A stretch of DNA of 64,000 nucleotides from Candidatus Zambryskibacteria bacterium RIFCSPLOWO2_01_FULL_39_39 (GTDB taxonomy: Bacteria > Patescibacteriota > Minisyncoccia > Phycocordibacterales > WO2-35-19). How positions within the stretch are numbered: position 1 is the stretch's first letter; the number at the start of each line of letters is the position of its first letter. The stretch spans positions 25,471-89,470 of the forward strand of contig MHWB01000011.1 of the NCBI GenBank assembly GCA_001823925.1, given 5' to 3'. Under the pieces are notes generated by a model. It worked only from the letters and a program-made list of their open reading frames with translations, was not told where the DNA came from and searched no databases. This document shows positions 1 through 64,000 of the stretch, in pieces. The translations under genes were made by a program, and so were the position numbers.

Positions 1-568
1 AATCCAAAAATCTTTTTGCTTGCTCCACATTGCCAGCAAAAAAGTGTGCGTTGCCTCGAAGCTTGTCTCCACCTTCGGCTTTTTTATAAACTTCCAAAAT
101 ATTTAGGACATCGTCGTAAGCTTCACGACAATGGAGCATTAGTGGCTTATTATATTTGAGTGCAAATTCTATTTGTTGTTTGAAAAGTTTAGTTTGTCTT
201 TCTCTTTCACTCTCTATATTTTCTGGCTCAATCCGAAACCAATCAAGACCACATTCCCCTATCGCAACAACTTTTGGATGCACAACTAATTTTTCAAATT
301 CTTTTTCTTCAAACCCCAAGGTGAGACCTTGAAAATTTCCTAAGGTCTCACCTTGGGGTTTTTCTGGATGCACCCCAATACAAGCCCAAATTTTGTTTCC
401 ATTTTTTTCACCCTCTTCTGCTATTTTTACCGCCCTTCTAGAACTTTCCAAATCTGTGCCAATGGTAATAGCTCCCACCTCGTTTTCTTTCATTCTCTCC
501 AACACTTCGGCAAGATCAGTACCATAATCCGGAAAATCTAGATGGCAATGTATGTCTATATATTTCAT
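1..568 (-). CDS. TatD family metal-dependent hydrolase/DNase. Partial: the 3' end lies beyond the window start.
   Basis: Reverse translation gives MKYIDIHCHLDFPDY...VVAIGECGLD...HCREAYDD...HFFAG, the TatD motifs. Not in the ORF track because it runs off the edge. Confidence 0.7.
   Translation of the reverse strand, partial: MKYIDIHCHLDFPDYGTDLAEVLERMKENEVGAITIGTDLESSRRAVKIAEEGEKNGNKIWACIGVHPEKPQGETLGNFQGLTLGFEEKEFEKLVVHPKVVAIGECGLDWFRIEPENIESERERQTKLFKQQIEFALKYNKPLMLHCREAYDDVLNILEVYKKAEGGDKLRGNAHFFAGNVEQAKRFLD
311..361. repeat. 20-bp perfect inverted repeat with an 11-nt loop, inside the TatD coding region and in frame.
   Basis: aaaccccaaggtgagacctt / aaggtctcaccttggggttt. It encodes KPQGETLGNFQGLTLGF in the minus frame. 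Confidence 0.8.
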
Positions 569-569
569 A

Positions 570-2006
570 TTAGTCCTTCCTTGGAAATAGAGGCTTTTCT
601 GGAACTTTATTTTCTTTTATGAGAGATTTTATTTTTGCAGAAGTTTCTGGGAGGATTGGGTTTAACATACGAGCAACGGAATAAAGTCTTACAACAAGAC
701 TGGAAATCATTTCTTTTCCTTTTTCTTTATCTTCTTTTACTACTTTAAACGGCTGATTGTCTTGGATATATTTATCCATTCCCCCTATTTCTTTCCAAAT
801 AAAATCACAAGCTTTATTTATTTCAAATTTTTCTAAGTAAGAAAAATACTGACTCATATCTTCCCATTCTGGAATCTTAACTGGCTCACTCAAGTTATCA
901 CTCGCCATTTTCATAATCCTAGAAACAAGATTTCCCAGACCGTTTGCCAATTTTGCGTTATAAGTTTGTTTGATTAAATCCATTGAGACTGGACTATCTT
1001 CAAACATAGATACTTCGGCACAAACATAGTAGCGAAGAGCTTCGGCCCCATACTCCTTCACCACATCATAAGGATTAACGGTATTACCCAAAGATTTTGA
1101 CATTTTTATCCCCCCCTCACCTGTAAAAAATCCATTGATAACAATTTGATGGGAATGGGGCAATCCCGCCGCCAAAAGCATCGCTTGCCACATTGCTGAT
1201 TGCATTCTTAAATTATCTTTACCGCAGTATTGAACAGGTGTTCCGTTTGTCCAAAATTTCTCAAACTGAATTTGGTCTTCAGACCAACCTAAAGTAGATA
1301 CGTAGTTGACGAGCGCATCAAACCAAACATACATCACCTGATCAGTATCTCCGGGCACCGGTATACCCCACGGCATTTTTGACTTGAGTCTCGATATAGA
1401 AAAATCTTCTAAGCCTCTTTCTACAAATAACCTTATCTCATTTAAGCGAAAGTCTGGCACCACAAAATTGGAGCGACTCTTATATAAATCTAACAGTTGT
1501 TTTTGAAAAGAAGAAAACTTAAAAAAATAATTTTCTTCGTCTATAAGCTCCACTTCCAGATTTGGATGAATTGGACACTTACCCTCAATTAATTCAGAAT
1601 CTGTTTTTTCTAACTCACAACCAACACAATATCTTATCTTATAAGATTTTTTATAAATAAAACCATTTTTATCACAAATCTTCCAAAATTCTTGAGCAGC
1701 TTTTATATGATGTTCGTCTGTGGTTCTAACAAAATGCACGTCCGGAGATATTTGAAGCAAGTCTATAAGGCCTTTAAATTTTTGGGCCCACTCATCTACA
1801 TATTCTTGTGGATCTTTGCCGATCTCTAAAGCTTTCTGATAAATTTTAGATCCATGCTCATCAGTACCTGTGTTGAAAAACACTTCAAGTCCCTGAAGTT
1901 TTTTGGTTCGAACAATTACATCTGCCCTTATTATCTCCATAGCAAAACCAACATGGGGGTCAGAATTCACATAGGGCAAAGTAGTGGTTATGTAAAATGT
2001 CTTCAT
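570..2006 (-). CDS. metG: Methionyl-tRNA synthetase
   Basis: N-terminal LPYVNSDPHVGF (HIGH-like), KMSKSLGN, Cys knuckle CVGCE...CPIH. Confidence 0.9.
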   Translation of the reverse strand: MKTFYITTTLPYVNSDPHVGFAMEIIRADVIVRTKKLQGLEVFFNTGTDEHGSKIYQKALEIGKDPQEYVDEWAQKFKGLIDLLQISPDVHFVRTTDEHHIKAAQEFWKICDKNGFIYKKSYKIRYCVGCELEKTDSELIEGKCPIHPNLEVELIDEENYFFKFSSFQKQLLDLYKSRSNFVVPDFRLNEIRLFVERGLEDFSISRLKSKMPWGIPVPGDTDQVMYVWFDALVNYVSTLGWSEDQIQFEKFWTNGTPVQYCGKDNLRMQSAMWQAMLLAAGLPHSHQIVINGFFTGEGGIKMSKSLGNTVNPYDVVKEYGAEALRYYVCAEVSMFEDSPVSMDLIKQTYNAKLANGLGNLVSRIMKMASDNLSEPVKIPEWEDMSQYFSYLEKFEINKACDFIWKEIGGMDKYIQDNQPFKVVKEDKEKGKEMISSLVVRLYSVARMLNPILPETSAKIKSLIKENKVPEKPLFPRKD

Positions 2007-2024
2007 TGAAATTTTGAGCCGATG

Positions 2025-3131
2025 TTACATTTGGCTTCCCGATTCTTTGGGGCGTCGAGACAAGCGTTCGGCTTCAGCGGTTTTATTTTTTTCCACATCG
2101 TTCAAAAACTCAATAAGCATCGTGGCCAAAGGCACCGAGATCAAGAGACCAACAAACCCAGCCAGCTTGTAACCGACGATAAGAGCCAAGATAGATACGA
2201 GCGGTGGTACTCCGACAATCTTGCGTACCACTAGTGGATATATGAGCTGATTTTCAAATTGTTGGATAATTATATAAAGACCAACCACCAAAAGAGCCGA
2301 GGTCATACCATTGGAAACTAGAGCCAAAGTAACCGCCGGTATAGCGGCCAGGATCGGACCAAAAATCGGAATTATTTCAAACATTCCAGCCAAAACGGCA
2401 AGGAGAAGAGCATTGTCGATTCGCATTAGAGTAAGACCCAAAAACACAAGCATTGCGATAATGATAGCCAAGACTACCTGCCCCTGCATCCAAAGACCGA
2501 TTTTGTGTTGAGACCTTTTCCACAGACCTAAAACATATTTTTCATTTTTGGCTGGAGTAACAATGCGTAAGAAATTGGAAACCCCATCAGACTCAACGGA
2601 TAGATAAAAAGATAGAACAACCACTAAAAGAAAACTTAAAATTCCACCGAAAACAGTGCTCGCGGTAGAGAAAAATCCATTTGATAAACTGGATACAGTA
2701 GTATTGATTTGTTCAACTATTTGGGAAAGAGAAAAAGTTTTAGAAAATCCCTCTACGGCAGAGTTTGAGCTAAAAAATTCTGTGTTTGATAGAGGATTCC
2801 AAACTTGGAGTTCTCCTAAATATCCGGGCAAGGTAGACAGGAGCGTCGCCGATTGATTTAAGAGGGGCAAAAAGAGGAAATAAAACATTAAAACCAAACT
2901 CATCACTGCCACCGAATATATAAAAAGGACTGAGATAATTCTGGGTATTCCCAGACGCAAAAACCATTGGGTACCCGGCTCCACCGCAGAGGCGATTATA
3001 ACCGCGAGCAAAACTACCAACACAATGTCTCGCAAGTAATAAAAAGCAACAAAAATCGAGACAATGAGCAGGGCCTTCATGATCGTCCCCGAACTTATTT
3101 GAATTATTTTATCACTTCTACCAATTGCCAT
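2025..3131 (-). CDS. AI-2E family transporter (UPF0118 / PerM-like membrane protein)
   Basis: Multi-TM 368-aa protein with the characteristic AI-2E-like layout. Confidence 0.65.
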   Translation of the reverse strand: MAIGRSDKIIQISSGTIMKALLIVSIFVAFYYLRDIVLVVLLAVIIASAVEPGTQWFLRLGIPRIISVLFIYSVAVMSLVLMFYFLFLPLLNQSATLLSTLPGYLGELQVWNPLSNTEFFSSNSAVEGFSKTFSLSQIVEQINTTVSSLSNGFFSTASTVFGGILSFLLVVVLSFYLSVESDGVSNFLRIVTPAKNEKYVLGLWKRSQHKIGLWMQGQVVLAIIIAMLVFLGLTLMRIDNALLLAVLAGMFEIIPIFGPILAAIPAVTLALVSNGMTSALLVVGLYIIIQQFENQLIYPLVVRKIVGVPPLVSILALIVGYKLAGFVGLLISVPLATMLIEFLNDVEKNKTAEAERLSRRPKESGSQM

Positions 3132-3151
3132 AATCTATATTATATCATTTT

Positions 3152-3409
3152 TTATTTATAAATATCATGCGTTCCAACGGCATGAAATCGTACATGGCCC
3201 GAATCAACAAAAGTGAAACCGATTCTGTAATAATAACTTATTGAGAAAGCCCAATAATCTTTCATTGCCCCATGCAACTTATGAGTTTTTAGTCGTAGAT
3301 CAAAAGGATTGTTTCTGAATATTGTCTCAATTGCCAACGCCTTCATTTTTACATCTTTTGGAAGTTTTTTGAACTGCTTTAAAAATTTCAGAGAATAATC
3401 AATTACCAT
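3152..3409 (-). CDS. Type II toxin, RelE/ParE family
   Basis: 85 aa; KLHGAMKDYWAFSI...RIGFTF pattern; immediately downstream of a small antitoxin-like ORF. Confidence 0.55.
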   Translation of the reverse strand: MVIDYSLKFLKQFKKLPKDVKMKALAIETIFRNNPFDLRLKTHKLHGAMKDYWAFSISYYYRIGFTFVDSGHVRFHAVGTHDIYK

Positions 3410-3414
3410 GATTA

Positions 3415-3630
3415 TTACATTAAATCTTTTAGAGATTTTAGTGTTTTAAATTTTCCCGTAGCAAAATCTTTTTCACTTTCCATAATACTTTCTATTAATT
3501 TTTGATCCTCAAATGCTCTAATAGAATCGCGAAACAATTCGCTTGCAGAGGCATAATTATTTTCTTTAATAAGATTATTTATTTTATCCCTAAAACTTTG
3601 AGGCATTGAAATGTTTAGCGTTGTTCTCAT
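3415..3630 (-). CDS. Antitoxin (ParD/CopG-like ribbon-helix-helix) paired with the 3152-3409 toxin
   Basis: 71 aa; position and size; 6-nt gap to the toxin. Confidence 0.5.
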   Translation of the reverse strand: MRTTLNISMPQSFRDKINNLIKENNYASASELFRDSIRAFEDQKLIESIMESEKDFATGKFKTLKSLKDLM

Positions 3631-3658
3631 TTAAATTTAATTATTTCTAATACGACCA

Positions 3659-3677
3659 GTGTAGCACAATGTGCTAC
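3659..3677. promoter_or_regulatory. Palindrome gtagcac-aat-gtgctac upstream of the toxin-antitoxin operon; candidate operator
   Basis: 7-bp perfect inverted repeat about 30 bp upstream of the antitoxin start; no T-run, so not a terminator for glyQS. Confidence 0.3.
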
Positions 3678-3699
3678 AGGGTGCAACTTACTCATCAAT

Positions 3700-5034
3700 T
3701 TATAAGACTTTTTCTTTAATATACTCGACTAAATCTTTTTCTGACACTCTTTCTTGTTTGCCACTGTCACGGTCGCGAACAGTAACACCTGTAGATTTTT
3801 CAATCGTATCAAAATCTATAGTCACACAAAAGGGTGTGCCTATCTCGTCTTGTCTTCTATATCTTTTGCCAATATTACCATTATCATCAAATTCAACGGC
3901 CCCAAATTCTTTTTTAAGCTTTTGGTACACTTCCCTAGCCTTTTCTACAAGCTGTGGTTTGTTTTTGAGTAATGGAAATACAGCTACTTTCACCGGAGCT
4001 AATTTTGGAGTAAGTTTTAAATAACCTCTAACTTCCCCACCAAGCTCATCTTCAGTATAAGCTTCAAGCATTACAAACAAGAAGGCCCTATCAACTCCCC
4101 CAGAACACTCAACATCCCACGGAATAAATCTTTCTTTTGTTTCTTCATCATAATAAGACATATCGACTCCGGAATATTCTGTGTGTCTCCTTAAATCCCA
4201 ATCTGCCCTATGGTGTATTCCCCATGCTTCTTTCCAACCAACAGATGGCATATTGTACTCTATATCCCATGCATCTTTGGCATAGTGGGCTCTTTCGTCC
4301 GCTGCATGCTGACGCAAACGCAAATTTTCTTTTTTAAAACCCAAACCAAGATACCAATCAAAAGCAAACTGTTTCCAGTACTCGTACTGCTTCATCCCTT
4401 CTTCTTCATTTGGCTTTATATAATATTGTAATTCCATCTGTTCAAACTCGCGCTGACGAAAAAGGAAGTCACGTGGGGTAATCTCATTTCTAAATGCTTT
4501 TCCTATCTGTCCAATGCCAAAAGGAATTTTTGTGTGCATTGAATCCAATATATTTTTAAAGTTAACATGCACCCCTTGTGTTATCTCCCCACGCAAATAA
4601 ACCTGATTAGCGGTCTTTTCAGCGGCACCCAACTTAGTTCCAACAAGCATGTTAAATTTTACCGGTTCAGTCCATTCAACCTTTTCTTTTTTATGAGTTT
4701 TTTCATGATCGCTAATCGCTTCGGGTTGGTCGGCACGAACTCTTTCGTGACAAATTTTGCATTCAACTAATGGATCAGTAAAAAGCTCCGTATGACCAGA
4801 CGCTTGCCAAACTTTTTCTGGCATAAGTATTGCTGCCCCCATGCCATACACATCTTCACGTTCAACGATAAATTTCTGCCAAAAATATTGCTTAATATTG
4901 TGTCTCAATTCAACACCCATGGGACCGTAATCAAAAATACCAGCCAAGCCACCATAGATTTCAGAGCCTTGAAAGATAAATCCCCTTCTTTTACAAAGAG
5001 AAACTACTTTTTCCATTTTACTATTATCTGCCAT
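3700..5034 (-). CDS. glyQS: Glycyl-tRNA synthetase (class II, dimeric GlyQS type)
   Basis: 444 aa; N-terminal GFIFQGSEIYGGLAGIFDYGPMG; class II motifs. Confidence 0.9.
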   Translation of the reverse strand: MADNSKMEKVVSLCKRRGFIFQGSEIYGGLAGIFDYGPMGVELRHNIKQYFWQKFIVEREDVYGMGAAILMPEKVWQASGHTELFTDPLVECKICHERVRADQPEAISDHEKTHKKEKVEWTEPVKFNMLVGTKLGAAEKTANQVYLRGEITQGVHVNFKNILDSMHTKIPFGIGQIGKAFRNEITPRDFLFRQREFEQMELQYYIKPNEEEGMKQYEYWKQFAFDWYLGLGFKKENLRLRQHAADERAHYAKDAWDIEYNMPSVGWKEAWGIHHRADWDLRRHTEYSGVDMSYYDEETKERFIPWDVECSGGVDRAFLFVMLEAYTEDELGGEVRGYLKLTPKLAPVKVAVFPLLKNKPQLVEKAREVYQKLKKEFGAVEFDDNGNIGKRYRRQDEIGTPFCVTIDFDTIEKSTGVTVRDRDSGKQERVSEKDLVEYIKEKVL

Positions 5035-5060
5035 GTTGAAGAGATTAACACAATTATTTA

Positions 5061-7010
5061 TTATTGCACCACCCTTTCATCTCCCATTTTAAAACCTGGG
5101 TCTCCGGAAAAATCAGTAGTGACTTCTCCAGTCCTTGTTTCTATTTTTAAACCAGTTATCTTATCAATACCAGAAAGAGAGGCTCCACCCAAAAGGCTTG
5201 GGGTTTGCCCGATTTGACTTACACTAGGTAAGAATTCAAGCTGAAAATATATTTCCTTGGCGGGAGAATCGAAACCAGTATTTGGCAAAACAGATCCCAC
5301 ACTCCAAACAACTTCATTGCTCACAGGATTGAATGAAAAAATTTCGCTCGCTGGGCTTTTTATATTAGTCCACTTTACATAAGAAGGCAGGGTGGCTCTA
5401 ACTTCCACATTGCTTACCTGATTAAAAGAATTATTAATACTCCAGACCACAGTATACGTGGTGGGCGCATCAGCCTTTGGTGGTATTGGTCCAGAATTTT
5501 CCAAGTTGCCAGCAGATCTTACTATTTTTGATGAAAGAGTGATATCGGTTGCAAGAACAATTTTTCTTGTCTCAACAGAAGAAACCATCTCCACCGAACC
5601 AGACTCTAAAATCCTTTCACCCCTAGCTTTAATGGTTATTTCTATTTCAGGCCTAACGCCTTTGGCTATATTTGAATACAGAAGGGGTGTCAATCGAAAA
5701 GATAATCTTTCTTCAGAACCCGGCCCCATATCAGAAAGCCCTGGCACCAGACGTTTATCCCACAAAATAGTATCATTTGATGACTGAAAGAATCCATTAT
5801 TTCCCGGGAGAACCCCCGATCGATTAAAAGCTCCGCCCTTAAAAGTAACTTCAACTACTGTATTAAATAATCTAGATGGCAAATTATTTTTAACCGTAAA
5901 TTCGGTGCCAATCTGCTCACCACCTTGAGCGGCAAAATCCCCATCTCCTCCTTCAATAGACACATCTAGCCCAATAAAAGGCTTTTTTACCAAAATTGAT
6001 TCCACTGACTGCGAAAACGGCACGGCTATTTTCCTTTCATCATCTAGACTCCCCGTGCCCACGTTTATCTTAAAAACTTTTTCTTCATTGTCTTGCCCAA
6101 TAATACTTCCTTTTATTGTAATTGTTTTCTTTTCTCCAGAGTTAAGGCTTCCAAATCGCCAAATATTATTGTTATACGAGGCCTTGGGTGTCGCTTCTTT
6201 AAAAACAAAACCAAATGGATATTCAACATTAACCAAAAAATCGCCCACCTTATCTTTAGAGTTTGAGGCTACTTCTACATTAAAAGAGATCTCTTGATTT
6301 GAATTAACTTCTTTGGGATAAGTGGGGGTGATTATGACCGGAGCAGAACTTATAGATATTTCATGTATTTTCTCTTTATAAAAAAGAGCGCTTGAATTTT
6401 CTACTCTATACTCTAAAGATATTTTCAATTGTTTCAACTCCTCTTTTTCTCCAAAGAAGACTACTTTAATATTTTGGTTGAAATCTTCTCCGGATTTTAT
6501 TTTATCCAAAGCAAATCTTTCTTGATCAAGTTCTTTAGTCAAATCGCTTACAGATCTCGTGCCCGCTGGATATTCTAACAGTAAGGAAGCGGAATCAAGA
6601 TCTACATTGTTGTTATTTATAATACTTATATCAAACGACACCTCTTGCCCACCTCCCACCGAAAGCGGTCCTACCACTTTTATATCAACATTTTTTGAGG
6701 AAATAGAGTTCACGCCACCAAAAAACACAAAGATGGCCACACCACAAGCGGCCACAAAAAACAAAGTGGAAAATATGAAAATTTTATTTATGAAGTTGTG
6801 TTTTTTCTGAGCCATTTTTGATACTTTAGCCGCTAACTCGTCAAAACCATTGCTTTTTGCGTTTTGCCAATTTTCTTTTATTCCCTCTGGTTCTTCTATT
6901 CGAGGATTAAATTCTGACCTCTCAGTGTGATCGATATTAGAGATATTTCTAGAATATAATTTTCTTTCAAGTCTTTCTAGCTTTTCTTTTTTTTCATCAT
7001 TGAATTCCAT
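5061..7010 (-). CDS. Hypothetical membrane-anchored protein with a large extracytoplasmic region
   Basis: 649 aa; a single TM near residues 75-100; no recognised domain. Confidence 0.4.
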   Translation of the reverse strand: MEFNDEKKEKLERLERKLYSRNISNIDHTERSEFNPRIEEPEGIKENWQNAKSNGFDELAAKVSKMAQKKHNFINKIFIFSTLFFVAACGVAIFVFFGGVNSISSKNVDIKVVGPLSVGGGQEVSFDISIINNNNVDLDSASLLLEYPAGTRSVSDLTKELDQERFALDKIKSGEDFNQNIKVVFFGEKEELKQLKISLEYRVENSSALFYKEKIHEISISSAPVIITPTYPKEVNSNQEISFNVEVASNSKDKVGDFLVNVEYPFGFVFKEATPKASYNNNIWRFGSLNSGEKKTITIKGSIIGQDNEEKVFKINVGTGSLDDERKIAVPFSQSVESILVKKPFIGLDVSIEGGDGDFAAQGGEQIGTEFTVKNNLPSRLFNTVVEVTFKGGAFNRSGVLPGNNGFFQSSNDTILWDKRLVPGLSDMGPGSEERLSFRLTPLLYSNIAKGVRPEIEITIKARGERILESGSVEMVSSVETRKIVLATDITLSSKIVRSAGNLENSGPIPPKADAPTTYTVVWSINNSFNQVSNVEVRATLPSYVKWTNIKSPASEIFSFNPVSNEVVWSVGSVLPNTGFDSPAKEIYFQLEFLPSVSQIGQTPSLLGGASLSGIDKITGLKIETRTGEVTTDFSGDPGFKMGDERVVQ

Positions 7011-7036
7011 TATCTTTAATTATAACACGAGTAGAT

Positions 7037-7615
7037 TTAAGTCGCCCTGAGAGACTCGTTGATGAGTCCTATTATTTTTGATCTTTGGGGAGCAATCATT
7101 TCCAAATCTTTTATTTCTATTTCTGAAGAAGACATCGGGATCAGTAGCTCTGGGTCGTGGCGCATATAACCCAAGACGTGCAAGATGCGAACCAGAGTTA
7201 AACATTCAGCCAAAGCAATACTTTCTTCTTTCGCGGTTATTAAAAAATCAAAAAAATTTGCAACAATACCAAAAATGGAACCATGAGCTTCTTCTTCGGA
7301 AACAAGTTTCTTTATGAGGCTAAGTATATTTGAAGCAATTCTTAATTTAAGCGGAGAATTCCTAAAGCTTTCATAAAAATTCTGCTCCGCCCTAACACTA
7401 ACAACTTTAAAGCCACCTTTGCCACGCACCAAAGAAAATTCACTGAAAGAAAAATCTTGCGAGCCTCCGCGCAATTTAGAGCGGATATTTCTAGCTCCTT
7501 GCACCCGAGCATTTATTAATCCAAAATTTTCAGTAAATATTTCTATGAGCCTATTGCTGTCCCCTTCAATTTTACTTCCGACGACAATACCCTTGGTGTG
7601 GTGTTTGTGGTACAT
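7037..7615 (-). CDS. RecO-like DNA repair protein
   Basis: N-terminal OB-fold-like GIVVGSKIEGDSNRLIEIFTENFGLINARVQGAR resembles the RecO N-terminal domain. Confidence 0.45.
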   Translation of the reverse strand: MYHKHHTKGIVVGSKIEGDSNRLIEIFTENFGLINARVQGARNIRSKLRGGSQDFSFSEFSLVRGKGGFKVVSVRAEQNFYESFRNSPLKLRIASNILSLIKKLVSEEEAHGSIFGIVANFFDFLITAKEESIALAECLTLVRILHVLGYMRHDPELLIPMSSSEIEIKDLEMIAPQRSKIIGLINESLRAT

Positions 7616-7626
7616 AAAATTAAGTT

Positions 7627-10600
7627 TTATTTAATTTTAATTTTCAATTTATAATTTTCAATTTTCAACTCTTCTCCGTCGTTTTCAGCAAAAATAATTT
7701 CATTTATATTAGTTGGTTTTTTAATTTCCGAAATAACAGAGTTCAAAAATTCTTTACCCACATTGTCCGTCTCCACCAAAAGCTCTATTGCGTCAGCTGG
7801 CATTAAATTTTTATTCTTACGAAGTTCTTGAACAGCTCTTATAAAACTTCTTAGATCACCCTCTTTTTGCAATTCTTTTGTTATTTTTGTGTCCAACTCC
7901 ACTTCTGTTTCTAAATTTTCCTGGAAGATTATTTTTTTAACATTAACTTCATCCTTTATTAATTCCAAATATTCTTCTTTATCTTTCAATTTTAAATCTT
8001 TAATTTTTAATTTACTAAGAGGTTGTCTTACTTTTATATTGGCCGTCATTCTTTTTTCTAACGCTAAAGAAACTGTTTTTCTTACCTCTTGCATCATTTC
8101 CAAAATTTCTGCGAAATGGAGCCCTTCGACTTCGCTCAGGACGGGCCAACTGCAAAGATGGACACTCTCTGGATCATTTGGAAATTTTAATTTCAAATAA
8201 ATATGTTCAGCAAAAAATGGAGTAAGTGGTGCCATATATTTTGCCAATTCTAATAAAACAAAGCGAGTGGTTGAGAGCACATTATTTTTGTCTTTTATGT
8301 CTTCCGATTTAAATCTATCTCTTGAGCGTCTAATATACCAAGTAGAAAAATCTTCAATAAAATTCAGGATGGGACGGGTTGCGCCGTAAATATCACAAAC
8401 ATTAAGTGCTTTGGTTATTTCTTTATGGAGTTCACTTAAGCGAACCAAAATCCATCTGTCCAAAACATGTTCCGACTCTTGATTATTTTCAACAACTTTT
8501 TTGTCAGAATACATTTCATAAAACGAAAGTACATTTTCAAGTTTTAAAATAACTTTTTTTGAAACTTCATCTACCCCTTTTTCAGAAAAATTTAAATCCT
8601 CGGCTTTCATGACCGGAGTTGACATGAGATAATATCTCAAACTATCTGCTCCATATTTATCAACAATAACTGTCGGGTCTTGGTAATTTTTAAGCCTCTT
8701 GCTCATTTTTTTACCATCTTCTGCTAAAACAATGCCGTTGACTACCACATTATTAAAAACTTGTTTTCCAAACAAACTAGTTGCAAAAACATGCTGGTAA
8801 TAAAACCACTTACTAATCTGGTCAAGCCCTTCGGCAATAAAGTCGGCAGGAATACGACTTTCTACTTTTTCTTTATTTTCAAATGGATAATGGTAGGAGG
8901 AAAAAGGCACTGATCCAGAATCAAACCATGTGTCCAAAACATCAGTTACCCTTTTAAAAACTATGCCTTTGTCATTAACCAATTCTACCTCATCTATATA
9001 TGGCCTATGTAAATCAAGTTCGTAATTTTCGTTATGAGGAAGTGGTACAAAATTTAGTTCTCCAAATTCAGCAAACTCTGATTTATGTATTCCTTTTTCT
9101 TTTATTTCAATTGACCTGTTCAAATTTGCCCCCTCCGTCACCATATACATAGCCGCAATCGGACCATCGTGACTCACCAAAAGAATGTTTTTATCAGAAT
9201 ATTTTTTTTCAATATTAAAAAGTAGACCCCCCATTCTCTTATTTAAGTCAAGTAAAGTCTCTCCACCATCAGGTGCTTTTTCAAATCTTTCTCTCATATT
9301 TGCAAACAATTTCCAATATTCATCCCATTTTTTACCTTCAAAATCTGGTCCCTTTTTAAATTCTCCCAGCAAATCATCTACTTTGACATCCTCTTTACTT
9401 AAATCTAAAGCTTGGCGCACAATTTCTGCAGTTTCAAGACATCTTTCAAAAGGAGAAGTAATTATTAAATCAATTTTTTCTTTTTTTATATCTTGGGCAA
9501 CAGTCTGTACTTGCTTTCTACCTTCCTTGGTTAAGGGAAAAATATTTTGGGGATCTGAATTTATAATATCCGAAATATTTTGCTCGGCTTCTCCATGTCT
9601 CATTACAAAATATTTATTGCCAGATTTTTTGGTATATTTTTGTAGCTCTTCAACTGACCCGATCACTAACCTTTCCTCTGTTTTTTCATTTTCCCAAACA
9701 GGAATAGTGTTTGCCCAAAAACGCTGTCTGCTAATAGACCAGTCACGAGCATTTTCTAACCAACTATGCCAACGACCTTCTTTGATGTGTTTTGGTTGCC
9801 AATTTATATTTTCTGCGTACTCAAGAAGATCTTTTTTTATTTTTGAAACTGAAACAAACCAGGAACTGGTGGCATAATTTAAAAGCGGAGTTTCGCACCT
9901 CCAACAGTGTGGGTATGAGTGCTCATATTTTTCCTTAGAGAAAAGGAGATTTTTTTGAGCTAATATTTTCAAAACCTCCACATCAGTTTTTTGTGGATCC
10001 TCTATTGGTTTTACAGAAAGCCCAGCCAAATCGAGAACCTCCGATCTTATAATGCCATCCATACCAACATGTTGAACAAACGGTAATTTTTCTTTTTTAC
10101 CAAGTTCCATATCATCTTCCCCAAAAGCAGGGGCAATATGAACCACCCCCGTACCACTTTCAGTGGTCACGAACGAAGTGGCATAAATCTTCCAACCATT
10201 TTTTCTATTTTCTAATGTCTTACTTTTTGAATAATCATCAAAAATTGGTTTGTAAGATTTGCCAACTAAATCTTTGCCTTTAAACTCTTCAACAATCTCA
10301 AACTTATCCTCTTTAAAAATTTCTTTGAGCTTTTCTTTAATGAGAATAAATCTAGTGAGATTTTCCATGGTCTCATCTTTCTTTTCTATTTTTACATAAA
10401 TAAAATCTGGGTTTACTGCCAAGGCAACATTGCCAGGCAGAGTCCATGGGGTAGTTGTCCAAGCCAAAATAAAAGTATTCGGTTCATCCACTAATTCAAA
10501 TTTAGCTGTTACCGCGATATCTTTAATATCTTTATAGCCTTCTGCTACTTCTGCTTGAGCTAGTGTAGTCTCACAACGCGGACAAATATACATTGATCGA

Positions 10601-11130
10601 TAATCTTTATAAATTAAACCTTTATCAAATAATTTTTTAAAAGCCCACCACTCTGACTCCATATAAGAAGCGTCCATCGTTCGATAAGGACTATCCATAT
10701 TTACCCACCGTCCAAAGCGTGGAATAAACTTATTCCAAACATCGACATAAGTAAAAATTTTATCTCGACAAAGATTATTAAATTTGCCAATTCCTATTTC
10801 TTCAATTTCTTTTTTACTTTTGATACCTAATTCCTTTTCAACAATATTTTCAATTGGTAGACCGTGTGTATCCCAGCCCCACCGCCTCTCAACGAAGCGC
10901 CCCCGCATTGTCTGATAGCGCGGAATCACATCTTTCATAACACTTGCTACCAAGTGGCCATAGTGAGGTGTTCCGGTAGCAAATGGAGGTCCATCATGAA
11001 AAACAAAAGGTTTATTATTTTTTGTTTGCTCTAGAGATTTTTCAAAAATTTTGTTATCTTCCCAGAATTTCAGTATTTCTTCTTCTCTTTCGGCTATTTT
11101 TGACTTTTGGTTTCCCTCTATCATACTCAA
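7627..11130 (-). CDS. ileS: Isoleucyl-tRNA synthetase carrying an internal histidine-phosphatase (PGM-like) domain insertion
   Basis: HYGH and KMSKRL motifs, WCISRQR-like WSISRQRFW. Residues ~505-690 (nt ~9061-9618) are a complete RHG histidine-phosphatase domain (FVMRHGEAEQN ... LVSHDGPI). Confidence 0.9.
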   Translation of the reverse strand: MSMIEGNQKSKIAEREEEILKFWEDNKIFEKSLEQTKNNKPFVFHDGPPFATGTPHYGHLVASVMKDVIPRYQTMRGRFVERRWGWDTHGLPIENIVEKELGIKSKKEIEEIGIGKFNNLCRDKIFTYVDVWNKFIPRFGRWVNMDSPYRTMDASYMESEWWAFKKLFDKGLIYKDYRSMYICPRCETTLAQAEVAEGYKDIKDIAVTAKFELVDEPNTFILAWTTTPWTLPGNVALAVNPDFIYVKIEKKDETMENLTRFILIKEKLKEIFKEDKFEIVEEFKGKDLVGKSYKPIFDDYSKSKTLENRKNGWKIYATSFVTTESGTGVVHIAPAFGEDDMELGKKEKLPFVQHVGMDGIIRSEVLDLAGLSVKPIEDPQKTDVEVLKILAQKNLLFSKEKYEHSYPHCWRCETPLLNYATSSWFVSVSKIKKDLLEYAENINWQPKHIKEGRWHSWLENARDWSISRQRFWANTIPVWENEKTEERLVIGSVEELQKYTKKSGNKYFVMRHGEAEQNISDIINSDPQNIFPLTKEGRKQVQTVAQDIKKEKIDLIITSPFERCLETAEIVRQALDLSKEDVKVDDLLGEFKKGPDFEGKKWDEYWKLFANMRERFEKAPDGGETLLDLNKRMGGLLFNIEKKYSDKNILLVSHDGPIAAMYMVTEGANLNRSIEIKEKGIHKSEFAEFGELNFVPLPHNENYELDLHRPYIDEVELVNDKGIVFKRVTDVLDTWFDSGSVPFSSYHYPFENKEKVESRIPADFIAEGLDQISKWFYYQHVFATSLFGKQVFNNVVVNGIVLAEDGKKMSKRLKNYQDPTVIVDKYGADSLRYYLMSTPVMKAEDLNFSEKGVDEVSKKVILKLENVLSFYEMYSDKKVVENNQESEHVLDRWILVRLSELHKEITKALNVCDIYGATRPILNFIEDFSTWYIRRSRDRFKSEDIKDKNNVLSTTRFVLLELAKYMAPLTPFFAEHIYLKLKFPNDPESVHLCSWPVLSEVEGLHFAEILEMMQEVRKTVSLALEKRMTANIKVRQPLSKLKIKDLKLKDKEEYLELIKDEVNVKKIIFQENLETEVELDTKITKELQKEGDLRSFIRAVQELRKNKNLMPADAIELLVETDNVGKEFLNSVISEIKKPTNINEIIFAENDGEELKIENYKLKIKIK

Positions 11131-11143
11131 AATATAGCATTTT

Positions 11144-12166
11144 CTAATCCTTTTTCAAAAGGTTTTTTATTCTTTCATTTATTTGAGTTTGTAACACAAA
11201 TTGATTTCCATGTTTCAATAAACCGCTATATGACATAAGTGAGCTTACATTTTCATTTTCGTTCAAAGCTTTTACAACTCTCCTCTTTGTCGCAGTCCTC
11301 AAAACTCTGTGGGTTGGGAAATGCCCCCAGCCCAGGAAATCAACACCAGAAGATAAAGTCTTTATGAATACCTTGTTGGGATGAAGCAAAAGTTTTAGAT
11401 TTTCTTCCAAGAATTCACTAATTTTATAAGTAAGTTCCAAAAGGTAGTATTTGTCTGTACTTAGTATCACAAAATCATCTGCATATCTTATATAATATTT
11501 TACTTTCATTTGATGCTTCATCCAACTATCAAACTCATTCATGTATATGTTTACTAAAAGTTGAGATGTTAAATTTCCTAAAGGTAAGCCAACACTTTCT
11601 TTTCTAGAATCAAAACTTTTTATTACTCTCGCGAGCAGCCAAATTATCTCTTTGTCCTCTATGTGTTTGTTTAAAATATTTAAGAGAATGGTTTGATTTA
11701 TAGAAGCAAAGAACTTACGAATATCACACTTTAGAACCCAGCAAGTTTTTGTATTGTTTTTTGATACCTTTCTGCCAAAATCTCTAAATCTATTTATGGC
11801 TCTGTGAGTCCCTTTGTCTAGCCTGCAAGAATATGAATCATGTATAAAAAGTTTATCAAAGTATGGATACAGTATTTTATAGATTGCATGGTGCAAAAGC
11901 CTGTCCCTTACTATTGCCTTATGTATATTGCGAGGTTTGGGGTCTGAAATATTGAAGGCTTTGTAGCCAGCGTGGGTGTAGGTTTTTGTTTGGAGAGAAT
12001 TGTATAAAGAAATTATATTATCAAACAAATTTAACTGAAATTCCTGGGCATCTATTTTGTTTTTCTTTCCATTTAGAAACTCTTCCCAAGCTAGGAGCAG
12101 ATTTTCTATAGAAATGATATCTTTATAGTGAATAGAAGATTTTTTCATTTTATAATTAGAACACAA
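11144..12166 (-). CDS. Reverse transcriptase of a diversity-generating retroelement
   Basis: 340 aa; YADDFVIL motif 5; motif 4 is GLPLGNLTSQLLVNIYM (SQ in place of SP, the DGR RT hallmark). Confidence 0.85.
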   Translation of the reverse strand: MCSNYKMKKSSIHYKDIISIENLLLAWEEFLNGKKNKIDAQEFQLNLFDNIISLYNSLQTKTYTHAGYKAFNISDPKPRNIHKAIVRDRLLHHAIYKILYPYFDKLFIHDSYSCRLDKGTHRAINRFRDFGRKVSKNNTKTCWVLKCDIRKFFASINQTILLNILNKHIEDKEIIWLLARVIKSFDSRKESVGLPLGNLTSQLLVNIYMNEFDSWMKHQMKVKYYIRYADDFVILSTDKYYLLELTYKISEFLEENLKLLLHPNKVFIKTLSSGVDFLGWGHFPTHRVLRTATKRRVVKALNENENVSSLMSYSGLLKHGNQFVLQTQINERIKNLLKKD

Positions 12167-12182
12167 AAATTATTCCTATGAA

Positions 12183-12193
12183 CCCCCCCCCCC
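12183..12193. repeat. Homopolymeric C11 tract in the 46-bp divergent region between the RT and avd starts
   Basis: aacccccccccccgc read directly; the surrounding genome is AT-rich. Confidence 0.9.
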
Positions 12194-12212
12194 GCAATTA
12201 CAAGCAAAAAAT

Positions 12213-12572
12213 TTGGTGCCTGTGGTAATAAAATTGAAGGATAGTTATAAACTGTGGCAAGTTCTTTTAGCAATTCTACCCAAGACTTTGCGATATTCTA
12301 TGGGAATAAAAATAGATTCTCTTTTTGTTGAAGTGATAGAATACACATCCATGGCCAGCTTTTTAGAAAAAAGTGAGAAGTTGCCATATTTGAAAGTAGC
12401 TATAAGAAAAATAGATACTATAAAAATACTTCTTATGATTGTCTGGGAAAATAGAGGAATTGATGACAAAAAGTACATAACTATTTCTGAATCACTAAAT
12501 GAAGTGGGTAAAATGCTTGGTGGATGGAGCGGACAGCTTATAAAATCAGCCTCCGTTAAAACTTCGGCCTGA
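12213..12572 (+). CDS. avd: Four-helix-bundle protein of the 23S rRNA-IVS family; putative DGR accessory variability determinant (Avd)
   Basis: 119 aa; C-terminal ISESLNEVGKMLGGW matches the four-helix-bundle/Avd family; adjacent to RT and TR1. Confidence 0.55.
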   Translation: MVPVVIKLKDSYKLWQVLLAILPKTLRYSMGIKIDSLFVEVIEYTSMASFLEKSEKLPYLKVAIRKIDTIKILLMIVWENRGIDDKKYITISESLNEVGKMLGGWSGQLIKSASVKTSA

Positions 12573-12583
12573 CAAAGCAAAAC

Positions 12584-12604
12584 TCTCCCAAGAAATAGGG
12601 AGAG
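12584..12604. other. GC hairpin (ctctccc-aagaaata-gggagag) directly 3' of TR1 in the minus-strand RNA sense
   Basis: 7-bp perfect stem, followed on the minus strand by a U-rich run. Confidence 0.5.
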
Positions 12605-12616
12605 AAATGAAGAGAG

Positions 12617-12717
12617 TTGCGACGCCCCGCAAACCAGATATTGCCATTCCAGTTGCTGTCGTTACTGTTCACATTGACCTTGCGCTCATCACCGTTCCGG
12701 TTGAAGTAGACGTAACT
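12617..12717 (-). repeat. DGR template repeat TR1
   Basis: 101 bp, homologous to 13072-13172. All ~20 mismatches have T on the + strand here (A in the minus-strand sense). In-frame translation is Asn-rich. Confidence 0.85.
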
Positions 12718-12983
12718 CTGTACAAAAAACCCTCTATGCCACCACCCCTTGAAATTTTTTTAAAATAACTCGGAGTTGAATTTTATTTCGCATCATAATG
12801 CGATGGTATTCTGTACCAAGTATCTTCATTTTTTATTGAAGTTTCTACATACACCACCCTACCAAAAACCGTGATCCCCGATATTCTCGATGTATGAATA
12901 CTGGATTCGGTGGCAAGCATCCATAAACACTTGCTGATATTCACCTACTACCATATTTATATTAGCAAAATTTTGATAAATAG

Positions 12984-13015
12984 AAATCCCCATCCGCCGA
13001 AACGGGTGGGGATTT
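12984..13015. other. 13-bp-stem GC hairpin ~55 bp downstream of VR1 (minus sense); candidate DGR target-recognition hairpin/cruciform
   Basis: aaatccccatccg-ccgaaa-cgggtggggattt; one G-U pair. Confidence 0.6.
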
Positions 13016-13067
13016 GAAGGACAAAGTCCAAAGGATCCGAAAGACCCAAATGGACAAGTCCGAAGAT

Positions 13068-13682
13068 CTACTTGCGACGCCCCGCAAACCAGAGAGAGCC
13101 AAGCCAGAAGCTGACGAGACTGTCCACATGGACCTTGCGCCCATCACCGCGCCGGTAGAAGTAGACGTAACTGTTCTTTGCCCACTGCATCCCGTTGGGA
13201 TGTTTATCGGCAAAAGCCTGGTCATCTGCATTCACCTGCATTTGGGCTGCGTAGTCCGGGACAAGCCCACGTTCCTCAAACACTCGTGAAATGTCGGCGA
13301 CAGGGGTGTCTTTCTCGAGCGGGAAGAAGAGTAGGTCACCTTCTTCCGGGCCGTCCATGGGCATAGTCGCGAGGACTGTCTCGTCGACGTACCATGGTAC
13401 ACGATTGCAAGCAGAAAGTAATTGAGCCGGAGTTTTCGTCCGATCCACCTTGAAGTGGCGGATGATCACTTTAGCACGATGCTCGACGCGAGTTTTCAAC
13501 GACTCGATAAACTCTGCAATGAGTTCCTCCATCTCGTCATCTGAAACGCCTTGCACTATGTCTTTTGGGAAATTGGTACCGGCTTTCGGAAACTTGGCGA
13601 CAAATCGATCACCAATCTGTCGTGCCTGTTCCTGGGTCATTGTTTCTGTGGTTGCAATGGTTTTTTGTTCCATCGGTTGCAC
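13068..13682 (-). CDS. DGR variable target protein 1; VR at the extreme C-terminus; GC-rich gene; no signal peptide
   Basis: 204 aa; the C-terminal 34 codons are VR1; GC clearly higher than the flanks. Confidence 0.8.
   Translation of the reverse strand: MQPMEQKTIATTETMTQEQARQIGDRFVAKFPKAGTNFPKDIVQGVSDDEMEELIAEFIESLKTRVEHRAKVIIRHFKVDRTKTPAQLLSACNRVPWYVDETVLATMPMDGPEEGDLLFFPLEKDTPVADISRVFEERGLVPDYAAQMQVNADDQAFADKHPNGMQWAKNSYVYFYRRGDGRKVHVDSLVSFWLGSLWFAGRRK
13072..13172 (-). repeat. DGR variable repeat VR1
   Basis: Pairs with TR1; differs only at TR adenine positions; sits at the 3' end of the target ORF. The IMH-like end tttgcggggcgtcgcaa is shared with TR1. Confidence 0.85.
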
Positions 13683-13816
13683 TACTTTCTCAAAGAAAAT
13701 ACAGGTTGTATTAGGCTTTTAGGCCTCCTGCACTCCATATCAATTATACCATATCTAATATTTAAATGCAAGGATTTGTGGTGATACCGCTTAAAATAAG
13801 CCATATTTCAACCAAT

Positions 13817-13848
13817 TACACTGTCTTTACGGTCGTAAGAAGAGTGTA
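13817..13848. repeat. 32-bp near-palindromic element tacactgtctttacggtcgtaagaagagtgta (copy 1). Sits ~135 bp upstream (minus sense) of DGR target gene 1.
   Basis: Identical to 14438-14469. Confidence 0.8.
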
Positions 13849-13850
13849 GT

Positions 13851-14426
13851 TTATTTTTTAGGAAGTTTAAAATATTTACGGAGCCAATCGTCATTTTCAA
13901 TTAATTCAACTGTCATATAAATAACATCGTCCCCTATTTCTAAATAAGTTTTTAAAAGATTGATCGCCCCTTCACATGGGTATGGATAGACCCAAACACT
14001 ATTTTGTAATCTTACAAATCCAAATTTTAAAAGCATATATCTCAGATCATCTCGTGAAAATCTTAAATTTTCTTTTATATCAAAGATAACTACTCTATAT
14101 TTTCCATCCCATTTTTTGGGTTTTTGTTTTGCCAAACCTTCAAATTCAAATTTAAGAAGTGATTTCTTACCCTCTGGAGTTAACTTGGCATATTTTTCTC
14201 CACTGGCTTTAGTAATCGTCTCAATCAGACCCCTTTTATAAAGTTTCTTTATTGCTGTATCAATATAATATTTTTGTCTATCTTCTCTTTTTTTATCAAG
14301 ATTAAGAAGTCTCAAAGCTTGCAGAGCATTGGGAGCAATCAAAGCAAAACTCATAAGAGCCGAGAGTCCAATGACCGCAAGTATTATATTTCTTACTGGT
14401 ATCCTTTCACCATAATCGTCTTTCAT
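13851..14426 (-). CDS. PaaX-like regulator: N-terminal TM, wHTH, C-terminal PaaX_C/Cas2-like fold
   Basis: WDGKYRVVIFDIKENLRFSRDDLRYMLLKFGFVRLQNSVWVYP resembles the PaaX family C-terminal motif. Confidence 0.4.
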   Translation of the reverse strand: MKDDYGERIPVRNIILAVIGLSALMSFALIAPNALQALRLLNLDKKREDRQKYYIDTAIKKLYKRGLIETITKASGEKYAKLTPEGKKSLLKFEFEGLAKQKPKKWDGKYRVVIFDIKENLRFSRDDLRYMLLKFGFVRLQNSVWVYPYPCEGAINLLKTYLEIGDDVIYMTVELIENDDWLRKYFKLPKK

Positions 14427-14437
14427 AATTTACATTA

Positions 14438-14469
14438 TACACTGTCTTTACGGTCGTAAGAAGAGTGTA
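14438..14469. repeat. 32-bp near-palindromic element (copy 2), 12 bp upstream of the PaaX-like gene start; includes a TGTATAAT -10-like motif on the minus strand
   Basis: Identical to 13817-13848. Confidence 0.8.
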
Positions 14470-14505
14470 ATCGAGGGGTATTGAAAATTATTAAGATTAT
14501 AAAAA

Positions 14506-15321
14506 TTAAGAAAGTACTTTTTTTGCTTCTTCAAATTCTTTCGGCAGAGGAGATTCTACTGTTATGTGGGTACCAGAAGGAAGTTGTAACTTTATAGATA
14601 ATGCATGTAAAGCAAGCCTATCAAACCCTAATATTTTTTCTTCTCCATCTTTCGTATTTCGCCTGCCCGAATGACTCGGTCGGGCGGGTATTTCGTATTT
14701 CTGTTTTCGCCCGTATAGTTTATCCATAAGTACCGGATGACTTATTGATTTCAAGTGTACTCTGATTTGATGTGTCCTCCCCGTCTTAGGTCTAACTTCA
14801 AGATACGCAAAATATTCTCCCTCAATTTCTTTTTGAAATAAAACTTTATACTCTGTAACTGCCTCTCGGAGCTCCCCCTTTGCGCCATGCTCTGCAGACC
14901 ATTTTCGGAAATCTGAAGCGCTCCGACCAATTGGAGCATCTATCCTCCCCTCTATTTTGCCTGTCCTGAGCAAAGTCGAAGGATCGGCTCCAAATTTTCC
15001 CCAAACAACTGCATTATAAATTTTTTCTACTTTTCTATTTTGAAACTGCTCTTTCAAAAACTGATGAGCTTCTTTGGTTTTTGCCACAAGTATTACCCCG
15101 CTTGTATCTCTATCCAACCTATGCACAATACCAGGCCTCTTTATAACCTCTCCATTTTGGAGAGTTTGAGGCTCCCCCACTTCTTTCAAATACGGATAAT
15201 CCTCGTTTAGCCGATCTACTAAAGTAGGGTTCTTGCTCCTCCCATCAGAGTGCACCAAAAGCCCACTTGGCTTGTCTAAAGCTAATATATATTCATCTTC
15301 GTATAATACTTTTATTTCCAT
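14506..15321 (-). CDS. RluA-family pseudouridine synthase (RluD/RluC-like)
   Basis: HRLDRDTSGVILVAKT catalytic motif; RTHQIRVHL. Confidence 0.85.
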   Translation of the reverse strand: MEIKVLYEDEYILALDKPSGLLVHSDGRSKNPTLVDRLNEDYPYLKEVGEPQTLQNGEVIKRPGIVHRLDRDTSGVILVAKTKEAHQFLKEQFQNRKVEKIYNAVVWGKFGADPSTLLRTGKIEGRIDAPIGRSASDFRKWSAEHGAKGELREAVTEYKVLFQKEIEGEYFAYLEVRPKTGRTHQIRVHLKSISHPVLMDKLYGRKQKYEIPARPSHSGRRNTKDGEEKILGFDRLALHALSIKLQLPSGTHITVESPLPKEFEEAKKVLS

Positions 15322-15367
15322 GGCTTTAACTATGCCATAAAAATATGTTATGGTATATTATGTCCAC

Positions 15368-15440
15368 GCGCGGTTAGCTCAGTTGGTAGAGCGCGTCATT
15401 TACACTGACGATGCCGGGGGTTCGAGCCCTCCACCGCGCA
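15368..15440 (+). tRNA. tRNA-Val (anticodon TAC)
   Basis: Manual cloverleaf: acceptor gcgcggt/accgcgc, anticodon loop tttacac, T-loop ttcgagc. Confidence 0.75.
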
Positions 15441-15484
15441 CACTTCGATTCGCTTGTGCTTACTTAAGTAACAGGCACGAAGAC

Positions 15485-15556
15485 GCTCCCGTAGTTCAAT
15501 GGATAGAACAGAGCTCTTCTAAGGCTTTGATGTAGGTTCGATTCCTGCCGGGAGCA
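15485..15556 (+). tRNA. tRNA-Arg (anticodon TCT)
   Basis: Manual cloverleaf: acceptor gctcccg/cgggagc, anticodon loop cttctaa, T-loop ttcgatt. Confidence 0.7.
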
Positions 15557-15572
15557 CAGACGTTAAGAAAAT

Positions 15573-15878
15573 CTATATTGATGGATCTTTGGGGATAGAG
15601 ATTTCTTGGTTTATAAAATTATTCCTTTTTTCTATGGCACCATTAAGTTTGTCCACGTTTATAATATTTTTGAAACTCTCTGTTGATCTTGTATCTTTAT
15701 AACTTTCGGTATATAGAGAATAAAAAAGTTTAAAACCAACCAAGCTTGTGATAAAAACTATGATTAGAAACAGTCCCAGACTAACAAACCAAAACAAATC
15801 AATATCAAAAATCTGTGGCTTTAAAGATTTTAAGCTCGGCAAACCTTTCTTTTTAAGTTTTAAAAAATTAAATTTCAT
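15573..15878 (-). CDS. Hypothetical small membrane protein
   Basis: 101 aa; one TM helix; operonic with the pilMNO-like genes. Confidence 0.35.
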   Translation of the reverse strand: MKFNFLKLKKKGLPSLKSLKPQIFDIDLFWFVSLGLFLIIVFITSLVGFKLFYSLYTESYKDTRSTESFKNIINVDKLNGAIEKRNNFINQEISIPKDPSI

Positions 15879-16399
15879 TTTTCTCTAAAAATAACAAACT
15901 CCACAAAACCAGACCAATTGTTAGATGCATCAGCATCTAAATCAACTTTTTCAATTGATACCCCAAAAGACATTTTTTTTAATTTATCCAAAAAGATAAT
16001 TATATTTTTCCAAGAGCCTTCTATTTGCATTTTTACATTAATATCTTCTTTAAAAGAAGCGTCCTTTACTGCCCTAACATCAATAGAGGCGATCTCAAAC
16101 TTGACAGAGGAAGCTTTGGCCACCCCCTCTATTATTTCTATAAATTTCACCTCATCACCTTTTTGAATAAAAAAGTCTCTCAATGTTTGTACCGGCTCTT
16201 TATTGGCTTCAGCAATAGATTTGATTGCCCAAAATTTTTCTTCTTTGGAAGATTCCGAATTTATATCGTGATATAGATTTTCTATTTTTTTAATTTTGTT
16301 AGAAACAATGAGCAATCCCCCAAAATATAAAACAACACTAAGTAGGGCGATGGACAGAGACAATCTTACAATTTTGTTTTTTGGAATCCAGTTATTCAT
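15875..16399 (-). CDS. PilO-like type IV pilus assembly protein
   Basis: N-terminal TM plus coiled coil; 174 aa; position after the pilN-like gene. Confidence 0.45.
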   Translation of the reverse strand: MNNWIPKNKIVRLSLSIALLSVVLYFGGLLIVSNKIKKIENLYHDINSESSKEEKFWAIKSIAEANKEPVQTLRDFFIQKGDEVKFIEIIEGVAKASSVKFEIASIDVRAVKDASFKEDINVKMQIEGSWKNIIIFLDKLKKMSFGVSIEKVDLDADASNNWSGFVEFVIFREK

Positions 16400-16402
16400 T
16401 TT

Positions 16403-16951
16403 TTAATTTTCAATAGAAATATTCATAGAAAAAGGAAGGTTTTTGTCTTTAGTCAAACTCGAAACGGGCACCAAAACATCAGCAAATAGCTTGGATTCCT
16501 TTAAAAGAGTTGAGAAGGTGACCAGAGAATCCCGATTGGAGGCTACACCCGAAATCAAAACAGTAGTACTCCCCTTTTCTTTAGAAGTTTGATTTTTAGA
16601 AAGTGATATTGAATTTAAACGCACCCCCGAGGGTAAGAAGGCAACAATTTGGGAAAGATTATCCGCCACCGAAAGATCGCCGGTGTTTGATTGGAAAAAA
16701 TTTAATTTTAAACCTATTTCTCCGGGTAAATCTAAGATTTTTTTTATCGAAACATCATCTTCTGATTTTAAAAAATAATTAAGAGACGACTCTTTGGTAA
16801 AATAACCAGAAGCCAAGAAATAAGCAGGTGAAAGCATAATGAAGCCAATCAAAAATGATGCCGCCAATAAAAGCGAAGAGGCAACAATAAAACGAAGTTT
16901 TAAACCCTTTTTTAAATTCTCTTTTTCTGTTTTTGGTAAAATATTCATCAT
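16403..16951 (-). CDS. PilN-like type IV pilus assembly protein
   Basis: N-terminal TM; 182 aa; overlaps the pilM stop. Confidence 0.45.
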   Translation of the reverse strand: MMNILPKTEKENLKKGLKLRFIVASSLLLAASFLIGFIMLSPAYFLASGYFTKESSLNYFLKSEDDVSIKKILDLPGEIGLKLNFFQSNTGDLSVADNLSQIVAFLPSGVRLNSISLSKNQTSKEKGSTTVLISGVASNRDSLVTFSTLLKESKLFADVLVPVSSLTKDKNLPFSMNISIEN

Positions 16952-17907
16952 ATAATATCTGACAAGGCCGCCCCAACTGAACCAGCAAAGCTCAGAGATT
17001 TTTCAAAAGGAATATCCGGGGAATATTTGTCTATTTCAAAAACGTTGGTCCACACGTTTGATAATTTAATATTTTTTGAAGGCCCCCCAGAGTCATTTAT
17101 TGCCTCAACTACTTTTTGGGCATTTTCAAACTCACCACAAACAAAAATTGATTTTATGGGCTGGTTTTGGCTAGTATCATATTTTGAACAATATTCCAAA
17201 AATTTTTCATACTCATCCAAAAATTCCTTTTTGTAGTCTCCCTCTAAAACAGTCCTAATGGTGGAGAAGTGAACAATTTTGTCTTTTACTAAGTGAATTC
17301 CAATTCTATTTTCTCTGGCATGAATAACGCAAAACGTCCCAAAAAAGTTTTTGGGGATGACAGTTTTGGTTATTGCTTGCGATTCGTGGACACAGCCCAC
17401 CGGCTCAAACCCAGCTTTATAAAACGCTTCTATAAATTTCTCTATTTCTTTTTTAACACAGGCGGTCACCACCACCGAGACGCTATATTCGGCCTCCGAT
17501 TGGACAATTTGAATCGGCACAAAATCAAAAGCAACTTCACTTAGAGAGAGTGGGACATTTTCTTCAATAACAAAGGCCACTGCCTCTGTTATGTCCCCAC
17601 CAGAAGTTGGTACCGAAGCGAGAAATACATAAGAGAATTCATCCGGCACAGTAAAAAAAACAAAGGGTGAGTCAAAATTTTTCCTTATAACAGAAAGTCT
17701 TTTGACCACTTCTTCCATATTAACAATACTGCCGAGAACAATAGATCCCTTTTCAACTGAAATGATAGTACTTTTAAAACGGGGCCCTACGGTATTTTTT
17801 GTAAACGAGATAGCTTTAATGCTGGTATCGGAAAAAGAAATTCCAATATGGGGCGGCTTCAAAAATTGTGGTGGTGGAAAATATTTAGAGAAGAATCCTA
17901 ACTTCAT
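16948..17907 (-). CDS. pilM: PilM-like type IV pilus assembly protein (actin-fold ATPase-like)
   Basis: 319 aa; operon order M-N-O. Confidence 0.6.
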   Translation of the reverse strand: MKLGFFSKYFPPPQFLKPPHIGISFSDTSIKAISFTKNTVGPRFKSTIISVEKGSIVLGSIVNMEEVVKRLSVIRKNFDSPFVFFTVPDEFSYVFLASVPTSGGDITEAVAFVIEENVPLSLSEVAFDFVPIQIVQSEAEYSVSVVVTACVKKEIEKFIEAFYKAGFEPVGCVHESQAITKTVIPKNFFGTFCVIHARENRIGIHLVKDKIVHFSTIRTVLEGDYKKEFLDEYEKFLEYCSKYDTSQNQPIKSIFVCGEFENAQKVVEAINDSGGPSKNIKLSNVWTNVFEIDKYSPDIPFEKSLSFAGSVGAALSDII

Positions 17908-17916
17908 ACTACAAAA

Positions 17917-18306
17917 TTATAACATATACGAATTTTTATCTAAATACGACTGGAGGATAATGGCCGCCACCGAAGCATCGTGCATATCGTTTTCACCCTG
18001 AATGTGTTTTGCTTGAACAGAAGTCATAAATTCCGGTTCAAAATAAATTTTCAATTTTGTTTTTTCAGCGAGTTTATTTTTAAATTTTTCTATTTCTACC
18101 ATTATTTTGTTTGGCTCTCCTTTAAAATCTTTGGACTCCCCTATTATGATACTTCCAATATTTTCTTCCTTTATTATTTTAACAACTTCTGTCAAAAGAT
18201 TTTCATTATTTAAAATAACCGAGTGCGGAAAAGCTAGTCTATTTGTCTCGTCAGAGACCGCAAGCCCCACCCTCTTACCCCCAAAATCAATCCCTAAATA
18301 TTTCAT
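17917..18306 (-). CDS. ruvX: Holliday-junction resolvase-like RuvX/YqgF
   Basis: MKYLGIDFGGKRVGLAVSD N-terminus; 129 aa. Confidence 0.8.
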   Translation of the reverse strand: MKYLGIDFGGKRVGLAVSDETNRLAFPHSVILNNENLLTEVVKIIKEENIGSIIIGESKDFKGEPNKIMVEIEKFKNKLAEKTKLKIYFEPEFMTSVQAKHIQGENDMHDASVAAIILQSYLDKNSYML

Positions 18307-19523
18307 AATTTAAAACTAGCTATTTTTTTGGCAATCGCTTTTACCACCCTTTTATCAAAGATGCTTGGCAGTATCTTATTTTTATTTAGTTCACTGTTTT
18401 TCAAACAGCCAGAAAGTGTTTGGGCAACTGCGATTTTTATTTCATCTGTAATTACCTTAATCCTGTTATCCAAAACCCCTCTAAACAATCCCGGGAAAAC
18501 CAGCACATTGTTTATCTGATTGGGAAAATCGCTCCGACCAGTACCCACGATAAAGGCTCCTGCCTTTTTGGCTAGGTCGGGCATAATTTCTGGAATCGGG
18601 TTAGCCATTGCAAAAATGATAGGCTTCTCTTTCATTAACTTCACAAATTCTGGCTTAAATATATTTGGAGCACTCACACCAATAAAGACATCGGCACCCT
18701 TTAACGCTTCCACCAAACCGCCATCAATATTTTGAGGGTTGGTTATTTTCAATATTTTTTTCTTCACTTCGTTTAAATCGGTCCGGTTTTTGGATACAAT
18801 GTTTTTTGAATCAACTAAAATAATATTTTTGATCCCGTATTTAACAAGTAATCTGGTGACTGCTATCCCGGCCGCACCAACGCCACAAATCACCACCTTA
18901 ATATTTTCTTTTTGTTTTTTAACTAATTTCAAACTATTGATGAGAGCCGCCAAAACCACAATCGCCGTGCCGTGCTGATCATCATGAAAAATTGGAATGT
19001 TTAATTCTTTTATTAATCTTTCCTCTATTTCAAAACATCTGGGCGAGGAGATATCTTCCAAATTTATACCACCAAAAGTGGGCGCTATGGCTTTTATGGT
19101 TTTTATAATTTCTTCGGTATCTTGAGTGGCCAAAACTATAGGGTAAGCGTCTACACCCCCAAACTCCTTAAAAAGGAGAGCTTTGCCTTCCATAACTGGC
19201 AATGCCCCAAGAGGACCAATGTTGCCAAGTCCCAACACTGCCGAACCATCTGATATAACCGCGATAGTATTTCTTTTGATTGAATACTTAAGAGCTTTAG
19301 AGTGGTCTCCGGCCAAAAGCAAGGAGACCTCTGCCACACCGGGTGTATAGGCCACAGACAAATCGTCTCTATTTTTTAATTTTGGAAATTTACTTTTGAT
19401 TTCAATCTTACCTCCAAATTTCAAGTGTCTCCTCAATGATTCTTTTTTGTAGTCCATGGAGTTGTATTCTATCAAAATTAAAATTTTTCCGCCTTTACTT
19501 GAAAATATCTTTAAAATCTGCAA
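18303..19523 (-). CDS. NAD(P)-dependent malic enzyme
   Basis: VAYTPGVAEV; VICGVGAAGIA Rossmann motif; malic-enzyme core. Confidence 0.85.
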   Translation of the reverse strand: MQILKIFSSKGGKILILIEYNSMDYKKESLRRHLKFGGKIEIKSKFPKLKNRDDLSVAYTPGVAEVSLLLAGDHSKALKYSIKRNTIAVISDGSAVLGLGNIGPLGALPVMEGKALLFKEFGGVDAYPIVLATQDTEEIIKTIKAIAPTFGGINLEDISSPRCFEIEERLIKELNIPIFHDDQHGTAIVVLAALINSLKLVKKQKENIKVVICGVGAAGIAVTRLLVKYGIKNIILVDSKNIVSKNRTDLNEVKKKILKITNPQNIDGGLVEALKGADVFIGVSAPNIFKPEFVKLMKEKPIIFAMANPIPEIMPDLAKKAGAFIVGTGRSDFPNQINNVLVFPGLFRGVLDNRIKVITDEIKIAVAQTLSGCLKNSELNKNKILPSIFDKRVVKAIAKKIASFKL

Positions 19524-19540
19524 TTATCTTAAAAGACCAT

Positions 19541-19622
19541 GGAGGGTTGGCAGAATGGTAATGCACCGCTCTTGAAAAGCGGCGGGCGCAAGCCCTTGGA
19601 GGTTCGAGCCCTCCACCCTCCG
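19541..19622 (+). tRNA. tRNA-Ser (anticodon TGA) with a long variable arm
   Basis: Manual cloverleaf: acceptor ggagggt/accctcc, anticodon loop cttgaaa, variable hairpin gggcgcaagccc. Confidence 0.75.
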
Positions 19623-19706
19623 CAAAATAAGGAGCTTATTTGTAAGCGACTATATTTTGCGAGAGTCCTGAGTGAAGCGAAGGGCTAACGCTAAAAATTT
19701 AAAATT

Positions 19707-20078
19707 ATGATCACCATAGACGATTTTAAAAAAGTAGAAATAAGGGCAGGTAAAATAATTTCCGCAGAGAGAGTAGAAGGTTCGGAAAAGTTATTAAAAC
19801 TTTCGGTTGATTTTGGGTCCGCCCCACCAGAAGATGGCCCGCCTTCGCTAGAAAACACAGGCTCCGGCGTGATAAAACAGGTTATTTCGGGTATTGCCAA
19901 ATTTATTTCTCCAGAAGAACTGACTGGCACCATTTGTGCCTTTGTCACAAATTTGGAACCAAGAGAAATAATGGGTCTTGAAAGTCAGGCTATGATTATG
20001 GCTATATCATCTGGCGACAAATTTTTCTCCTTACTCAAAATATCCCAAAATGTCCCCCTCGGGAGTATTGTCAAATAA
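19707..20078 (+). CDS. tRNA-binding protein (CsaA / EMAP-like domain)
   Basis: VISGIAKFISPEEL motif of the tRNA-binding domain. Confidence 0.55.
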   Translation: MITIDDFKKVEIRAGKIISAERVEGSEKLLKLSVDFGSAPPEDGPPSLENTGSGVIKQVISGIAKFISPEELTGTICAFVTNLEPREIMGLESQAMIMAISSGDKFFSLLKISQNVPLGSIVK

Positions 20079-20101
20079 TTTCTTGTGATAAAATGTAGTG
20101 G

Positions 20102-20575
20102 ATGGAAGAAGAAACTATTTTAGAATGGCTCAGTCCAGAGCATCATTTTGATAAAAAAACCAATGATTGGTATTGGATTTTGGGTGTCACAGTTTTGGGT
20201 GCCGCCACTTTAGCTTTTTATTTTGATGATTTTTTGTTTGGCATATTTATCATAATTGCCGGACTAACGGTAGGCATGCTTTCATACAGAGAAACCAAGG
20301 TGGTGACTATAAAAATTTCCACCAGAGGTATAATTTTTGGCAAATTCCTTTATCCATGGTTATCTTTCCGATCTTTTTGGATTGAAGACGAACATACTCA
20401 TGGTGCCCGTATTTTGATGCATCCAACAAACTCCTACCTACCCCTAACCGTTATCCCAATAAACGAAGATCTTGATTTAAATGACGTCCGCGAAGTCCTT
20501 CTGGAATTTCTAGCAGAAGAATTCCTAAAGGAGTCTTTGGTCCATAAATGGTTTGATAAGCTTCTAGCGAGGTAA
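20102..20575 (+). CDS. Hypothetical membrane protein
   Basis: 157 aa; two TM helices. Confidence 0.4.
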   Translation: MEEETILEWLSPEHHFDKKTNDWYWILGVTVLGAATLAFYFDDFLFGIFIIIAGLTVGMLSYRETKVVTIKISTRGIIFGKFLYPWLSFRSFWIEDEHTHGARILMHPTNSYLPLTVIPINEDLDLNDVREVLLEFLAEEFLKESLVHKWFDKLLAR

Positions 20576-20624
20576 AGGTGGATTGTCTTTAAATATTTTT
20601 TTGAATGAAGAGCGGTTTCGTTTT

Positions 20625-20864
20625 TCACGAAACCGCCTTAAGTTGAGCTTGCTTTTCTTTTTCTCGTACTCTATCAGCTGGTCTGCACCTAAAACAGGGT
20701 ACAATGGCTCTTCCAAATATCCAATCAATTCTCCAAAGTAAGCCCATGCCTTTACACATTTCACACTTCGGATCTCCTTGGTCAAGTAATCTTTTCGCCC
20801 ACCAAGGCAATATTACTTCAGCTCGTTCCATCGGTAAATCCCCCTCAATCCTTATTGGCTTCAC
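20625..20864 (-). CDS. Hypothetical Cys-rich (zinc-ribbon-like) protein; may be a frameshifted continuation of the 20845-21054 ORF
   Basis: CEMCKG...CFRCR; overlaps the upstream ORF by 20 nt in another frame; a competing + strand ORF exists. Confidence 0.25.
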   Translation of the reverse strand: MKPIRIEGDLPMERAEVILPWWAKRLLDQGDPKCEMCKGMGLLWRIDWIFGRAIVPCFRCRPADRVREKEKQAQLKAVS

Positions 20865-21054
20865 GCTTGGAAATCCGCCTCACCCCAGAGATTCGGACTT
20901 CATAGCTTCTGGTTTTGTTGTTGTTCGGACCGCTCACAAGGAACTTCCCCGTCTTGTTCACGCGAACAAAAATACTGTGCTCCGTCGACCCTTCCAATTG
21001 CAAGAAAACGCTGTCTCCAGGATAGAGATCAATGTGGGTGATTTTAATTGACAC
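20845..21054 (-). CDS. Hypothetical protein; possibly the N-terminal part of a frameshifted gene
   Basis: 69 aa; the region is GC-richer than the flanks. Confidence 0.2.
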   Translation of the reverse strand: MSIKITHIDLYPGDSVFLQLEGSTEHSIFVRVNKTGKFLVSGPNNNKTRSYEVRISGVRRISKREANKD

Positions 21055-21178
21055 TGGAACCTCTTTCTAGTCCGTATAGATAAAAGCATACTTATACCTT
21101 GTCGTCAATCAAAATTTCGGCTAAGAATACTGGGTGGCATAAAGGCCACTTTTTTGTTAATGTGTGTCTGTCTTAAAT

Positions 21179-21250
21179 GCTCTCATCGTTCAATGGATAG
21201 GACATGACTTTGCGGAAGTTAAAATGTAGGTTCGATTCCTACTGGGAGCA
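21179..21250 (+). tRNA. tRNA, probably Arg (anticodon read as GCG); the anticodon assignment is uncertain
   Basis: Manual cloverleaf: acceptor gctctca/tgggagc (one G-U), T-loop ttcgatt, anticodon loop ttgcgga. Confidence 0.55.
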
Positions 21251-21330
21251 CATCGGTGTACATAATGCATGTCGTTCCATGTTCCGTTTGGTGCGATATA
21301 AGACAATGAAGGTTCTAACGCCCTCGATTT

Positions 21331-21609
21331 TCATTTAAACAATTCGGAATGGCTACCGATGTTGATTAGGAGTAGAGTTCTATTTTCTTCGTCCATTTGA
21401 TACAAAAGAAGCAAATCTGATTCCATATGGCATTCCCTTACACCCTGAAGTCTTCCTTTTAATTCATGATCTTTGTGTTTTGATTCCAATTTTCCTCCTA
21501 TTGCCAAAATTCTGACAATACTTTCAATATTTTCTCTTTCAATTCTTCCGGAACGCAAATATTTTCTAGTAGACTTTCTAAATTTTTTGCTTTCTTTGAT
21601 AATATACAT
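21331..21609 (-). CDS. Type II toxin, YafQ/RelE family mRNA interferase
   Basis: DHELKGRLQGVRECHMESDLLLLY resembles YafQ. Confidence 0.6.
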   Translation of the reverse strand: MYIIKESKKFRKSTRKYLRSGRIERENIESIVRILAIGGKLESKHKDHELKGRLQGVRECHMESDLLLLYQMDEENRTLLLINIGSHSELFK

Positions 21610-21620
21610 TGACCCGTACT

Positions 21621-21893
21621 TTAATCTTCAAGTATACCATCAAAAAGATTTTTAACATTTTTATGCCCTTTGCTGTTTTTATTAGCACTCGCAATCTGTC
21701 TCTTTATCCACCTTTCCTGTTCCGGAGTCATCGCGTAATGCATCTTTGGTTCAAAGGGAATGGACTTAGTATTAACTACCTGACACAAAAACATTTTTAC
21801 TCCAGAAGAAATATCCAAACCCATATTTTTAAGGGTTTTCCCGGCATTTTCTTTAAGCTTTTTGTCTATTCTTATGTTTAATGTTGAGTTCAT
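21621..21893 (-). CDS. DinJ/RelB-like antitoxin
   Basis: 90 aa; upstream partner of the YafQ-like toxin. Confidence 0.55.
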   Translation of the reverse strand: MNSTLNIRIDKKLKENAGKTLKNMGLDISSGVKMFLCQVVNTKSIPFEPKMHYAMTPEQERWIKRQIASANKNSKGHKNVKNLFDGILED

Positions 21894-21964
21894 ATATTAT
21901 TATGACTGTTATTTTTAATGAATATTACAAAGTATACACGATGTAATTACGTTGTCAAACACTA

Positions 21965-22441
21965 TCAAAACCAGGTCTTATTTTTGTAATCCCGGTATTC
22001 TTCCCCTAATTTTTCCGATAAATAGGAGTCCTCAAGATACATTCTGCGGAAAAAATAAATAATAATCACCAGAGAAATACCTGCAAACCAAATTTGGGAA
22101 TATAAAATAGATAGACCAGCTAAAGTCATATTTATTCCCAAATATAAGGGGTGACGGATTTTTGAATATATACCACGGGTTACAAGTTGTTTTATTGTGG
22201 GTTTTCCATACCCAGCATCCCAATTTTCGGCAAGTGTTAATCTTGCAAACCACCACACTAAAAGACCAACGATATTAATGATTAGTCCGATAATTTTCAA
22301 AAAATCATAATTAATGAGCGTAATCCAAAAATAAATTGAAAAGATCGTTAGTATTGAGGGAACTAAATACTTTAATTTATATTTTTTGAGGAAACGAGTA
22401 TATAGCTTTTCTTCTGTATTCATAGTTAAATTATACACCAA
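21965..22441 (-). CDS. Isoprenylcysteine carboxyl methyltransferase (ICMT)-family membrane methyltransferase
   Basis: RHPLYLG motif; multi-TM. Confidence 0.65.
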   Translation of the reverse strand: MVYNLTMNTEEKLYTRFLKKYKLKYLVPSILTIFSIYFWITLINYDFLKIIGLIINIVGLLVWWFARLTLAENWDAGYGKPTIKQLVTRGIYSKIRHPLYLGINMTLAGLSILYSQIWFAGISLVIIIYFFRRMYLEDSYLSEKLGEEYRDYKNKTWF

Positions 22442-22802
22442 AATGAGGGTTCTATTGGAATTGGTATTTTCCTTATTTAGGGGATATTCTACTAACAGAG
22501 AGGATTCTGATGACTCTCAACCACTACCAAGCATTAACGATTCCAAAGGAAGAACAAACGTCTGGTATTAACAAAGAGGTTCTAACGTCATACAATAAAC
22601 GGCACATGATAAAAAAGTATGAACTGCTTCATACTTTTTGATACATGTGCTGGCCGCAGTCATATTTTTGTAGCAACAAAAATAGACGAGGCGGGGTCGA
22701 GAAAATTTTGTTTTGACGAAAACAAAATTATTCGTGACCACAAGATTAATTCTTGGTTTTTACCTAAACTTACAAAAAATAAGAAAAAATTATTCCCAAA
22801 AT

Positions 22803-22825
22803 AAAACCCCTTCTTGGGGTTTTAT
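22803..22825. terminator. Intrinsic terminator hairpin aaaacccc-ttctt-ggggtttt downstream of rpsT
   Basis: Perfect stem plus a T-run on both strands. Confidence 0.6.
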
Positions 22826-22826
22826 T

Positions 22827-23084
22827 TTATCTAAAAATTATTTTCATTAGGCGAGATTTTTTGCGAGAAGCGGTGTTCTTTTTGATAAGTCCTGTTTTCT
22901 TTGCTTTGTCTATCGCTTTTTGAAGTTTGGGAATGAGTTTTTTAGCTTCTTCTGATTTTTTAGCTAAAATTAGTTTTTTGTATTCTTTAACTACATTTTG
23001 CATCTCATTTTTTCGGCGTAAATTAAAAACTCTCTTCTTTTTAGAAGATCTGAGAGCTTTTTTAGCTGATTGTGTTATTGGCAT
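22827..23084 (-). CDS. rpsT: 30S ribosomal protein S20
   Basis: 85 aa; basic, Lys/Ala-rich; S20 pattern. Confidence 0.8.
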   Translation of the reverse strand: MPITQSAKKALRSSKKKRVFNLRRKNEMQNVVKEYKKLILAKKSEEAKKLIPKLQKAIDKAKKTGLIKKNTASRKKSRLMKIIFR

Positions 23085-23169
23085 AGTGGAAATAAATTAG
23101 CATAAATAAGAATATTATGCAAATTCCAAATCTCAGCCCACTACTATATACTTAGCTACAATTACTATT

Positions 23170-23736
23170 ATGTTTGGCCATCTTACAGGTAAAATATTTG
23201 ATTTGAAAGGCACAAAAGCTATCGTAAAGGTGGGGGGTATCGGTTTTGTCATACACAGCACGCCTTCATATTTAACGAAATTAAAGACTAATGTGGATGC
23301 AAATTTTTGGGTACATACCGCCGTAAGAGAAAATTCTATAGATCTTTATGGATTTGAAACCGAAGAAGAACTCCATATTTTTGAACTTTTAATTTCAGTC
23401 TCTGGAGTGGGGCCAAAGTCGGGACTGGCAATTTTGGGTATTGCTGGAGTGAAATCTATCACCTATGCGGTTGGAACAGGAGACACTTCATCTCTCACCA
23501 AAATATCCGGCATCGGCAGAAAGACTGCCGAGAAAATTGTTTTAGAATTAAACGGCAAATTAGTAACAACTCGAAAAGGAGAAAATAGGACAAGTGAAGA
23601 TGTAGATGTTTTTGAGGCCCTCAAGTCACTCGGTTATAGAGATCGAGATATCCAAGAAACAATAAGAAACTTACCAAAAAATTTGGTGGGGGTAAATGAT
23701 AAAATAAAATACGCCCTTAAAAACTTAGGAAAATGA
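23170..23736 (+). CDS. ruvA: Holliday-junction helicase subunit RuvA
   Basis: MFGHLTGKI N-terminus; HhH motifs GVGPKSGLAILG / ISGIGRKTAEKI. Confidence 0.85.
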   Translation: MFGHLTGKIFDLKGTKAIVKVGGIGFVIHSTPSYLTKLKTNVDANFWVHTAVRENSIDLYGFETEEELHIFELLISVSGVGPKSGLAILGIAGVKSITYAVGTGDTSSLTKISGIGRKTAEKIVLELNGKLVTTRKGENRTSEDVDVFEALKSLGYRDRDIQETIRNLPKNLVGVNDKIKYALKNLGK

Positions 23737-25013
23737 TTAGTTTAATAAAAAAAATTATTCCAAAACCTATATTTGCATTTTTTCAACCTATCTATCATTT
23801 CATATTAGCCTTACTTGGAGCCATCCTTTACCGCTTCCCCACCAGAAAGTTATCGGTGGTGGCTGTAACAGGCACCAAGGGCAAATCGACTACCACCGAG
23901 TTGGTAAGTGCAATTTTGGAAACAGCAGGATATAAAACGGCTCTCCAAAATACTTTGCGTTTTAAAATAGGAGATAAGGAAAAAAGAAATTTATTCAAAA
24001 TGAGTATGCCTGGCAGATTTTTTATGCAAAAATTTTTACGAGACGCGGTGGATGCGGGGTGTAGCCACGTCGTGCTTGAAATAACAAGTGAGGGCGCTAA
24101 GCAGTTTCGCCATAAGTTTATTTATCCCGATGCCCTAATCTTTACCAACTTGGCGCCAGAGCATATTGAGTCACACGGATCATTTAATAATTATTTGAAA
24201 GCCAAACTTTCTATTGCTGAAGAGTTGGAAAACAGAGAAGGTGCGGTGATGATTGCAAATATAGACGACAAGGAGGCGGAAAAGTTTTTGGCACTCAATA
24301 TAAAAAACAAAATCCCCTATTCTTTAAACGACGCCATAGCAGTAAAAGCCAGCGAGAAAGGTTCTTCTTTTCAAATAGGAAAATTGGTTATTCATAGTAA
24401 ATTGCCGGGTATTTTCAATATCAGCAATATGCTTGGAGCCATAGCTTATGCCAAATTTGCAGGAATTAGAGAGGAGGACATAAAAAACGGGCTGGAGCAA
24501 ATAAATTTTATCAGAGGCCGGATGGAAAAAATAGAAAATGAGTGTGGATTTGAAATGGTTGTTGATTATGCCCACACACCAGATTCTTTAAAAGCTGTCT
24601 ACGAAACATATAACAGTCACAAAAAAATATGCATCCTTGGCAACACCGGCGGAGGCAGGGATAGATGGAAAAGAGGGGAGATGGGTAAAATCGCTGATAA
24701 ATATTGTGATCAAATAATTTTAACCAACGAAGACCCTTATGACGAAGATCCTCGAACTATTTTGGAAGAAATAAAAAAAGGGGTAACCAAAAAACCTTGC
24801 CAAATAATTATGGACAGAAGAGAAGCTATCTCAAGCGCAATTAAAGACGCCAAAAATCTGGTAGAGACCCAAGGCAATAAATATAAAATCGCAGTACTTC
24901 TAACCGGCAAAGGCACCGACCCATATATAATGGAAGCCGGAGGCAAAAAGACTCCTTGGGATGATGCGACGGTTGTCAGAGAAGAATTAGAAAAAATAAT
25001 GTTGTCAAGTTGA
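23733..25013 (+). CDS. Mur ligase family protein (MurE/MurT-like, with an N-terminal TM)
   Basis: VAVTGTKGKSTTT P-loop; DYAHTPDSL; GGGRDRWKR. Confidence 0.55.
   Translation: MISLIKKIIPKPIFAFFQPIYHFILALLGAILYRFPTRKLSVVAVTGTKGKSTTTELVSAILETAGYKTALQNTLRFKIGDKEKRNLFKMSMPGRFFMQKFLRDAVDAGCSHVVLEITSEGAKQFRHKFIYPDALIFTNLAPEHIESHGSFNNYLKAKLSIAEELENREGAVMIANIDDKEAEKFLALNIKNKIPYSLNDAIAVKASEKGSSFQIGKLVIHSKLPGIFNISNMLGAIAYAKFAGIREEDIKNGLEQINFIRGRMEKIENECGFEMVVDYAHTPDSLKAVYETYNSHKKICILGNTGGGRDRWKRGEMGKIADKYCDQIILTNEDPYDEDPRTILEEIKKGVTKKPCQIIMDRREAISSAIKDAKNLVETQGNKYKIAVLLTGKGTDPYIMEAGGKKTPWDDATVVREELEKIMLSS
25001..25013. promoter_or_regulatory. Perfect palindrome tgtcaa-g-ttgaca carrying a TTGACA -35-like hexamer, just upstream of the antitoxin gene; candidate TA operator/promoter
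   Basis: Read directly. Confidence 0.3.
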
Positions 25014-25300
25014 CAGGTGTAGCACTTTTGATACACTTAATTTGTTACCAACTTAAACTAATAAATAATATGCCTACCCTAAAACAACGAATAAGCATCA
25101 CTGTAAATACAGATACTGGATTAGCCCTCAAAAAACTTGCAAAAATGCACAAAATGCCAGTTGCCACAAAAGCGGGAGAACTCTTAGAACAAGCCTTGGA
25201 ATTGGAAGAGGATTTAATTTGGGCTGAGATAGCAGACCAAAGATCTCGCGAAAAAGCAAAGTACCTCTCACATGAAATTGTATGGAAAAGTGTAAAATAA
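25010..25300 (+). CDS. Ribbon-helix-helix antitoxin (ParD/RelB-like)
   Basis: 96 aa; overlaps the downstream RelE-like toxin. Confidence 0.5.
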   Translation: MTGVALLIHLICYQLKLINNMPTLKQRISITVNTDTGLALKKLAKMHKMPVATKAGELLEQALELEEDLIWAEIADQRSREKAKYLSHEIVWKSVK

Positions 25301-25566
25301 CTTACCATCCTAAAGTTTTTAAAATAGATATCCCCAGATTAAAGTATTTAGCAAAAAAAATTTTGCCAATTATTTACAAAAAACTTTCATTTTATCCAGA
25401 AACTTACGGATTACCACTGCGCTCCCCCCTTAAAGGATACTGGAAATTAAGAATCGGAGATTATAGGATTATATATAAAATCGTTGATAATGAAATAAGA
25501 ATTCAAGTGATAGGCCATCGAAGAGAAGTTTACGAAATAGTAAAAAGAAGATTGGGTTTAATTTAA
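25282..25566 (+). CDS. Type II toxin, RelE/ParE family
   Basis: GDYRIIYKIVDNEIRIQVIGHRREVYE is the classic RelE C-terminus. Confidence 0.7.
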   Translation: MEKCKITYHPKVFKIDIPRLKYLAKKILPIIYKKLSFYPETYGLPLRSPLKGYWKLRIGDYRIIYKIVDNEIRIQVIGHRREVYEIVKRRLGLI

Positions 25567-25570
25567 AGAA

Positions 25571-26515
25571 ATGCCAGAATTACCTGAAGTACATACAACA
25601 GTTGAGGGATTAAAGAAGGTGTTGATAGGAAAAACCATAAAAACAGTGTGGTCGGATTATTATGTGGCGACGGCGCACGGAGAAAGACAAACGATAAAAA
25701 ACAAAAAATATTTTGAAGCTTTCAAAAAGAAAGTTACTGGTTCAAAAATAATAGGGTTGGAAAGAAGGGGTAAAAATATACTTATACACTTAAGTAATAA
25801 ATATACTTTTATCATTCATATGAAAATGACGGGACATTTAATGTATGGAAAATACAGGAAAGCAGCTAGAAGCAAGAATCTAGAATCTAGAAAAGAAATT
25901 TGGAAAGCAGAAGAAAAAGGTCCACTACAAGATCCATACAATAGATTTTTACATTTTGTTTGCTCTCTTTCAGATGGTAAACATCTAGTCCTTTCGGATA
26001 CAAGAAAATTTGCTTCTATCACAATTACGGAGACAAAAAACTTACACCTTCATGAGAGTATAAGAAATTTGGGACATGAACCTCTAGACCCAAAATTTAA
26101 ATTAGAAAAATTATTAGAAATAATAAAGGCAAGAAAAAGTATGCCTATAAAATCCGCCCTCTTGGACCAGAGTGGTATAGCCGGTATAGGAAATATTTAT
26201 TCCGATGAAATACTTTGGAAAGTAGGTGTCCACCCCCTATCAAAATCTTCAAATATTCCAAATAAAAAAATAAGAGAGACTTATGATTTTATGAGAAAGA
26301 TCCTTAAGTTCTCCATAAACAAAGGTGGAGATTCAAAATCTGATTATAGAAACGCTCTTGGAGAAAAGGGTAGTTTCCAAAATTTTCATAAAGTTTACGG
26401 TAAAAAAGGAGGAAAATGTCCAAAAAAACATTGCTCGGGTATAATAGAGAGGATCGTAGTAAGGGGCCGAAGCGCCCACTTTTGCCCCAAACACCAAATA
26501 AAATATGGATACTAA
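25571..26515 (+). CDS. fpg: Formamidopyrimidine-DNA glycosylase (Fpg/Nei family)
   Basis: MPELPEV N-terminus; C-terminal zinc finger CPKKHCSG...CPKHQ. Confidence 0.85.
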   Translation: MPELPEVHTTVEGLKKVLIGKTIKTVWSDYYVATAHGERQTIKNKKYFEAFKKKVTGSKIIGLERRGKNILIHLSNKYTFIIHMKMTGHLMYGKYRKAARSKNLESRKEIWKAEEKGPLQDPYNRFLHFVCSLSDGKHLVLSDTRKFASITITETKNLHLHESIRNLGHEPLDPKFKLEKLLEIIKARKSMPIKSALLDQSGIAGIGNIYSDEILWKVGVHPLSKSSNIPNKKIRETYDFMRKILKFSINKGGDSKSDYRNALGEKGSFQNFHKVYGKKGGKCPKKHCSGIIERIVVRGRSAHFCPKHQIKYGY

Positions 26516-27437
26516 AGAACCATTTCTTATATTGTTAGTCTTGTTTATCTTGGTTGGTCTTGCTTATAGCCCATTTAAAGAGGCTAACCAAAACAAAAAC
26601 AGTAACGGCAACCCATCTTCTTCGGTCGGAGTAACTAGTGGAAATCTGGGAAATTCGAGCAATAAAGAAATAGCCGAAAATATAAGAGACGCAGAAGAAA
26701 ATATAAAAAGATTGGAAGAAAATTTAAATAAAAAAATAGATGAAAAAAATCGCTCCCCTTATTACGGCAAAATCAGAATGTCCAACATATCCGGACTTTA
26801 TGGAGATGATCCAAGTCAAGAATACACCTATCTCTCTACCAATCTTTCAAAAAACGAAACCATAAAAATAACCGACTGGTATTTGAAAAGCGAGATCACC
26901 GGCTATTACGCCACCATCGGTAAAGCATCCCTACTCCCCTTCCCATTTGCCAAAACAGAAAGTGATGTGGTCTTGCAACAAATGGATAGGGTAGTTTTGA
27001 CTAAAGGTTTTTCCCCAATTGGCATCTCTTTCCGCACCAATAAATGCACCGGCTATTTTGAAGAAAACAGGACTTTCGTCCCAAGTCTTTCTCTACAGTG
27101 CCCAGAGCCGAGAGACGAAAAGTTGCCCGTCTTTTCTGGTGTTTATGACAGAAACGACGAGTGTCTAGATATAATAGAAAGGATACCGCGTTGTACCACC
27201 AAAGGAAGTCAATTTATAAGGGATTTGCCAGATACTGTGCCATCGTCTTGTAAAACTTATCTGACTACCCAAATAAATTACAACACCTGTGTAGCTATAC
27301 ACTTTGGCGATACCGATTTCCCGAGCGACGAATACCGTATTTATTTAAATAAATTTGGCCCTTTGTGGCGTAAAAAACAAGATAAAATAAATCTCCATGA
27401 CGAAAATGGTTTGGTTGTAGACTCAATTAGTTATTAA
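26505..27437 (+). CDS. Hypothetical secreted/membrane protein with a coiled coil and a Cys-rich C-terminus
   Basis: N-terminal TM; no recognised domain. Confidence 0.4.
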   Translation: MDTKEPFLILLVLFILVGLAYSPFKEANQNKNSNGNPSSSVGVTSGNLGNSSNKEIAENIRDAEENIKRLEENLNKKIDEKNRSPYYGKIRMSNISGLYGDDPSQEYTYLSTNLSKNETIKITDWYLKSEITGYYATIGKASLLPFPFAKTESDVVLQQMDRVVLTKGFSPIGISFRTNKCTGYFEENRTFVPSLSLQCPEPRDEKLPVFSGVYDRNDECLDIIERIPRCTTKGSQFIRDLPDTVPSSCKTYLTTQINYNTCVAIHFGDTDFPSDEYRIYLNKFGPLWRKKQDKINLHDENGLVVDSISY

Positions 27438-27483
27438 AATAAATCCCAAAATATATTAAAACGGCTTATTATAAACAAAATAC

Positions 27484-27510
27484 CCCGATCCGCAATTAAG
27501 CGAACCGGGG
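27484..27510. other. GC hairpin ccccg...cgggg directly 3' of TR2 (minus sense)
   Basis: Read directly. Confidence 0.45.
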
Positions 27511-27550
27511 CAAGAGACAAGGTATCAGAGAGACACAGCGTCTGTGTTTC

Positions 27551-27662
27551 GAAAGAAGAAGCGATTCTCGGTATTCCACTCATAGTCGTTGTCGAGGCGG
27601 TTCACGTTCACGTTCCACTGCCTGTCGTTGCGGTTCGCGTTGACAACCGAGACACTTTGTAC
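27551..27662 (-). repeat. DGR template repeat TR2 (unrelated in sequence to TR1)
   Basis: ~112 bp, homologous to 27915-28027. Every mismatch is T on + here (A in the minus sense). In-frame translation is Asn-rich: VVNANRNDRQWNVNVNRLDNDYEWNTENRFFFRN. Confidence 0.8.
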
Positions 27663-27848
27663 GCCTTGTCTTCTGCTACACCACCCATTGAATACTCGCA
27701 GGGTTGAATCGAATTCGGAGCATTGTATTCTAAACTCCATAACAAAGCGCACCAACTATTTCTTTTTTTGAAGCCGACAAGTATCGTCGGCTTTGAATCG
27801 CCACCCCAAGAGTTACCCAAAGATGCCAGCGTGTTCAAAAACATAATA

Positions 27849-27878
27849 CCCCCTCGCACGAACTTGGTGCAAGGGGGC
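27849..27878. other. GC hairpin ccccctcgcac-gaacttg-gtgcaaggggg ~35 bp downstream of VR2 (minus sense)
   Basis: 10-bp stem with one mismatch. Confidence 0.5.
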
Positions 27879-27903
27879 ATAGGAACAAAGTTTCCGAAAG
27901 GGA

Positions 27904-28602
27904 TCAGAGGGTCTTGTTGCGAAAGAAGAAGCGATCCTCGGTATCCCACTCAGAGTCGTGGGCGAGGCGGCGCACGCTCACGCCCCACTGCCCGCCGCCG
28001 CGGTCCGCGCTGACAACCGAGACACTTGGTTCTTCACCTTCATTCTCGGCCTTCTCCTCCACGAAAAAGAAGTTGGCATAACCGTTGGTCCGAAGATCAA
28101 CGTCCTGTCCACCTTCTTGTTGCTCAATCAGAGTTTCGATGGTGGGTAGCGTTGTAACACAGCCCCGTTCCCTGAGAGTCTTAGCGAGCATTGGGATGTC
28201 GCCCGTAACCCCGAGGAAACTTTCAACGGCTTGCTTGAAAGTCGCTGGCGTGTTTAGTCGTTGGACGGAGAACTTGCTCTCCGGCTGAATTGACTGATCC
28301 TCCGGAAGCCATCCGTCCAGATCGGCGTCGCGGTAGCAATACCGCGTTTTGTCGATGAAGCAGTCGGCAGTCTTTTTCGCTCCCACAATCGCAACCTTGA
28401 CGGTCGCAACCAGCGAGAGAACCGATTTTACGACGATCTCAGCCGTTCCCTCGATAACCATCCTAACACGGGACAGAACATCCTCTTCGCACAAACTTTT
28501 GATTTGGCCATTGGTCCAATGACCACGCCGAAACGCGGCTTTCAGTTCTCCGGCCTGATCAACATCGAGCATCAAATTACTCATGGTTGTCTCCTTTTGC
28601 AA
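27904..28602 (-). CDS. DGR variable target protein 2; VR at the C-terminus; GC-rich; no signal peptide
   Basis: 232 aa; the C-terminal ~37 codons are VR2. Confidence 0.75.
   Translation of the reverse strand: MQKETTMSNLMLDVDQAGELKAAFRRGHWTNGQIKSLCEEDVLSRVRMVIEGTAEIVVKSVLSLVATVKVAIVGAKKTADCFIDKTRYCYRDADLDGWLPEDQSIQPESKFSVQRLNTPATFKQAVESFLGVTGDIPMLAKTLRERGCVTTLPTIETLIEQQEGGQDVDLRTNGYANFFFVEEKAENEGEEPSVSVVSADRGGGQWGVSVRRLAHDSEWDTEDRFFFRNKTL
27915..28027 (-). repeat. DGR variable repeat VR2
   Basis: Pairs with TR2; VVSADRGGGQWGVSVRRLAHDSEWDTEDRFFFRN versus the N-rich TR translation. Confidence 0.8.
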
Positions 28603-28708
28603 CGGTGTTCTCTAGAACATTGTTACAACTTTCTAACTCTTATTATACAGCCAAAACACCTATTTTGTCAACCAAAATGATAAAAGTGGCTTAAAATAAG
28701 AGTTTTAT

Positions 28709-29200
28709 TCACAACAAAGAGTACAAAACCACCCCGACGCAGACCGAGACGTTGAGAGACTCTTTCCCCCCAAACATCGGAAGCTCTGCGACCATATCAC
28801 AAAGTTTCAAATCTTCTTTTGAAAGCCCCTCCACTTCGTTCCCAAAAACAAAAGCTAGATTCTGGATTTTAGATTCTAGAATCTTGTTTTTTAAAAGCCT
28901 ATAATCCAAAGATTTTTTACTTTGCTCTATTCCTACAATTTTAAATCCCTCTTCTTTTAACTTTAAACTGGTCTCTTCCAGACTCTCTACTTTTTCCCAC
29001 TTTACAAACTTTTCTGCCCCCAAAGAAGCCTTAGTCAAACCTTTATTTTCTCTCCCAAACCTATCAACTGGAGATGGGGTGTACCCCACCAAAATTATTT
29101 TTGATACAGAAGTGGCGTCGCAAGTCCGAAATATAGAGCCCACGTTTTCATTACTCCTTATATTATTCAATATGACAACTCTGTTTATATTTTTTGTCAT
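28709..29200 (-). CDS. SpoU/TrmH-family RNA 2'-O-methyltransferase
   Basis: 163 aa; SPOUT layout; NVGSIFRTCDA and GNEVEGL motifs. Confidence 0.75.
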   Translation of the reverse strand: MTKNINRVVILNNIRSNENVGSIFRTCDATSVSKIILVGYTPSPVDRFGRENKGLTKASLGAEKFVKWEKVESLEETSLKLKEEGFKIVGIEQSKKSLDYRLLKNKILESKIQNLAFVFGNEVEGLSKEDLKLCDMVAELPMFGGKESLNVSVCVGVVLYSLL

Positions 29201-29218
29201 ACTTGCTATACTACACTT

Positions 29219-29623
29219 ATGTTAAATCCATTTCCAGACTTACTCACCTATTCGCTTTTGGCGCCTCTTATATTACGAGTGGTCGCTGGCCTCTTATTTA
29301 TAAATTTAGGTTTGTTAGCTTTTAAGAACGAGAAGGTGGTATGGTTTACTTCCCTTTCTTTTCTGAAAGTTCCAAATCCAAAATTGGCGGTAAAGATATT
29401 TGGGGGAATTGAAATAATTGGTGGCGCAATGTTTATTTTAGGATTTTACACTCAAGTTGTAGCTCTCATCTTGGGACTTCTCACTTTTGCAGAGGCCTAT
29501 GTTGAATACAAAGATCCGGCTATTTTAAAAAGAAATTTTGTTTTTTATATAATGCTTCTTGCCATTATCACCTCCCTCCTCCTCTCCGGCGCCGGCGCCT
29601 TCGCAATTGATTTGCCTTTGTAA
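29219..29623 (+). CDS. DoxX-family membrane protein
   Basis: 134 aa; four TM segments in the DoxX-like pattern. Confidence 0.6.
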   Translation: MLNPFPDLLTYSLLAPLILRVVAGLLFINLGLLAFKNEKVVWFTSLSFLKVPNPKLAVKIFGGIEIIGGAMFILGFYTQVVALILGLLTFAEAYVEYKDPAILKRNFVFYIMLLAIITSLLLSGAGAFAIDLPL

Positions 29624-29718
29624 CTACTGTGGTCACGGATAATTTCGTTCTCAGTCAAAACTAAATTTCCGCGATCCCACCTCACCCGTTTTGCTTGCTA
29701 ACAAAACATGGCTGTGGC

Positions 29719-29770
29719 TCGCACACGTACGAAAAAATCCCAAGCAGTTGGGATTTTTTCGTACGTGTGC
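29719..29770. other. 24-bp perfect inverted repeat (loop gcag) overlapping the 3' end of tRNA-Lys
   Basis: cgcacacgtacgaaaaaatcccaa / ttgggattttttcgtacgtgtgcg. Confidence 0.85.
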
Positions 29771-29840
29771 GCCCGGAAGGAATCGAACCTTCGACCATCT
29801 CCTTAAAAGGGAGCTGCTCTACCGACTGAGCTACGGGCGC
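29767..29840 (-). tRNA. tRNA-Lys (anticodon TTT)
   Basis: Manual cloverleaf on the minus strand: gcgcccgtagctcagtcggtagagc...cttttaa...ggttcgattcc. Confidence 0.8.
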
Positions 29841-29895
29841 GATAAACAGCAGAAAATATAACATATAATCCTAAAAATAAAAACTTATACAAAAC

Positions 29896-29950
29896 AAAAG
29901 CTCCGCGCCTGTTGTTATGTTGTTTACATAAATGGCGCGGAGCTTTTTAT
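29896..29950. terminator. 13-bp-stem hairpin (aaagctccgcgcc ... ggcgcggagcttt) with flanking T/A runs; bidirectional terminator-like, in a 318-bp noncoding region
   Basis: Read directly. Confidence 0.5.
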
Positions 29951-30158
29951 TAAATTATTAAGTTGTGTGTTGTTTTATTTCTTTGTCTTTAATCCGCCCC
30001 GTCGGGGCGGGGCCCTAGAGAAACAAACACTTATAGCTATAGAAACTTCTGTATTTTGCATAGTTTTAAATTATTGCTAATACACTCCATATGACCTATG
30101 ATTATGTGGTAAGGTTACGATGTAACATTTCTATTAGATTAATGGTCATAGTAACTGT

Positions 30159-30695
30159 ATGAGTGACGAAGAAGTATTAAAACTTTCATATAAAAAACCC
30201 CACCATTTTGGCGAGCTCTTCAATCGTCACAACAAACGATTTTTAAAAATCGCCCAAAGAGCCCTTAGGTCAAAAGATGACGCCGAGGATGTAGTGCAAG
30301 AAACTTTTGTAAAAATTTATAAATATGGCAAAAAATTTCCTTCCAATGGTGGCAAGTTCATACCATGGGCCAATACCATCCTTCGAAACTGTATCGGTGA
30401 TCAAATAAATAAATATAAAAATAAAACCTTGGCAATAAATGAGGAAATTGAAAATACTGCGGTAGACTTCATGTCAATAGAAAACTCTTTTGGAAATGTT
30501 AGTTATGTTCAATTTATTTTAAACAAGATAGACGGCGCCGCTGCAGAAATAATAAATTTACGATATATTTTAGGTAAATCATTTAAAGAAATCGCCAAGA
30601 TCTTAAGTATCAAAAACAGCACCGCCAGAGTGAGGATCTACAGGTCCAAAAAAATATTTACCGAGGCTTACAAGCAATACAACAACTATGAATAG
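30159..30695 (+). CDS. RNA polymerase sigma factor, ECF (sigma-70 family group 4)
   Basis: Region 2/4 pattern: DAEDVVQETFVKIY ... LRYILGKSFKEIAKILS. Confidence 0.7.
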   Translation: MSDEEVLKLSYKKPHHFGELFNRHNKRFLKIAQRALRSKDDAEDVVQETFVKIYKYGKKFPSNGGKFIPWANTILRNCIGDQINKYKNKTLAINEEIENTAVDFMSIENSFGNVSYVQFILNKIDGAAAEIINLRYILGKSFKEIAKILSIKNSTARVRIYRSKKIFTEAYKQYNNYE

Positions 30696-31023
30696 TAATT
30701 TAAAAAGAAGAATAATGGCTCGTATTTATTTTGAATATACAAAAAATACTTTCTTGGAGTATCCAGATTATTTTATGTTTGCGTTATTTATAATAACTTC
30801 TTTTATGCTTATCTCTATAAGCGATGTTTTGACCAATATACCAAAAGATAGTTTTCCTCATGCCTTTAACTTTTTCGTAATCGCCCTTAGAAACACTAGT
30901 TTGATTATGCAAATATTAATAGCTGGATTTTTTATTCGAGTAGTCGTTGGTGGAGCAATACTTACTTATAAAACCATAAACACTAAGTGGCCAATAACTA
31001 AACTAATAAGGCTTAGATACTAA
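30688..31023 (+). CDS. Putative membrane anti-sigma factor
   Basis: Overlaps the sigma gene stop; TM helices. Confidence 0.35.
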   Translation: MNSNLKRRIMARIYFEYTKNTFLEYPDYFMFALFIITSFMLISISDVLTNIPKDSFPHAFNFFVIALRNTSLIMQILIAGFFIRVVVGGAILTYKTINTKWPITKLIRLRY

Positions 31024-31462
31024 GAAGAGTTTTTTCTATCGCTATATCTAATTCACTACCGCTTTCCATACGAGAGAGGTGATATATTTCTACAAGTTTT
31101 GTGTAAAATTTATTAAGATCTTCATGTTTCCAATTTTTAAGATCTTTTTTTGATTTATTGTATGGGTAGTCTTTCATATTCAAGTCTTCTTTGGTTGCCC
31201 CCATATTTACAAACGCCAGATCTCTTACTTTACTTACTATTTTATGTATTATTTCTTCGGCTTCTATTCCGGCAAATCTCAGTTTTTCATATTCTAACCA
31301 TATCTTTTTTATATTTTTTTCTCCTATTGCATCTTGCAGAGCAAACGGACTAAAAGTATAGACTCTTTCTTTTTTGGTTTGGTCATTATTTTCCAACCCT
31401 TCTGTTTCTTCGGGATTTTGACTAAAAATTTCCTGAAATTCTTCAAACAAATTATCTTGCAT
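31013..31462 (-). CDS. Hypothetical protein
   Basis: 149 aa; plausible composition. Confidence 0.35.
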   Translation of the reverse strand: MQDNLFEEFQEIFSQNPEETEGLENNDQTKKERVYTFSPFALQDAIGEKNIKKIWLEYEKLRFAGIEAEEIIHKIVSKVRDLAFVNMGATKEDLNMKDYPYNKSKKDLKNWKHEDLNKFYTKLVEIYHLSRMESGSELDIAIEKTLLSI

Positions 31463-31463
31463 A

Positions 31464-33833
31464 TTATTTTAAATTACCCCAATTTTCCCCCACACTACTA
31501 TTTACAACAATGGGTACCCCCAGCGTCTCCTCCTTTGTTAATGCACTCTCCATAATTAATTTTATTTGGGGTACTACTTTTTCTAAAATATCGCTATCAA
31601 TTTCATAGACAATTTCATCGTGTATCTGAAGTATTAAATTTATTTTTTCTCCTAATTTTTCTTCCTCCAAATAATTATTAACGTCCCTCATAGCAATTTT
31701 TGTAAGATCTGCAGAGGTACCTTGTATGGGAGCGTTCACAGCCATTCTCTCCGCAGCCGCTCTGATAAAAGGTATTTTGGATTTTATACCTTCAAAGTAT
31801 CTGCGTCTACCAAAAAATGTTTTGGTATATCCCAGCCTGTTTGCATCAATTTTGGTCTGATCTAGATAATTAGAAAGTCCAGAAAAAGTTTCAAAATATT
31901 TATTATAAAATTCTTGAGCAGTCTTCCTGTCTGTCCCAAGGTTACCTTGCAGAGCGCTTACCCCCATTCCATAGAGTATGCCGAAGTTTATAACCTTGGC
32001 CCCCCTTCTCATCTCCTTACTCACCTCTTTTTCTTCTACCCCATAAACTTCTGCCGCAACAGCAGAGTGGACATCTTTGCCACTCTTAAATATTTCTATA
32101 AGTTTCTCATCTTTTGAAAGAAAGGCAGCGATACGAAGCTCCACTTGAGAGTAATCAAAAGCGACCAAGCTCTTGCCTTTGTCAGAGACAAAAGCATCTC
32201 TTATCAGCCGCCCCCTATCTGTGCCTATGGGAATATTTTGTAGGTTAGGATTTTGAGAAGCCATCCTGCCCGTAGTGCTTCCTGCCAAAACAAACCTTGC
32301 GTGTAGTTTATTATCTTTGTCCACTAAATTTTGTATTGGTTCTAGATAAGTTGAGAGAAGTTTAGAGAGCTCTCTGTATTCCAAAATAAGAGGGATGATA
32401 AGGTGAGTATCTTTTAGCTTTTCTAATTCAGACTCTCTGGTGGACCTTGCGCCTCCGGAAGTCTTTTTCAAATTCTTTACAAAAAGCCCCATCTTATCAA
32501 AAAGTATTTCACCAAGCTGTTTTGGAGAAGAAATATTGAATTCTACTCCAGCTTGCTTCCATATATTTTTTTCTATTTTTGAGAGTTCTTTTTTGTATTT
32601 ATCAGCAAGCTTCTTTATAAGTTCTATATCTACCAAGACACCATGCTTTTGCATTTTATTTACCACGGGGATCAAAGGCTTTTCTATTTTTTCAAATACA
32701 TCCTCACTCTCCCTCCTTTTCAATTCTTCAAATATAACCTTCTTTGCTTCTTTAAAATTTCTTGTATTTGCGAAGTTTAAAATATCTTCTAATTTAGGAT
32801 CTGTAATATTGGAATCTGCCACCCAAAGAGCTAGGGAGACTTCTTCTAGCTCTCTTTCGTCTATATTTTCTTCCTGTTTTTCTTCTACAATTTCTCTGCC
32901 ATTTTTCTTCAATACTTCCTGAAGTTTGCCCGACATAGTCCTAAACTGCAGTTCCCCAAAAAGCTTCTGCGCATTTTCTAAATTTATTCCCTCTTTCCAA
33001 CTCTTCTTCGGCATTTCAAAGTCTATAGGAGCATCCCTTCTTATTGTTGCAAGCATTTCGCTAAACCTTGCTTCTTCTTCACCTTCCTTGAGCAACTCCA
33101 CAATTCTTTTCTTTATACCTTTTTTTATAAAAACATCTTTGTTCTTTTTTAAAGTTTTGTATATCTCTTCAATACTTCCAAAATTTACAATTAGTTCTGT
33201 CGCCGACTTTTCTCCTATACCTTCTATGCCTATTATATTATCCGACGGATCGCCCCGAAGCCCTTTGAAACTTGGTAAAAGTTTTGGGAGGAAACTAAAC
33301 CTTTCCAAAACAGCCTTTTCATCATAAAGTATTGTGTCGTTCAAACCCTTTTTTAAGGTGTAGACCATTACCCTGTTATCATCAACAAGTTGCATGGTAT
33401 CCATGTCTCCCGAAGCAATTATTATTTCCAAGTCTTTTTTTAATTTTTCTTTAAGCTCTTCTACAATAGTGCCTAAAATATCGTCCGCTTCAAATCCGGG
33501 ATGAGAATATGTAGGAATACCCAAAGCGGTACAAACTTCTTTGGACTTTTCCATTTGAGAAACTAATTCCGGGTCAGACTTAGCTCTGCCGGCTTTGTAA
33601 TTCTCATAAACCTCATGCCTATAGGTAGGTTTGGGCAAATCATAACAAGCAATTATATAGTCTGGTTTTAGATCCGTTGCTATCTTAAGTATCATAGTCG
33701 CAAGACCATAGAGAGCCCCCGTAGGCTGGCCGCTACTGGTCGCAAAGTCAGGCAGGGCGTGGTATGCCCTATGCAATATTGCGTGTGCATCAAGCAATAC
33801 TAATCTTTCTTTGGTTTTCTCCGGTTTTGCCAT
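31464..33833 (-). CDS. polA: DNA polymerase I (5'-3' exonuclease plus polymerase domains)
   Basis: N-terminal 5'-nuclease motifs; pol motif RRGAKVINFGILYGMG. Confidence 0.9.
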   Translation of the reverse strand: MAKPEKTKERLVLLDAHAILHRAYHALPDFATSSGQPTGALYGLATMILKIATDLKPDYIIACYDLPKPTYRHEVYENYKAGRAKSDPELVSQMEKSKEVCTALGIPTYSHPGFEADDILGTIVEELKEKLKKDLEIIIASGDMDTMQLVDDNRVMVYTLKKGLNDTILYDEKAVLERFSFLPKLLPSFKGLRGDPSDNIIGIEGIGEKSATELIVNFGSIEEIYKTLKKNKDVFIKKGIKKRIVELLKEGEEEARFSEMLATIRRDAPIDFEMPKKSWKEGINLENAQKLFGELQFRTMSGKLQEVLKKNGREIVEEKQEENIDERELEEVSLALWVADSNITDPKLEDILNFANTRNFKEAKKVIFEELKRRESEDVFEKIEKPLIPVVNKMQKHGVLVDIELIKKLADKYKKELSKIEKNIWKQAGVEFNISSPKQLGEILFDKMGLFVKNLKKTSGGARSTRESELEKLKDTHLIIPLILEYRELSKLLSTYLEPIQNLVDKDNKLHARFVLAGSTTGRMASQNPNLQNIPIGTDRGRLIRDAFVSDKGKSLVAFDYSQVELRIAAFLSKDEKLIEIFKSGKDVHSAVAAEVYGVEEKEVSKEMRRGAKVINFGILYGMGVSALQGNLGTDRKTAQEFYNKYFETFSGLSNYLDQTKIDANRLGYTKTFFGRRRYFEGIKSKIPFIRAAAERMAVNAPIQGTSADLTKIAMRDVNNYLEEEKLGEKINLILQIHDEIVYEIDSDILEKVVPQIKLIMESALTKEETLGVPIVVNSSVGENWGNLK

Positions 33834-34284
33834 GCTCGAATTTTACCACAATATGTGGAGGCATTATACCGGCAATTTGCTCAGGCCATTCTACAAAAAC
33901 AAGGTTTTGGGGGTCAGAAATTATCTCCTGCCAGCCTAAATTTATCATCTCTTCTTCTTTTTCTATGCGGTAGGCGTCGATATGAATGAGATTCTCGACC
34001 TCACCCCCCAACCCCCTCCCCTTGACAAGGGGAGGGGGAGAAGAAAACGGAAGTTTTCTTGGGGGTGAGGTCTTATAAATTTTCATAATAACAAAAGTGG
34101 GGCTTTGGATTGTTTCTTTTACACCAAAACTCTCGGCCAAATATTTCATAAAAGTAGTCTTGCCACTCCCCAATTCTCCATATAACCCAACCACTAGCGC
34201 AGAATCGGTTTTAGGTTTTAATTTTTGGGAAAAGTCGGTCGCTATTTGAGCTGTTTCTGAAACGTTTTTAGATAAAAATTCCAT
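33790..34284 (-). CDS. tsaE: tRNA t6A biosynthesis protein TsaE (YjeE ATPase) carrying an in-frame GC-rich palindromic element
   Basis: LYGELGSGKTTF P-loop, SPTF, HIDAYR; extra SPPRKLPFSSPPPLVKGRGLGGEV segment. Confidence 0.8.
   Translation of the reverse strand: MEFLSKNVSETAQIATDFSQKLKPKTDSALVVGLYGELGSGKTTFMKYLAESFGVKETIQSPTFVIMKIYKTSPPRKLPFSSPPPLVKGRGLGGEVENLIHIDAYRIEKEEEMINLGWQEIISDPQNLVFVEWPEQIAGIMPPHIVVKFEHGKTGENQRKISIA
33997..34072. mobile_element. GC-rich TIR-bounded palindromic element (copy A), inside the tsaE coding sequence in frame
   Basis: TIR gacctcaccccc / gggggtgaggtc enclosing hairpins ccccctcccc-ttgacaa-ggggaggggg and agaaaac-gg-gttttct. Confidence 0.7.
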
Positions 34285-34327
34285 AAAATGATTTTAACAT
34301 ATAAAAAGGTGGGGATTTCTCCCCACT

Positions 34328-34801
34328 CTAATACACTCCGCGTGGTCCGCGGAGATAATCAATTTCCCAAAAGTCAGTTCGCCACTGACCATCGGTGTAG
34401 ATGTAGAAACTTCTTGATGCTGTGCCTGCATATTGGCCGGGCGTACAGCCAGCAGTCCTTGTATCAGACTCCGGTGGTGTCGACGGACAAATCCCTCGGA
34501 CAGTGATGACGACATCACGTCGCCCGAGAAAGTTGTAATACCCCCGAGAAACAGTGTTTCCCGACGGTAACACCACACCATGCCACTGTCCGTCCGGCCC
34601 CTTAATTGAAATTGGCTGTCCATTCTCAAAGACCTCCAGTGGCACGTTTGTGTTGTTGGTCAACACAACAGTCAAAATTGGCGGTGTTGCCAAAGAAGAC
34701 AACCTTCCCCAACCACCACCGCCACCTTGGGTCGTGGCACACCCGCCCGCCAAAACGGCGAGTAAGGTGGCCACAAAAGCCAACAAAATGTTCGTTTTCA
34801 T
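34328..34801 (-). CDS. Lipoprotein (signal peptide plus LAGGC lipobox); GC-rich compositional island
   Basis: MKTNILLAFVATLLAVLAGGCATT; GC content clearly above the flanks. Confidence 0.55.
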   Translation of the reverse strand: MKTNILLAFVATLLAVLAGGCATTQGGGGGWGRLSSLATPPILTVVLTNNTNVPLEVFENGQPISIKGPDGQWHGVVLPSGNTVSRGYYNFLGRRDVVITVRGICPSTPPESDTRTAGCTPGQYAGTASRSFYIYTDGQWRTDFWEIDYLRGPRGVY

Positions 34802-34938
34802 AGAACCAGTCTCCTACCCTCTATTATAGCATACTCTGTTTTAAAATGCAATAGCCATTTAAAATTTCAAAATGTAGCGATTAATCGCTACAAATTACAA
34901 CACACACCAAAGTGTCAAAGGGCGCCTTTGACACTTAT

Positions 34939-34977
34939 TCCCTCTCCTGCTTCTAGGATAGAGGTTGGGGGTGAGGT
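34939..34977. repeat. Half copy (copy E) of the GC-rich element: hairpin ccctctcc-tgcttcta-ggatagagg plus TIR gggggtgaggt
   Basis: Matches the 3' half of copy D. Confidence 0.5.
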
Positions 34978-34988
34978 ATAATAAACTC

Positions 34989-36668
34989 ATGACCATCAAA
35001 TTTAATGAGGACAAACAGCAACAGAAACTTGAGGAGCTCCGAGAGAGCGAAGAAGAAAGCTTGGCCCAAGTGATGTCCCAAAAATACGGACTACCCTATA
35101 TTGACCTTGGTGTTACCCCCATCAATATTGACGCACTGCGAGTAGTCAAGGAGCCAGAGGCTAGAGAAGCAGAGGTGGCTCCTTTTAATATCATTAATAA
35201 AAAGGTTTCGCTAGCCATTATTTCTCCAAATAATAACAAAACTGTCGCCTTGATTGATAATTTGAAGGATCGGGGCTATTTACCCTCTCTTTTTATGGTC
35301 TCTCATCAAAGCCTAGAGAAAATATGGGATCGCTATAAAGATTTATCCTATTCGATGGAGACAAAAGGTGGAGCGCTTGATATTGAAAACGAGGAAATCC
35401 AAGATTTAGTAAAAAAAGTAAAAAGTGGGGACGATATAAAAAATTCTATTGAAATAGTTTTGGCCCAAAAGAAAAGTTATCGTATCTCAAGAATATTAGA
35501 AATAATACTGGCCGGAGCCATTTCTATCAACGCTTCCGATATTCATCTTGAGCCGGAAGAGAACGCGGTGAGACTACGGTATCGACTGGATGGAGTTTTA
35601 AATGATATTTTAAATATTGACAAAGATACCTTTGGGCTTTTGCTCTCTCGTATAAAACTTATTTCCAATCTTAAATTAAATATTAAAGGTAAGGCGCAAG
35701 ATGGTCGCTTTAGTATAAAACTTGGTGATATAGAAATTGAAATCCGAACTTCCCTTTTACCGGGTGGCTACGGAGAATCAGTGGTTTTAAGAGTTTTAAA
35801 TCCAAACGCTATTTCCGTACCTTTGGAAGAACTCGGTATAAATGAAAAGCTGCTTGACATTATCCTCAAAGAGCTCCGGAAACCAAATGGTATGATTTTA
35901 AATACCGGTCCGACTGGTAGTGGTAAAACCACGACTCTTTATGCATTTTTAAAGAAAATCTATACCCCAGAAATAAAAATAATCACAATCGAGAACCCAA
36001 TTGAATATCACCTGAAAGGTATTGTACAAACTCAAGTGGAGGAAGAAAAGGGTTATACTTTTTTGGAGGGTTTGCGAAGCGCCTTGCGTCAAGATCCGGA
36101 TGTCATCATGGTTGGTGAAATCCGCGACGAAGAGACGGCCGAGATTGCCATAAATTCGGCTTTGACGGGACACCTTGTGTTCTCTACCTTGCACACCAAC
36201 AATGCGGCTGGCACCTTCCCTAGACTCATTGATTTGGGGGTTAATTCAAAAGTTATCACTTCCGCCATCAATATCGCTATGGCCCAAAGATTGTTGCGAA
36301 GACTTTGCAACAAATGTAAAAAGAAGGCCGAACTAGGAGAAAAAGAAAATGAGTTAATAAAAGTTATTACCAATGGTATTGTAGATAAAAAATATTTGGC
36401 TGGGCTAGATTTTAACAATATTTATGAAGCGGTGGGTTGTAAAGAGTGTAATTTCACTGGCTTTAAGGGTAGAACCGGTATTTATGAGGCTATCCTCACT
36501 GATGAAAAAATAGAATCTCTTGTTAAAGAAAATCCAAGCGAAAGAGAAATAAACAAAGCGAGCCAAGATCAAGGGATTTTAAATATGAAACAAGATGGGG
36601 TCATCAAAATACTTCAAGGCATCACTTCTGTGGATGAATTGAGGCGTGTGATTGATTTGGAGGAATAA
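34989..36668 (+). CDS. pilB: Type IV pilus assembly ATPase PilB (GspE family). The ORF track begins at 34965 inside the repeat; ATG 34989 is the more likely start.
   Basis: LNTGPTGSGKTTTLYAFL Walker A; GspE N-terminal domain; tetracysteine motif CNKC...CKEC. Confidence 0.85.
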   Translation: MTIKFNEDKQQQKLEELRESEEESLAQVMSQKYGLPYIDLGVTPINIDALRVVKEPEAREAEVAPFNIINKKVSLAIISPNNNKTVALIDNLKDRGYLPSLFMVSHQSLEKIWDRYKDLSYSMETKGGALDIENEEIQDLVKKVKSGDDIKNSIEIVLAQKKSYRISRILEIILAGAISINASDIHLEPEENAVRLRYRLDGVLNDILNIDKDTFGLLLSRIKLISNLKLNIKGKAQDGRFSIKLGDIEIEIRTSLLPGGYGESVVLRVLNPNAISVPLEELGINEKLLDIILKELRKPNGMILNTGPTGSGKTTTLYAFLKKIYTPEIKIITIENPIEYHLKGIVQTQVEEEKGYTFLEGLRSALRQDPDVIMVGEIRDEETAEIAINSALTGHLVFSTLHTNNAAGTFPRLIDLGVNSKVITSAINIAMAQRLLRRLCNKCKKKAELGEKENELIKVITNGIVDKKYLAGLDFNNIYEAVGCKECNFTGFKGRTGIYEAILTDEKIESLVKENPSEREINKASQDQGILNMKQDGVIKILQGITSVDELRRVIDLEE

Positions 36669-36950
36669 ATTTATTCTAAAATTAAAGTTATACACAAAAT
36701 AAATTGCTCGGAATTTGTTTTTGTGAATAATGGACTTAGAGAGATCCGAAAAATTAGGGATACAAATCTCTAAGCGGCACTTTCAATATTTAAACCGAAA
36801 GCAAAACATTATTCTGAGGAAAGAGCTAGTGGTCCCTCCCGAAAGATGGTACCGGCACTTCCTTGATTTAATGTCAAAATCCTATTGCTAGGACCGCCGC
36901 TTAGAGATTTATACCTCCAATTAAATTCAAATTCACCCAGAGTATATCAT

Positions 36951-37994
36951 ATGGCACAAAATATGTCAAGGAATAACAAGGAAAACAATACGGGGGGTGC
37001 AGAGGATAAGGATTTTGAATTTATTGATCAAACTTTGCGACCTTCTAAGTGGGACGAGTATATTGGTCAAGAAAACATCAAAAAAAATCTACAAATCCTT
37101 TTGGATGCCGCCAAGGAACGCAATCACCCACCAGAACATCTCTTATTTTACGGTCCACCCGGTCTTGGTAAAACCACTTTGGCCCATCTTATAGCCAAAG
37201 AAACCAGTAGTCAAATGCGTTCCACCTCCGGCCCAGCCATTGAAAAAGTTGGGGACTTAGCTTCTATACTTACTAATTTATCTCCTGGCGATATTCTGTT
37301 TATAGACGAGATTCACCGACTAAACAAATCTATTGAAGAGGTACTCTACCCCGCAATGGAATCAAGATCGTTAGATATTATTATTGGCAAAGGTCCTTCT
37401 GCCCGAACCATTCAACTTGAACTTCCCGCTTTTACTTTAATAGGAGCTACCACCAGGGTCGCTATGCTCTCTTCTCCTTTGCGTTCCAGATTCTCTGGTG
37501 GTGTTTTCCGACTTGAATTTTACAACCCAGATGAAATTATACAAATAATTAAACGTTCGGCAAATATTTTGGGGGTCTCCTTGTCTAGGGTGGCCGCAGA
37601 ATCTATCGCTGAAAGAAGTCGTTTTACACCAAGGACAGCCAACTATCTTTTAAAAAGAGCTAGAGACTATGCTCAGATCCAAAAAAGAGACATTGATGAG
37701 AGTATAGTTTCCGAAGCATTTAATCTTTTGGGTGTAGATACTGCTGGACTAAATGCCTCCGACCGATCACTTCTGTTAACCATAGCCAAAAAATTTGCCG
37801 GCGGACCGGTAGGACTTAACACTTTGGCCGCTTCCCTTTCCGAAGAAGAAGCAACCATTGAGGAATTTAACGAACCCTACCTTTTACAAATCGGGTTTGT
37901 GGAAAGAACTCCTCGCGGACGCACCCTCACCAAACATGCCTATAAACACTTGGGGTTAGATTTTCCAAAAGAAAAACAAGAAAAATTATTGTAA
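36951..37994 (+). CDS. ruvB: Holliday-junction helicase RuvB (the ORF track start 36885 is probably a spurious extension)
   Basis: LLFYGPPGLGKTTLAHLIAKE; sensor motifs. Confidence 0.9.
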   Translation: MAQNMSRNNKENNTGGAEDKDFEFIDQTLRPSKWDEYIGQENIKKNLQILLDAAKERNHPPEHLLFYGPPGLGKTTLAHLIAKETSSQMRSTSGPAIEKVGDLASILTNLSPGDILFIDEIHRLNKSIEEVLYPAMESRSLDIIIGKGPSARTIQLELPAFTLIGATTRVAMLSSPLRSRFSGGVFRLEFYNPDEIIQIIKRSANILGVSLSRVAAESIAERSRFTPRTANYLLKRARDYAQIQKRDIDESIVSEAFNLLGVDTAGLNASDRSLLLTIAKKFAGGPVGLNTLAASLSEEEATIEEFNEPYLLQIGFVERTPRGRTLTKHAYKHLGLDFPKEKQEKLL

Positions 37995-38068
37995 TTAAGG
38001 ATTAATTATTTTCCTCTGGTTTTAAGTACCAAACGAGAAGTGTTTAAAACTCAATCTATCTAAGCCTA

Positions 38069-38422
38069 TTAAACCAGATGACTCCTTATTTTATCTAAAA
38101 CCTTTTCTGTATCATTATCCACTTCGATATTTGGGATCCTTAAAATTTTATAACCAAGCTCTTTGAAAAATTTGTCTCTTACGGCATCATATTCTTTTGC
38201 TTCTCTTGTATTGTGAATTTTCCCATCAAGCTCAACGATTAATTTTCCCTTGGCACAATAAAAATCCAAAATATACCCACCTATACTATATTGTCTTTTA
38301 AACCTGAAACCAAGTTTTTTATTTCTTAACTCTTCCCACAATAAATTTTCTTTAGGGGTAGCATTTTGACGCAACTCTCTTCTTCTGTCTCCTAATTCTA
38401 ATATGTTGTGGATTAATTTCAT
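38069..38422 (-). CDS. DUF559 / Vsr-like endonuclease-domain protein (paralog 1)
   Basis: 117 aa; GGYILDFYC...VELDG..H motif; ~55% identical to the 43427-43783 product. Confidence 0.7.
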   Translation of the reverse strand: MKLIHNILELGDRRRELRQNATPKENLLWEELRNKKLGFRFKRQYSIGGYILDFYCAKGKLIVELDGKIHNTREAKEYDAVRDKFFKELGYKILRIPNIEVDNDTEKVLDKIRSHLV

Positions 38423-38424
38423 AA

Positions 38425-38518
38425 AAAGTCCTCACCCCTTATCCCCTCTCCTTGGCAAGGAGAGGGGGCGAGTAATCTTCTACATTATACTAAAATCTAG
38501 ATTGGGGTGAGGACTTTT
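38425..38518. mobile_element. GC-rich TIR-bounded palindromic element (copy B), complete, abutting the DUF559 start codon
   Basis: TIR aaagtcctcacccc / ggggtgaggacttt; inner hairpin cccctctcc-ttggcaa-ggagagggg. Confidence 0.7.
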
Positions 38519-38562
38519 TAAAATAGGTGTTTGAAAATTGAGATTAGTGATATATTACTCTT

Positions 38563-39099
38563 ATGTCAGGACATAATAAATGGTCAAAGATAAAAAATAA
38601 AAAAGCTGTTACAGATGCTCAAAAAAGTAAAATTTTTGGTAAACTGGTAAGGTTTATCAGTGTAGAATCTAAAAAAGCTAAAGGAGATGTAAACGCTCCC
38701 GGACTTAGGACGGCCATAGAAAAAGCCAAGGAAGCCAACGTGCCGAGCGACAACATTGAGAGAGCTATCAAAAAGGGGGTGGGTGGTGAAGGGGGAGAAA
38801 TGGAACAAATTGTTTATGAAAGCTACGGCCCCGGAGGCTCCGCTTTGATTATTGAGGCTTTGACAGAAAATAGAAACAGAGCTGCCCAAGAAATAAAACA
38901 CATTCTCTCAAAAAATGGATTTGAGCTGGCGGTACCCGGATCAGCCACATGGGCCTTTGAAAAACAAGTTGGAGGAAGTGGCTGGTTACCCAAAAACACC
39001 ACCCCTATATCCGAAGAAGACGGCACAAAACTTTCTAATTTAATAGAAGAACTTGAAGAAAATGATGAGGTCCAAGAAGTTTTTACAAATGCAGAATAA
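38563..39099 (+). CDS. yebC: YebC/PmpR family regulator (short form, 178 aa)
   Basis: MSGHNKWSKIKNKK N-terminus; GPGG motif; lacks ~60 aa relative to the E. coli YebC length. Confidence 0.75.
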   Translation: MSGHNKWSKIKNKKAVTDAQKSKIFGKLVRFISVESKKAKGDVNAPGLRTAIEKAKEANVPSDNIERAIKKGVGGEGGEMEQIVYESYGPGGSALIIEALTENRNRAAQEIKHILSKNGFELAVPGSATWAFEKQVGGSGWLPKNTTPISEEDGTKLSNLIEELEENDEVQEVFTNAE

Positions 39100-39586
39100 A
39101 AATATTATTCTTGGAATTGACCCTGGATACGGGAGAGTTGGTATTGCTATCATTGAAAAAACAAACAAGTGCGAGAGGTTAATCCATTCGGAATGTTTTG
39201 AAACTGATGTCAAATTACCTCATTTTAAAAGACTGCTTTTAATAGGAGAAAAAATTAAAGAAATAATAAAATATTATAAACCGTGGTGTGTGGCAGTTGA
39301 AACCCTACTTTGGAGCAAGAACAAAAAGACGGCCTTACAGGTGGCCGAAGCGCGCGGAGTGATATTGTTTGAAGTAGCCAGAGCTAATATTGTTTTAAGA
39401 GAATTTAATCCAAATCAAATTAAATTGGCGATAACTGGCTACGGCAAAAGTGATAAAAAACAAGTGATTAATATGGTAGAAAAACTAGTAAAGATAATCC
39501 CAAAAAAAAGACATGACGACGAGTATGACGCCATCGCGACCGCCCTCACTTGTGCCGCTATTTCATTATCCACAGATATACCTTAG
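39089..39586 (+). CDS. ruvC: Crossover-junction endodeoxyribonuclease RuvC
   Basis: ILGIDPGYGRVGIAI; conserved yebC-ruvC order; start overlaps the yebC stop. Confidence 0.85.
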   Translation: MQNKNIILGIDPGYGRVGIAIIEKTNKCERLIHSECFETDVKLPHFKRLLLIGEKIKEIIKYYKPWCVAVETLLWSKNKKTALQVAEARGVILFEVARANIVLREFNPNQIKLAITGYGKSDKKQVINMVEKLVKIIPKKRHDDEYDAIATALTCAAISLSTDIP

Positions 39587-39689
39587 GGTTATTGCAAAAT
39601 AATTTCAATATGATAAAAAGTATTAACTTAGCATTGCTTTTAGTATTAAAAATTTAAAGTTATGTTAAGAATTAAAAATAATTTAAAAC

Positions 39690-39818
39690 TATGGACGACG
39701 ATGATCGACAAATAGATCCAGTAGACGAAGTCGCCGATGAGGAAGCGGACGAGTTAGAAGAGGGGGCAACAAAAGGAATCCCAGCAGAAGACGAGGATGA
39801 TGTTGATGACGATATGTA
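39690..39818 (+). CDS. Putative 42-aa highly acidic peptide (MDDDDRQIDPVDEVADEEADELEEGATKGIPAEDEDDVDDDM)
   Basis: ORF followed 20 bp later by a strong intrinsic terminator; below the ORF-track size cutoff. Confidence 0.3.
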
Positions 39819-39838
39819 GTGATCTTTGGTCCAAATAA

Positions 39839-39874
39839 AAAACATCGCTACATTACTAGCGATGTTTTTTATTT
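39839..39874. terminator. Bidirectional intrinsic terminator aaaacatcgcta-cattac-tagcgatgtttt plus T-run
   Basis: 12-bp perfect stem with A/T runs on both sides. Confidence 0.7.
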
Positions 39875-39891
39875 TTAAAAAAATTTCAGTT

Positions 39892-41127
39892 TTAATTTGA
39901 TTTTATAATTACAAAAGTTTTCTTGCCTATTTTTATTTTTCTTTCTCCCCCCCCCACCACTTCATTGAAATCACTTATTTTTTTATCCGGCAAACTTGTT
40001 TGATCCGATACCGCGCCAGCCTCTATCAAGCGACGAAATTCTGATTTTGATTCTATAGTTTTATCGTTGACCAAAATGTCTATCATTTTTTCTGCTTTCG
40101 ATGCATTTATCACCCGAGCATCTTCCGGAAATTCGCCCTTACCAAAGGTACTCTCAAAATTTTCCCCTGCTCTTTCAGCTTCTTTTTCTCCGTGGTACAT
40201 CTTTACTATTTCTTTGGCTAATTTCATTTTTATATCTTTGGGATTAAGGCCACCAGCAAGCTTTTTTGACATCTCTTTTATATCATCCAGAGAAACATCG
40301 GTAATCATCTCAAAACCACTAATTATAAGGTCATCGTTCCAACTCATTACTTTACCAAACATATCTTCGGGGGTTTGATCTAAGGAAACCATATTACCTT
40401 CGGTCTTACCCATTTTGCTACCACTAGAATCAATTAAAAGTTTGGTGGTCAAAACAAATTTTTCTTTGTTTTTTAAAGTCTTCATCAAATCTCTTCCAAC
40501 AAGCATATTAAAGGTTTGATCGTTACCGCCCACCTCACCATCCACATCCATAGCCACACTGTCATAACCCTGCATAAGCGGGTACATTAATTCATGAATG
40601 TAAACAGATTTTTCATCTTGTTCCCTGCGACGGAACATTTCTCTTTTCATCATTTGCTCCACCGTTGCTTGTGAGGCCAACTCTAAAACATCAAAAAGGG
40701 TCATCTTGCCAAACCACTCTGAATTGTATTTAATTGTGGCAGGATTAGTCCCACCAAAATCAATAAACTTTGAGGCCTGCTTCTTGTATTCCTTGAGATT
40801 ATTTAAAATCTCATTATGGGTCAGTTTTTTGCGAACTGCCGTTTTATCCGTAGGATCGCCAATCATAGCAGTAAAATCGCCCATAAGTAGTATAATTTGA
40901 TGACCAAGTTTTTGGAATTCTCCTAATTTTTTAAGTGGAATAACGTGGCCCAAGTGTAGGGTTTCGCCGGTTGGATCGATACCTAAATACAAAGAGAGTC
41001 TTTCTCCTTTTATTAATCTCGCTTTTAGAAAATTAAAATTGGGAAATATATTTTCTACCCCCCTCTTTAAAAGTTCATCTACTTTTTCTTCGTCAACTAT
41101 TACTTTTGATTTAGTAAGCCCAAACAT
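39892..41127 (-). CDS. tyrS: Tyrosyl-tRNA synthetase
   Basis: HIGH motif (LHLGH); KMGKTEG (KMSKS); C-terminal S4-like domain. Confidence 0.9.
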   Translation of the reverse strand: MFGLTKSKVIVDEEKVDELLKRGVENIFPNFNFLKARLIKGERLSLYLGIDPTGETLHLGHVIPLKKLGEFQKLGHQIILLMGDFTAMIGDPTDKTAVRKKLTHNEILNNLKEYKKQASKFIDFGGTNPATIKYNSEWFGKMTLFDVLELASQATVEQMMKREMFRRREQDEKSVYIHELMYPLMQGYDSVAMDVDGEVGGNDQTFNMLVGRDLMKTLKNKEKFVLTTKLLIDSSGSKMGKTEGNMVSLDQTPEDMFGKVMSWNDDLIISGFEMITDVSLDDIKEMSKKLAGGLNPKDIKMKLAKEIVKMYHGEKEAERAGENFESTFGKGEFPEDARVINASKAEKMIDILVNDKTIESKSEFRRLIEAGAVSDQTSLPDKKISDFNEVVGGGERKIKIGKKTFVIIKSN

Positions 41128-41182
41128 GTTAAAACATTACCATAATTTCGTTTTTTGGCATAATCTGGCATAATGTACAAGA

Positions 41183-43336
41183 ATGATTGGGGAATTTATA
41201 AAAAAACACAAACAAATTATAAAAACACTACTAACACTGTCACTATCAGCTTTTTTGGTGTTGGGAGCTATAACTATTTTTTGGATAAGTTCCTTTAAGG
41301 TGCCGACGTCCGAATCAATAAGAGAAAGGAGGATAATCGAATCAACAAAAATATACGACCGGACCGGAAAAGTACTTTTGTACGACACGGGTGATAATGT
41401 CAGAAGAAGCATTGTATCTATCGAAGAAATATCAAGAAATATAAAGAATGCCACTATCGCCATAGAGGATAGAGAATTTTATGGCCACTCCGGAGTTAAG
41501 CCAACCGCTTTTATAAGAGCCACCTTGGTAAACATCTTGTCTTTAAATTTTTCTCAGGGTGGTTCTACCATTACCCAACAAGTAGTTAAAAACTCTCTAC
41601 TTACTTCCGAAAAACTTATTTCAAGAAAATTAAAAGAGTGGGTGCTCGCTATCAAATTGGAGCAGGTGGCAACTAAAGACGAGATCCTTTCAATGTATCT
41701 AAATGAAATACCCTATGGTGGTGTTATTTATGGAGTGGAAGAAGCGAGTGGAGCCTTCTTTAATAAAAAATCCAAAGATGTAAGTTTAGCCGAGGCGGCA
41801 TATTTGGCGGCACTACCGAAAGCGCCGACATTTTATTCTCCGTATGGTAAAAACAAAGAAAAACTGGAGGAGAGGAAAAATTTGGTTTTAAGAGAGATGC
41901 TTCGCAACAACTTTATTACAGAGGAAGAATATAATCAGGGCATAAAAGAAGAAGTTTCTTTTACAGTTAAGGGTGATTCTAGTATCAAAGCCCCTCATTT
42001 TGTTTTTTATGTAATCGAATATCTTAAAAAAAAATATGGTGATGAAATTATAAACAGTGGAGGTTTGCGGGTCACAACTTCTTTAAATTATGACCTGCAA
42101 TCAATTGGTGAAAAGATAGCTTATGATTATGCTCTAGAAAATAAGAAGAAGTTTAACGCAGAAAACATTTCTATTGTAGCCACAGACCCAAAAACCGGAG
42201 AAATACTGACCATGGTTGGGTCAAGGAATTATTTTGATAAAGAAATTGATGGGGCTTTTAATGTAAGTTTGGCTAAAAGACAGCCCGGATCTACCATCAA
42301 ACCTTTTGTTTACGCTGAAGCCTTTTATAAAGGCTTCAGCCCAGAAACGGTTGTCTTTGATTTAAAGACTCAATTTTCAACTATGTGTGCCCCAAACAAT
42401 TTAACAATGGACAACGGGTGTTATGCACCAGACAACTATGACAATGTTTTTAGGGGACCAATTACACTAAGAAATGCTTTGGCTCAATCTATCAACGTAC
42501 CTTCGGTAAAAGTTTTATATTTAGCCGGCCTAAGTGAATCTATACGATTGGCAAGAGATATGGGTATAGAATCTTTGAGTAATAAGGGAGATTATGGACT
42601 CACTTTGGTTTTGGGGGGTGGCGAGGTCACTCCACTTGAACTAACAGCAGGCTACGGAGTTTTTGCAAATAACGGTATAAAAACAAATATTACCCCCGTT
42701 ATTGAAATAAAAAATAAAAACGGAGAAATTTTAGAAAAGCATGATCCCAAACCAATTCAGGTCTTAGATAAAGAAATTGCTTTAAAAATATCAAGCATTC
42801 TTTCTGACAACGAAGCTCGAGCACCGTCATTTGGTCAAACTTCAGCTTTGTATTTTTCAAACAGAGATGTGGCTGTAAAAACGGGTACCACCAACAACTA
42901 CAAAGATGCTTGGATAATGGGTTATACTCCAAATATAGCGGTGGGTAGTTGGGCTGGCAATAACGACAACACCCCAATGGAGAAAAAAGTGGCTGGTTTT
43001 ATTGTAGCTCCGGTTTGGAGAGCTTTTATGGATCAAGCTTTGGCCAAGATACCAGACGAACAATTTGAGGAACCTTTAGTTGGAGATAAATCTAAAACAA
43101 AGCCAGTTTTACAAGGTATTTGGCAAGGGGGCATCTTGGCCACTTCAACATCTGGAGTGTCGACTGTTTCGGGGGGTGTCCACTCTATCTTAAATTGGGT
43201 AAACAAAGACGACCCTAATGGATCTTACCCAGAAAATCCATCTGTAGACCCTCAATTTGAACGCTGGGAATACGGCGTCCGCATCTGGGCACAAGATCAT
43301 GGCCTTTCTAACGATTTACCGTTTACATTAGATTAA
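41183..43336 (+). CDS. Class A penicillin-binding protein (glycosyltransferase plus transpeptidase)
   Basis: GT51 motifs (ATIAIEDREFYGHSG); transpeptidase STIKP; KTGTT. Confidence 0.85.
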   Translation: MIGEFIKKHKQIIKTLLTLSLSAFLVLGAITIFWISSFKVPTSESIRERRIIESTKIYDRTGKVLLYDTGDNVRRSIVSIEEISRNIKNATIAIEDREFYGHSGVKPTAFIRATLVNILSLNFSQGGSTITQQVVKNSLLTSEKLISRKLKEWVLAIKLEQVATKDEILSMYLNEIPYGGVIYGVEEASGAFFNKKSKDVSLAEAAYLAALPKAPTFYSPYGKNKEKLEERKNLVLREMLRNNFITEEEYNQGIKEEVSFTVKGDSSIKAPHFVFYVIEYLKKKYGDEIINSGGLRVTTSLNYDLQSIGEKIAYDYALENKKKFNAENISIVATDPKTGEILTMVGSRNYFDKEIDGAFNVSLAKRQPGSTIKPFVYAEAFYKGFSPETVVFDLKTQFSTMCAPNNLTMDNGCYAPDNYDNVFRGPITLRNALAQSINVPSVKVLYLAGLSESIRLARDMGIESLSNKGDYGLTLVLGGGEVTPLELTAGYGVFANNGIKTNITPVIEIKNKNGEILEKHDPKPIQVLDKEIALKISSILSDNEARAPSFGQTSALYFSNRDVAVKTGTTNNYKDAWIMGYTPNIAVGSWAGNNDNTPMEKKVAGFIVAPVWRAFMDQALAKIPDEQFEEPLVGDKSKTKPVLQGIWQGGILATSTSGVSTVSGGVHSILNWVNKDDPNGSYPENPSVDPQFERWEYGVRIWAQDHGLSNDLPFTLD

Positions 43337-43351
43337 ATTTTTACCGCTACA

Positions 43352-43887
43352 AACCTCACCCCATCCGACTTGCGTCGGATTGCCCCTCTCCTAGAAGCAG
43401 GAGAGGGGGAAGAAAAAAGATAAAAAATGAAATGGATACATAATAATCAAAGTCTTCGTGACAGAAGAAAAGAATTAAGAAAAAATTCTACTAGATCGGA
43501 ACAAGATCTGTGGTTTGAATTAAGAAATAGTAAATCGGGGGTCAAGTTTAAAAGACAACATAGTGTTGGTGGATATATCGCTGATTTTTATTGTCAGAAG
43601 CACAATCTTATTATTGAAGTGGATGGAGAAATTCATAATTCAAAAGAGGCTCAAGAATATGATATGGTTAGAGATAAATATTTTACAGAACTTGGATATA
43701 GAGTGCTTAGAATACACAATAACGAAGTAGACAAAGATATAGAAAAGGTTTTAGATAAAATTAAAAGTTATTTTGTTAATTAAGATGGGTTATGTCAACT
43801 TAATTGGGTAATTAAGTTTTTTCTTTATTTCTCCCCTCTCCTGCTTCTAGGAGAGGGGCAGATCCCGAAAGGGATCGGGGTGAGGTT
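43352..43887. mobile_element. Composite GC-rich TIR element containing a DUF559 endonuclease gene: 11-bp perfect TIR aacctcacccc / ggggtgaggtt with paired internal hairpins flanking the gene
   Basis: Left end 43352-43410 (TIR plus hairpins atccgac..gtcggat and cccctctcc..ggagagggg); right end 43831-43887 (cccctctcc..ggagagggg, gatccc..gggatc, TIR). Confidence 0.5.
43427..43783 (+). CDS. DUF559 / Vsr-like endonuclease-domain protein (paralog 2)
   Basis: 118 aa; GGYIADFYC...IEVDGEIH motif. Confidence 0.7.
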   Translation: MKWIHNNQSLRDRRKELRKNSTRSEQDLWFELRNSKSGVKFKRQHSVGGYIADFYCQKHNLIIEVDGEIHNSKEAQEYDMVRDKYFTELGYRVLRIHNNEVDKDIEKVLDKIKSYFVN

Positions 43888-44134
43888 AGATAATCTTCAA
43901 AAAGATTTTTGAAGATTTTAGCGAGTTTTCAATTTGAGATTGGTGCATAAAAATTTCGTTTCTGAAGACGGGGTTGCAATTTATTTTTAAATTGTCTCCT
44001 TTTATTTCTAACATTTCTTTGGAAAGTTCTATATCTGTTTCTTTTTTTATTGTCTCTAAAATTACAGACAATTTTGTATTATTATCCCTTTCAAGATTTA
44101 AAAATTTATGAAGAAACCCTGATATGTTGTACAT
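43886..44134 (-). CDS. DUF721/DciA-like small protein downstream of dnaN
   Basis: 82 aa; position after dnaN; weak similarity to the DUF721 pattern. Confidence 0.3.
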   Translation of the reverse strand: MYNISGFLHKFLNLERDNNTKLSVILETIKKETDIELSKEMLEIKGDNLKINCNPVFRNEIFMHQSQIENSLKSSKIFLKII

Positions 44135-44146
44135 ATTATAAGATCT

Positions 44147-45268
44147 TTATCTATTCATTGGCATCACAATATAAAGAAAGCTTTTGTCTGTCGCACCACT
44201 AATGGCTAATGGTTTGCCCATGCCACCAAAATTTAGGACTAAACTGTCAGAAGGAATGGATTGTATGCAATCTATTATGTATTTACTGTTAAAATTTAAT
44301 TCAATATCGTCCCCAGAAACTAGAGCATTTATAGACTCTTTAGATTCACCTATATCATTGTTTTTTGACTCTATATTTAATAGTTTATTTTTAATATCCA
44401 CTTTTAATTTAACTTGGTTTAAAGAGTCTGAAAAAATATTTGATGTTTTTATTGAATTTATAAGGTCATTTTTTAAAATTGTTATAGTAGTACCAAACGT
44501 TTTTGGTATTATTTGTTTGTAATCTGGAAAAGACCCATCTATAAGCCTTGAGACCACATACATATCTGGAGCAATAAAAGCCGCTTGGTTTCTATCAAAA
44601 ATAATACTTATATCTCCATTAAAATCATCAAATAGTTTTATAATTTCTGAAACATTTTTATAAGGGATGAGGGTTTGAGGAAAATCAACAATATTTTTGA
44701 TGTTAACTTTTTTCTCTGCCAAACGAAATGAGTCAGTGGAAACAAAAACCAAACCACCATCTTCTTTAAACACATATACACTTGATAGTTCTGGTTTAAT
44801 GCTTGAGTTTGAGGCGCTGTACCAAACAGATTTAAATCCAGAAATAAGATCATGACAATTTATTTTTATTAGCTTTTCGTCCTCATTTATTGATGAGTTT
44901 GGCACAAGTTTTGGAATACTTGGGAAATCTTCGTATGGTAAACATTTAATAACTACTGAATTTTTATTTGATGATATTTTAAGATTATTATCTTTGGTTT
45001 CAAAAGTTAATCTTTCATCTTTAATTGAAGATAATACACCTAATAAAATGTTTGCTGGAACAGCTAAACACCCTTTTTCTATTGTTTTAATTTTTGTTTC
45101 TATTTCTACACCAATATCTAAATTTGTAGATTTTACTATTAATTTATTATCACTTAAAACATCAAAATAAACACAAGAAAGAACTGGTAATGTTAAGTGT
45201 TTGTTAGCTAATTTGGATGTTTTTTGGATAACAACTTCTATTTTTGATTTATCACACTCTATTTTCAT
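44147..45268 (-). CDS. dnaN: DNA polymerase III beta sliding clamp
   Basis: 373 aa; three-domain clamp pattern; follows dnaA. Confidence 0.85.
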   Translation of the reverse strand: MKIECDKSKIEVVIQKTSKLANKHLTLPVLSCVYFDVLSDNKLIVKSTNLDIGVEIETKIKTIEKGCLAVPANILLGVLSSIKDERLTFETKDNNLKISSNKNSVVIKCLPYEDFPSIPKLVPNSSINEDEKLIKINCHDLISGFKSVWYSASNSSIKPELSSVYVFKEDGGLVFVSTDSFRLAEKKVNIKNIVDFPQTLIPYKNVSEIIKLFDDFNGDISIIFDRNQAAFIAPDMYVVSRLIDGSFPDYKQIIPKTFGTTITILKNDLINSIKTSNIFSDSLNQVKLKVDIKNKLLNIESKNNDIGESKESINALVSGDDIELNFNSKYIIDCIQSIPSDSLVLNFGGMGKPLAISGATDKSFLYIVMPMNR

Positions 45269-45477
45269 TTTAGTTTTCTTATTAAATTATTATTTTTTAA
45301 CTCCTATATATCTGTGGATATGTGGATGAATTTTTAAATCTTTATTTTTTAACATACTATTGATTTTTAAATTTAAAAATTATGTTTATAATTTGATTGT
45401 TACTGATTTATTTTTTTAAATCTTTATTTTTTAAAAACAACTACTACACATATTATAAACATCTTATAAACACATAA
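45269..45477. promoter_or_regulatory. Putative oriC region between dnaA and dnaN: AT-rich, with tandem DnaA-box-like motifs TGTGGATA / TGTGGATGA at 45313-45329
   Basis: Matches the reverse complement of the TTATCCACA consensus; AT-rich unwinding-like stretch. Confidence 0.45.
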
Positions 45478-46830
45478 TTAACCTATAATAGAACGTATTT
45501 CTTGTATTTCTTTTAACAATAAAGTATCACTTCTGATTTCATTTTTTATCTTTTCATAAGAATGGATAACAGTAGTGTGATCTCGACCACCCAACTTTTC
45601 CCCAATAGAAGGATAAGAAATACTAAAATCTTCTCTCAAAATATACATTATTATTTGTCTTGGTTTAATTACCTCCTTTTTTCTTGTTTTTTCATAAATA
45701 GTTTCTTCTTCTATTTTATAAAAATCAGAAATTATTTTAACAACCTCCTTATATGACATTAACTTCTTTTGTTTGATACTATTTTTTACCAAATCCTTAA
45801 CCTCATTTAAGGTTAAAATTTTATTTTTGGTTTCTGTTTGGCAGACAATTAAATTTATAACACCCTCCAAGTCCCTAATGTTACCCTTTATAGAATCAGC
45901 CAAATAATCCATAACAACCTCGTCTATAAAAAGGTTTATACTGGAACATTTGGATTTTATAATAGCTAGTCTTGACTCATGATCTGGGGCTGGGATATCA
46001 ATAACCATGCCAGCGGCAAACCTGGACTTTAAACGATCCTCAAGACCAGTCACAAAATTTGGGTGTTTATCGCAAGAGAAAACAATATGCTTATTTTCGT
46101 CTTTCATAGAGTTGAAGATATGGAACAACTCTTCTTGAGTTTTTTCTTTACCTGAAAGGAATTGGATATCATCCATTATTAGCATGTCATATTTCCTATA
46201 CTTTTCTTTAAATTGGTTTACTTTGTTTGCCTGAACGGAAGATACGTAGTCGTTAAAGAATTTTTCGGAAGTGAAGTAGTAAATCTTTTTTGATGGGTCT
46301 ATTGCTTTTACGGCGTTGCCCATTGCTTGGATTAAATGTGTTTTGCCGTGGCCGGTATTTCCAAAAATAAAATATGGGTTGTAGGTTATCCCAAGATTTT
46401 TTATTACCGCTTGAGCTGCGGCGTATGCTAGCTCGTTAAACGGACCAACAACAAACGATTCAAAAGTATATCTCGGGTTTAGATTATCATCTTTGTTTAT
46501 GTAGTATTCAGACAGAGGCAACTCTTTTGTTGGGGAGGAGGTTTTTGTTGGTATGTATTGGTTTTTAGCCTTACTCTCCTCTTTGATGACATACTCAAGG
46601 GTGTGGATTGATTCGGAGGATTGTCTTAAAAGTTTTAAGACAAGATTATGAAATTTCTTCATAAGCCACTCTTGGACAAAGGTGTTGGGCACGCTTAAAT
46701 AAATTATTCCATTTTCAAAGCCAGATATCTTAGTTTCCTTAAACCATGTCGCAAAATTTGCTTTGGAGACAGATATTTCTATCTCCAACAAAACATTGTT
46801 CCAGAGTTCTTTAGTATCCATGCAAACCAT
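45478..46830 (-). CDS. dnaA: Chromosomal replication initiator DnaA
   Basis: GNTGHGKTHL Walker A; C-terminal DNA-binding domain. Confidence 0.9.
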   Translation of the reverse strand: MVCMDTKELWNNVLLEIEISVSKANFATWFKETKISGFENGIIYLSVPNTFVQEWLMKKFHNLVLKLLRQSSESIHTLEYVIKEESKAKNQYIPTKTSSPTKELPLSEYYINKDDNLNPRYTFESFVVGPFNELAYAAAQAVIKNLGITYNPYFIFGNTGHGKTHLIQAMGNAVKAIDPSKKIYYFTSEKFFNDYVSSVQANKVNQFKEKYRKYDMLIMDDIQFLSGKEKTQEELFHIFNSMKDENKHIVFSCDKHPNFVTGLEDRLKSRFAAGMVIDIPAPDHESRLAIIKSKCSSINLFIDEVVMDYLADSIKGNIRDLEGVINLIVCQTETKNKILTLNEVKDLVKNSIKQKKLMSYKEVVKIISDFYKIEEETIYEKTRKKEVIKPRQIIMYILREDFSISYPSIGEKLGGRDHTTVIHSYEKIKNEIRSDTLLLKEIQEIRSIIG

Positions 46831-46932
46831 TATATATTCAATTTATATTTAAGGAACTTGTATTTGTTCTGGAATTTGTTTATAATCTGTTAATAACTGG
46901 TTAACAATTTTTAAGAGCTAACTTCTAACGAG

Positions 46933-47067
46933 ATGTCAATTACGTATCAACCCAAAAAAAGGAAAAGAGCCAAAGCCCACGGTTTTTTGAAACGCAGCAA
47001 AAGCTCAAATGGCTTGAAAGTGCTTAAAAGGCGTCGCCAGAAGGGTCGTAAGAAAATAGCAGTCTAA
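46933..47067 (+). CDS. rpmH: 50S ribosomal protein L34
   Basis: [44 protein letters not shown]; below the ORF-track cutoff; canonical position before rnpA. Confidence 0.8.
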
Positions 47068-47069
47068 TA

Positions 47070-47396
47070 ATGTTTCCTAAAAACAGAAGAATTCCAAGGA
47101 GAATGTTCCCATTGTTGTCGAGTGGGGCTAAAGTGTTCGGAAACAGTCTTTTTTTATTAAGATTTGTTTTGAAAGGAGACTCCCAAAGCCGTTTTTGTTT
47201 CTCTGTTTCAAAGAAAATATCAAAAAGTGCAGTAGTGCGAAATAGGCTACGGCGCGCCGGGTATCGTTTATTAAAAAAATATATTTCAAAAATAAAACCA
47301 AACACACTAGCGGTCTTTTCTTTCAAAATGATACCAAAAGACGACGAGGAAATTATTAAAAATCTTGAATCAATATTAAATGATAGCCTTCTTTAA
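47070..47396 (+). CDS. rnpA: RNase P protein component
   Basis: 108 aa; basic; position between rpmH and yidC. Confidence 0.75.
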   Translation: MFPKNRRIPRRMFPLLSSGAKVFGNSLFLLRFVLKGDSQSRFCFSVSKKISKSAVVRNRLRRAGYRLLKKYISKIKPNTLAVFSFKMIPKDDEEIIKNLESILNDSLL

Positions 47397-48093
47397 AACA
47401 ATAGTTTACATACCACTTTACAATATTTTAGTGCTTATTTTAAACATAAGTTGGATTGATGCCGGTTTGGCCACAGTTATCCTAACTATACTGGTAAAAG
47501 TAATTCTCTATCCTCTTGCCAAAAAATCAACCATCGCTCAGGCCAAAATGAAAGAAAAGGAGGGAGAACTTTCGTCAATAAAAGAAAAATACAAAGATAA
47601 ACAAGAACAAGCTGTTAAAATAATGGAATTTTACAAAACCAACAATATCAACCCATTTTCTAGTATTTTAACCGTTATTATCCAAATTCCTATTATATTT
47701 TCTCTTTACTATATATTTTTCAAATCAGGCTTACCTAGTATTGACACTTCCCTCCTCTACTCCTTTATAAAGGTGCCGGCCTCGGTTTCTATGCATTTCT
47801 TGGGTCTTTGGGATGTATCTCAAAAAAGTATTGTTCTGGCACTTCTTGCGGCCGTTACCAGTTTTTGGCAGATGCATTTGGCTTCGCCCACCGTAGCTTC
47901 AGCGAAGGCGGGCAAATCCAATCAAGACTTCGGGGCAATAATGGCTAAACAAATGAAGTACACAATGCCGGTTATTGTATTTTTTATTTCTTGGAAAATT
48001 TCAGCCATCGTTGCTCTATATTGGTTTGTCAGCAACTTCGTCGGTATTGCTCAAGATGTGTATGTGAGAAGGCAGATGGTTAAAATAGTATAA
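47380..48093 (+). CDS. yidC: Membrane protein insertase YidC (short form)
   Basis: 237 aa; multi-TM; conserved gene order. Confidence 0.75.
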   Translation: MIAFFKTIVYIPLYNILVLILNISWIDAGLATVILTILVKVILYPLAKKSTIAQAKMKEKEGELSSIKEKYKDKQEQAVKIMEFYKTNNINPFSSILTVIIQIPIIFSLYYIFFKSGLPSIDTSLLYSFIKVPASVSMHFLGLWDVSQKSIVLALLAAVTSFWQMHLASPTVASAKAGKSNQDFGAIMAKQMKYTMPVIVFFISWKISAIVALYWFVSNFVGIAQDVYVRRQMVKIV

Positions 48094-48150
48094 AAAAGCC
48101 AAAGGCGACCTTTGAAGAAAATTTCCAAAAAGGTCGCCTTTGGCTTTTTT
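48094..48150. terminator. ~20-bp-stem bidirectional terminator hairpin between yidC and the convergent gene
   Basis: aaaaagccaaaggcgacctt ... aaggtcgcctttggctttttt. Confidence 0.75.
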
Positions 48151-49393
48151 ATTCCTCTAGTCTAAGCATCCACAAAAAACCATCAATTTTATTACGGAAA
48201 ACGAGATGAGTTTCGTCGGGAGAGAGGATTAAATCTGTCGCATCAATTTTTTGATCAGTTAGTAAAGAAAAATCACCAACAGTATAAGTAATATTGTTAT
48301 CAATATCTATTTTTATTACGTAATCTTCGGTGGAAACCAACCCTTTATACCAAACATCTGGGTAATTACCACCAGGTATTTGGTTTGGTACGGCGCAATA
48401 AATAGTCGGACTCTTTTCTTTTAGCCAGACGCATTTTTCGGCTAGACTGTTTACACCCAGGGTTTTTAAAGCGGTGCTTTTGTTTTCCACAACAAATAAT
48501 TGGGGGGTGGCGCCACCACTTGAAATAACACTCAAAGACCCGCTAAGGTTTGGGTTTATAGAAAGACCGGTAAATCCTACCCCCACATTCTTTAATGTTT
48601 TGTTTGAAACATCAAAAGAATAAGCATAACTTATGGCTTCCGAGCTTCCTTTGGTCTGCAATATTATAGTGTTGCCAGAGACCCATTTTGGAAGCCATTC
48701 TGTGAGTGGGTGGGCCATAACTACTGTTGTAGCTGTGCCGTCTGGGTTAGACACAAACCAGTTTGATGATCCTGTGGTGGTGTAGTAAAAAATCTTAGTA
48801 CCGTCGGGTTTTATGGTGATTTCTTTGATACCCGTAGGCAGTTTTCCTATTGTTGTACCAAATGGTGTCAAGTTTTCGGAAGCAAGGCTTTCTTTGTTTT
48901 TATTTAATTTTACTAAACTGGTTTCTATAATCTCACTCTCGGCCAAAAGTGTCTGAGCCAAAAATCCAGATCCATTTGGTAACCAAAAAGCCCTGATTAT
49001 TTTTGGAATAGTAGTGTTGGAAAGTCTGTCGATTTTCAGCGAGTCAGATTTAACTTCGTAAACATTGCCAGTCCCCTTTTCTACAAATCTGACTATACTG
49101 GTGGTGCCAACATTGAAAATAACACTACCTGCCACCGGTTCACTTGATATTTTTCTGAGTTTTGGTATTGGTGTATTTGTTGGAACATCCACCTCTTCAT
49201 CTGAGGAACCCTCTTCGGTATTTGTTTCGGTGTCTGTGTCTGTATCAACACTTTTGCCAAATGGCAGAAAATCTCTAATTGAAAATCCTACTCGACCCCC
49301 CTCTTCTGCCTGTGGCTTTGAAGTTAAAATCAAAAATGCCGCTATCCCCACCAGTACCAATATTCCTATTATCAATAATATTTTTTTACTCAT
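48149..49393 (-). CDS. Hypothetical secreted protein (TolB-like beta-propeller-like repeats)
   Basis: Signal/TM at the N-terminus; repeated DG..I.F motifs. Confidence 0.35.
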   Translation of the reverse strand: MSKKILLIIGILVLVGIAAFLILTSKPQAEEGGRVGFSIRDFLPFGKSVDTDTDTETNTEEGSSDEEVDVPTNTPIPKLRKISSEPVAGSVIFNVGTTSIVRFVEKGTGNVYEVKSDSLKIDRLSNTTIPKIIRAFWLPNGSGFLAQTLLAESEIIETSLVKLNKNKESLASENLTPFGTTIGKLPTGIKEITIKPDGTKIFYYTTTGSSNWFVSNPDGTATTVVMAHPLTEWLPKWVSGNTIILQTKGSSEAISYAYSFDVSNKTLKNVGVGFTGLSINPNLSGSLSVISSGGATPQLFVVENKSTALKTLGVNSLAEKCVWLKEKSPTIYCAVPNQIPGGNYPDVWYKGLVSTEDYVIKIDIDNNITYTVGDFSLLTDQKIDATDLILSPDETHLVFRNKIDGFLWMLRLEE

Positions 49394-49399
49394 TTTGTT

Positions 49400-50323
49400 T
49401 TATTCAAATACAACGTGCCAATGATCATATTCTTTTAAGAAAGTAGCGTTTCTATTGCCCACTTTGCTTGTATAAACAATTCCGACTCCCGGTATTGTTT
49501 GTGGTGCTACTCCTGACACCTGGTTATCCAATATATATTTATCTAGATTGGTATCAAACCGCAAATCTATGGGTGGCATGTTGGGGCCATGTGATGCGTG
49601 ACCGCCCTCTGTGCCACCAGATATTGTTATGTTGCAACCACAAACACTTTTTAAGTCAGTAACGCCCTTAAAAGTTGTTGCCGTCATACCAACAAGATTG
49701 GTGCAACCACTGGTTCCTCCAGTTGTGCATGGGCCAGCATTAACATCTATGCCATAATTATTTTTCAAGTCATTCCTCATTGCTGTATTTGTATCTACTT
49801 GGGCTTGAGTGAGTGTATATCCCGGAAATATCCCCCCTGTTCCGGCCGAGAGTTCTCCTCCTAATATACCTTTTGGGGCAATTGTGGTGACCTTTTCTAT
49901 ATTTAAGTTAAGGTTTAGAAGGTTTGGATTGATTTCGTTTAGAATAAGCCAAGCGCCTATAACCAACACCAAACCAAAAACGGCGTTTTTTATCCTCTCT
50001 TTACCATCACTTTTCTTTTGGATGGCGTCAGTAGACATATATTGAAAGCCCCCAATTACAATCATTAGTACTGCAAAGACAGCCGAAAGACCAATGGCTA
50101 GTTTAAATACTCCGGGCAGGTATTTTGCTAATGTTGTTTCGCAATTTGGATCGGGTGGTGTTGCATCAGGATTGCAGACCCCTTTTGTTGTTCCGGGTAG
50201 TGGCGCCAAAACAGTATAATCACCCTCTGCTGCTACGGCCTGTATTGTAGGCAATATAAGTATTAGTAGTATGGTAAATACTGCTACTTCCAAAAATATT
50301 CTTTTAATTTTAAATATTTTCAT
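49400..50323 (-). CDS. TrbC/VirB2-like pilin-domain protein with a Gly/Cys-rich C-terminal extension
   Basis: Signal peptide plus two hydrophobic helices (LAIGLSAVFAVLMIVIGG ... VFGLVLVIGAWLILN). Confidence 0.3.
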   Translation of the reverse strand: MKIFKIKRIFLEVAVFTILLILILPTIQAVAAEGDYTVLAPLPGTTKGVCNPDATPPDPNCETTLAKYLPGVFKLAIGLSAVFAVLMIVIGGFQYMSTDAIQKKSDGKERIKNAVFGLVLVIGAWLILNEINPNLLNLNLNIEKVTTIAPKGILGGELSAGTGGIFPGYTLTQAQVDTNTAMRNDLKNNYGIDVNAGPCTTGGTSGCTNLVGMTATTFKGVTDLKSVCGCNITISGGTEGGHASHGPNMPPIDLRFDTNLDKYILDNQVSGVAPQTIPGVGIVYTSKVGNRNATFLKEYDHWHVVFE

Positions 50324-50326
50324 TTT

Positions 50327-51340
50327 TTAATCACTAAAATTCATTATTAAACTTCCATCCGCTTGCTGTAAAACTCTGCTTGTGTTTTCTATTTGTAAAG
50401 AAACAACGGACTGCCCTTTTTCATCCTCCGGTTTTCTAAAAACAGCAGTTCGAGAGCCTGACAAATCTGGAATCGTTTGGCCATTGAGTCGCCACTTGTA
50501 TATAAGCGAGCTTCCTCCGTCTTTACTGAAGTAATATGGAGCTACTAAAATTTGAACCTCTTCCGACTTTAAAGTGAAGGGATTTTCTATGGCTAGGTCA
50601 AACAAGTGTCCATAATATGGGCTATTTTCATAAAAAACTATCTCTGGATCTGTAGGCGAGATATCAATAAAACCCTGAGCTACCAAATTGTTTACCGGAT
50701 CGGTTATCAAAACTTCTATATTCTCTACCCTACCAAGGAGAGACCCATTTAAAATAATCACACTTTTGCCATAACCAGACTGATCCTGATAGACATTTAT
50801 CCCGTTTGACCATTGGTAGATCAAATTTTGAGGGAGAACCCTTTTGCCCCCTTTGACAAATTCTGGCATGGCGACAACCTTCAAGCCTCCTTGTCTTGGA
50901 TGCAAGGCCTTACCTTTATAAAATGGTGGTACGAAAGAATTGGCTTCCCAAACAAGGTTTACACTGGCTGGATTTAAGGTAAAAGATTTTGAAAAAGAGG
51001 CCCCGCTCAAAAGTTTGATTTTTATTTCTATCGTTGTCTCTTCCCCCACACCACCCATCCTAAAAGAATATTTTGTTTCTCCTTTGCCACTCAAAACAGA
51101 TTTACCGTCTTTGTACCAGTTGATATCTGCCGAATTCAAGTCATCTGTGTATAAAGTGAGATTTATAAAAACCACAGTATTTGGCTCCGGATAGTTTGGA
51201 ATAATCTCAACGCCAAGTTCATTAGATAAAGCAAAAGGAATATTTATATTTACTTGGGCCCAAGTCGGACTTGGTAAAAATATCATCCCTACTCCAACTA
51301 GTATTAAAAGTTTTATAAATTTATCTAACATTTTCCACAT
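50327..51340 (-). CDS. Hypothetical secreted protein
   Basis: Signal peptide; 337 aa. Confidence 0.35.
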   Translation of the reverse strand: MWKMLDKFIKLLILVGVGMIFLPSPTWAQVNINIPFALSNELGVEIIPNYPEPNTVVFINLTLYTDDLNSADINWYKDGKSVLSGKGETKYSFRMGGVGEETTIEIKIKLLSGASFSKSFTLNPASVNLVWEANSFVPPFYKGKALHPRQGGLKVVAMPEFVKGGKRVLPQNLIYQWSNGINVYQDQSGYGKSVIILNGSLLGRVENIEVLITDPVNNLVAQGFIDISPTDPEIVFYENSPYYGHLFDLAIENPFTLKSEEVQILVAPYYFSKDGGSSLIYKWRLNGQTIPDLSGSRTAVFRKPEDEKGQSVVSLQIENTSRVLQQADGSLIMNFSD

Positions 51341-51400
51341 TATACCACCTTCTTTATTTATTGTTCACTAGATGTTTATAATATTGTATACTGTGAATAT

Positions 51401-51670
51401 ATGGATTTTGTTTCCGCTAAGTTTATTTTTGTCGCCCTCCTACTGGTCTCCACCCTTGCCTATTGGCTATTTAATTTTATTATTTTATACCACTTAACTC
51501 GTTTTGGTGTAGGCACAGAGCCCAAAAAATTTGCGGTAGTATTTCTCTTGGGATCCGTTTGTTTGTTTTTTGTGAGCGCTGTATTCTTTGTAAGTATTGA
51601 TCTGACAACTTTAAAAAACCAGTTTGAAAAAATAAGCAGTAGCCTTTTTAATATTACAAATACACAATGA
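51401..51670 (+). CDS. Small membrane protein
   Basis: 89 aa; two TM helices. Confidence 0.3.
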   Translation: MDFVSAKFIFVALLLVSTLAYWLFNFIILYHLTRFGVGTEPKKFAVVFLLGSVCLFFVSAVFFVSIDLTTLKNQFEKISSSLFNITNTQ

Positions 51671-52212
51671 AATCATTCTTTTCAATTTTTATAGATTCAG
51701 ACAATTCTTTTGCGGGTGAAGAAAAAGATGAAAAGACTCTCCTGCTCATACGTCGCCACCCGTTTTTTATCCTTACACGCTTAGTGGTCTTCCTGTTCCT
51801 TGCTTTGATACCGATAGCCGTAGGACTATCCTTTTCTTCCTTTCTATATTCAAACGATCTTTTGGCCAGCTTCTTTTTTGTTTCTAGTATTTGGTATCTT
51901 TTGATTTGGTCTGGCATTTTCTACGCTCTTACTATGTATACTTTAGATGTTTGGATCGTTACTAACAGGCGGATTATTGATAGCGCTCAACACGGATTCT
52001 TTAATCGGACGATTTCTGAACTACATTTGACTCGGATCCAAGATATTTCGGTAGAAACAAGGGGCTTTGTTCAAACTATTTTGCATTTTGGCGATCTACA
52101 AGTGCAAACTGCTGGTACAGAAGAAAAGTTCAAATTTCACCAAATTCCTCATCCTGAAAAAGTAAAAGATGAAATTATGAAATTGGTTTCTACTTCCCTA
52201 CCCCCACATTAA
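51667..52212 (+). CDS. Membrane protein with a bacterial PH (bPH_2/YdbT-like) domain
   Basis: Two TM helices plus a WIVTNRRIID...HLTRIQDIS PH-like segment. Confidence 0.4.
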   Translation: MKSFFSIFIDSDNSFAGEEKDEKTLLLIRRHPFFILTRLVVFLFLALIPIAVGLSFSSFLYSNDLLASFFFVSSIWYLLIWSGIFYALTMYTLDVWIVTNRRIIDSAQHGFFNRTISELHLTRIQDISVETRGFVQTILHFGDLQVQTAGTEEKFKFHQIPHPEKVKDEIMKLVSTSLPPH

Positions 52213-52309
52213 TATTCTTTTTTAAATCCAAAACATTACTCCCAGACTTTTTTCGAACGGGCTTATTTTGCTTTGATACTTGTTTTTAATTTGCTGAATT
52301 CGGTCTATG

Positions 52310-52918
52310 CTACCCATCTATGCTACCCATCGCGGTATCTGCGTTGTCCGTCTCTTCGTCCTGTTTAACCCAATTAGCTTGTCCCACACCGGCCTTCCTC
52401 TTTACAAATCTTCTTGCTCTATTCAACCCCGTTGTTCCTATGGCTATTGGCAATGCTACCGGATTGAGCGTTTCTGCGAGTGCGAAACCTTCAAGGAATC
52501 CGCCAATTATGCTTGGTTTCTCCCCCTTATCTTCCATTCTAACCATTCCCACAATGGTAACCATCCCAAGCGTCCAAAGGAACCAAACTGGGATAGCGTC
52601 AAGTCCTGGGATAATCTCTAACAAATTCATTATGATGGCCATAACAAACTTTTTCGTGTTTGAAGAATAAGGTACCCCAAGGATTAAAAACCAAACCCAA
52701 AATACAAATGAGGCAACCCAACCGACAATGGTGGCTATTATTTCAAAACTTATATAACCACCCAAAAGTTCTACCAAATCAACACAAATGGCTGAAATAA
52801 TAAGCGCCCACCCCATCCATATTTTTATTCTCATTTTTCTCGGTGCCACTTCTTGAGGTATTGGTCTTACCGGCCTTCTTAAAACGGTCTGATTTTGTTG
52901 TGCAGAATTTTCGTCCAT
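52310..52918 (-). CDS. Hypothetical multi-TM membrane protein (GC-richer than the flanks)
   Basis: 202 aa; 4-5 TM helices. Confidence 0.35.
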   Translation of the reverse strand: MDENSAQQNQTVLRRPVRPIPQEVAPRKMRIKIWMGWALIISAICVDLVELLGGYISFEIIATIVGWVASFVFWVWFLILGVPYSSNTKKFVMAIIMNLLEIIPGLDAIPVWFLWTLGMVTIVGMVRMEDKGEKPSIIGGFLEGFALAETLNPVALPIAIGTTGLNRARRFVKRKAGVGQANWVKQDEETDNADTAMGSIDG

Positions 52919-52921
52919 ATT

Positions 52922-54727
52922 TTATTTTCCTTCCAAATCTTTTTTCTGTTTTTTCATGGCCAAAATCTGGGATGGGTCAGTGGTGATGATCTGCTCTTCA
53001 GTATAAGAGCCGATTATTTTTATAGCAACGTGTTTAAGTCCGGCAAAAAATATACCTTCCCCCACCCCTGATTCCAAAAGTAAATACTTTTCTTCGTCGG
53101 TTAAGTTAAAGACTTGTTGTAGTTTGTCTATCACCGTTGGCGACTGCTTTAGCAAAATTTGAATGGAAGAGTTTGAGATAATAGGTGTGCCATAAGGAGA
53201 TTTCAAAAAGTCGTCCACATCTTGGGTGATGGTCGCTAACCCCAAATAGTATTTCCTGCCTCTTTTTGCCAAAGAAAGAAGGAAGGATGCGGTGTCTTCG
53301 GATTTCATCATCCACCAAGCTTCGTCAATTACCAAAAGCCTTTTCTTCAGTTCTCTTCTGATGGCGTTCCAAATATAATGGGTGACGATATACATCGCCA
53401 CCGGCTTCAACTCATCCTCCATATCTCTAATTGAAAAAACTATAAATTTTTTGTTGATATCAATGTTTGAAGGTCTGTTTATAAAGTTTGACCAAGTACC
53501 CTTGGTGTATTTTGAGAGTCTCTGAGCCAAAGACTCCCCTCCTTCCATACCGGAGAGTACCATTTCAAAATCAGAGAGAAGCGGTGGTTCTACGTTTTTA
53601 AAATCAGAATCAATAGTAATGTCTTTTAGGGCGTAAGTTTCGGTGATGGCGCGGTCAATCAAAGCATCTTCTTCGGCAGAAAGGCCTCCCATCATTATAC
53701 GGAAGAGACCTACCAGGTTTATAATTTGGCTTCGCAAGACGCTCGCCGTGGACTCATCTTCGGCTGGGATCGGGAGCTCAAAAGGGTTTATGTGGTGATC
53801 GGAATTTAAAGAAATATTAAAATATCTACCACCGACCGCCTCGGCCATATACTCGTATTCGTTTTCTGGATCAATCACAATCACTTCGGCGTCAAACATT
53901 AGGGTGCGCAGTATCTCAAGCTTTATAGCAAAAGATTTGCCTGCCCCCGCTTTGGCAAAAGTGACGGAGTTATAATTTTCCAAAGAAAATCTGTCAAAAA
54001 GGACAAGTGATGAGTTGTGCCTGTTGATACCGTACAAAATCCCCTTATCAGAAGTGAGGTCAAAAGAGATGAATGGAAAAAGAGAAGAAAGTGGCGAAGA
54101 ATTTATTTTTGAGTGAACCGAGAGCTCGTCTTTGGCGGTTGGCAAAATGCTTCTAAAGCCTTGTTCTTGTTGGAAAAGGGCGGGCTTAACATAGATAAGT
54201 TTTGATTCCAAAATTGATTTTATTTCAGATTCAGCCTTATCTAAATCTTCGCTATTGCCCGCATAGATTGAAATATAAAGACCCATTTCAAACATCTTTT
54301 CTTGGGCCTGCATCAACTGGTCGCGCAGATTTTCCAGGTCTCCATACGCGGTGTCAAGCATGGGGTCTCTCACCAACCCCTTCTCTTCTCTCATTCTGAT
54401 TTGGCTTTGAACTTCGGCCACCTTTTTTTGAAAACTTCTCAAAATTTTTGCTGTCTCTAAGGGGTGAATGAATATGGAGATATCAAACATTTTGTCCATA
54501 TTTATAACTGGCGAGAACCAATCTTCCGAAAGAAACCTTGGATAAGATATGACAAAAAAGCTTCTAACCACCTTTTCTCCCAGATTGAGCTCTTTGGTGT
54601 TTACCTTAAGGGCGCTGGGTGCCAAAATATCTCGGAGCTCTAATTCGGAGCTTTCGGTGATGGACCTCGGCAAGATAGAAGTGGTCACAAAATCATTTTT
54701 TTCTTTTTTCTTAAAAAATCCAAACAT
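52922..54727 (-). CDS. VirB4/TrbE/PrgJ-like type IV secretion ATPase
   Basis: Walker A FAKAGAGKSF; C-terminal GLATITQDVDDF...IQILLKQ motifs. Confidence 0.65.
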   Translation of the reverse strand: MFGFFKKKEKNDFVTTSILPRSITESSELELRDILAPSALKVNTKELNLGEKVVRSFFVISYPRFLSEDWFSPVINMDKMFDISIFIHPLETAKILRSFQKKVAEVQSQIRMREEKGLVRDPMLDTAYGDLENLRDQLMQAQEKMFEMGLYISIYAGNSEDLDKAESEIKSILESKLIYVKPALFQQEQGFRSILPTAKDELSVHSKINSSPLSSLFPFISFDLTSDKGILYGINRHNSSLVLFDRFSLENYNSVTFAKAGAGKSFAIKLEILRTLMFDAEVIVIDPENEYEYMAEAVGGRYFNISLNSDHHINPFELPIPAEDESTASVLRSQIINLVGLFRIMMGGLSAEEDALIDRAITETYALKDITIDSDFKNVEPPLLSDFEMVLSGMEGGESLAQRLSKYTKGTWSNFINRPSNIDINKKFIVFSIRDMEDELKPVAMYIVTHYIWNAIRRELKKRLLVIDEAWWMMKSEDTASFLLSLAKRGRKYYLGLATITQDVDDFLKSPYGTPIISNSSIQILLKQSPTVIDKLQQVFNLTDEEKYLLLESGVGEGIFFAGLKHVAIKIIGSYTEEQIITTDPSQILAMKKQKKDLEGK

Positions 54728-54730
54728 ATT

Positions 54731-55354
54731 TTAATTAATTTTAATGGGCTTCTCTGATTCTCCCGGATTAAATATTTTATAAAATAACTCAATGGTCTCG
54801 TCGGTGCCAAGTTTGGCAACCCTGACTCCGCAACGCGAGAGTCCCTGTTCTACTACCGACATCCTTTGCTCTAATTGATTTTTCTTCTCTTCAAAATCTT
54901 CTTCTTTTACTTCTTTACTCTGCTCTTTCCTGCTGAAACCTGACAAAAAGCCACCTTTGGAAGATATGATGGCCGCATCATATGGGATTACTATAAAAAA
55001 GTTTTTAGTCATAATGTTTGTCCCTTCGGTGAAGCTTTTTATAAAGGCCATATATTGTTCTATCTGAATTTTCATCAGATCATTGGTTTGCTCTTTATAC
55101 CGACCTTCCAAAAGGGCGATATACGGCCTGATATCAAGCCTTCTGGACTGAATTAAAATCTGGATGGAGAAGTCTAAAGAATTTAAAAAATCTTGAAATT
55201 GCAAAAGTATGGCCTGTCTCTCGTCGTTTGATTTTAAAGCAAAGTTTATACTCGACGCCATGAGGATCCCCCGCATACCGCCATCTTTTAAAATAACAAT
55301 ACCGTCTCTCACGTCATCTATAGGCACAAACTCTTGGGTTGCATTCTTTGGCAT
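54731..55354 (-). CDS. Hypothetical protein in the T4SS-like cluster
   Basis: 207 aa. Confidence 0.35.
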   Translation of the reverse strand: MPKNATQEFVPIDDVRDGIVILKDGGMRGILMASSINFALKSNDERQAILLQFQDFLNSLDFSIQILIQSRRLDIRPYIALLEGRYKEQTNDLMKIQIEQYMAFIKSFTEGTNIMTKNFFIVIPYDAAIISSKGGFLSGFSRKEQSKEVKEEDFEEKKNQLEQRMSVVEQGLSRCGVRVAKLGTDETIELFYKIFNPGESEKPIKIN

Positions 55355-55424
55355 AACAATATAATTTCTAATTATTCTAATTGACCTAATTAACCTAAAA
55401 AATAACCAATCTCCAACTACCCAA

Positions 55425-55778
55425 TCATTTTACCTTATTATAGATACTATTGAAAATCAGATTAATCTCTTTTGCTTCTAACCACAACTTCGCAACTTCG
55501 TCTCTATGTTCTGGAATTACAACAGCAAACATTCTTAGGAAGTGTTTTGATTCTCTGGATTCTTTCTTGCATATTCCAATTTTGTGTTTAAAATCCTTGC
55601 CACTTTCTGCATCATCTGCTTCACAATAATTTGCCCCAACACTTGTGCCACATTTTACCAACTGATTTATGAGTGGTTTGGTAATCTCATCTTTGGGAAT
55701 CTTTTTACAAAATGTTAATATTTTTTCTCCAAATTTTGCTGCCCGCTCTTCCAAGTCATACTTCCTATCTTTGGTCAT
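55425..55778 (-). CDS. Four-helix-bundle protein (23S rRNA-IVS family)
   Basis: LVKCGTSVGANYCEADDAESGKDFKHKIGICKKESRESKHFL. Confidence 0.55.
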   Translation of the reverse strand: MTKDRKYDLEERAAKFGEKILTFCKKIPKDEITKPLINQLVKCGTSVGANYCEADDAESGKDFKHKIGICKKESRESKHFLRMFAVVIPEHRDEVAKLWLEAKEINLIFNSIYNKVK

Positions 55779-55813
55779 TTGGATTTTTTTAGAAATTAGA
55801 ATAATTAGGACAA

Positions 55814-56239
55814 TTAGGTTAATTTATTACGTTCGTCCTCTTTCTTCCTCACATCCAATTCCCAATTCATATCTTTAAGCTTGTTTCCAGATAAATTGGG
55901 CACTATGAGCGAAGTGTACTTACCATTGGCAGATCTTTCTTTGGCGTACTCTTCCTCGGGTTCTTTTTTGTGCCAGATGTATAACTTATCTTTGGTAAAA
56001 TATTTGAAAGCCGATTCTAAGACGTGTACAAAAGGGCGGTTGTTTATCTTATAAAAAGCTAAAGCCAAGGCCAAAATAACAACAGGCGAAGCAACCAAAA
56101 GTCCAAAAAATTTACCCAAAAACATAACCGAGACTACCGCAACCGATGTTCCTCCAGCCAAATAGATAAACTGCTTTAGGGTAAATGGCCCAAATATTTT
56201 ATCTTCAACATCTATAAATTGTGGAATTTGAAAACGCAT
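55814..56239 (-). CDS. PrgI/VirB3-like small membrane protein
   Basis: MRFQIPQFIDVEDKIFGPFTLKQFIYLAGG N-terminus typical of the PrgI family. Confidence 0.4.
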   Translation of the reverse strand: MRFQIPQFIDVEDKIFGPFTLKQFIYLAGGTSVAVVSVMFLGKFFGLLVASPVVILALALAFYKINNRPFVHVLESAFKYFTKDKLYIWHKKEPEEEYAKERSANGKYTSLIVPNLSGNKLKDMNWELDVRKKEDERNKLT

Positions 56240-56399
56240 AGTGTTAAATTTCTAATTATTCTAATTCCTCTAATTATTCTAAAAAATGTCCAATAATAAA
56301 TAACTAAATCTCAAAAAAAGTTTGCAACCCTTTGTTTTTATTGAAGTTCGGGTTTCGTTCATTGTTTAGGTTAATTAGGTCAATTAGAAATTAGGTTAA

Positions 56400-56912
56400 T
56401 TATTGAAGCGGTTCTCTGTATGGATCGTCGCTAGCAATGTAATTGTGAATTATTTTTGGCAGTTCCCTCCCTTGTTGTTCATCAGTTGGTAAATTACTAG
56501 GCACTTCTGCAACCCTCATCGCCTTGGCTTGATTTAATATTATCTTTTCAAAGCTTGTCCCCACATTGTTTTGTGGCGACTTTTCTGCTTTCTCTTCGTT
56601 TTGCCACATTAAATTTATTTCATTTGTCACTTTGTTAAAAATGTTTTTCTCCGCATCTTCAGCGACCCACCCCGCCATATTAGAATCTATTTCCAACTCC
56701 CTTTTTATATTTTCCGCAAAATCATTTTTGGGTTCAAAACACAAAAGAACAAGAAAAACTTCATTTTCAAAGGAAGCATACTTTTCTTCATCAAAATTGA
56801 ATTGTTTGCCAATTTTTTCTGTATCTTTTCTCCAATTTTCATCCAATATAAAAGCTCTCAATTGAGGAGATAAAATGTTCAGCCTTTCTTTTATTGTTTC
56901 TTTGTAATCCAT
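56400..56912 (-). CDS. Hypothetical protein
   Basis: 170 aa. Confidence 0.3.
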   Translation of the reverse strand: MDYKETIKERLNILSPQLRAFILDENWRKDTEKIGKQFNFDEEKYASFENEVFLVLLCFEPKNDFAENIKRELEIDSNMAGWVAEDAEKNIFNKVTNEINLMWQNEEKAEKSPQNNVGTSFEKIILNQAKAMRVAEVPSNLPTDEQQGRELPKIIHNYIASDDPYREPLQ

Positions 56913-56922
56913 AATTTATGGG

Positions 56923-59304
56923 CTAGGTGGTGGTGGGTGGGGGAGGAGGTGGAGGGGGCGTAGGTGTTCCACCACCTCCGCCCTTTGCCTTGTCTTCTGC
57001 TTCTTTCATCTCTTTTAATAAATCAGCCGCTTTTTCGTTAGGTGATTTTCCTTTAGCCTGTTTCATTATCTCTCTTGCGGCAGCCTTATTACCCGCCCAA
57101 TTAAATTTCTCTGGCATTTTCCCTCCAGCATATTTTCCAATACCGGCACCAATACCAGCTCCTATAACGGAGCCAATTGGACCGGCTAGTCCACCCAGAA
57201 CACCACCAACAATAGCCCCAGATGAAGTTGATACTGGACTACCACTTCTTGTTTTTTCTGCATAAGCTTTTTGTCTTTCTTCACCAGCTTTCTTCATTTT
57301 CTGCGTGCTTTCTGAATATTCCTCATCATCTATTTCCTTTTTATTCTTTCTCTTTTCTGCTTCTTTTGCCACATCCTTTTTGTCATTAGCAACTTCTGCC
57401 AACTTTTTATAAATCTCATCATTTTCCTCAATTTCTTTTTTGGCTTCTTCTTTCAATTTTATTTCATTTGATAATCTTGTATTTATGGAATCAAGCTCTT
57501 TTCTCACCATTTCTGTTCTGGCCACATCACCACTTCTTCTTACAACATCTAGCTCCCTTTCTTTTTCTTGTTTCTCTCTCTTTATATTCTCTTGATTTTC
57601 TGTGTACGGTTTCAGTTTGTCGTTCAAATCTCTCCTTCTCTCATTTTCGGCTCTATCTGCTTCTGATTTTGTCTGATTTGCAACTGTTGCCCTCCCCGCT
57701 CTAATTTCTGCTTCCTCATCTTTCTTTGCTTTTTCAAATGCTTCTTTTTCTGTATCGGTCTGCCCATAAACCCCTTTTGCATACTTGGCTTTTTCTTTGG
57801 CCTTATCCTCTACTGCCTTAACAAATCCTCCTACTCCCCCAGCTTTACCGGCTATACCCATTACATCACTGGCACCAATAGTTTTACCTAATTTTGTATC
57901 AGCCAAACCGCGCGCATCATAACTGGCTTTACCTCCTTTGTTAGCCAACCAAAGTCCAGCTCTGCCAGTCGCCGATTTTGACCACTTCTCTCTTTGAGTT
58001 TCGGATATCAAACTAGATCCTCTACCAATAACAGTTCTCCCCGCTAAAGCGGCTCCACCAATAGCTACGGTGCCGATGCCACCGGAAATTTCTTTAAACC
58101 CATACGTTGAGCTTGCCATTTTTTTGGCAAAGACAAGTGCGGCTATGGAAAAGCCGATGATTAAGACGTAGTTAACTATTAGGGCCATGGCGCTTTGAGG
58201 ATTGGTTGTTAGTTCTGTCCACGGTCCTGTTGCTGGATTTATCTTGACAAGAGAAGTGCCAAGTTTAAAAACAACCCAAGTTAAGGCAAAATAGAGAGGG
58301 GCAAAAAATGATTGGGCCACCAAGGCATTCCACCATTCGTCAAAGTGTTTTTTTATCCCGGGGCTGGGGAAGATAAACGCGATTGCCGCTAGAGGAGAAA
58401 GTATCATTAAGAAAATAAGTATAATAAAGCGGGCAGCAAACATTATGCCGGCTATCAAAAATATAACAGCGGCGATTAGCATAAACACCGAAGTCATAAT
58501 GCCGATGATCAAAATTTGAACAGGATCTTTTAAATTTGGATTATCCAAAACATTGGCACTATAAAATGTTTGCATTCCAAGCATATTCATATAACCTGCC
58601 GAAATTCCTGAAAATTTCCCCTCAACTCGGTTTCCAGAGGCATCTAGTGTGGCCGTATTACTTGCTATTGACTTGTAAAAACCGTCAGCCACGATATTGG
58701 ACGCATCAATAACTACTTTGGAAAAGAATAAACTGAAGTTTATAAGCAGAGCTACGATAATAATATCTTTGATTGTTTTGCCGATACTTCCGAAGTTTAG
58801 CTCAAACATTGCTTTAAATGCGGCATAAAGAAGTACAAATATAAAACATATATTGGCCACGTCTCGCAGAGTTGCCCAAGCAACGGTGATACTGCCGCCT
58901 ACTCCATTGGGGTCGCCAATGTTTGTCGCCATTTTTACAATAGAAAAATCGATTACCTTATCAAATATAAGTCCACTCAACATTAAGATAAGAGATGAAA
59001 AACCCATCAAAAGTCTTGCAATACCTTGAAAAAGGGGCGAGACTAAATAATCAACAGCCACTCCCGCCACTGAACTGTTTTGTCCTGGTTGGGTCGGCAT
59101 TACACAAGCCACTGTAGATGCTCCGGTTGCTGAAAATGTTTGATTTCTACCACCAGCCGCTAATTCTGCTGGCGTACATTCTGCCCCAAACACAACAGAT
59201 GGGATTGAAACCCCCACCAAAACAACCGTCAGTATTCCAAGTGTTATCCAATTAGAGATAACAAACTTTCTGTTTTTTTTATTTATAATATTTGCGGGCT
59301 TCAT
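56923..59304 (-). CDS. VirB6/TrbL-like polytopic membrane protein with a long coiled coil and a Gly-zipper / poly-Pro C-terminus
   Basis: Many TM helices in the N-terminal 400 aa; KE-rich coiled coil; C-terminal GGGGGTPTPPPPPPPP. Confidence 0.4.
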   Translation of the reverse strand: MKPANIINKKNRKFVISNWITLGILTVVLVGVSIPSVVFGAECTPAELAAGGRNQTFSATGASTVACVMPTQPGQNSSVAGVAVDYLVSPLFQGIARLLMGFSSLILMLSGLIFDKVIDFSIVKMATNIGDPNGVGGSITVAWATLRDVANICFIFVLLYAAFKAMFELNFGSIGKTIKDIIIVALLINFSLFFSKVVIDASNIVADGFYKSIASNTATLDASGNRVEGKFSGISAGYMNMLGMQTFYSANVLDNPNLKDPVQILIIGIMTSVFMLIAAVIFLIAGIMFAARFIILIFLMILSPLAAIAFIFPSPGIKKHFDEWWNALVAQSFFAPLYFALTWVVFKLGTSLVKINPATGPWTELTTNPQSAMALIVNYVLIIGFSIAALVFAKKMASSTYGFKEISGGIGTVAIGGAALAGRTVIGRGSSLISETQREKWSKSATGRAGLWLANKGGKASYDARGLADTKLGKTIGASDVMGIAGKAGGVGGFVKAVEDKAKEKAKYAKGVYGQTDTEKEAFEKAKKDEEAEIRAGRATVANQTKSEADRAENERRRDLNDKLKPYTENQENIKREKQEKERELDVVRRSGDVARTEMVRKELDSINTRLSNEIKLKEEAKKEIEENDEIYKKLAEVANDKKDVAKEAEKRKNKKEIDDEEYSESTQKMKKAGEERQKAYAEKTRSGSPVSTSSGAIVGGVLGGLAGPIGSVIGAGIGAGIGKYAGGKMPEKFNWAGNKAAAREIMKQAKGKSPNEKAADLLKEMKEAEDKAKGGGGGTPTPPPPPPPPTTT

Positions 59305-59327
59305 AAATTATTTAATCTTTGACGGGA

Positions 59328-60473
59328 TTATGGCACAGTAGTACAAGATGGATCTGCGGGGTTGTATAACGGACTTGTTGAATTACAAACTTGAGTTTCG
59401 AATGGGCAGAGAGGGGTTACTCCTACTCCCGCACATGGATCTGGCGGTGGTATATCCAATATGCCTGTATTTTGAGAAGAACCAAAATAATCAACAGTTG
59501 TCTCCACAGTTGATAGCTGCTCACTAAATACTTGATTACCGGTTGTTGCATCGGGTTTACTCAAGCTCCTCAACCCTTTTCCTATGCCACCCACTACTGA
59601 CGAAACAAGTTTATTAAGAAGCGCGCTTACTATTTCATTTATTTCATCTGCTACTACCAGTTTATCTTGTCCAAGTCCAAGCTGTTTATTTAGTTGATCT
59701 GAAATAACCGATCCGGGAGTACTTGTTTTTTCCGAAATACATGGGGGCGGATCGGTAACCTGCTTTTTTGTGCCCTCTATATATTTATTAGATCCGTCTG
59801 CTTGTAATTCAAATCTTCCACCCTCTTCTACCGTTCTTGTGGTTGCTACCCCATGCTTTGTACATTCATTAAAAGACATAAAACCATTACCCCAGTCAAG
59901 CTCTTTTTGTTTGGTCCCTTGTCTGGTGGCAATCTGAAGATTCAATTCGTTTTGAGCTTGTAGGTATGCCCCGATCGGATTGTTTTGTTGTCTCTGGGTT
60001 AGTTCAAAGAAATTGTCCCAACCGCCATTTTCAAAATTATTCATAAAATCATCCATATTTTTACCCACTTGAGTTAGGGTGCATTGCCAGACTCTGTCTT
60101 GATTATAATTTTGAGTGAGAGCCAGCCTTATTTTGGCCTGTATTGGCCCACACAGAAAGTTTAGATTTGGATTACTAAATATGTATTGACCCGCCACCTT
60201 ATCACCAATATCTTTAAAATAGGCCTCAGGGTCGGTAACAAAGGCGGGGCTACCCTTAAAACCGCCATTTATCCAATTGACGGTACTAGCCGTCATTCTT
60301 TCCATTATTAGAATTACTATTGTCCATGCGAACGCGTCAAGTCCATAATTTTTTACTGAATCCATGGGATCATAAATCACCCACTGAGCTTGGGCTGGTA
60401 TTGCAAAAACTGGAGAAAAAACAAATATAATCGTCAAGATTGAGACTATAATTTTTTTATTAAATTCATTCAT
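59328..60473 (-). CDS. Hypothetical secreted protein
   Basis: Signal peptide; 381 aa. Confidence 0.35.
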   Translation of the reverse strand: MNEFNKKIIVSILTIIFVFSPVFAIPAQAQWVIYDPMDSVKNYGLDAFAWTIVILIMERMTASTVNWINGGFKGSPAFVTDPEAYFKDIGDKVAGQYIFSNPNLNFLCGPIQAKIRLALTQNYNQDRVWQCTLTQVGKNMDDFMNNFENGGWDNFFELTQRQQNNPIGAYLQAQNELNLQIATRQGTKQKELDWGNGFMSFNECTKHGVATTRTVEEGGRFELQADGSNKYIEGTKKQVTDPPPCISEKTSTPGSVISDQLNKQLGLGQDKLVVADEINEIVSALLNKLVSSVVGGIGKGLRSLSKPDATTGNQVFSEQLSTVETTVDYFGSSQNTGILDIPPPDPCAGVGVTPLCPFETQVCNSTSPLYNPADPSCTTVP

Positions 60474-60523
60474 AATTTTAATTTTTGTAGCCTTTCGTTA
60501 ATAAATTTGTTATTTCGTATTAA

Positions 60524-61381
60524 TTATATACCGTATAATAAGTAGTAACCACCGCTACCTTGTTTATAAACAATATTGTTTTTAATGATAAAGACGTTTG
60601 TCGCTTGTTTGGCTTGTATAAATATAGTCAGACCTTCTTTGTATAGTTGCATAGATGATAAGCTTTTGATTGGGTCGCTAAAGACAGTTCTCATTTCCTT
60701 TAGGGCTATTGCCATACCTATTATGCCGTTCACCATATCCAAATGCGCTTTGACAAAAGTTTGCGGGACAGGCATTTCAATAAGGTCCTCGGCACTCTTT
60801 TCATAAACAGCAATGATAGTATTTAATTCCTCTGTTTTTGAAGGGTCTCGCGAGCTCACGGCACTGCTTATTATTTCTAGCTCATTTTTTACTTCTTGCG
60901 GTTTGTTATTTCTCAAAATATTTCCCAAATTTTCACCATAATCAATCATCGTCTGTTTGCCACCGTCTGAAATAATATTGAGTTTTGTTTCCAACGTAAC
61001 CTCGCCTCCCAATTGGGAAGCCAAGTTTGCCGTTTGATCTACCAATTTTTGAGCTGACTCTTGATTTAAAGAGCCATTCTGTTTTAGAGCTAAGTAATTT
61101 GATATCAATGTTTTTGATATGGTGTCGGTGGCGGTTTCTTCCCCGCCAGCCCCTACTTCTTCTTTTGCCTGAACCCCTTCTGTATTTTGAGACACTTCGC
61201 CCAATTCATTTTGCCAATTTGGATTTTCTGGTATGTTTAATTTTTCTCCGGCCACCAAGTTGCTTGCAAAATTTATAGCAGTGCTACTCTTATCTCTACC
61301 AAAAGCAATAATGATGGCTCCCACCAACGCAGTCGTTAATATAAAAATACTTAAAACTTTTTTACTTGGCATAATCACCAC
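60524..61381 (-). CDS. Hypothetical membrane-anchored protein
   Basis: N-terminal TM; 285 aa. Confidence 0.35.
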   Translation of the reverse strand: MVIMPSKKVLSIFILTTALVGAIIIAFGRDKSSTAINFASNLVAGEKLNIPENPNWQNELGEVSQNTEGVQAKEEVGAGGEETATDTISKTLISNYLALKQNGSLNQESAQKLVDQTANLASQLGGEVTLETKLNIISDGGKQTMIDYGENLGNILRNNKPQEVKNELEIISSAVSSRDPSKTEELNTIIAVYEKSAEDLIEMPVPQTFVKAHLDMVNGIIGMAIALKEMRTVFSDPIKSLSSMQLYKEGLTIFIQAKQATNVFIIKNNIVYKQGSGGYYLLYGI

Positions 61382-61471
61382 TTAAGTATATCACCCAACA
61401 ATAGATGTTAGCATTGTGTTTTGTGCACAAATTAATTTTCAATACCAAATTTAATATCTGGTAGCAACTCT

Positions 61472-62380
61472 TTAATCTTTCAATATTTCTTTGACCAAAT
61501 TAAACCAATCCTCCACTCTCAAATCTTCGGCTCTCGCCTTCTCCGAAATCCCGCATTTCCCAAAACTCTCTCCCAGTCTTAATGTGTCAAGGTTGAACCT
61601 TGACACACCAGCGAGATTGCTTAGTAAAAGCTTCCTTTTGTGGGCAAATCCAGCTTTTAGTATTTCAAAAAATCTTTTTTCAGAAATTCCTTCGTTTCTT
61701 TCCTTTTTTGATGTAAGGGTGGTTGGAAAGGTTATTTTAAATCTGTCTTTACTTATATTCCTTATAGAAATAATGGCAGAATCTACTTTTGGTTTGGGGA
61801 AGAAACTCCCCGCTTTTATAATTCCACCATATTTAGGCTCTCCGTAAGCTTTTATTGAAATACTCAAAATACTTTCCTTGCCCGCCGTAGCTTTATGCGA
61901 AGGCTGGGTTTTTCTGTCGCGGGCCATTATCCTCTCTGCCACTTCTTTTTGCACCACAAAAGTAATTGATTTTGGAGGATTTGCAGACTCCAAAGCTTTT
62001 TTAAATAATGTGCCGGTTATGTAATACGGAATGTTGCCAACTAGCTTATAAGTGTCAAGGGGCGTCTTTTGGGACCGAGGCATTTCAAAGACGCCCTTTG
62101 ACACTTTCAGCACATCCCCTACTATTATCTGTAATCTGTTGCTTGCTATTTCTTGACTGAATTTGTTTTCAAGTTTTTTAGCAAGATTTTCATCTTTTTC
62201 TATCGCTATTATTTTAGATGCTTTTGTGAGCAAAATCTCAGTGAGTGTTCCCTCTCCTGGTCCCACTTCTACCACTACATCTGTTTTTTCAATTTGCGCG
62301 AAATCAGCAATTTTTTTCAAAATCACCCTATCTCTCAAAAAATTCTGCCCTAATGATTTTTTAGCTTTATGTTTAATCAT
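61472..62380 (-). CDS. rsmA: 16S rRNA (adenine1518/1519-N6)-dimethyltransferase (likely start MIKHK at 62380)
   Basis: SLGQNFL motif; VVEVGPGEGTLT SAM-binding motif. Confidence 0.85.
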   Translation of the reverse strand: MIKHKAKKSLGQNFLRDRVILKKIADFAQIEKTDVVVEVGPGEGTLTEILLTKASKIIAIEKDENLAKKLENKFSQEIASNRLQIIVGDVLKVSKGVFEMPRSQKTPLDTYKLVGNIPYYITGTLFKKALESANPPKSITFVVQKEVAERIMARDRKTQPSHKATAGKESILSISIKAYGEPKYGGIIKAGSFFPKPKVDSAIISIRNISKDRFKITFPTTLTSKKERNEGISEKRFFEILKAGFAHKRKLLLSNLAGVSRFNLDTLRLGESFGKCGISEKARAEDLRVEDWFNLVKEILKD

Positions 62381-62627
62381 AGATATCCTTTCGGTGGCCG
62401 ATTGATAAAAATGAAGCTGAATTTTCGTCGGCAAACTTGAACAACACTCTGTATTTTCTAGTAATTCTAAAAGAGAGGAGCACTGTACCTATTATTTTTT
62501 TGGCGTGAAGTCGCGGATCCTTCCAATTTATAATAAATAGATTTTCTTGTTTTTTATAAATTCTTTTTATTCCAGTGGGGAGAGAAATTAATACTTTGTT
62601 GAACTTTTGTGAATAGAATATTTTCAT
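62373..62627 (-). CDS. Type II toxin, RelE/ParE family
   Basis: 84 aa; YRVLFKF...SASFLSIGHRKDIY. Confidence 0.55.
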   Translation of the reverse strand: MKIFYSQKFNKVLISLPTGIKRIYKKQENLFIINWKDPRLHAKKIIGTVLLSFRITRKYRVLFKFADENSASFLSIGHRKDIYD

Positions 62628-62872
62628 CGGGCTCTAAAAAATCTGCCATTCTTAAAATCGGCGAGTCCTCTCTTTAGACTACGAATGCTTTCTTCTGTAT
62701 AATCATCCAAACTTTCCTCCTCAAGTGTCAAACCCACATTAATTTTCCCATCAACAAAAGATTTAGCGGCAGATTTAAAAAAGTCACTAATGGTGATACC
62801 TTCTTCTTTAGCCTTCTTTTGCACGGCCTTTTTAAGTTTATCCTCTAGCCTAAACATTATTTGAGTAGTCAT
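62624..62872 (-). CDS. Antitoxin (RelB/DinJ-like)
   Basis: 82 aa; overlaps the toxin start; the 10-bp perfect palindrome tgttataaca lies upstream at ~62890. Confidence 0.45.
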   Translation of the reverse strand: MTTQIMFRLEDKLKKAVQKKAKEEGITISDFFKSAAKSFVDGKINVGLTLEEESLDDYTEESIRSLKRGLADFKNGRFFRAR

Positions 62873-62910
62873 ATTATAAGTATATACTTTGTTATAACAT
62901 TGTCAATATT

Positions 62911-64000
62911 CTAAAACTCTATATGTAAGAGGGGTTTTCGTTTTGGGGTATAATCTAGAAATTCACGCTCCAAATATTCGTCCGGGATTTCTAAAATAAA
63001 TTCAGAAGGAATATTCACTCCCCGACTGCCAAAAATGGTGCGAGTTTGAGCATAGGAGAGAAAAAGTTTTTTCTTGGCGCGGGTGACAGCTACATAAAAA
63101 AGCCTTCGCTCTTCCTCCGCTTCTTCTTCGCTTACGTTTTCATCATTATTTCTATCATGTGGGAAAAGTCCTTCTTCTAGACCAGTCACAAAAACATAAG
63201 CAAACTCAAGACCTTTTGAAGCGTGAACCGTCATGAGTCTTACCCCGTCCTTCTCTTTTTTGTCACTGTCTTGATCTGAGGTGAGCGAGGTGTCTTCTAA
63301 TAATTTTTCCACCCCCTCTTCTGGATTTAATTTATCATATCTAGAGGCAAGTGCGGCCAATTCTTTTATATTTTCTATCCTTTCCGTCCCCTCCTCTGTT
63401 TTTTCCAAATTTTTGTTTAACCCCACCTCTTCGGCTATAAACATAATAGTTCTTGAAGGAGGATTCTGGACCGCAAAATTTTTGATTCTTCGCAGAAGTT
63501 CTCTAAAGACTGACATTTTTATTTTCATCCCCGCCGGCAGAGATTCTTCCTTGCCCTCAACTATTTTAAGCAAAGTAGTTTTGCCGATACCACGAGGTGG
63601 TACGTTTATGATACGCTTTAAATCAGAGATACTTTCGGGGTTAAAACAAAATCTCAAAAATGCCAAAATATCTTTGATTTCTTTTCTTTCAAAAAATCTA
63701 GTTCCCAATACTTGGTAAGGCACATCTTTGGCCAAAAACTCCTCCTCCAAAACTCTTGACTGAAAATTGGCGCGATAAAGTACGGCTATTTCCGAAAGAG
63801 GCACTCCATTTTTTTGTAGCTCCTTTGCTTTTAAGGCGACGAACTCTGCCTCATGGTTTTCGGTTAAGGCTTCAAAGAGTCCGACCTTTTCTCCAACTGC
63901 ATTTTTTGTTATTAAAATTTTTTCTTTTCTAAATTTATTTTTTTCAATAATTTTGTTTGCCACAGCAAGTATTGTTTTGGTGGAACGATAATTTTCTTCC
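62911..64000 (-). CDS. UvrD/PcrA/Rep-family SF1 DNA helicase, C-terminal part (the N-terminus lies beyond the window end)
   Basis: The reading frame stays open upstream of the listed ATG to the window edge; MTVHASKGLEFAYVFV and VAVTRAKKKLFL helicase motifs. Confidence 0.75.
   Translation of the reverse strand, partial: EENYRSTKTILAVANKIIEKNKFRKEKILITKNAVGEKVGLFEALTENHEAEFVALKAKELQKNGVPLSEIAVLYRANFQSRVLEEEFLAKDVPYQVLGTRFFERKEIKDILAFLRFCFNPESISDLKRIINVPPRGIGKTTLLKIVEGKEESLPAGMKIKMSVFRELLRRIKNFAVQNPPSRTIMFIAEEVGLNKNLEKTEEGTERIENIKELAALASRYDKLNPEEGVEKLLEDTSLTSDQDSDKKEKDGVRLMTVHASKGLEFAYVFVTGLEEGLFPHDRNNDENVSEEEAEEERRLFYVAVTRAKKKLFLSYAQTRTIFGSRGVNIPSEFILEIPDEYLEREFLDYTPKRKPLLHIEF

Follow-up and report, generated by a model that had tools for sequence, protein, structure and literature searches.

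Which enzyme serves a hypermutation cassette that has no reverse transcriptase at its side? This question is raised by a 64,000-nucleotide stretch of DNA from Candidatus Zambryskibacteria bacterium RIFCSPLOWO2_01_FULL_39_39 (contig MHWB01000011.1, positions 25,471 to 89,470), which was analysed as a whole and is referred to here as the window. A preliminary description, made from the sequence of the window, had noted a second template and variable repeat pair, TR2 and VR2, about 15 kb away from the only reverse transcriptase (RT) seen. Three explanations were offered: that the single RT at 11144 services two different templates in trans, that the pair is an orphan or fossil, or that a second RT lies outside the window.

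A hypermutation cassette without its own reverse transcriptase

The cassette, termed cassette 2, comprises a target gene with VR2 at its 3′-end, followed by TR2. The features of the target gene and the template are:

28642 to 28671, minus strand: sigma-70-type consensus promoter TTGACA-18-TATAAT, 5′ of target gene 2 (12/12 matches, pattern match only)
27904 to 28602, minus strand: target gene 2, encoding the variable protein A3A96_02995 (OHB01610.1) of 226 amino acids; GenBank start 28584
28012 to 28091, minus strand: 80-nucleotide block identical to the target gene of a second diversity-generating retroelement (DGR), DGR3, comprising 62 nucleotides upstream of VR2 and the first 18 nucleotides of VR2
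27915 to 28030, minus strand: VR2, with 18 differences from TR2 and from TR3, the template of DGR3, all at template adenines
27846 to 27917, minus strand: VR2 3′ flank, with the last codons (KTL and stop) and two hairpins (fold z -4.9)
27884 to 27917, minus strand: extended hairpin in the VR2 3′ flank (fold prediction)
27846 to 27880, minus strand: 14-bp terminator hairpin and T run in the VR2 3′ flank (terminator scan)
27545 to 27660, minus strand: TR2, identical to TR3

TR2 and VR2 form a single ungapped direct repeat of 116 nucleotides at an offset of 370, with the coding sense on the minus strand. On this strand the two copies differ at 18 positions, and 18/18 of the differences fall on TR2 adenines (A to G, n = 12; A to C, n = 6; A to T, n = 0). 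Adenines account for 35 of the 116 nucleotides of TR2, many of them inside AAC codons, and the hypergeometric probability of all 18 differences falling on A is ~8e-12; at the non-adenine positions VR2 equals TR2 at 81/81. The pair thus displays the near-repeat with differences confined to template adenines by which DGRs are recognized. No further copies of this repeat were found elsewhere within the 64-kb window, which contains two DGR-type ungapped direct repeats, 12617-12717/13072-13172 and 27545-27660/27915-28030. The preliminary description had placed TR2 at 27551-27662 and VR2 at 27915-28027 (about 112 bp), with some 22 mismatches. The repeat and the restriction of the mismatches to template adenines hold; the limits and the count have to be replaced by those given above. 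Its in-frame translations of TR2 and VR2 were reproduced on retranslation, as was its assignment of VR2 to the C-terminal end of ORF 27904-28602, where VR2 represents the last 38 codons.

The N-terminal part of the protein A3A96_02995 is helical, and its C-terminal domain, which ends in VR2, is C-type-lectin-like. As is typical of DGRs, the VR hence lies at the 3′-end of a coding target, in one of the folds that accommodate variation (C-type lectin or Ig). A Pfam search yielded no match for either the target 1 or the target 2 protein. The N-terminus of the latter is not hydrophobic, in agreement with the earlier impression of a cytoplasmic protein. The final 24 nucleotides of VR2 read GAGGATCGCTTCTTCTTTCGCAAC; they are the same in VR3, the variable repeat of DGR3, and carry two A-site differences from the TR. 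Set side by side, VR2 and VR3 end in GAGGATCGCTTCTTCTTTCGCAAC and the TR in GAGAATCGCTTCTTCTTTCGAAAC, and we regard the last 24 nucleotides of VR2 as a putative IMH-like end. Stable hairpins are predicted 3′ of both VR2 and VR3. As judged by sequence and fold, the VR of the cassette thus has an IMH-like end that is not the same as the TR end, and an inverted repeat follows it downstream.

The two remaining components of a DGR, an RT next to the TR and an accessory Avd, are both missing at TR2: in line with the preliminary description, neither gene is found within about 15 kb. The neighbouring genes named there were likewise recovered. The window encodes a ParE toxin, a DUF6290 antitoxin and a SpoU methylase, and the gene termed fpg probably corresponds to a 314-amino-acid ORF (25571-26515) whose counterparts in near-identical loci carry the Fpg domains Fapy_DNA_glyco and H2TH. 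Taken together, TR2/VR2 is a real hypermutation cassette without a reverse transcriptase of its own.

Two complete DGRs, one of them beyond the window

The RT of the window belongs to a complete DGR (DGR1) with the following features:

11144 to 12166, minus strand: RT1 (A3A96_02845), a DGR-type reverse transcriptase (RVT_1, E 3.8e-25; LGNLTSQ motif)
12183 to 12193: C11 run just upstream of avd1
12213 to 12572, plus strand: avd1 (bAvd, E 1.9e-7, 32 bits, under the 40-bit curated cutoff)
12574 to 12807, minus strand: TR1 unit, with the leader at 12729-12807, TR1 at 12617-12717 and the 3′ element at 12574-12622
13068 to 13682, minus strand: target gene 1 (A3A96_02855), with VR1 at 13072-13172

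TR1 and VR1 differ at 16 positions, 16/16 of them TR1 adenines, and avd1 is encoded on the strand opposite to TR1 and RT1. The 3′ element of TR1 is canonical and contains a terminator-like hairpin according to the terminator scan. BLASTP did not reveal any detectable similarity between the target 1 and target 2 proteins. The earlier statement that TR2 shares nothing obvious with TR1 is correct in part: the bodies of the two templates differ but have a 32-nucleotide stretch of 75% identity in common, and the leader element is found before both.

The RT at 11144 is, as described before, the only one in the window, but it is not the only one in the genome. The second DGR RT for which the preliminary description had proposed to look is A3A96_03385 (RT3), which has its own TR and target. 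This system, DGR3, consists of the target A3A96_03375, TR3, an antisense avd3 and RT3; it belongs to the same assembly (prefix A3A96) and is located 76 locus tags beyond the VR2 gene, outside the window. The locus tags are 02845 for RT1, 02855 for target 1, 02995 for target 2, 03375 for target 3 and 03385 for RT3, and the GenBank accessions follow the tag order (target 1, OHB01587; target 2, OHB01610; target 3, OHB01674; RT3, OHB01676). For all five DGR proteins the largest contig listed has 119,453 nucleotides. Judging from the locus tags and this contig size, DGR3 probably shares the 119-kb contig with the window and lies to the right of it. Its distance from cassette 2 would be roughly 45-65 kb, and the tag order suggests an inverted orientation.

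The sequence of DGR3 was taken from a proxy locus, L001, which encodes proteins identical to A3A96_03375 and A3A96_03385 in the order target/VR3, TR3, antisense avd, RT3 and does not overlap the window besides the repeat itself. RT3 has 339 amino acids, matches RVT_1 (E 5.8e-24), contains the LGNLTSQ motif and is 68% identical to RT1. The majority allele of Avd3 matches bAvd (E 4.8e-6). In L001, which represents the source-strain version, a 1-nucleotide insertion breaks the avd3 frame; the gene is intact in the 12 other contigs (12/13). Because of this frameshift, RT3/Avd3 may be crippled in the source strain, unless the insertion is a sequencing error or Avd1 substitutes. The DGR3 target A3A96_03375 (P0014) is a paralogue of the VR2 protein, with 59% identity.

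Cassette 2 and L001 were compared by MAFFT alignment and exact-match extension. Two blocks are identical, the 80-nucleotide block around the start of VR2 and a 267-nucleotide block, block R, that contains the template. Farther 5′ of the 80-nucleotide block, the coding sequences are about 80% identical, and because of this lower identity the block has the look of a patch made by gene conversion. Strong divergence is seen from the VR to block R, a stretch with the last codons and the terminator. VR3 differs from the template at 18 positions, 17 of them TR adenines and the last one the first flank base, and VR2 and VR3 differ from one another at 18 sites, all of which are TR adenines. As VR2 and VR3 deviate from the template and from each other at template adenines only, the alignments indicate that both were written from this shared template by adenine-specific mutagenic retrohoming. 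The 18 adenine differences between VR2 and VR3, next to substitution-free blocks of 80 and 267 nucleotides, further imply at least one homing event after the last homogenisation. Since TR3 is identical to TR2, VR2 equals the TR of a complete DGR at all non-adenine positions, as is characteristic of a remote target; that this DGR belongs to the same genome follows from the locus tags and accessions.

The initial headline, according to which an unrelated template is serviced by the RT at 11144, is not supported by these results as the leading explanation: DGR3 possesses the identical template and its own RT. The option of a second RT outside the window proved right in that RT3 exists; however, RT3 is not adjacent to TR2 and has a TR and a target of its own. 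The apparent anomaly is thereby gone: the cassette is accounted for by a second DGR whose template is identical, and one RT with two unrelated templates is not needed.

The hybrid template copy and its recurrence in other contigs

The template copy and its surroundings comprise:

27546 to 27812, minus strand: block R, 267 nucleotides (151-nucleotide TR leader and TR2), 100% identical to L001 10794-11060
27668 to 27735, minus strand: conserved TR-leader element, a hairpin followed by GGTGG, ~25 nucleotides upstream of TR2 (60.9 bits, E 1.8e-13 with the leader model R2)
27455 to 27544, minus strand: TR2 3′ flank, of VR type and not of TR type, homologous to the flank after VR3
27515 to 27543, minus strand: hairpin in the TR2 3′ flank (fold prediction)
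27481 to 27512, minus strand: 13-bp terminator hairpin and T run in the TR2 3′ flank (terminator scan)

The leader model (R2) is a covariance model built from 15 related DGR loci of the candidate phyla radiation (CPR), without the window and L001. In these loci the leader hairpin shows compensatory changes at 5/5 pairs, and 95.7% of its cells are paired, compared with 73.5% in shuffles and 31-63% with slid partners. Across the window the model yielded two significant matches, the TR2 leader at 27668-27735 and the TR1 leader at 12729-12807 (36.4 bits). This agrees with the motif GGGTGGTG-N16-GTACARAGT, which occurs at two sites in the window, preceding TR1 and TR2. TR2 thus carries the hairpin and GGTGG that precede the TR by ~25 nucleotides in the related CPR DGRs. 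Promoter scans revealed nothing convincing for the TR1 or the TR2 leader, and a search of Rfam at gathering thresholds returned five tRNAs only, with no known RNA family at TR1 or TR2.

The 3′ side of TR2 is different. RT-adjacent CPR TRs are followed by an element consisting of CG[A/C]AAC, about 10 nucleotides, a CTCCC-type hairpin and a T run. The model of this element (R1), built from 18 other loci, is sequence-only because the stem arms were misaligned and RNAalifold on the MAFFT alignment of the 3′ flanks gave zero consensus pairs. It scores 29.9 bits at the TR1 flank (E 5.7e-8) and 22.4 bits at that of TR3; at the TR2 3′ flank there was no match up to E = 10. The comparison of the 3′ flanks of TR1 and TR2, advised in the preliminary description, gave z ~0, and of the two only TR1 is matched by the model of the 3′ element. 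The TR2 flank is likewise unrelated to that of TR3 (z ~0). It is instead 81% identical to the VR3 flank (72/89 nucleotides, z 19) and related to the VR2 flank (z 8), and the TR2, VR3 and VR2 flanks fold alike, with an extended hairpin first and a long terminator hairpin after it. By these alignments, TR2 is a hybrid: its 5′ side is canonical, its body equals TR3 and its 3′ side is of VR type. We interpret this 3′ flank as the trace of recombination of a TR with a VR. Without the 3′ element of the RT-adjacent TRs, TR2 may serve less well or not at all as a template; being identical to TR3, it adds no coding information.

The arrangement recurs outside the window. The order trmH, target 2, block R, tail, a 310-amino-acid gene and fpg is found among 18 contigs with the target 2 protein, GenBank LBVD01000002.1 included, and also in a further JGI contig; several assemblers produced them. 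Three distinct arrangements are shown by the 18 contigs, two of which span the TR2 copy, with the third ending inside the repeat. Most RT3 contigs break inside block R, as expected of short-read assembly at a true two-copy repeat. Block R has two kinds of left flank (tail 2 and tail 3) and two kinds of right flank (the VR-type tail with the 310-amino-acid gene, and the TR3 flank with avd3); two left and two right flanks require two copies, one of them without an RT, under any pairing. Hybrid contigs or proteins were observed as well (L002, L045, L046 and P0126), which reflect either recombination between both loci or chimeric assembly. In L045, a DGR3 allele carries the tail found after VR2. 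The inverted 267-nucleotide template copies might mediate a 45-65 kb inversion that swaps the RT-adjacent target, with L002 as one junction. The reciprocal junction (target 2, block R, avd3, RT3) was not seen among 20 RT3 contigs, most of which are broken inside block R.

A profile search of contigs with the alignment of RT1 and RT3 identified 32 related CPR DGR loci, with the source genome not among the matches, and nearly all of them show the order target/VR, about 450 nucleotides, TR, antisense avd, RT. One locus, L012, was considered as a second RT-less cassette and dismissed: its TR precedes a G-run of the kind seen at RT starts, and it is probably a tandem complete DGR running past the end of the fetched stretch.

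With respect to variability, which can be judged here at the level of consensus contigs, every independent assembly and contig examined has the same VR2 allele, bar one single-base variant. The VR3 and VR1 alleles are equally static over dozens of contigs and several samples. The TR is constant across contigs, and recombinant VR2 alleles are shared with VR3. A scan of metagenomes for VR alleles, in which each template adenine was set to N, retrieved a single contig, identical to the window.

Proposed function and origin of cassette 2 and its relation to known systems

Taken together, we consider cassette 2 to be a non-adjacent target of DGR3 that carries a redundant copy of the DGR3 template, a reading to which we assign a probability of about 0.6. 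RT3 together with an Avd would reverse-transcribe the template RNA, from TR3 and possibly also from TR2, with errors opposite A. The cDNA would then take the place of VR2, with the IMH-like end that VR2 has in common with VR3 and the hairpin downstream serving as guides, and as an outcome about a dozen surface codons of the C-type-lectin-like domain may be varied.

Three other explanations have to be weighed against this one. It could be argued that TR2 owes its place beside VR2 to a chimeric join through the repeat, so that the genome would hold the DGR3 template only, and both the frequent contig breaks inside block R and the hybrid contigs lend this some colour. The flanks of block R, however, demand a second, RT-less copy, and the layout of the window recurs among the 18 target 2 contigs and in the JGI contig, from different assemblers and including LBVD01000002.1, which makes an assembly artefact exceedingly improbable. 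Service of TR2 in trans by RT1/Avd1 (11144-12572), one RT with two templates, is hard to sustain as well and appears unlikely to us. RT1 is the nearer enzyme, about 15 kb off, it is 68% identical to RT3, its template has the conserved leader element in common with TR2, and avd1 is intact, unlike avd3 in the source-strain version. Yet the cognate RT adjoins the identical TR in the same assembly, and cross-use by RT1 is therefore not needed; in addition, TR1 and TR2 differ in their bodies and the VRs in their 3′-ends (IMH-like regions), the target proteins are without detectable similarity, and there is no demonstrated case of such cross-use.

A fossil cassette deserves more attention, doubtful as we hold it to be. 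TR2/VR2, and perhaps DGR3 as well, would then be inactive, with VR2 as a frozen past retrohoming product and gene conversion keeping TR2 equal to TR3. The essential invariance of VR2, VR3 and VR1 among dozens of contigs from several samples points in this direction, as do the frameshift of avd3 in the source-strain version, the missing 3′ element at TR2 and the lack of a consensus promoter in its leader in the promoter scan. Low-frequency variants, however, are invisible in consensus contigs, and RT3, RT1, avd1 and both target ORFs are intact. Target gene 2 is preceded by a perfect consensus promoter, the avd3 indel is missing from 12/13 contigs, and at least one homing event is later than the last homogenisation of the 80-nucleotide and 267-nucleotide blocks.

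If cassette 2 is a remote target of DGR3, its template copy calls for an origin of its own. The simplest route would be a break in a remote VR, once TR-less and with its own tail and terminator, for whose repair the DGR3 locus served as template, VR3 pairing with one end and TR3 with the other. The repair would have copied the tail, the leader and the TR and left the old VR 3′ flank behind TR2, and later gene conversion would have kept both copies identical. L045 carries the cassette 2 tail on a DGR3 allele, and a suitable donor therefore exists in the population. Retrohoming of an over-long cDNA as the source of TR2 was considered and rejected, given that the 267-nucleotide block is devoid of any adenine substitution. 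A broader version, which we regard as speculative and rather improbable, is that target-plus-template modules spread without an RT by break repair between VR and TR and are used in trans by the resident RT/Avd. If true, RT-less copies would be transcribed and possibly served by either of the two paralogous RTs, which would provide a route for expanding and reshuffling the repertoire of DGR targets.

Cassette 2 is a clear case of a DGR target and template copied together, and the hybrid TR/VR flank appears to record how. The leader hairpin in combination with the 3′ element separates RT-proximal templates from TR2, and these elements are possible markers of template competence in CPR DGRs. The case also indicates that DGR calls confined to a window or a contig can mistake trans targets for orphan systems.

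A literature search for DGRs with several TRs found nothing specific; closely related situations are nevertheless on record. Wu et al. 2018 assigned 73 non-adjacent targets to 45/372 DGRs (PMC5758913). Remote-target DGRs such as that of Treponema denticola resemble cassette 2 in having the VR in the 3′-end of a gene that is remote from the RT, in a VR that matches a distant TR at every non-adenine position and in a C-type-lectin-type fold (PMC5758913). In contrast to these, the target of cassette 2 carries its own exact copy of the TR and leader. In the same study, candidate sites that were 'part of another DGR' were left out (PMC5758913); a TR-bearing site like cassette 2 might therefore go unscored as a remote target under this rule.

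In Thiohalocapsa PB-PSB1, Dore et al. 2024 described several related DGRs with incomplete loci and diversification in trans (PMC10907252). Like cassette 2, these include RT-less loci whose VRs agree at every non-A site with the TR of a different locus, and one target at an RT-less locus is without current variability (PMC10907252). Diversification was measured from reads there (PMC10907252), whereas the present comparison relies on consensus contigs. The hybrid 3′ flank of a TR copy is documented at cassette 2.

The Bordetella phage prototype BPP-1, as summarised by Wu et al. (PMC5758913), shares with the systems described here the adenine-specific transfer from TR to VR and the presence of Avd and RT. 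In both, the IMH-like end of the VR is unlike the end of the TR, and the VR is followed by a GC-rich inverted repeat. In BPP-1 the TR end (IMH*) is without a following inverted repeat, which helps to tell the donor from the recipient (PMC5758913). TR2 departs from this rule, with a TR-type end that is followed by a VR-type inverted repeat. The present systems further differ from BPP-1 in that avd is antisense and in that a short terminator-like element, and not a long spacer into the RT gene, comes after the TR.

Wu et al. also state that 90% of the CPR set has the architecture 'B3' (PMC5758913), and the layout target/VR, TR, antisense avd and RT presumably corresponds to it. DGR1, DGR3 and nearly all related loci conform to this CPR-type cassette, with about 450 nucleotides between VR and TR; cassette 2, in contrast, stops after the TR. 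In conclusion, cassette 2 fits the non-adjacent DGR targets, and its special features are the exact extra copy of the template and the hybrid flank.

A G-run between avd and RT

In the window as in related DGRs, a G7-G12 homopolymer is located in the very short interval between the divergent avd and RT genes, just upstream of the RT start, and on the opposite strand it directly precedes the avd reading frame. The runs are positioned as follows:

Window, 12183-12193: C11 on the plus strand, corresponding to G11 on the RT strand
L001 (contig encoding DGR3 proteins identical to those of the source strain), 11444: G9
L003 (contig compared with L001 for avd3), 11443: G10
L010-L041 (related CPR DGR loci): distance from the G-run to the downstream RT match, 11-48 nt

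Of the 32 related CPR DGR loci, 24 carry such a run, with RT identities as low as 44%, and a TAnAAT-like hexamer frequently comes after it; elsewhere in these loci, the longest G or C run usually comprises 5-6 nucleotides. The element could serve as a promoter spacer or in phase variation. However, the run is G10 in 12 of 13 contigs of DGR3, the second complete DGR of the source genome, and thus no variation in length has been demonstrated.

In L001, avd3 contains a 1-nt insertion (GAGG versus GAG, at ~11327) that breaks the frame. Comparison with L003, L045, and L047-L056 revealed that this insertion is confined to L001, the one contig with proteins matching those of the source strain. Moreover, the L001 G-run is one base shorter as well, and RT3 is then called at 339 aa versus 352 aa.

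Target genes and their surroundings

The target genes (window 27904-28602 and 13068-13682, L001 10001-10705, and the L011-L039 targets) represent GC islands, their non-variable parts included, with a GC content of 0.51-0.54 and a GC3 of 0.55-0.58, in contrast to a GC content of ~0.32 for the RTs and 0.37 for the window. The same contrast was observed in most related loci checked. Since A and T are both depleted, the GC island does not simply reflect a loss of adenine.

The gene immediately adjacent to target gene 1, at 13851-14426 (minus strand), codes for a protein of 191 aa that contains a PaaX central Cas2-like domain (E 1e-17). The gene adjoining RT1 (7627-11130, minus strand) encodes an isoleucyl-tRNA synthetase of 1167 aa with an inserted histidine-phosphatase-like segment (...YFVMRHGEAEQN...). 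A homologous 1174-aa gene of another genome, annotated as tRNA-synt_1 + His_Phos_1, lies downstream of a target homologue, and the 134 nt separating the two contain neither a TR nor an avd or RT gene.

The covariance model of the hairpin upstream of TRs yielded a weak match at window 36899-36955 (plus strand; 13 bits, E 0.38), which is probably noise.

Mosaic contigs and paralogous DGRs

Contigs L002 (ENA ANAN16-1 scaffold_7202), L045 and L046, and proteins P0124, P0126 and P0128, are mosaics of the two paralogous cassettes, between which the N-terminal part, the VR allele, the tail and the downstream context are exchanged. In L002, the DGR3 target is connected to the 310-aa/fpg side of the window via block R, the 267-nt leader plus TR identical at TR2 and TR3. 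This arrangement is the one expected of one junction of an inversion between inverted template copies. Genuine recombination or chimeric assembly could account for the mosaics equally well.

The related MAG JBBTQO01, from which L012 and L019 originate, harbors at least 2 DGR RTs, and L012 contains a second target/TR unit (5848-6800), followed by a G-run, 5 kb downstream of an RT. The presence of several paralogous DGRs in one small CPR genome thus seems to recur.

Follow-up and report, generated by a model that had tools for sequence, protein, structure and literature searches.

Repeat copies and genes in the window

The window analysed here, a stretch of 64,000 nucleotides from Candidatus Zambryskibacteria (contig MHWB01000011.1), carries a genuine family of repeats with inverted termini and inner hairpins. 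We describe its units by the 9-mers CCTCACCCC (C3) and GGGGTGAGG (G3), an inner hairpin CCCCTCTCC/GGAGAGGGG (H1) and a second hairpin (h2). Exact CCTCACCCC occurs eight times on the two strands compared with 0.27 expected (none of 100 shuffles reached eight), and CCCCTCTCC with at most one mismatch occurs 22 times compared with 7.7 ± 2.9. The five copies, A to E, lie where the initial annotation had placed them, inner hairpins included, and represent four elements, namely A, B, E and the pair formed by C and D, every one of them within 33.9-43.9 kb. The "solo" terminal repeat previously marked next to tRNA-Lys at 29666-29680 is actually CCTCACCCG at 29680-29688, with one mismatch and no hairpin; as about 6.8 one-mismatch matches of this kind are expected by chance, it is not significant. 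Nor is there a hairpin at 20878, where a sixth exact 9-mer lies; chance is the simplest account of it.

Copy A (33997-34072) is a complete short element consisting of C3 (33999-34007), H1 (34012-34038, with arms CCCCCTCCCC/GGGGAGGGGG), h2 (34041-34060) and G3 (34062-34070). It is in frame within tsaE (33790-34284, minus strand; PF02367, E 3.4e-30), the product of which matches a Candidatus Zambryskibacteria protein at 100% identity, and the roughly 25 amino acids that it encodes (SPPRKLPFSSPPPLVKGRGLGGEV) split the TsaE Pfam match into two stretches. Had the copies been conserved gene parts, the notion of a repeat family would have suffered, and copy A does belong to tsaE in several relatives; it is nonetheless an insertion when compared to the 143-aa TsaE orthologs, which do not have it. 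Relative to the tsaE of related locus L203, the element is 98.7% identical while the surrounding gene is about 82% identical. An insert that is kept across species and conserved above its flanking gene may reflect host-level selection rather than selfishness.

The other complete short element, copy B (38423-38519), has C3 at 38430-38438, H1 at 38443-38467 and G3 at 38504-38512, with a 36-nt AT-rich spacer where h2 would be. Its terminal inverted repeat, AAAAAGTCCTCACCCC, is perfect over 16 bp and extends the element out to 38423-38519; related locus L168 has the same architecture. Copy B adjoins DUF559 gene 2 (38069-38422, minus strand; 117 aa, PF04480, E 2.7e-34), which starts 7 nt from the copy's GGGGTGAGG in the minus-strand reading. 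In both copy B and L168 this 9-mer precedes the ATG by 6-7 nt, a Shine-Dalgarno-like distance. No distal end was found for gene 2.

Copies C and D, formerly listed as element halves, are instead the paired ends of one 532-bp cassette (cassette 1) around DUF559 gene 1 (43427-43783, plus strand). The left end, copy C (43354-43408, plus strand), reads C3 (43354-43362), h2 (atccgac-ttgc-gtcggat) and H1 (43383-43408; CCCCTCTCC-tagaagca-GGAGAGGGG), and the right end, copy D (43833-43885, plus strand), reads H1 (43833-43858), h2 (gatccc-gaaa-gggatc) and G3 (43877-43885), adjoining the stop codon of a convergent 82-aa ORF. Gene 1 encodes a 118-aa Vsr-like PD-(D/E)XK nuclease (PF04480, E 1.6e-33) that matches PDB 3HRL (E 2.7e-14) and is 65% identical to the product of gene 2. 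The catalytic motif E64-x-D66-x3-H70 is invariant across 20 relatives; EDxHD homing endonucleases are among the kin of this family. Copy E (34939-34976, plus strand) is a solo degenerate unit, CCCTCTCC-tgcttcta-GGATAGAGG-ttg-GGGGTGAGG, comprising a degenerate H1 (34940-34964) and G3 (34968-34976); it lies 11 nt 5' of the ATG at 34988 (MTIKF...) of a T2SSE/PilB-like ATPase gene.

Family identity and structure of the ends

Judged by sequence pattern, the window repeats are members of the known pan-bacterial family that includes the E. coli BoxC, PIT and "TM" triplex motif elements. An exact pattern search placed the same 27 specified bases at no fewer than 120 sites spanning most bacterial phyla, the window-type pattern being found also in Pseudomonas, Xanthomonas, cyanobacteria and other groups; the family is thus neither lineage-specific nor new. 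The G/C-rich hairpin of BoxC, with pyrimidine and purine arms of about 8-10 bp, is present as H1 in copies A to D and, in degenerate form, in copy E. In BoxC, the hairpin is followed within 1-6 nt by a third, G-rich block that is a mirror of the purine arm (G.G-C, A.A-T or T.A-T); the minus strand of copy B, GGAGAGGGG-ataa-GGGGTGAGG, shows this with 9/9 triplex-compatible positions, and copies E and A are similar. Copies C and D also have the mirror block, but their spacer is an 18-20-nt hairpin, making them a variant of the BoxC/TM layout.

The 9-mer that had been regarded as a terminal inverted repeat is the mirror-repeat third strand of the triplex motif, and it covaries with the hairpin arm. 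Among 350 units, A at purine-arm position 6 coincides with A at third-strand position 4 in 14 of 15 cases, the remaining case having T at that position, which is likewise triplex-compatible; overall triplex compatibility was 8.16 compared with 7.61 ± 0.05. As the G-rich 9-mer mirrors the purine arm of the hairpin, the G-rich single strand is predicted to be able to fold as an intrastrand triplex. The second hairpin also covaries strongly, with compensatory changes at 6/6 pairs and a covariation score of 0.555, compared to 0.243 in shuffles (0/500 reached 0.555) and at most 0.158 in slid controls.

When folded as single-stranded DNA, copies A and B gave z-scores of about −8 (copy A, −35 kcal/mol and z −8.3; copy B, z −7.7 and −8.7 on its two strands), followed by copy C (−4.8) and copy D (−3.6), while copy E folded no better than shuffles (−0.25). 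The minus strand of copy C folds as H1 plus h2, leaving the 3' GGGGTGAGG free. At each of the two ends, the G-rich strand has GNRA or GAA loops and never their complements, which favours DNA over a single transcript as the folded molecule. No promoter or terminator consensus was found at the elements.

DUF559 association and insertion polymorphism

In 80 DUF559-anchored metagenome loci, H1 lies within 200 bp upstream of the gene in 51 and within 200 bp on either side in 56, with a density of 2.61/kb close to the gene compared with 0.12/kb elsewhere (22-fold), bearing in mind that loci from the Candidate Phyla Radiation (CPR) are mutually related and their counts not independent. The distance from gene to H1 is always 13-35 nt. 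Conversely, 120 motif-anchored loci contained five DUF559 matches, all 0-111 bp from the motif and four of them flanked on both sides; DUF559 is thus a neighbour in only about 4% of these loci, and most motif copies border ordinary housekeeping genes. C3-H1 is present upstream of DUF559 in all three further non-CPR loci, including a trpB-trpA spacer and a Synechocystis plasmid, and in two of the three H1-G3 is in the downstream spacer; on the Synechocystis plasmid its sole sign is a GEGPGVR peptide encoded at the 3' end of the ORF. Peptides encoded by the motif are present at the termini of DUF559 ORFs from outside the CPR, and E. coli ycjD has TMECO #9 plus a partial hairpin on its 3' side. 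As well as at ycjD, the DUF559-plus-repeat architecture occurs in Proteobacteria, Bacteroidota, Planctomycetes and cyanobacteria. We found no literature linking DUF559 to BoxC-type repeats, and the nuclease is a candidate enzyme partner for this old, unexplained pan-bacterial repeat.

Cassettes in related loci have matching ends and variable cargo; entire cassettes lie in frame within metG and within a Type ISP enzyme gene, and the flanking units in L168 and L075 are direct, not inverted. The copies are scattered, with no integrase in their vicinity, which sets them apart from integron attC cassettes, defined by an ordered array next to an IntI tyrosine recombinase.

Presence/absence polymorphism at orthologous sites, which the initial annotation had proposed looking for, was seen in relatives. 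Both DUF559 positions are empty in related loci L205 and L207. At the site of gene 2, just 10 nt separate ruvB from yebC in L205, the spacer between them is empty in L207, and in L203 it holds another cassette that is oriented the opposite way. At the site of cassette 1, the PBP and 82-aa genes are 2 nt apart or overlapping in L205 and L207, showing that this site is empty there; as it is without any motif, both ends must have come along with the gene, and the polymorphic insert is the whole end-to-end unit. In the orthologous spacers of copy E, the element is missing in L203 and L207, and L205 has another degenerate unit.

The second check that had been proposed, for target-site duplications, gave a negative result: no consistent direct repeat was found among 93 paired elements. 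Their flanks are instead inverted-complementary, the two ends of long cassettes sharing variable yet complementary bases, and the terminal inverted repeats consist of the 9-bp core plus 2-7 more complementary bases. Neither the window nor about 200 related loci yielded a transposase with matching ends.

Interpretation and comparison with known systems

Our preferred explanation, which we consider the probable one, is that the BoxC/PIT/TM units, in this genome and widely elsewhere, are the terminal inverted repeats of small selfish DUF559 cassettes and of miniature derivatives of these, probably mobilised by the nuclease, which would act on folded single-stranded ends. A cassette consists of CCTCACCCC-h2-H1, then the DUF559 nuclease gene, in some cases a cargo gene, and finally H1-h2-GGGGTGAGG. 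On this view, copies C and D with the gene at 43427-43783 make up an intact cassette; copy B with the gene at 38069-38422, a cassette whose distal end was lost or never present; and copies A and E, gene-less miniature derivatives, with A being tolerated in frame in tsaE. We infer that the Vsr-like nuclease may recognise and nick the folded G-rich strand, which makes up the 3' side of each end. Such nicking would permit excision or copying, followed by insertion without target duplication, much as RAYT acts on REP, with the non-autonomous copies moved in trans. Against this explanation stand the small share of motif-anchored loci with a DUF559 neighbour (about 4%), the lack of a target-site duplication, the missing distal end of gene 2, the direct units in L168 and L075, the conservation of the tsaE insert, the failure to detect triplexes in vivo (Holder et al.) and the absence of any in-vivo effect of PIT elements in earlier work.

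The same nuclease invites a different explanation, namely that DUF559 is a free-standing homing endonuclease, that the motifs are cleavage or landing sites rather than the ends of a transposable unit, and that spread occurs by double-strand-break repair with motif homology. Membership in the Vsr/EDxHD clade together with the proven homing endonuclease I-Bth0305I, a weak PADLOC "homing endonuclease" match (E 3e-7), the constant 13-35 nt between gene and H1, the plentiful solo motifs (possible landing pads) and the lack of a target duplication are all consistent with it. We nevertheless think it unlikely, given that the empty site of cassette 1 in L205 and L207 holds no motif, that H1 is whole on each side of the gene instead of split, and that the ends of long cassettes have variable but complementary flanking bases in common. 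A role in the service of the host seems rather unlikely as well. The motifs would here be structural or regulatory DNA or RNA signals (a ribosome-binding site, mRNA stabiliser, replication/recombination pause site or protein-binding site), with DUF559 one of many genes bracketed or regulated by them, and this agrees with the Shine-Dalgarno-like spacing in copy B and L168, with the housekeeping genes beside most copies, with the conservation of the tsaE insert above tsaE itself and with the reported link of the motif to local genome instability (Holder et al., PMC4666352). However, close relatives differ in presence or absence at orthologous sites, the two ends are symmetric and on opposite strands, enrichment beside one nuclease family is greater than chance would allow, and the elements show no promoter or terminator consensus, in agreement with earlier work, which saw no promoter or terminator activity.

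It appears improbable to us that H1, h2 and the tail together form a small structured non-coding RNA like Whalefall-1. Against Rfam RF01762, copy D aligns along the entire model with 25.3 bits and copy B reaches 18.4 bits, the covariation of h2 is strong, and Whalefall-1 was graded as certainly an RNA by Weinberg et al. Yet both scores are under the gathering score of 37, there was no match at E ≤ 0.01 in 13 related loci, the same fold is under selection on one strand at one end and on the other strand at the other end, some copies are in frame within coding sequence, and, according to the introduction of Holder et al. (PMC4666352), RNA does not form purine-motif triplexes. Least probable is the reading implied when the initial annotation likened the elements to REP/MITE/RPE-type ones, in which they would be a MITE restricted to this lineage and derived from a conventional transposon of the DDE type. 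Terminal inverted repeats, small size, several copies and insertion polymorphism would suit a MITE, and the short copies do look derived from a longer coding element, one of them in frame in a gene. Longer elements with the same ends do exist, and the DUF559 that they encode is not a known transposase. The family, however, is present in nearly all bacterial phyla, and with neither a target-site duplication nor a classical transposase found, the label fails on defining features.

Beyond the preferred explanation of the cassettes, a broader proposal can be made more tentatively, and we would not put it at even odds: BoxC/PIT/triplex repeats and YcjD-type DUF559 proteins might together constitute an unrecognised pan-bacterial class of mobile elements, with a Vsr-like PD-(D/E)XK enzyme, ends read as folded single-stranded DNA (hairpin, hairpin and triplex-forming tail), insertion without target duplication, and possible in-frame residence in essential genes. 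If so, E. coli YcjD would be the long-missing BoxC enzyme and the Whalefall-1 "RNA" of Rfam would be the end of such an element.

Among known systems, REP/REPIN-RAYT resembles the elements in having short palindromic repeats with many scattered copies and many solo units, a low-copy nuclease gene between inverted repeat units, and a plausible recognition of single-stranded hairpins. The partner in the window, however, is Vsr-like PD-(D/E)XK (PF04480 DUF559) rather than an HUH/Y1 (IS200/IS605-like) transposase (TnpA-REP), and window-type elements have a triplex-type mirror segment, cargo genes and cross-phylum sequence conservation. I-Bth0305I, an EDxHD/Vsr-like homing endonuclease, shares the nuclease superfamily and catalytic motif type, and such endonucleases are likewise selfish genes with presence/absence polymorphism, but I-Bth0305I belongs to a group I intron and includes an extra DNA-binding region; the DUF559 proteins here are free-standing, about 117 aa long, encoded between structured inverted repeats and sometimes in frame without an intron or intein. 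Rickettsia palindromic elements are also palindromes in frame in coding genes, translated as extra peptide loops as in copy A and tsaE; by their description, they are confined to Rickettsia, are presumably unrelated in sequence to the present units, and have no known nuclease partner and no triplex-type mirror. Whalefall-1 (RF01762; Weinberg et al. 2010) has a CUCUCC hairpin, ACAGA, a second hairpin (CUUG loop) and UCAGGGUGAGGAC, the module order of a cassette right end, but its description is that of a free-standing non-coding RNA, from a single metagenome and without gene association.

The closest likeness is to BoxC/PIT/TM as described by Holder et al. (2015, PMC4666352). The layout of pyrimidine arm, loop, purine arm, short spacer and G-rich mirror 9-mer is shared, the sequences are close (E. 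coli CCCTCTCCC..GGGAGAGGG TTA GGGTGAGGG compared to CCCCTCTCC..GGAGAGGGG ataa GGGGTGAGG in the window, judged by eye against the TMECO units of their Table 1), and both show many copies, frequent inverted pairs and local instability. These authors reported neither an associated mobility gene nor a common flanking gene for TM, and triplex formation in vivo was undetected in their work. In contrast to E. coli BoxC/TM, the units in the window and in other CPR genomes often have a covarying 16-20-nt h2 between H1 and the third strand, and the window units form both ends of gene-carrying cassettes, with one copy inside a coding sequence.

Repeats and a DUF559 cassette in the window

Five GC-rich palindromic elements (copies A to E) had been placed in the window by the initial annotation, and all five positions were borne out by the sequence. 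Each element combines a main G/C-rich hairpin (H1), a second hairpin (h2) and a C-rich or G-rich outer 9-mer (C3 or G3), or parts of these. The exact 9-mer CCTCACCCC is present eight times on both strands of the window versus 0.27 expected, a count reached in none of 100 shuffles, and CCCCTCTCC with at most one mismatch is present 22 times versus 7.7 ± 2.9. Copies A to E account for seven of the eight exact 9-mers. The remaining one, at 20878, is without a hairpin and was taken as chance, as was the "solo" terminal repeat annotated by tRNA-Lys, a one-mismatch match at 29680-29688 of a kind expected about 6.8 times by chance. The GC content of the window is ~37%. Rfam searches of the window at gathering thresholds returned tRNAs only, and a scan for sigma-70 promoters and intrinsic terminators placed none on the elements.

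When folded computationally as single-stranded DNA, copies A and B each formed an outer stem with two inner hairpins (−35 and about −28 kcal/mol; z about −8), copies C and D formed two hairpins each, leaving the 3' GGGGTGAGG free, and copy E, located just 5' of a PilB-like ATPase gene, is degenerate. Copies C (43354-43408) and D (43833-43885) had been described as halves of a short element; instead, they bound a single 532-bp unit as its inverted ends, with a DUF559 gene between them (gene 1, 43427-43783; 118 aa; PF04480, E 1.6e-33). A second DUF559 gene (gene 2, 38069-38422, minus strand), with copy B 7 nt upstream, encodes a protein 65% identical to that of gene 1. Copy A lies in frame within tsaE, where it encodes ~25 extra residues and interrupts the Pfam match, which falls into two parts.

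Every copy lies within about 12 kb of dnaN/dnaA (44147-46830), in the interval 33900-46830 of the window. The region from 44 to 46 kb has only 26% GC and is probably the origin side. Clustering of the motif near the origin has been reported for E. coli K-12 (Holder et al., PMC4666352). Within the same interval (34328-34801, minus strand), a 157-aa lipoprotein-like ORF (MKTNILLAFVATLLAVLAGGCATTQ...) has no Pfam match, and its surroundings are unusually GC-rich, several long ORFs overlapping there on both strands.

BoxC/PIT/TM membership and association with DUF559

One genome per bacterial species was scanned with the pattern CCTCACCCC-N0-30-CCCCTCTCC-N5-10-GGAGAGGGG. At least 120 stretches matched, those listed coming from Pseudomonas, Xanthomonas, cyanobacteria, Chloroflexota, Planctomycetota, Bacteroidota, Acidobacteriota, the Candidate Phyla Radiation (CPR) and others. 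The TMECO units of E. coli have the design of the window elements, e.g. CCCTCTCCC-TTGA-GGGAGAGGG-TTA-GGGTGAGGG (Holder et al. 2015, PMC4666352). They are the BoxC repeats of the 1990s, named PIT elements by Maher's group in 2000, and the motif is present in more than 260 genomes, with no common function among its flanking genes and with mobility genes never found nearby (PMC4666352). The annotated elements are real and belong to an already known repeat family (BoxC/PIT/TM), here in a new lineage; we found no earlier description of the h2-bearing ends, the cassettes with DUF559, the covariation or the in-frame inserts. To our knowledge, these repeats, whose triplexes are very stable in vitro, still lack an assigned function, origin or mobility enzyme.

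In a permissive search, copy D matched Whalefall-1 (RF01762) over its full length with 25.3 bits (gathering score 37), and copy B scored 18.4 bits. The Whalefall-1 consensus (a CUCUCC hairpin, ACAGA, a second hairpin and UCAGGGUGAGGAC) has the module order of the cassette right end. Whalefall-1 is listed as a non-coding RNA found only in whale-fall metagenomes (Weinberg et al.). As these scores are below threshold and 13 related loci gave no match at E <= 0.01, we regard the two as close relatives in design, not as members of one family.

The association of these repeats with YcjD-type DUF559 genes is strong and extends across phyla. Among the matches listed, tblastn detected DUF559 in five of the at least 120 motif loci. 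All five genes lie 0-111 bp from a motif, with a motif on both sides in four, and roughly 0.8 Mb of those loci held no other DUF559 match. A protein-anchored sample was drawn from a CPR-only alignment (80 metagenome loci with CPR-type DUF559). A hairpin was present within 200 bp upstream of the gene in 51 of the 80, ending 13-35 nt before it, with CCTCACCCC at −50 to −90; within 200 bp downstream in 24; and on at least one side in 56. Hairpin density was 2.61 per kb near DUF559 versus 0.12 per kb in the rest of these loci. Three further non-CPR DUF559 genes chosen from a protein search (in a trpB-trpA spacer, a 53%-GC contig and a Synechocystis plasmid) all carry C3-H1 upstream. H1-(h2)-G3 occupies the downstream spacer at the first two, and on the plasmid a downstream unit is suggested only by a GEGPGVR peptide at the ORF 3' end. 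In a 40%-GC genome (locus L210, 1944-2489), the DUF559 cassette exactly fills the interval from the trpB stop to the trpA start, its right end carrying the covarying variant GGAGAAGG / GGATGAGG.

In E. coli K-12, TMECO #9 lies 167 bp past the stop of ycjD, and a partial hairpin spans that stop. Beside TMECO #9, the fabI-ycjD spacer (1351040-1351406) repeats 23 nt of ycjD 3' coding sequence exactly, apparently a leftover from the 3' end of a second DUF559 gene. In other E. coli YcjD variants the C-terminus is motif-encoded (...SPSPQPSPQRGEGA). The ycjD start in K-12 is encircled by a 15-bp perfect inverted repeat containing CCTCA/TGAGG. A Pfam survey of motif-adjacent ORFs at 58 genome loci, in which crude ORF picking under-sampled DUF559, returned only diverse housekeeping families. 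A literature search, with most subscription journals outside it, found no paper tying DUF559 to these repeats.

DUF559 is among the most widespread uncharacterised nuclease families, E. coli YcjD included. The protein was placed in the Vsr / PD-(D/E)XK clade, with the uncharacterised 3HRL as the sole solved relative by sequence; E64, D66 and H70 are invariant in 20 CPR relatives, and E64 and D66 across phyla. Other libraries gave only the YcjD model plus weak "homing endonuclease" and methyl-directed restriction enzyme matches. In a programmed-inversion screen, "DUF559 domain-containing protein" and "endonuclease domain-containing protein" were enriched targets, with odds ratios of 14.3 and 9.6 (Milman et al., PMC9881135). 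The inverted triplex-motif units flanking DUF559 may be the reason why these genes were flagged as predicted inversion targets.

In the CPR loci, many hairpins that seem remote from DUF559 (350-850 bp downstream) are the right ends of longer units. These are cassettes with the layout [C3-h2-H1] - DUF559 - one variable ORF - [H1-h2-G3], in which the variable ORF, judged by eye, resembles HTH, nucleotidyltransferase, TIM-barrel or ParB-like proteins and lies on either strand. Outward of the 9-mer core, 2-7 bases vary between elements and are complementary between the two ends of an element (mean run 1.82 versus 0.62 ± 0.08 for shuffled partners); the flanks of paired elements carry no fixed direct repeat. 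The short elements A and B have the layout expected once the interior is lost. This layout is departed from in a minority of loci: in two (L168 and L075) the units are directly repeated, and gene 2 of the window has no distal end.

Constraint on the ends and tolerance of in-frame inserts

Since a G-rich block mirroring the purine arm follows the hairpin, a single strand can fold into a purine-motif triplex, as demonstrated in vitro by Holder et al. (PMC4666352). What had been termed a terminal inverted repeat is the third strand of this triplex; complete elements carry it on both strands, and their termini are inverted as well. In a set of 45 distinct h2-type units, each of the six h2 pairs has compensatory double changes, seen in 15-21 sequences per pair. 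The h2 cells are paired in 93.3% versus 74.8% in shuffles, and the covariation score is 0.555 versus 0.243 (0/500 shuffles reached it; slid controls <=0.158). Between third strand and purine arm, covariation follows a mirror register. Within the CPR set, an A at arm position 6 accompanies A at third-strand position 4 in 14/15 and T in 1/15, and G accompanies G in 95/99; triplex compatibility is 8.16 versus 7.61 ± 0.05 with shuffled partners, and 8.51 versus 8.31 ± 0.013 in the genome set. The variant pair GGAGAAGGG/GGGATGAGG is predicted to be triplex-compatible, and the class pairing GGTGAGGGG with GGGGTGGGG covaries without being a canonical triple. The mirror figures are inflated by shared ancestry among the copies; nevertheless, an identical double change was seen on several arm backgrounds and in distant phyla. 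As mirror repeats are not made by any copying mechanism, these results point to selection for a triple-stranded fold or for a protein reading it; the ends are under structural constraint.

The window TsaE matches a Candidatus Zambryskibacteria protein at 100% identity. The copy A insert is missing from TsaE orthologs of 143-147 aa and is at the same position in several of 157-184 aa; in one ortholog only "TSPPEV", which looks like a footprint of the insert, stands at the site. The 76-bp element has one difference between the window and its syntenic relative L203, with the flanking tsaE about 82% identical, and the h2 of copy A in another relative, L207, carries paired A-T to G-C changes. In a third, L205 (147-aa TsaE), tsaE has only the hairpin GAAAATTTTTCATTTTC (about 10210-10240) where the window has the copy A h2, and this h2-like remnant marks a decayed insert rather than a virgin site, the true empty state being that of the 143-aa orthologs. 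By these comparisons the insertion is old; it has stayed in frame, and its nucleotide sequence is either under constraint or subject to correction.

Whole cassettes are tolerated in frame as well. One lies in a 903-aa MetRS (metG; L006, 1774-4485), between the anticodon-binding and tRNA_bind domains, and another in a Type ISP restriction-modification enzyme gene (L075, 2013-5573), in which an additional repeat-encoded peptide (LLPSGEGQGMRD) is present further downstream. Four free-standing 116-aa DUF559 proteins (P0052, P0079, P0081 and P0103) are called "leucyl-tRNA synthetase" by one source, probably through annotation transfer from synthetase genes with such inserts. The in-frame cassettes were judged not to be inteins, since their boundaries are the DNA repeats and inspection of the junction translations by eye revealed no splice-junction residues.

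Insertion polymorphism and a proposed source of movement

At two sites, insertion polymorphism was evident when the window was compared with its three syntenic relatives. In L205, 2 nt separate the PBP stop from the stop of an 82-aa ORF and 10 nt separate ruvB from yebC, with no motif at either; both sites are also empty in L207, and L203 carries a divergent DUF559 cassette at ruvB-yebC in the opposite orientation. The insert at the PBP site of the window is a whole end-to-end unit plus 17 nt. A contig with a 99%-identical DUF559 comes from this same genome (99.97% identical without gaps) and therefore yielded no strain polymorphism. Two reverse-transcriptase + bAvd pairs, diversity-generating-retroelement-like, lie beside the T2SSE ATPase and polA in L203 (6923-8329 and 13935-15317), with none at the corresponding window positions.

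We infer that the DUF559 nuclease probably recognises the folded ends and drives the movement of both cassettes and miniature copies. Alternatively, the gene might home into pre-existing repeats; insertion of the whole unit at the PBP site argues against such simple homing. The motifs might be small RNAs. On the G-rich strand, GNRA or GAA loops (GCGAAGC among them) are frequent in h2 at both ends, and the complementary loops never occur there. The G-rich strands of the two ends are opposite DNA strands, so a symmetry of this kind is better explained by single-stranded DNA folding at each 3' side than by one RNA transcript. The elements could also be classical MITEs, or the motifs could have a regulatory or structural role in the host. 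Against DUF559-driven mobility, only about 4% of the sampled repeats among the matches listed have a DUF559 neighbour, and some architectures (direct repeats, a missing distal end) are unlike the simple model.

Linking the repeats to DUF559 would let a role for each be tested in a model organism, and the variant ends, cassettes, covariation and in-frame inserts open a long-standing question to direct tests in E. coli. Such a link would also provide evidence from evolution (covariation) for the in vivo importance of a purine-motif DNA triplex, and would explain the puzzling peptides of the form "PSPxGRGxGGEG / GEGxGVR" and the nuclease domains inside aminoacyl-tRNA synthetase and methyltransferase entries. 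Among known systems, integron attC sites were rejected as a reading, there being no integrase. The proposed DUF559-repeat system would be analogous to REP sequences with their RAYT, although the enzyme differs.

Follow-up and report, generated by a model that had tools for sequence, protein, structure and literature searches.

The window, by which is meant the whole 64-kb stretch of DNA that was analysed, comes from a Zambryskibacteria (CPR) genome and contains at positions 33790..34284 (minus strand) an intact tsaE coding sequence of 164 amino acids. This identification is drawn from the open reading frame listing, a predicted structure (AF2) and profile searches in which the protein matched the TsaE families PF02367 of Pfam (3.4e-30, 105 bits against a cut-off of 26.6) and TIGR00150 (2.4e-23, 82.5 bits, above the cut-off of 60.1). 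Each of these matches is broken into two stretches around residues 72-96. The motifs of the family are intact, with the P-loop GxxGxGKT at G36-T43, Switch I as S61PTF64 (codons at 34093..34104, minus strand) and Switch II as H101IDAYR106 (33967..33984, minus strand), the switches being located from the sequence by the definitions SPT(F/Y) and HxDxYR (PMC6614819). In alignment A1 residues S61, P62 and T63 are invariant, as are H101, I102, D103, Y105 and R106, while residue 64 is F or Y in relatives. The identical protein was recovered in four NCBI MAG records and 29 contigs and the in-frame insert described below is thus no artefact; its 90% cluster contains no shorter or excision variants. That TsaE with its insert is functional, including ATPase activity and t6A synthesis with TsaB and TsaD, is inferred, and the gene may be presumed essential in this genome only by inference from other bacteria.

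The segment encoding residues 72-96 is a palindromic element of the BoxC/TM type, 76 bp in length (33997..34072), delimited by inverted repeats, by folding and by a triplex-motif detector. Its 76 nucleotides consist of the final base of codon K71 and 25 whole codons. The initial annotation had read the protein as SPTFVIMKIYK followed by the insert, TSPPRKLPFSSPPPLVKGRGLGGEV, and then ENLIHIDAYR, without a stop codon in the tsaE frame, and the sequence and the open reading frame listing bear this out. The ends of the element are formed by the terminal blocks GACCTCACCCCC (33997..34008, plus strand) and GGGGGTGAGGTC (34061..34072, plus strand; the 5' end of the element on the coding strand), which together make a perfect 12-nt inverted repeat. 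On the coding strand the block at 33997-34008 likewise reads GGGGGTGAGGTC and constitutes the 3' G-rich 'third-strand' block, which according to the detector mirrors the purine arm of the neighbouring hairpin with one mismatch. This hairpin, CCCCCTCCCCTTG a CAAGGGGAGGGGG (34012..34038), is the pyrimidine/purine core of the triplex motif, with perfect 13-bp pairing between arms at 34012-34024 and 34026-34038, and it is followed by a small spacer hairpin, AAGAAAAC-ggaa-GTTTTCTT (34041..34060), in which 34041-34048 pairs with 34053-34060 over 8 bp. The RNA fold of the 76 nucleotides has a free energy of -56.3 kcal/mol (z = -7.2), and none of 200 shuffled sequences was as stable. The motif CCTCACCCC occurs eight times in the window against an expectation of 0.27. 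A scan of the element against Rfam, at the gathering threshold and at a permissive E-value, returned no family; sub-threshold matches to NsiR4 and to miRNA families were judged to be chance. A promoter/terminator scan of the element gave no signal.

The element is a member of the BoxC/PIT/TM group of G/C-rich intrastrand-triplex repeats in its palindromic form, a kind of repeat previously described in E. coli and over 260 genomes. A TM unit is recognised by a pyrimidine arm that pairs over at least 7-8 bp, across a loop of 3-9 nt, with a purine arm, and then, after a short spacer, by a third block, rich in G, in which the purine arm is mirrored (G on G, A or T on A). The arms CCCCCTCCCCT / AGGGGAGGGGG (11-13 bp) satisfy the first part of this definition and the block GGGGGTGAGGT, 3 nt past the arm on the coding strand and with one mismatch, satisfies the second; the detector finds one unit on each strand of the tsaE element. 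Folding of a single strand of the element into a triplex is an inference. The E. coli TM consensus, CCCTCTCCC..GGGAGAGGG..GGGGTGAGGG, and the sequence in the window, CCCCTCTCC..GGAGAGGGG..GGGGTGAGG, have a near-identical core, a likeness judged by eye against Table 1 of PMC4666352, and the published E. coli TM unit no. 9 was found again at its published coordinates. There are five TM units in the window, the remaining copies having 0-1 mismatches in the third block, and at least 120 metagenome contigs carry a unit; between lineages arm and third block covary. Within the window the repeat is dispersed, with further copies outside genes at 38428-38514, 43352-43887 and 34940-34978, the last (34940..34978, plus strand) being a degenerate solo end, CCCTCTCCTGCTTCTAGGATAGAGG ttg GGGGTGAGGT, upstream of a pilB-like gene. 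Units also lie in frame within uvrD, truB, glgB, a holB-like gene and a queG-like gene as well as tsaE, and the unit is met with in unrelated genes and in unrelated phyla. The initial annotation had spoken of a different element from that of Rickettsia. This presumably holds for the sequence family, taken to be unlike the Rickettsia palindromic elements (RPE), but not in the sense of a new kind of element.

Comparison with orthologues demonstrates that the element has been inserted in frame within an intact tsaE. The segment from SPTF to DAYR is 46 residues long here and 27 in insert-free Parcubacteria orthologues, and the existence of this empty segment in relatives identifies the palindrome as an insertion. 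An ortholog alignment had been proposed as the check on this reading, with a native loop of equal length in all orthologues as its refutation; among 80 species-level loci 38 have a segment of 23-27 residues (30 of exactly 27, eight shorter) and the refuting condition is not met. Many orthologues do carry an unrelated sequence at this place, but each such segment is a hairpin-forming insert and not native. The tip of the empty loop is conserved (EL-E/K-N/D-K-x-F-Q/K-H-L). Empty and insert-bearing alleles are interleaved on the TsaE tree, and since the loop residues of the empty alleles match those of outgroup empties, these alleles were never occupied. On balance 19 residues (57 nt) were gained and about six native codons overwritten, which corrects the earlier estimate of 22-25 extra residues, and the event is a replacement-insertion rather than a clean insertion. 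The native spacing between Y and H in this lineage is 11 residues; in E. coli YjeE, with which the initial annotation had made its comparison, it is eight. In all 80 loci the frame stays open through the loop, and every one of the varied insert lengths is divisible by three. Decay of inserts through internal deletions is seen in P0015, L009 and L020, and a deletion footprint, TSPPEV, remains in P0015.

The tsaE element is 92-97% identical to the copies in L001 and P0002, whereas the tsaE flanks are 73-80% identical, an excess with binomial tails of approximately 3e-5 and 3e-7 for the two pairs with the window. Conservation falls sharply at the element ends without a co-conversion tract. The stems stay perfect between copies, and the P0002 copy shows a compensatory change from A-T to G-C in the small spacer hairpin. 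The AF2 model of TsaE (mean pLDDT 82.9; TM-scores of 0.67-0.75 against solved PDB structures of TsaE) predicts the fold well apart from the insert, which is a low-confidence coil (pLDDT <50 at residues 80-90) between the strands 67-71 and 98-103. The structure prediction suggested for the loop has thus given a result in agreement with a loop, and since the insert looks like a loop the comparison with the Rickettsia elements in another lineage is apt as far as the phenomenon goes. That the loop is exposed and harmless is inferred. No expression or proteomic data attest the production of this loop.

It is also established that the same tsaE loop has been occupied repeatedly in relatives. Inserts are present in 26 of the 80 species loci and in 60 of the 120 closest homologues. 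TM units occur there in two reading registers and in both orientations, all in frame, and at least eight sequence-unrelated hairpin families, also in frame, occupy the loop. A left junction, TAT AAR|ACC TCA CCC, is common to the window, L004, L005, L017 and L022, most of these lineages being scattered on the TsaE tree; L001 has the same register with CAC CAG replacing TAT AAR, and a second register is found in L006, L009 and L010. The density of strong hairpins is 0.34 per kb in tsaE against 0.043 per kb in other long open reading frames. These figures are for low-GC loci only at a threshold of -30 kcal/mol, a first scan at -25 kcal/mol having been discarded when higher-GC loci swamped it. The empty loops contain no pre-existing hairpin, their folds (-0.6 to -17.7 kcal/mol, mostly weaker than -10 kcal/mol) having no shared structure. 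Neither a target-site duplication nor a defined target sequence was found, only an A beside CCTCACCCC. No further copies of the non-TM tsaE hairpins were present in their own 20-kb loci, which offer little sequence per genome. Tolerance alone does not obviously explain so frequent an occupancy. A palindrome in ksgA (62050-62106) is not claimed as an insertion because the segment is only about three residues longer than in B. subtilis KsgA.

A link between the TM family and cassettes containing a DUF559 gene is evident in the window itself. Another member of the family, an 87-bp palindromic TM element at 38428..38514 whose own spacer contains a TATAAT-like box, is intergenic and lies 6 nt upstream of a DUF559 gene (38069..38422, minus strand; PF04480, 2.7e-34), which stands between ruvB and yebC and encodes a Vsr-like PD-(D/E)xK nuclease. 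At 43352..43887 there is a full cassette in which a second DUF559 gene (43427..43783, plus strand; PF04480, 1.6e-33) has on each side a terminal block, a small hairpin and a GC hairpin, the terminal blocks being outermost. Residues of catalytic type in DUF559 are conserved across phyla; we know of no activity, transposase activity included, for this family. TM-family repeats flank small DUF559 genes in most bacterial lineages examined, and units flank or closely adjoin them in the window, Deinococcus, Sinorhizobium, Azospirillum, Sphingomonas, Photobacterium and E. coli, with further cases at loci L001, L013, L028 and L201-L204. Units stand on both sides of the gene in D. proteolyticus, D. aetherius and S. 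meliloti, and on one side within about 170 nt in Azospirillum, Photobacterium and at E. coli ycjD. In a 50-kb plasmid stretch of D. proteolyticus there are exactly two TMs, both abutting a DUF559 gene, and four of seven TMs in S. meliloti lie within 111 nt of one. At the stop codon of E. coli ycjD there is a BoxC-like hairpin, with TM unit no. 9 located 164 nt downstream. Among complete E. coli genomes only 62% possess this gene. UPEC 536 is without ycjD, but as the whole region differs there (TetR and RND genes) it does not provide a clean empty site. In the ruvB-yebC spacer, a second shared site with three TM sequence types, L009 and L015 carry palindromes that lack a gene but share their ends with the full cassettes of L013/L028 and L001. 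No TM was found within 500 nt of two cyanobacterial DUF559 genes, and about 95% of the TM units among the metagenome matches listed have no DUF559 gene nearby. No paper was found linking DUF559 or ycjD to BoxC or triplex motifs, nor any on in-frame palindromes in Patescibacteria.

The closest known counterpart is the BoxC/PIT/TM repeat itself (Holder et al., 2015, PMC4666352), which has the same succession of pyrimidine arm, short loop, purine arm, spacer and mirroring G-rich block, and which is similarly dispersed and multi-copy, with 'palindromic' paired forms and a link to local rearrangement. It has been reported that the E. coli TM is always intergenic and never beside mobility functions (PMC4666352), in contrast to the in-frame copies in tsaE and other genes and to the flanking of DUF559 genes, that of E. 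coli ycjD included. According to the summary of Ogata et al. (2000, 2002) in PMC10969869, RPE are also palindromes in frame in conserved genes, translated into extra segments where the fold permits and present as multiple families per genome, and the stop-free insertion at a structurally tolerant place of tsaE is of this type. RPE are approximately 100-150 bp rather than 76 bp, are presumably unrelated in sequence and belong to a different phylum, whereas here many families target one loop and there is a candidate partner gene, DUF559. Because host phylum and element size differ, RPE are treated as an analogue only. The REP/REPIN and RAYT (tnpA-REP) system resembles the present one in having a single- or few-copy nuclease-type gene between inverted hairpin repeats, as at 43352-43887, with the repeat scattered elsewhere as gene-less copies and paired inverted units as the mobile-looking form. 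The gene here, however, belongs to PF04480 DUF559 / PF18741 and is a PD-(D/E)xK partner rather than an HUH Y1 transposase, so the system is an analogue of REP/RAYT at most; its repeat units are of triplex type and mobilisation has not been shown. MITEs (Correia, ERIC, RUP) are likewise small with terminal inverted repeats and strong fold-back, have longer gene-bearing relatives and occasionally lie in frame within genes, and the 12-nt perfect ends and 76-bp length of the tsaE element accord with this. Unlike MITEs, no direct repeats indicative of target-site duplication flank the tsaE, 38428 or 43352 copies, and what is encoded in the longer copies is no canonical transposase but DUF559, which has a nuclease fold and is not known to act as a transposase. 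Finally, the Vsr-like (EDxHD) homing endonucleases of the I-Bth0305I type offer an analogy as small Vsr-related nucleases with selfish behaviour and patchy occupancy of the same site, but are housed in introns or inteins and cleave the unoccupied allele, while DUF559 here is free-standing between repeats (PMC3239194, PMC2677866).

We consider it probable (roughly 80%) that a gene-less BoxC/TM palindrome derived from collapsed DUF559 cassettes landed in tsaE and is translated as a loop. The element, a pyrimidine/purine hairpin with a G-rich mirror block that recurs inverted at the opposite end, would belong to palindromes that in this lineage may be the collapsed ends of short DUF559 nuclease cassettes. 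One copy would have entered tsaE where the tip of the beta-hairpin joining Switch I and Switch II is encoded, replacing about six codons, and would have survived because its length does not shift the frame and no stop occurs in the frame that is read. It would then be transcribed and translated as a 25-residue Pro/Gly-rich loop, probably disordered. We propose that this loop is directed away from the ATP site and that TsaE therefore keeps working. The mechanism of movement is inferred and not demonstrated; by analogy with the dependence of REP on RAYT, spread or upkeep may be due to the DUF559 nuclease, or else to gene conversion among copies.

An explanation compatible with this preferred reading, though in our estimation unlikely, is that the element homes, the tsaE loop and the ruvB-yebC spacer being preferred sites at which a nuclease cuts the empty allele and repair copies the hairpin. 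This would account for the hot spot, and so for the recurrence, the shared junctions and the high identity of the element. The same left junction in five lineages, mostly scattered on the tree, the second register in L006, L009 and L010, the abrupt loss of conservation where the element stops, without any co-conversion tract, the disparity in hairpin density (0.34 against 0.043 per kb) and the three TM types at ruvB-yebC are all in its favour. A single sequence-specific enzyme would nevertheless not suffice, because at least eight unrelated hairpin families, and even simple tandem repeats, share the loop; nor is there a conserved target motif beyond the adjacent A, and the empty sites fold weakly and without common structure. 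It is less plausible still that the hairpin is selected in message or DNA, or that a longer TsaE loop is advantageous and retained whatever its sequence. Some insert is indeed present in half of the closest homologues, the stems are perfect with one compensatory change and the element is conserved above the level of the gene, but 38 of 80 loci are insert-free and interleaved with occupied ones, inserts decay by internal deletion, and peptide sequence and orientation vary freely. The element is also without promoter or terminator signal, and PIT elements had no such activity in earlier work cited in PMC4666352.

Two further readings retain hardly any credence. Were the element untranslated, through RNA removal, ribosome skipping or death of the gene, its very stable RNA (-56 kcal/mol) would be accommodated, but not the frame kept open in 80 of 80 loci with lengths in multiples of three, nor the conservation of both halves of TsaE with P-loop and switch motifs intact, and there is no signature of an intron, an intein or an Rfam family. 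A native, lineage-specific loop that is palindromic by chance fares slightly worse even than this: extra residues do occur here in many orthologues, but the reading is refuted by the empty alleles of close relatives, their interleaving on the tree and the intergenic copies of the same sequence in the window, and the TM unit also recurs in unrelated genes and phyla.

To our knowledge the origin and mobility of BoxC/PIT/TM repeats have remained unknown since the 1990s. Returning to the derivation from DUF559 cassettes, a broader generalisation can be put forward tentatively, and we would not yet bet on it: that these repeats are the ends and gene-less derivatives of a widespread selfish DUF559 (YcjD-type) cassette, a counterpart of REP/RAYT in Patescibacteria, Deinococcota, Proteobacteria and probably Cyanobacteria, which in small CPR genomes has colonised codons with the TsaE Switch I-Switch II hairpin as a preferred site. 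The in-frame copies inside genes mean that the 'strictly intergenic' view of BoxC/TM needs revision. After Rickettsia, the Candidate Phyla Radiation becomes the second independent lineage in which palindromic selfish DNA is, here by inference, translated, and the Switch I-Switch II region of TsaE emerges as a natural insertion-tolerant site that has been used repeatedly. The findings also give the BoxC/TM repeats a candidate partner enzyme in DUF559, one particular nuclease family, as yet uncharacterised, to which E. coli YcjD belongs, so that the nature and spread of BoxC become directly testable in E. coli.

The tsaE gene of this Candidatus Zambryskibacteria genome (Parcubacteria, CPR) lies on the minus strand at 33790-34284 and encodes a protein of 164 residues (Pfam PF02367, 3.4e-30; TIGR00150, 2.4e-23) that is present on 29 contigs and is 100% identical in four NCBI MAG records. 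Both profile matches are split in two around residues 72-96, and alignments to most solved TsaE structures are likewise interrupted there. The coding DNA for this stretch is a palindrome of 76 bp (33997-34072) with perfect 12-nt inverted repeats at its ends, GACCTCACCCCC, enclosing a perfect 13-bp GC hairpin (34012-34038) and an 8-bp hairpin (34041-34060); its RNA fold was calculated at -56.3 kcal/mol (z = -7.2 against shuffles). The coordinates, peptide and stop-free frame proposed for this element in the initial annotation were all borne out by reading of the ORF and mapping of the palindrome. Just upstream, a 157-residue lipoprotein-like ORF (34328-34801) has no Pfam match, and strong local folds also abound in its counterpart in relatives.

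The segment between the SPTF and DxYR motifs was measured in tsaE from 80 species-representative genomes. The alignment of orthologues, which had been suggested as a check, revealed an insert-free form of exactly 27 residues, typically SPTFVIEKIYELENKFFQHLIHIDAYR, in 30 of the 80 loci and segments of 23-26 residues in a further 8, with 28-32 residues in 16 and 33-52 in 26; the reading frame was open through the loop in all 80. The window segment has 46 residues, a net gain of 19, and since the element encodes 25, about six native codons were overwritten. In a tree made from loop-masked sequences, empty alleles intermingle with occupied ones. The loop residues of empty alleles within the clade are those of outgroup empties, which excision could not have restored, and these alleles were therefore never occupied. 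Decay of an insert is exemplified by the homologue P0015, whose loop DNA, ACTTCACCACCA followed directly by GAGGTC, retains both element termini but lacks 57 bases of the interior and encodes TSPPEV. Judged by these alignments the palindrome is an insertion with replacement of native codons, and the in-frame insertion originally proposed is thus supported both by empty alleles in relatives and by dispersed copies of the element. One relative carries a partial duplication of tsaE: 1.2 kb upstream of the gene is a second Switch I-loop segment with 98% identity (L038:8283-8331).

Switch I (SPTF) and Switch II (HxDxYR) of TsaE are both required for ATPase activity and for resetting of the t6A cycle (PMC6614819). 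In an AlphaFold model of the window protein (mean pLDDT 82.9; TM-scores of 0.67-0.75 against solved TsaE structures) the insert is mostly coil between strands 67-71 and 98-103, with confidence below 50 at residues 80-90, so that structure prediction, also suggested at the outset, returned a low-confidence coil between two strands. From this arrangement the insert is predicted to form the tip of the hairpin joining the two switches. That this tip faces away from the TsaD interface is inferred from P-loop NTPase topology and not from any measurement.

The core sequences were traced through the literature to Holder et al. 2015 (PMC4666352), and by its sequence the repeat unit is identified as the BoxC/PIT or 'TM' G/C-rich intrastrand triplex motif, in which a pyrimidine arm, a loop, a purine arm and a short spacer are followed by a G-rich block mirroring the purine arm (PMC4666352). 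The E. coli core reads CCCTCTCCC..GGGAGAGGG..GGGGTGAGGG as against CCCCTCTCC..GGAGAGGGG..GGGGTGAGG in the window. The terminal inverted repeats described in the initial annotation are present but correspond to the TM 'third-strand' block and its inverted copy, and the tsaE element is therefore a palindromic form of the TM. Further copies in the window are an 87-bp palindrome (38428-38514), a degenerate solo end (34940-34978) and a 536-bp element with the same ends (43352-43887); a purpose-written detector of the TM architecture found five units in the window, all at the sites given for the tsaE element and these copies. TMs have been reported from more than 260 genomes, and in E. coli they are reported to be always intergenic, with no mobility genes nearby and with heightened local instability (PMC4666352), whereas the window unit lies in frame inside tsaE. 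The element thus belongs to an already described repeat family and occurs in a new setting. In many mid-range G+C metagenome contigs (L083, L085, L088, L089, L093, L095 and others) the TM is followed by a second conserved hairpin, AAGAGGGGC-N4-GCCCCTCTT, which suggests a composite repeat family of another lineage.

The same loop has been occupied repeatedly. TMs in the window register, in which ACC TCA CCC encodes T-S-P, occur as TAT AAR ACC TCA CCC in the window and in loci L004, L005, L017 and L022 of relatives, and as CAC CAG ACC TCA CCC in L001; a second register, TAY GAC CTC ACC CC, is used in L006, L009 and L010. The TM interior is inverted in L005, and half units in either orientation were found in L002 and L010. 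Unrelated strong hairpins occupy the loop in L011, L012/L019/L024, L030, L031, L032, L043 and L062, with loop-region folds of -16 to -46 kcal/mol. A segment of at least 33 residues is present in 60 of the 120 closest TsaE protein clusters, in at least eight peptide families. Across 37 low-GC loci, strong hairpins occur at 0.34 per kb in tsaE, 0.043 in other long ORFs and 0.43 in inter-ORF DNA, and every one of those in tsaE falls within a single loop of about 15 nt. In L015:10181-10261 (TCAATCT three times) and L008:10187-10285 (GCAAGCA repeats) short tandem repeats replace the hairpins, and the loop therefore tolerates slippage products too. Tolerance is certainly part of the explanation for these recurrent hits; an additional site preference is neither shown nor excluded, and no common structure or motif was found in the empty tsaE loops of relatives.

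Identity between elements changes sharply at their boundaries with tsaE. The window and L001 elements agree at 73 of 75 positions (97.3%; flanks 74.5% and 77.0%), those of the window and the homologue P0002 at 72 of 76 (94.7%; flanks 79.7% and 75.6%) and those of P0002 and L001 at 69 of 75 (92.0%; flanks 73.1% and 78.9%). Of the four positions at which P0002 differs from the window, one belongs to a compensatory pair in the small hairpin. The pattern fits insertion that was recent and independent, gene conversion by other copies, or selection on structure, and the data do not discriminate among the three.

An exact-pattern scan found TMs on at least 120 metagenome contigs, with G+C of 0.36 to 0.70 among the matches listed. 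By reading of translations, without profile search, in-frame TMs were assigned to a holB-like clamp-loader subunit (L086), uvrD (L151), truB (L179), a histidine kinase (L107) and glgB (L194). A queG-like ORF of 462 aa, named in the same way, contains TM-derived tandem repeats, four exact and one diverged (L137, 8998-9238), giving about five copies, four near-identical, of a TM-based repeat of about 26 residues, TSPPSPLLIGEGGNDSEIIEKAKSLN. The tatD gene of the window contains, in frame, a distinct palindrome of 51 nt (311-361) that is perfect and has 20-nt arms, AAACCCCAAGGTGAGACCTT ... AAGGTCTCACCTTGGGGTTT; it encodes KPQGETLGNFQGLTLGF, about nine residues beyond Thermotoga TatD at that position. 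Protein-coding palindromes are therefore recurrent here, as in Rickettsia, where palindromes code for protein segments (PMC10969869). In L194:2-1240 one stop-free frame spans four TM units, a DUF559 gene and the start of glgB. The core of the tatD palindrome also occurs in frame in polA of L032 (12307-12341). Strong hairpins were seen in several relatives in the presumed polA, an ORF of about 2.4 kb downstream of tsaE (L002:7057, L008:11943, L009:13609, L015:11313, L031:10211, L032:12307, L034:12534); five have stems of 10 bp or more without a mismatch, in two protein regions (approximately residues 310-380 and 707-715). A palindrome in ksgA/rsmA (62050-62106; 20-nt arms AAGTGTCAAGGGGCGTCTTT / AAAGACGCCCTTTGACACTT) has a related intergenic copy at 34908-34935, but was not shown to be an insertion, the segment being only about three residues longer than in B. 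subtilis.

The TM family is physically tied to genes for DUF559, a Vsr-like nuclease family. The 43352-43887 element encodes a 118-residue DUF559 protein (PF04480, 1.6e-33) flanked on either side by a GC hairpin, a small hairpin and, outermost, a terminal block, and another DUF559 gene, at 38069-38422, has its start 6 nt away from the 87-bp palindrome. TM-type units adjoin every other examinable Paceibacteria DUF559 gene (L001, L013, L028, L201-L204). In other phyla, where homologues were taken from plasmid and chromid records, TMs flank the gene on both sides in Deinococcus aetherius, D. proteolyticus, Sinorhizobium meliloti and Sphingomonas, sit immediately upstream of it in Azospirillum, fall within the ORF, at its 3' end, in Synechocystis, and form downstream clusters in Photobacterium and Neisseria gonorrhoeae (at least 190 nt off in the latter); none was found within 500 nt of two cyanobacterial DUF559 genes. 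As controls, a 50-kb stretch of the D. proteolyticus plasmid contains two TMs in all, one 18 nt upstream of the DUF559 gene and the other 3 nt downstream, and four of the seven TMs in 50 kb of S. meliloti are no more than 111 nt away from it; the average for CPR loci is one TM per 25 kb. Across lineages the third block covaries with the arm (GGGGGAGG with GGAGGGGG, GGGGAGAGGG with GGGTGAGGGG, GGGGAGGG with GGGTGGGG). The sole DUF559 gene of E. coli K-12, ycjD, ends inside a BoxC-like hairpin, and 164 nt downstream, beyond a duplicated ycjD 3' fragment (L205, 1351040-1351406), comes the published TM unit no. 9. Of 5426 complete E. coli genomes, 3378 have ycjD and 38% lack it; in UPEC 536, TetR and RND efflux genes replace the region downstream of fabI. 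An alignment of 16 DUF559 proteins (Patescibacteria, Deinococcota, Cyanobacteriota, Alpha- and Gammaproteobacteria) has invariant DF, ExDG, H, D and R positions, and the nearest solved structure is 3HRL, an 'endonuclease-like protein'. Several DUF559 proteins of 116-117 residues (P0172, P0199, P0201, P0223) carry the JGI annotation 'leucyl-tRNA synthetase', a label that may come from a reference genome with the two genes fused or adjacent.

The ruvB-yebC spacer (window 38069-38563) is a second shared site, with four states among relatives: empty (10-25 nt, many relatives), a full DUF559 cassette (L001, L013, L028), the cassette in reverse orientation (window), and gene-less palindromes with the same ends as the cassettes (L009, of the L013/L028 type; L015, of the L001 type). 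Across the loci compared at this site (window, L001, L005, L009, L013, L015, L028) the gene-less palindromes are of three sequence types, and occupied alleles have an additional 35-50 nt upstream of yebC. On sequence grounds the gene-less palindromes derive from DUF559 cassettes, and the tsaE element has their make-up, namely both terminal blocks, one GC hairpin and one small hairpin.

Target-site duplications were not found at the element insertion sites, and a classical cut-and-paste MITE mechanism is therefore unsupported. What is shown is that a repeat of a known family has inserted into a tolerant tsaE loop with the loss of a few codons and the frame kept. The element would then be translated into a harmless loop, and the DUF559 nuclease may be the agent that spreads or maintains TM units, as inferred by analogy with RAYT and REP sequences. 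As far as the searchable literature goes, two leads are new: the repeated occupation of one TsaE loop and the association with DUF559.
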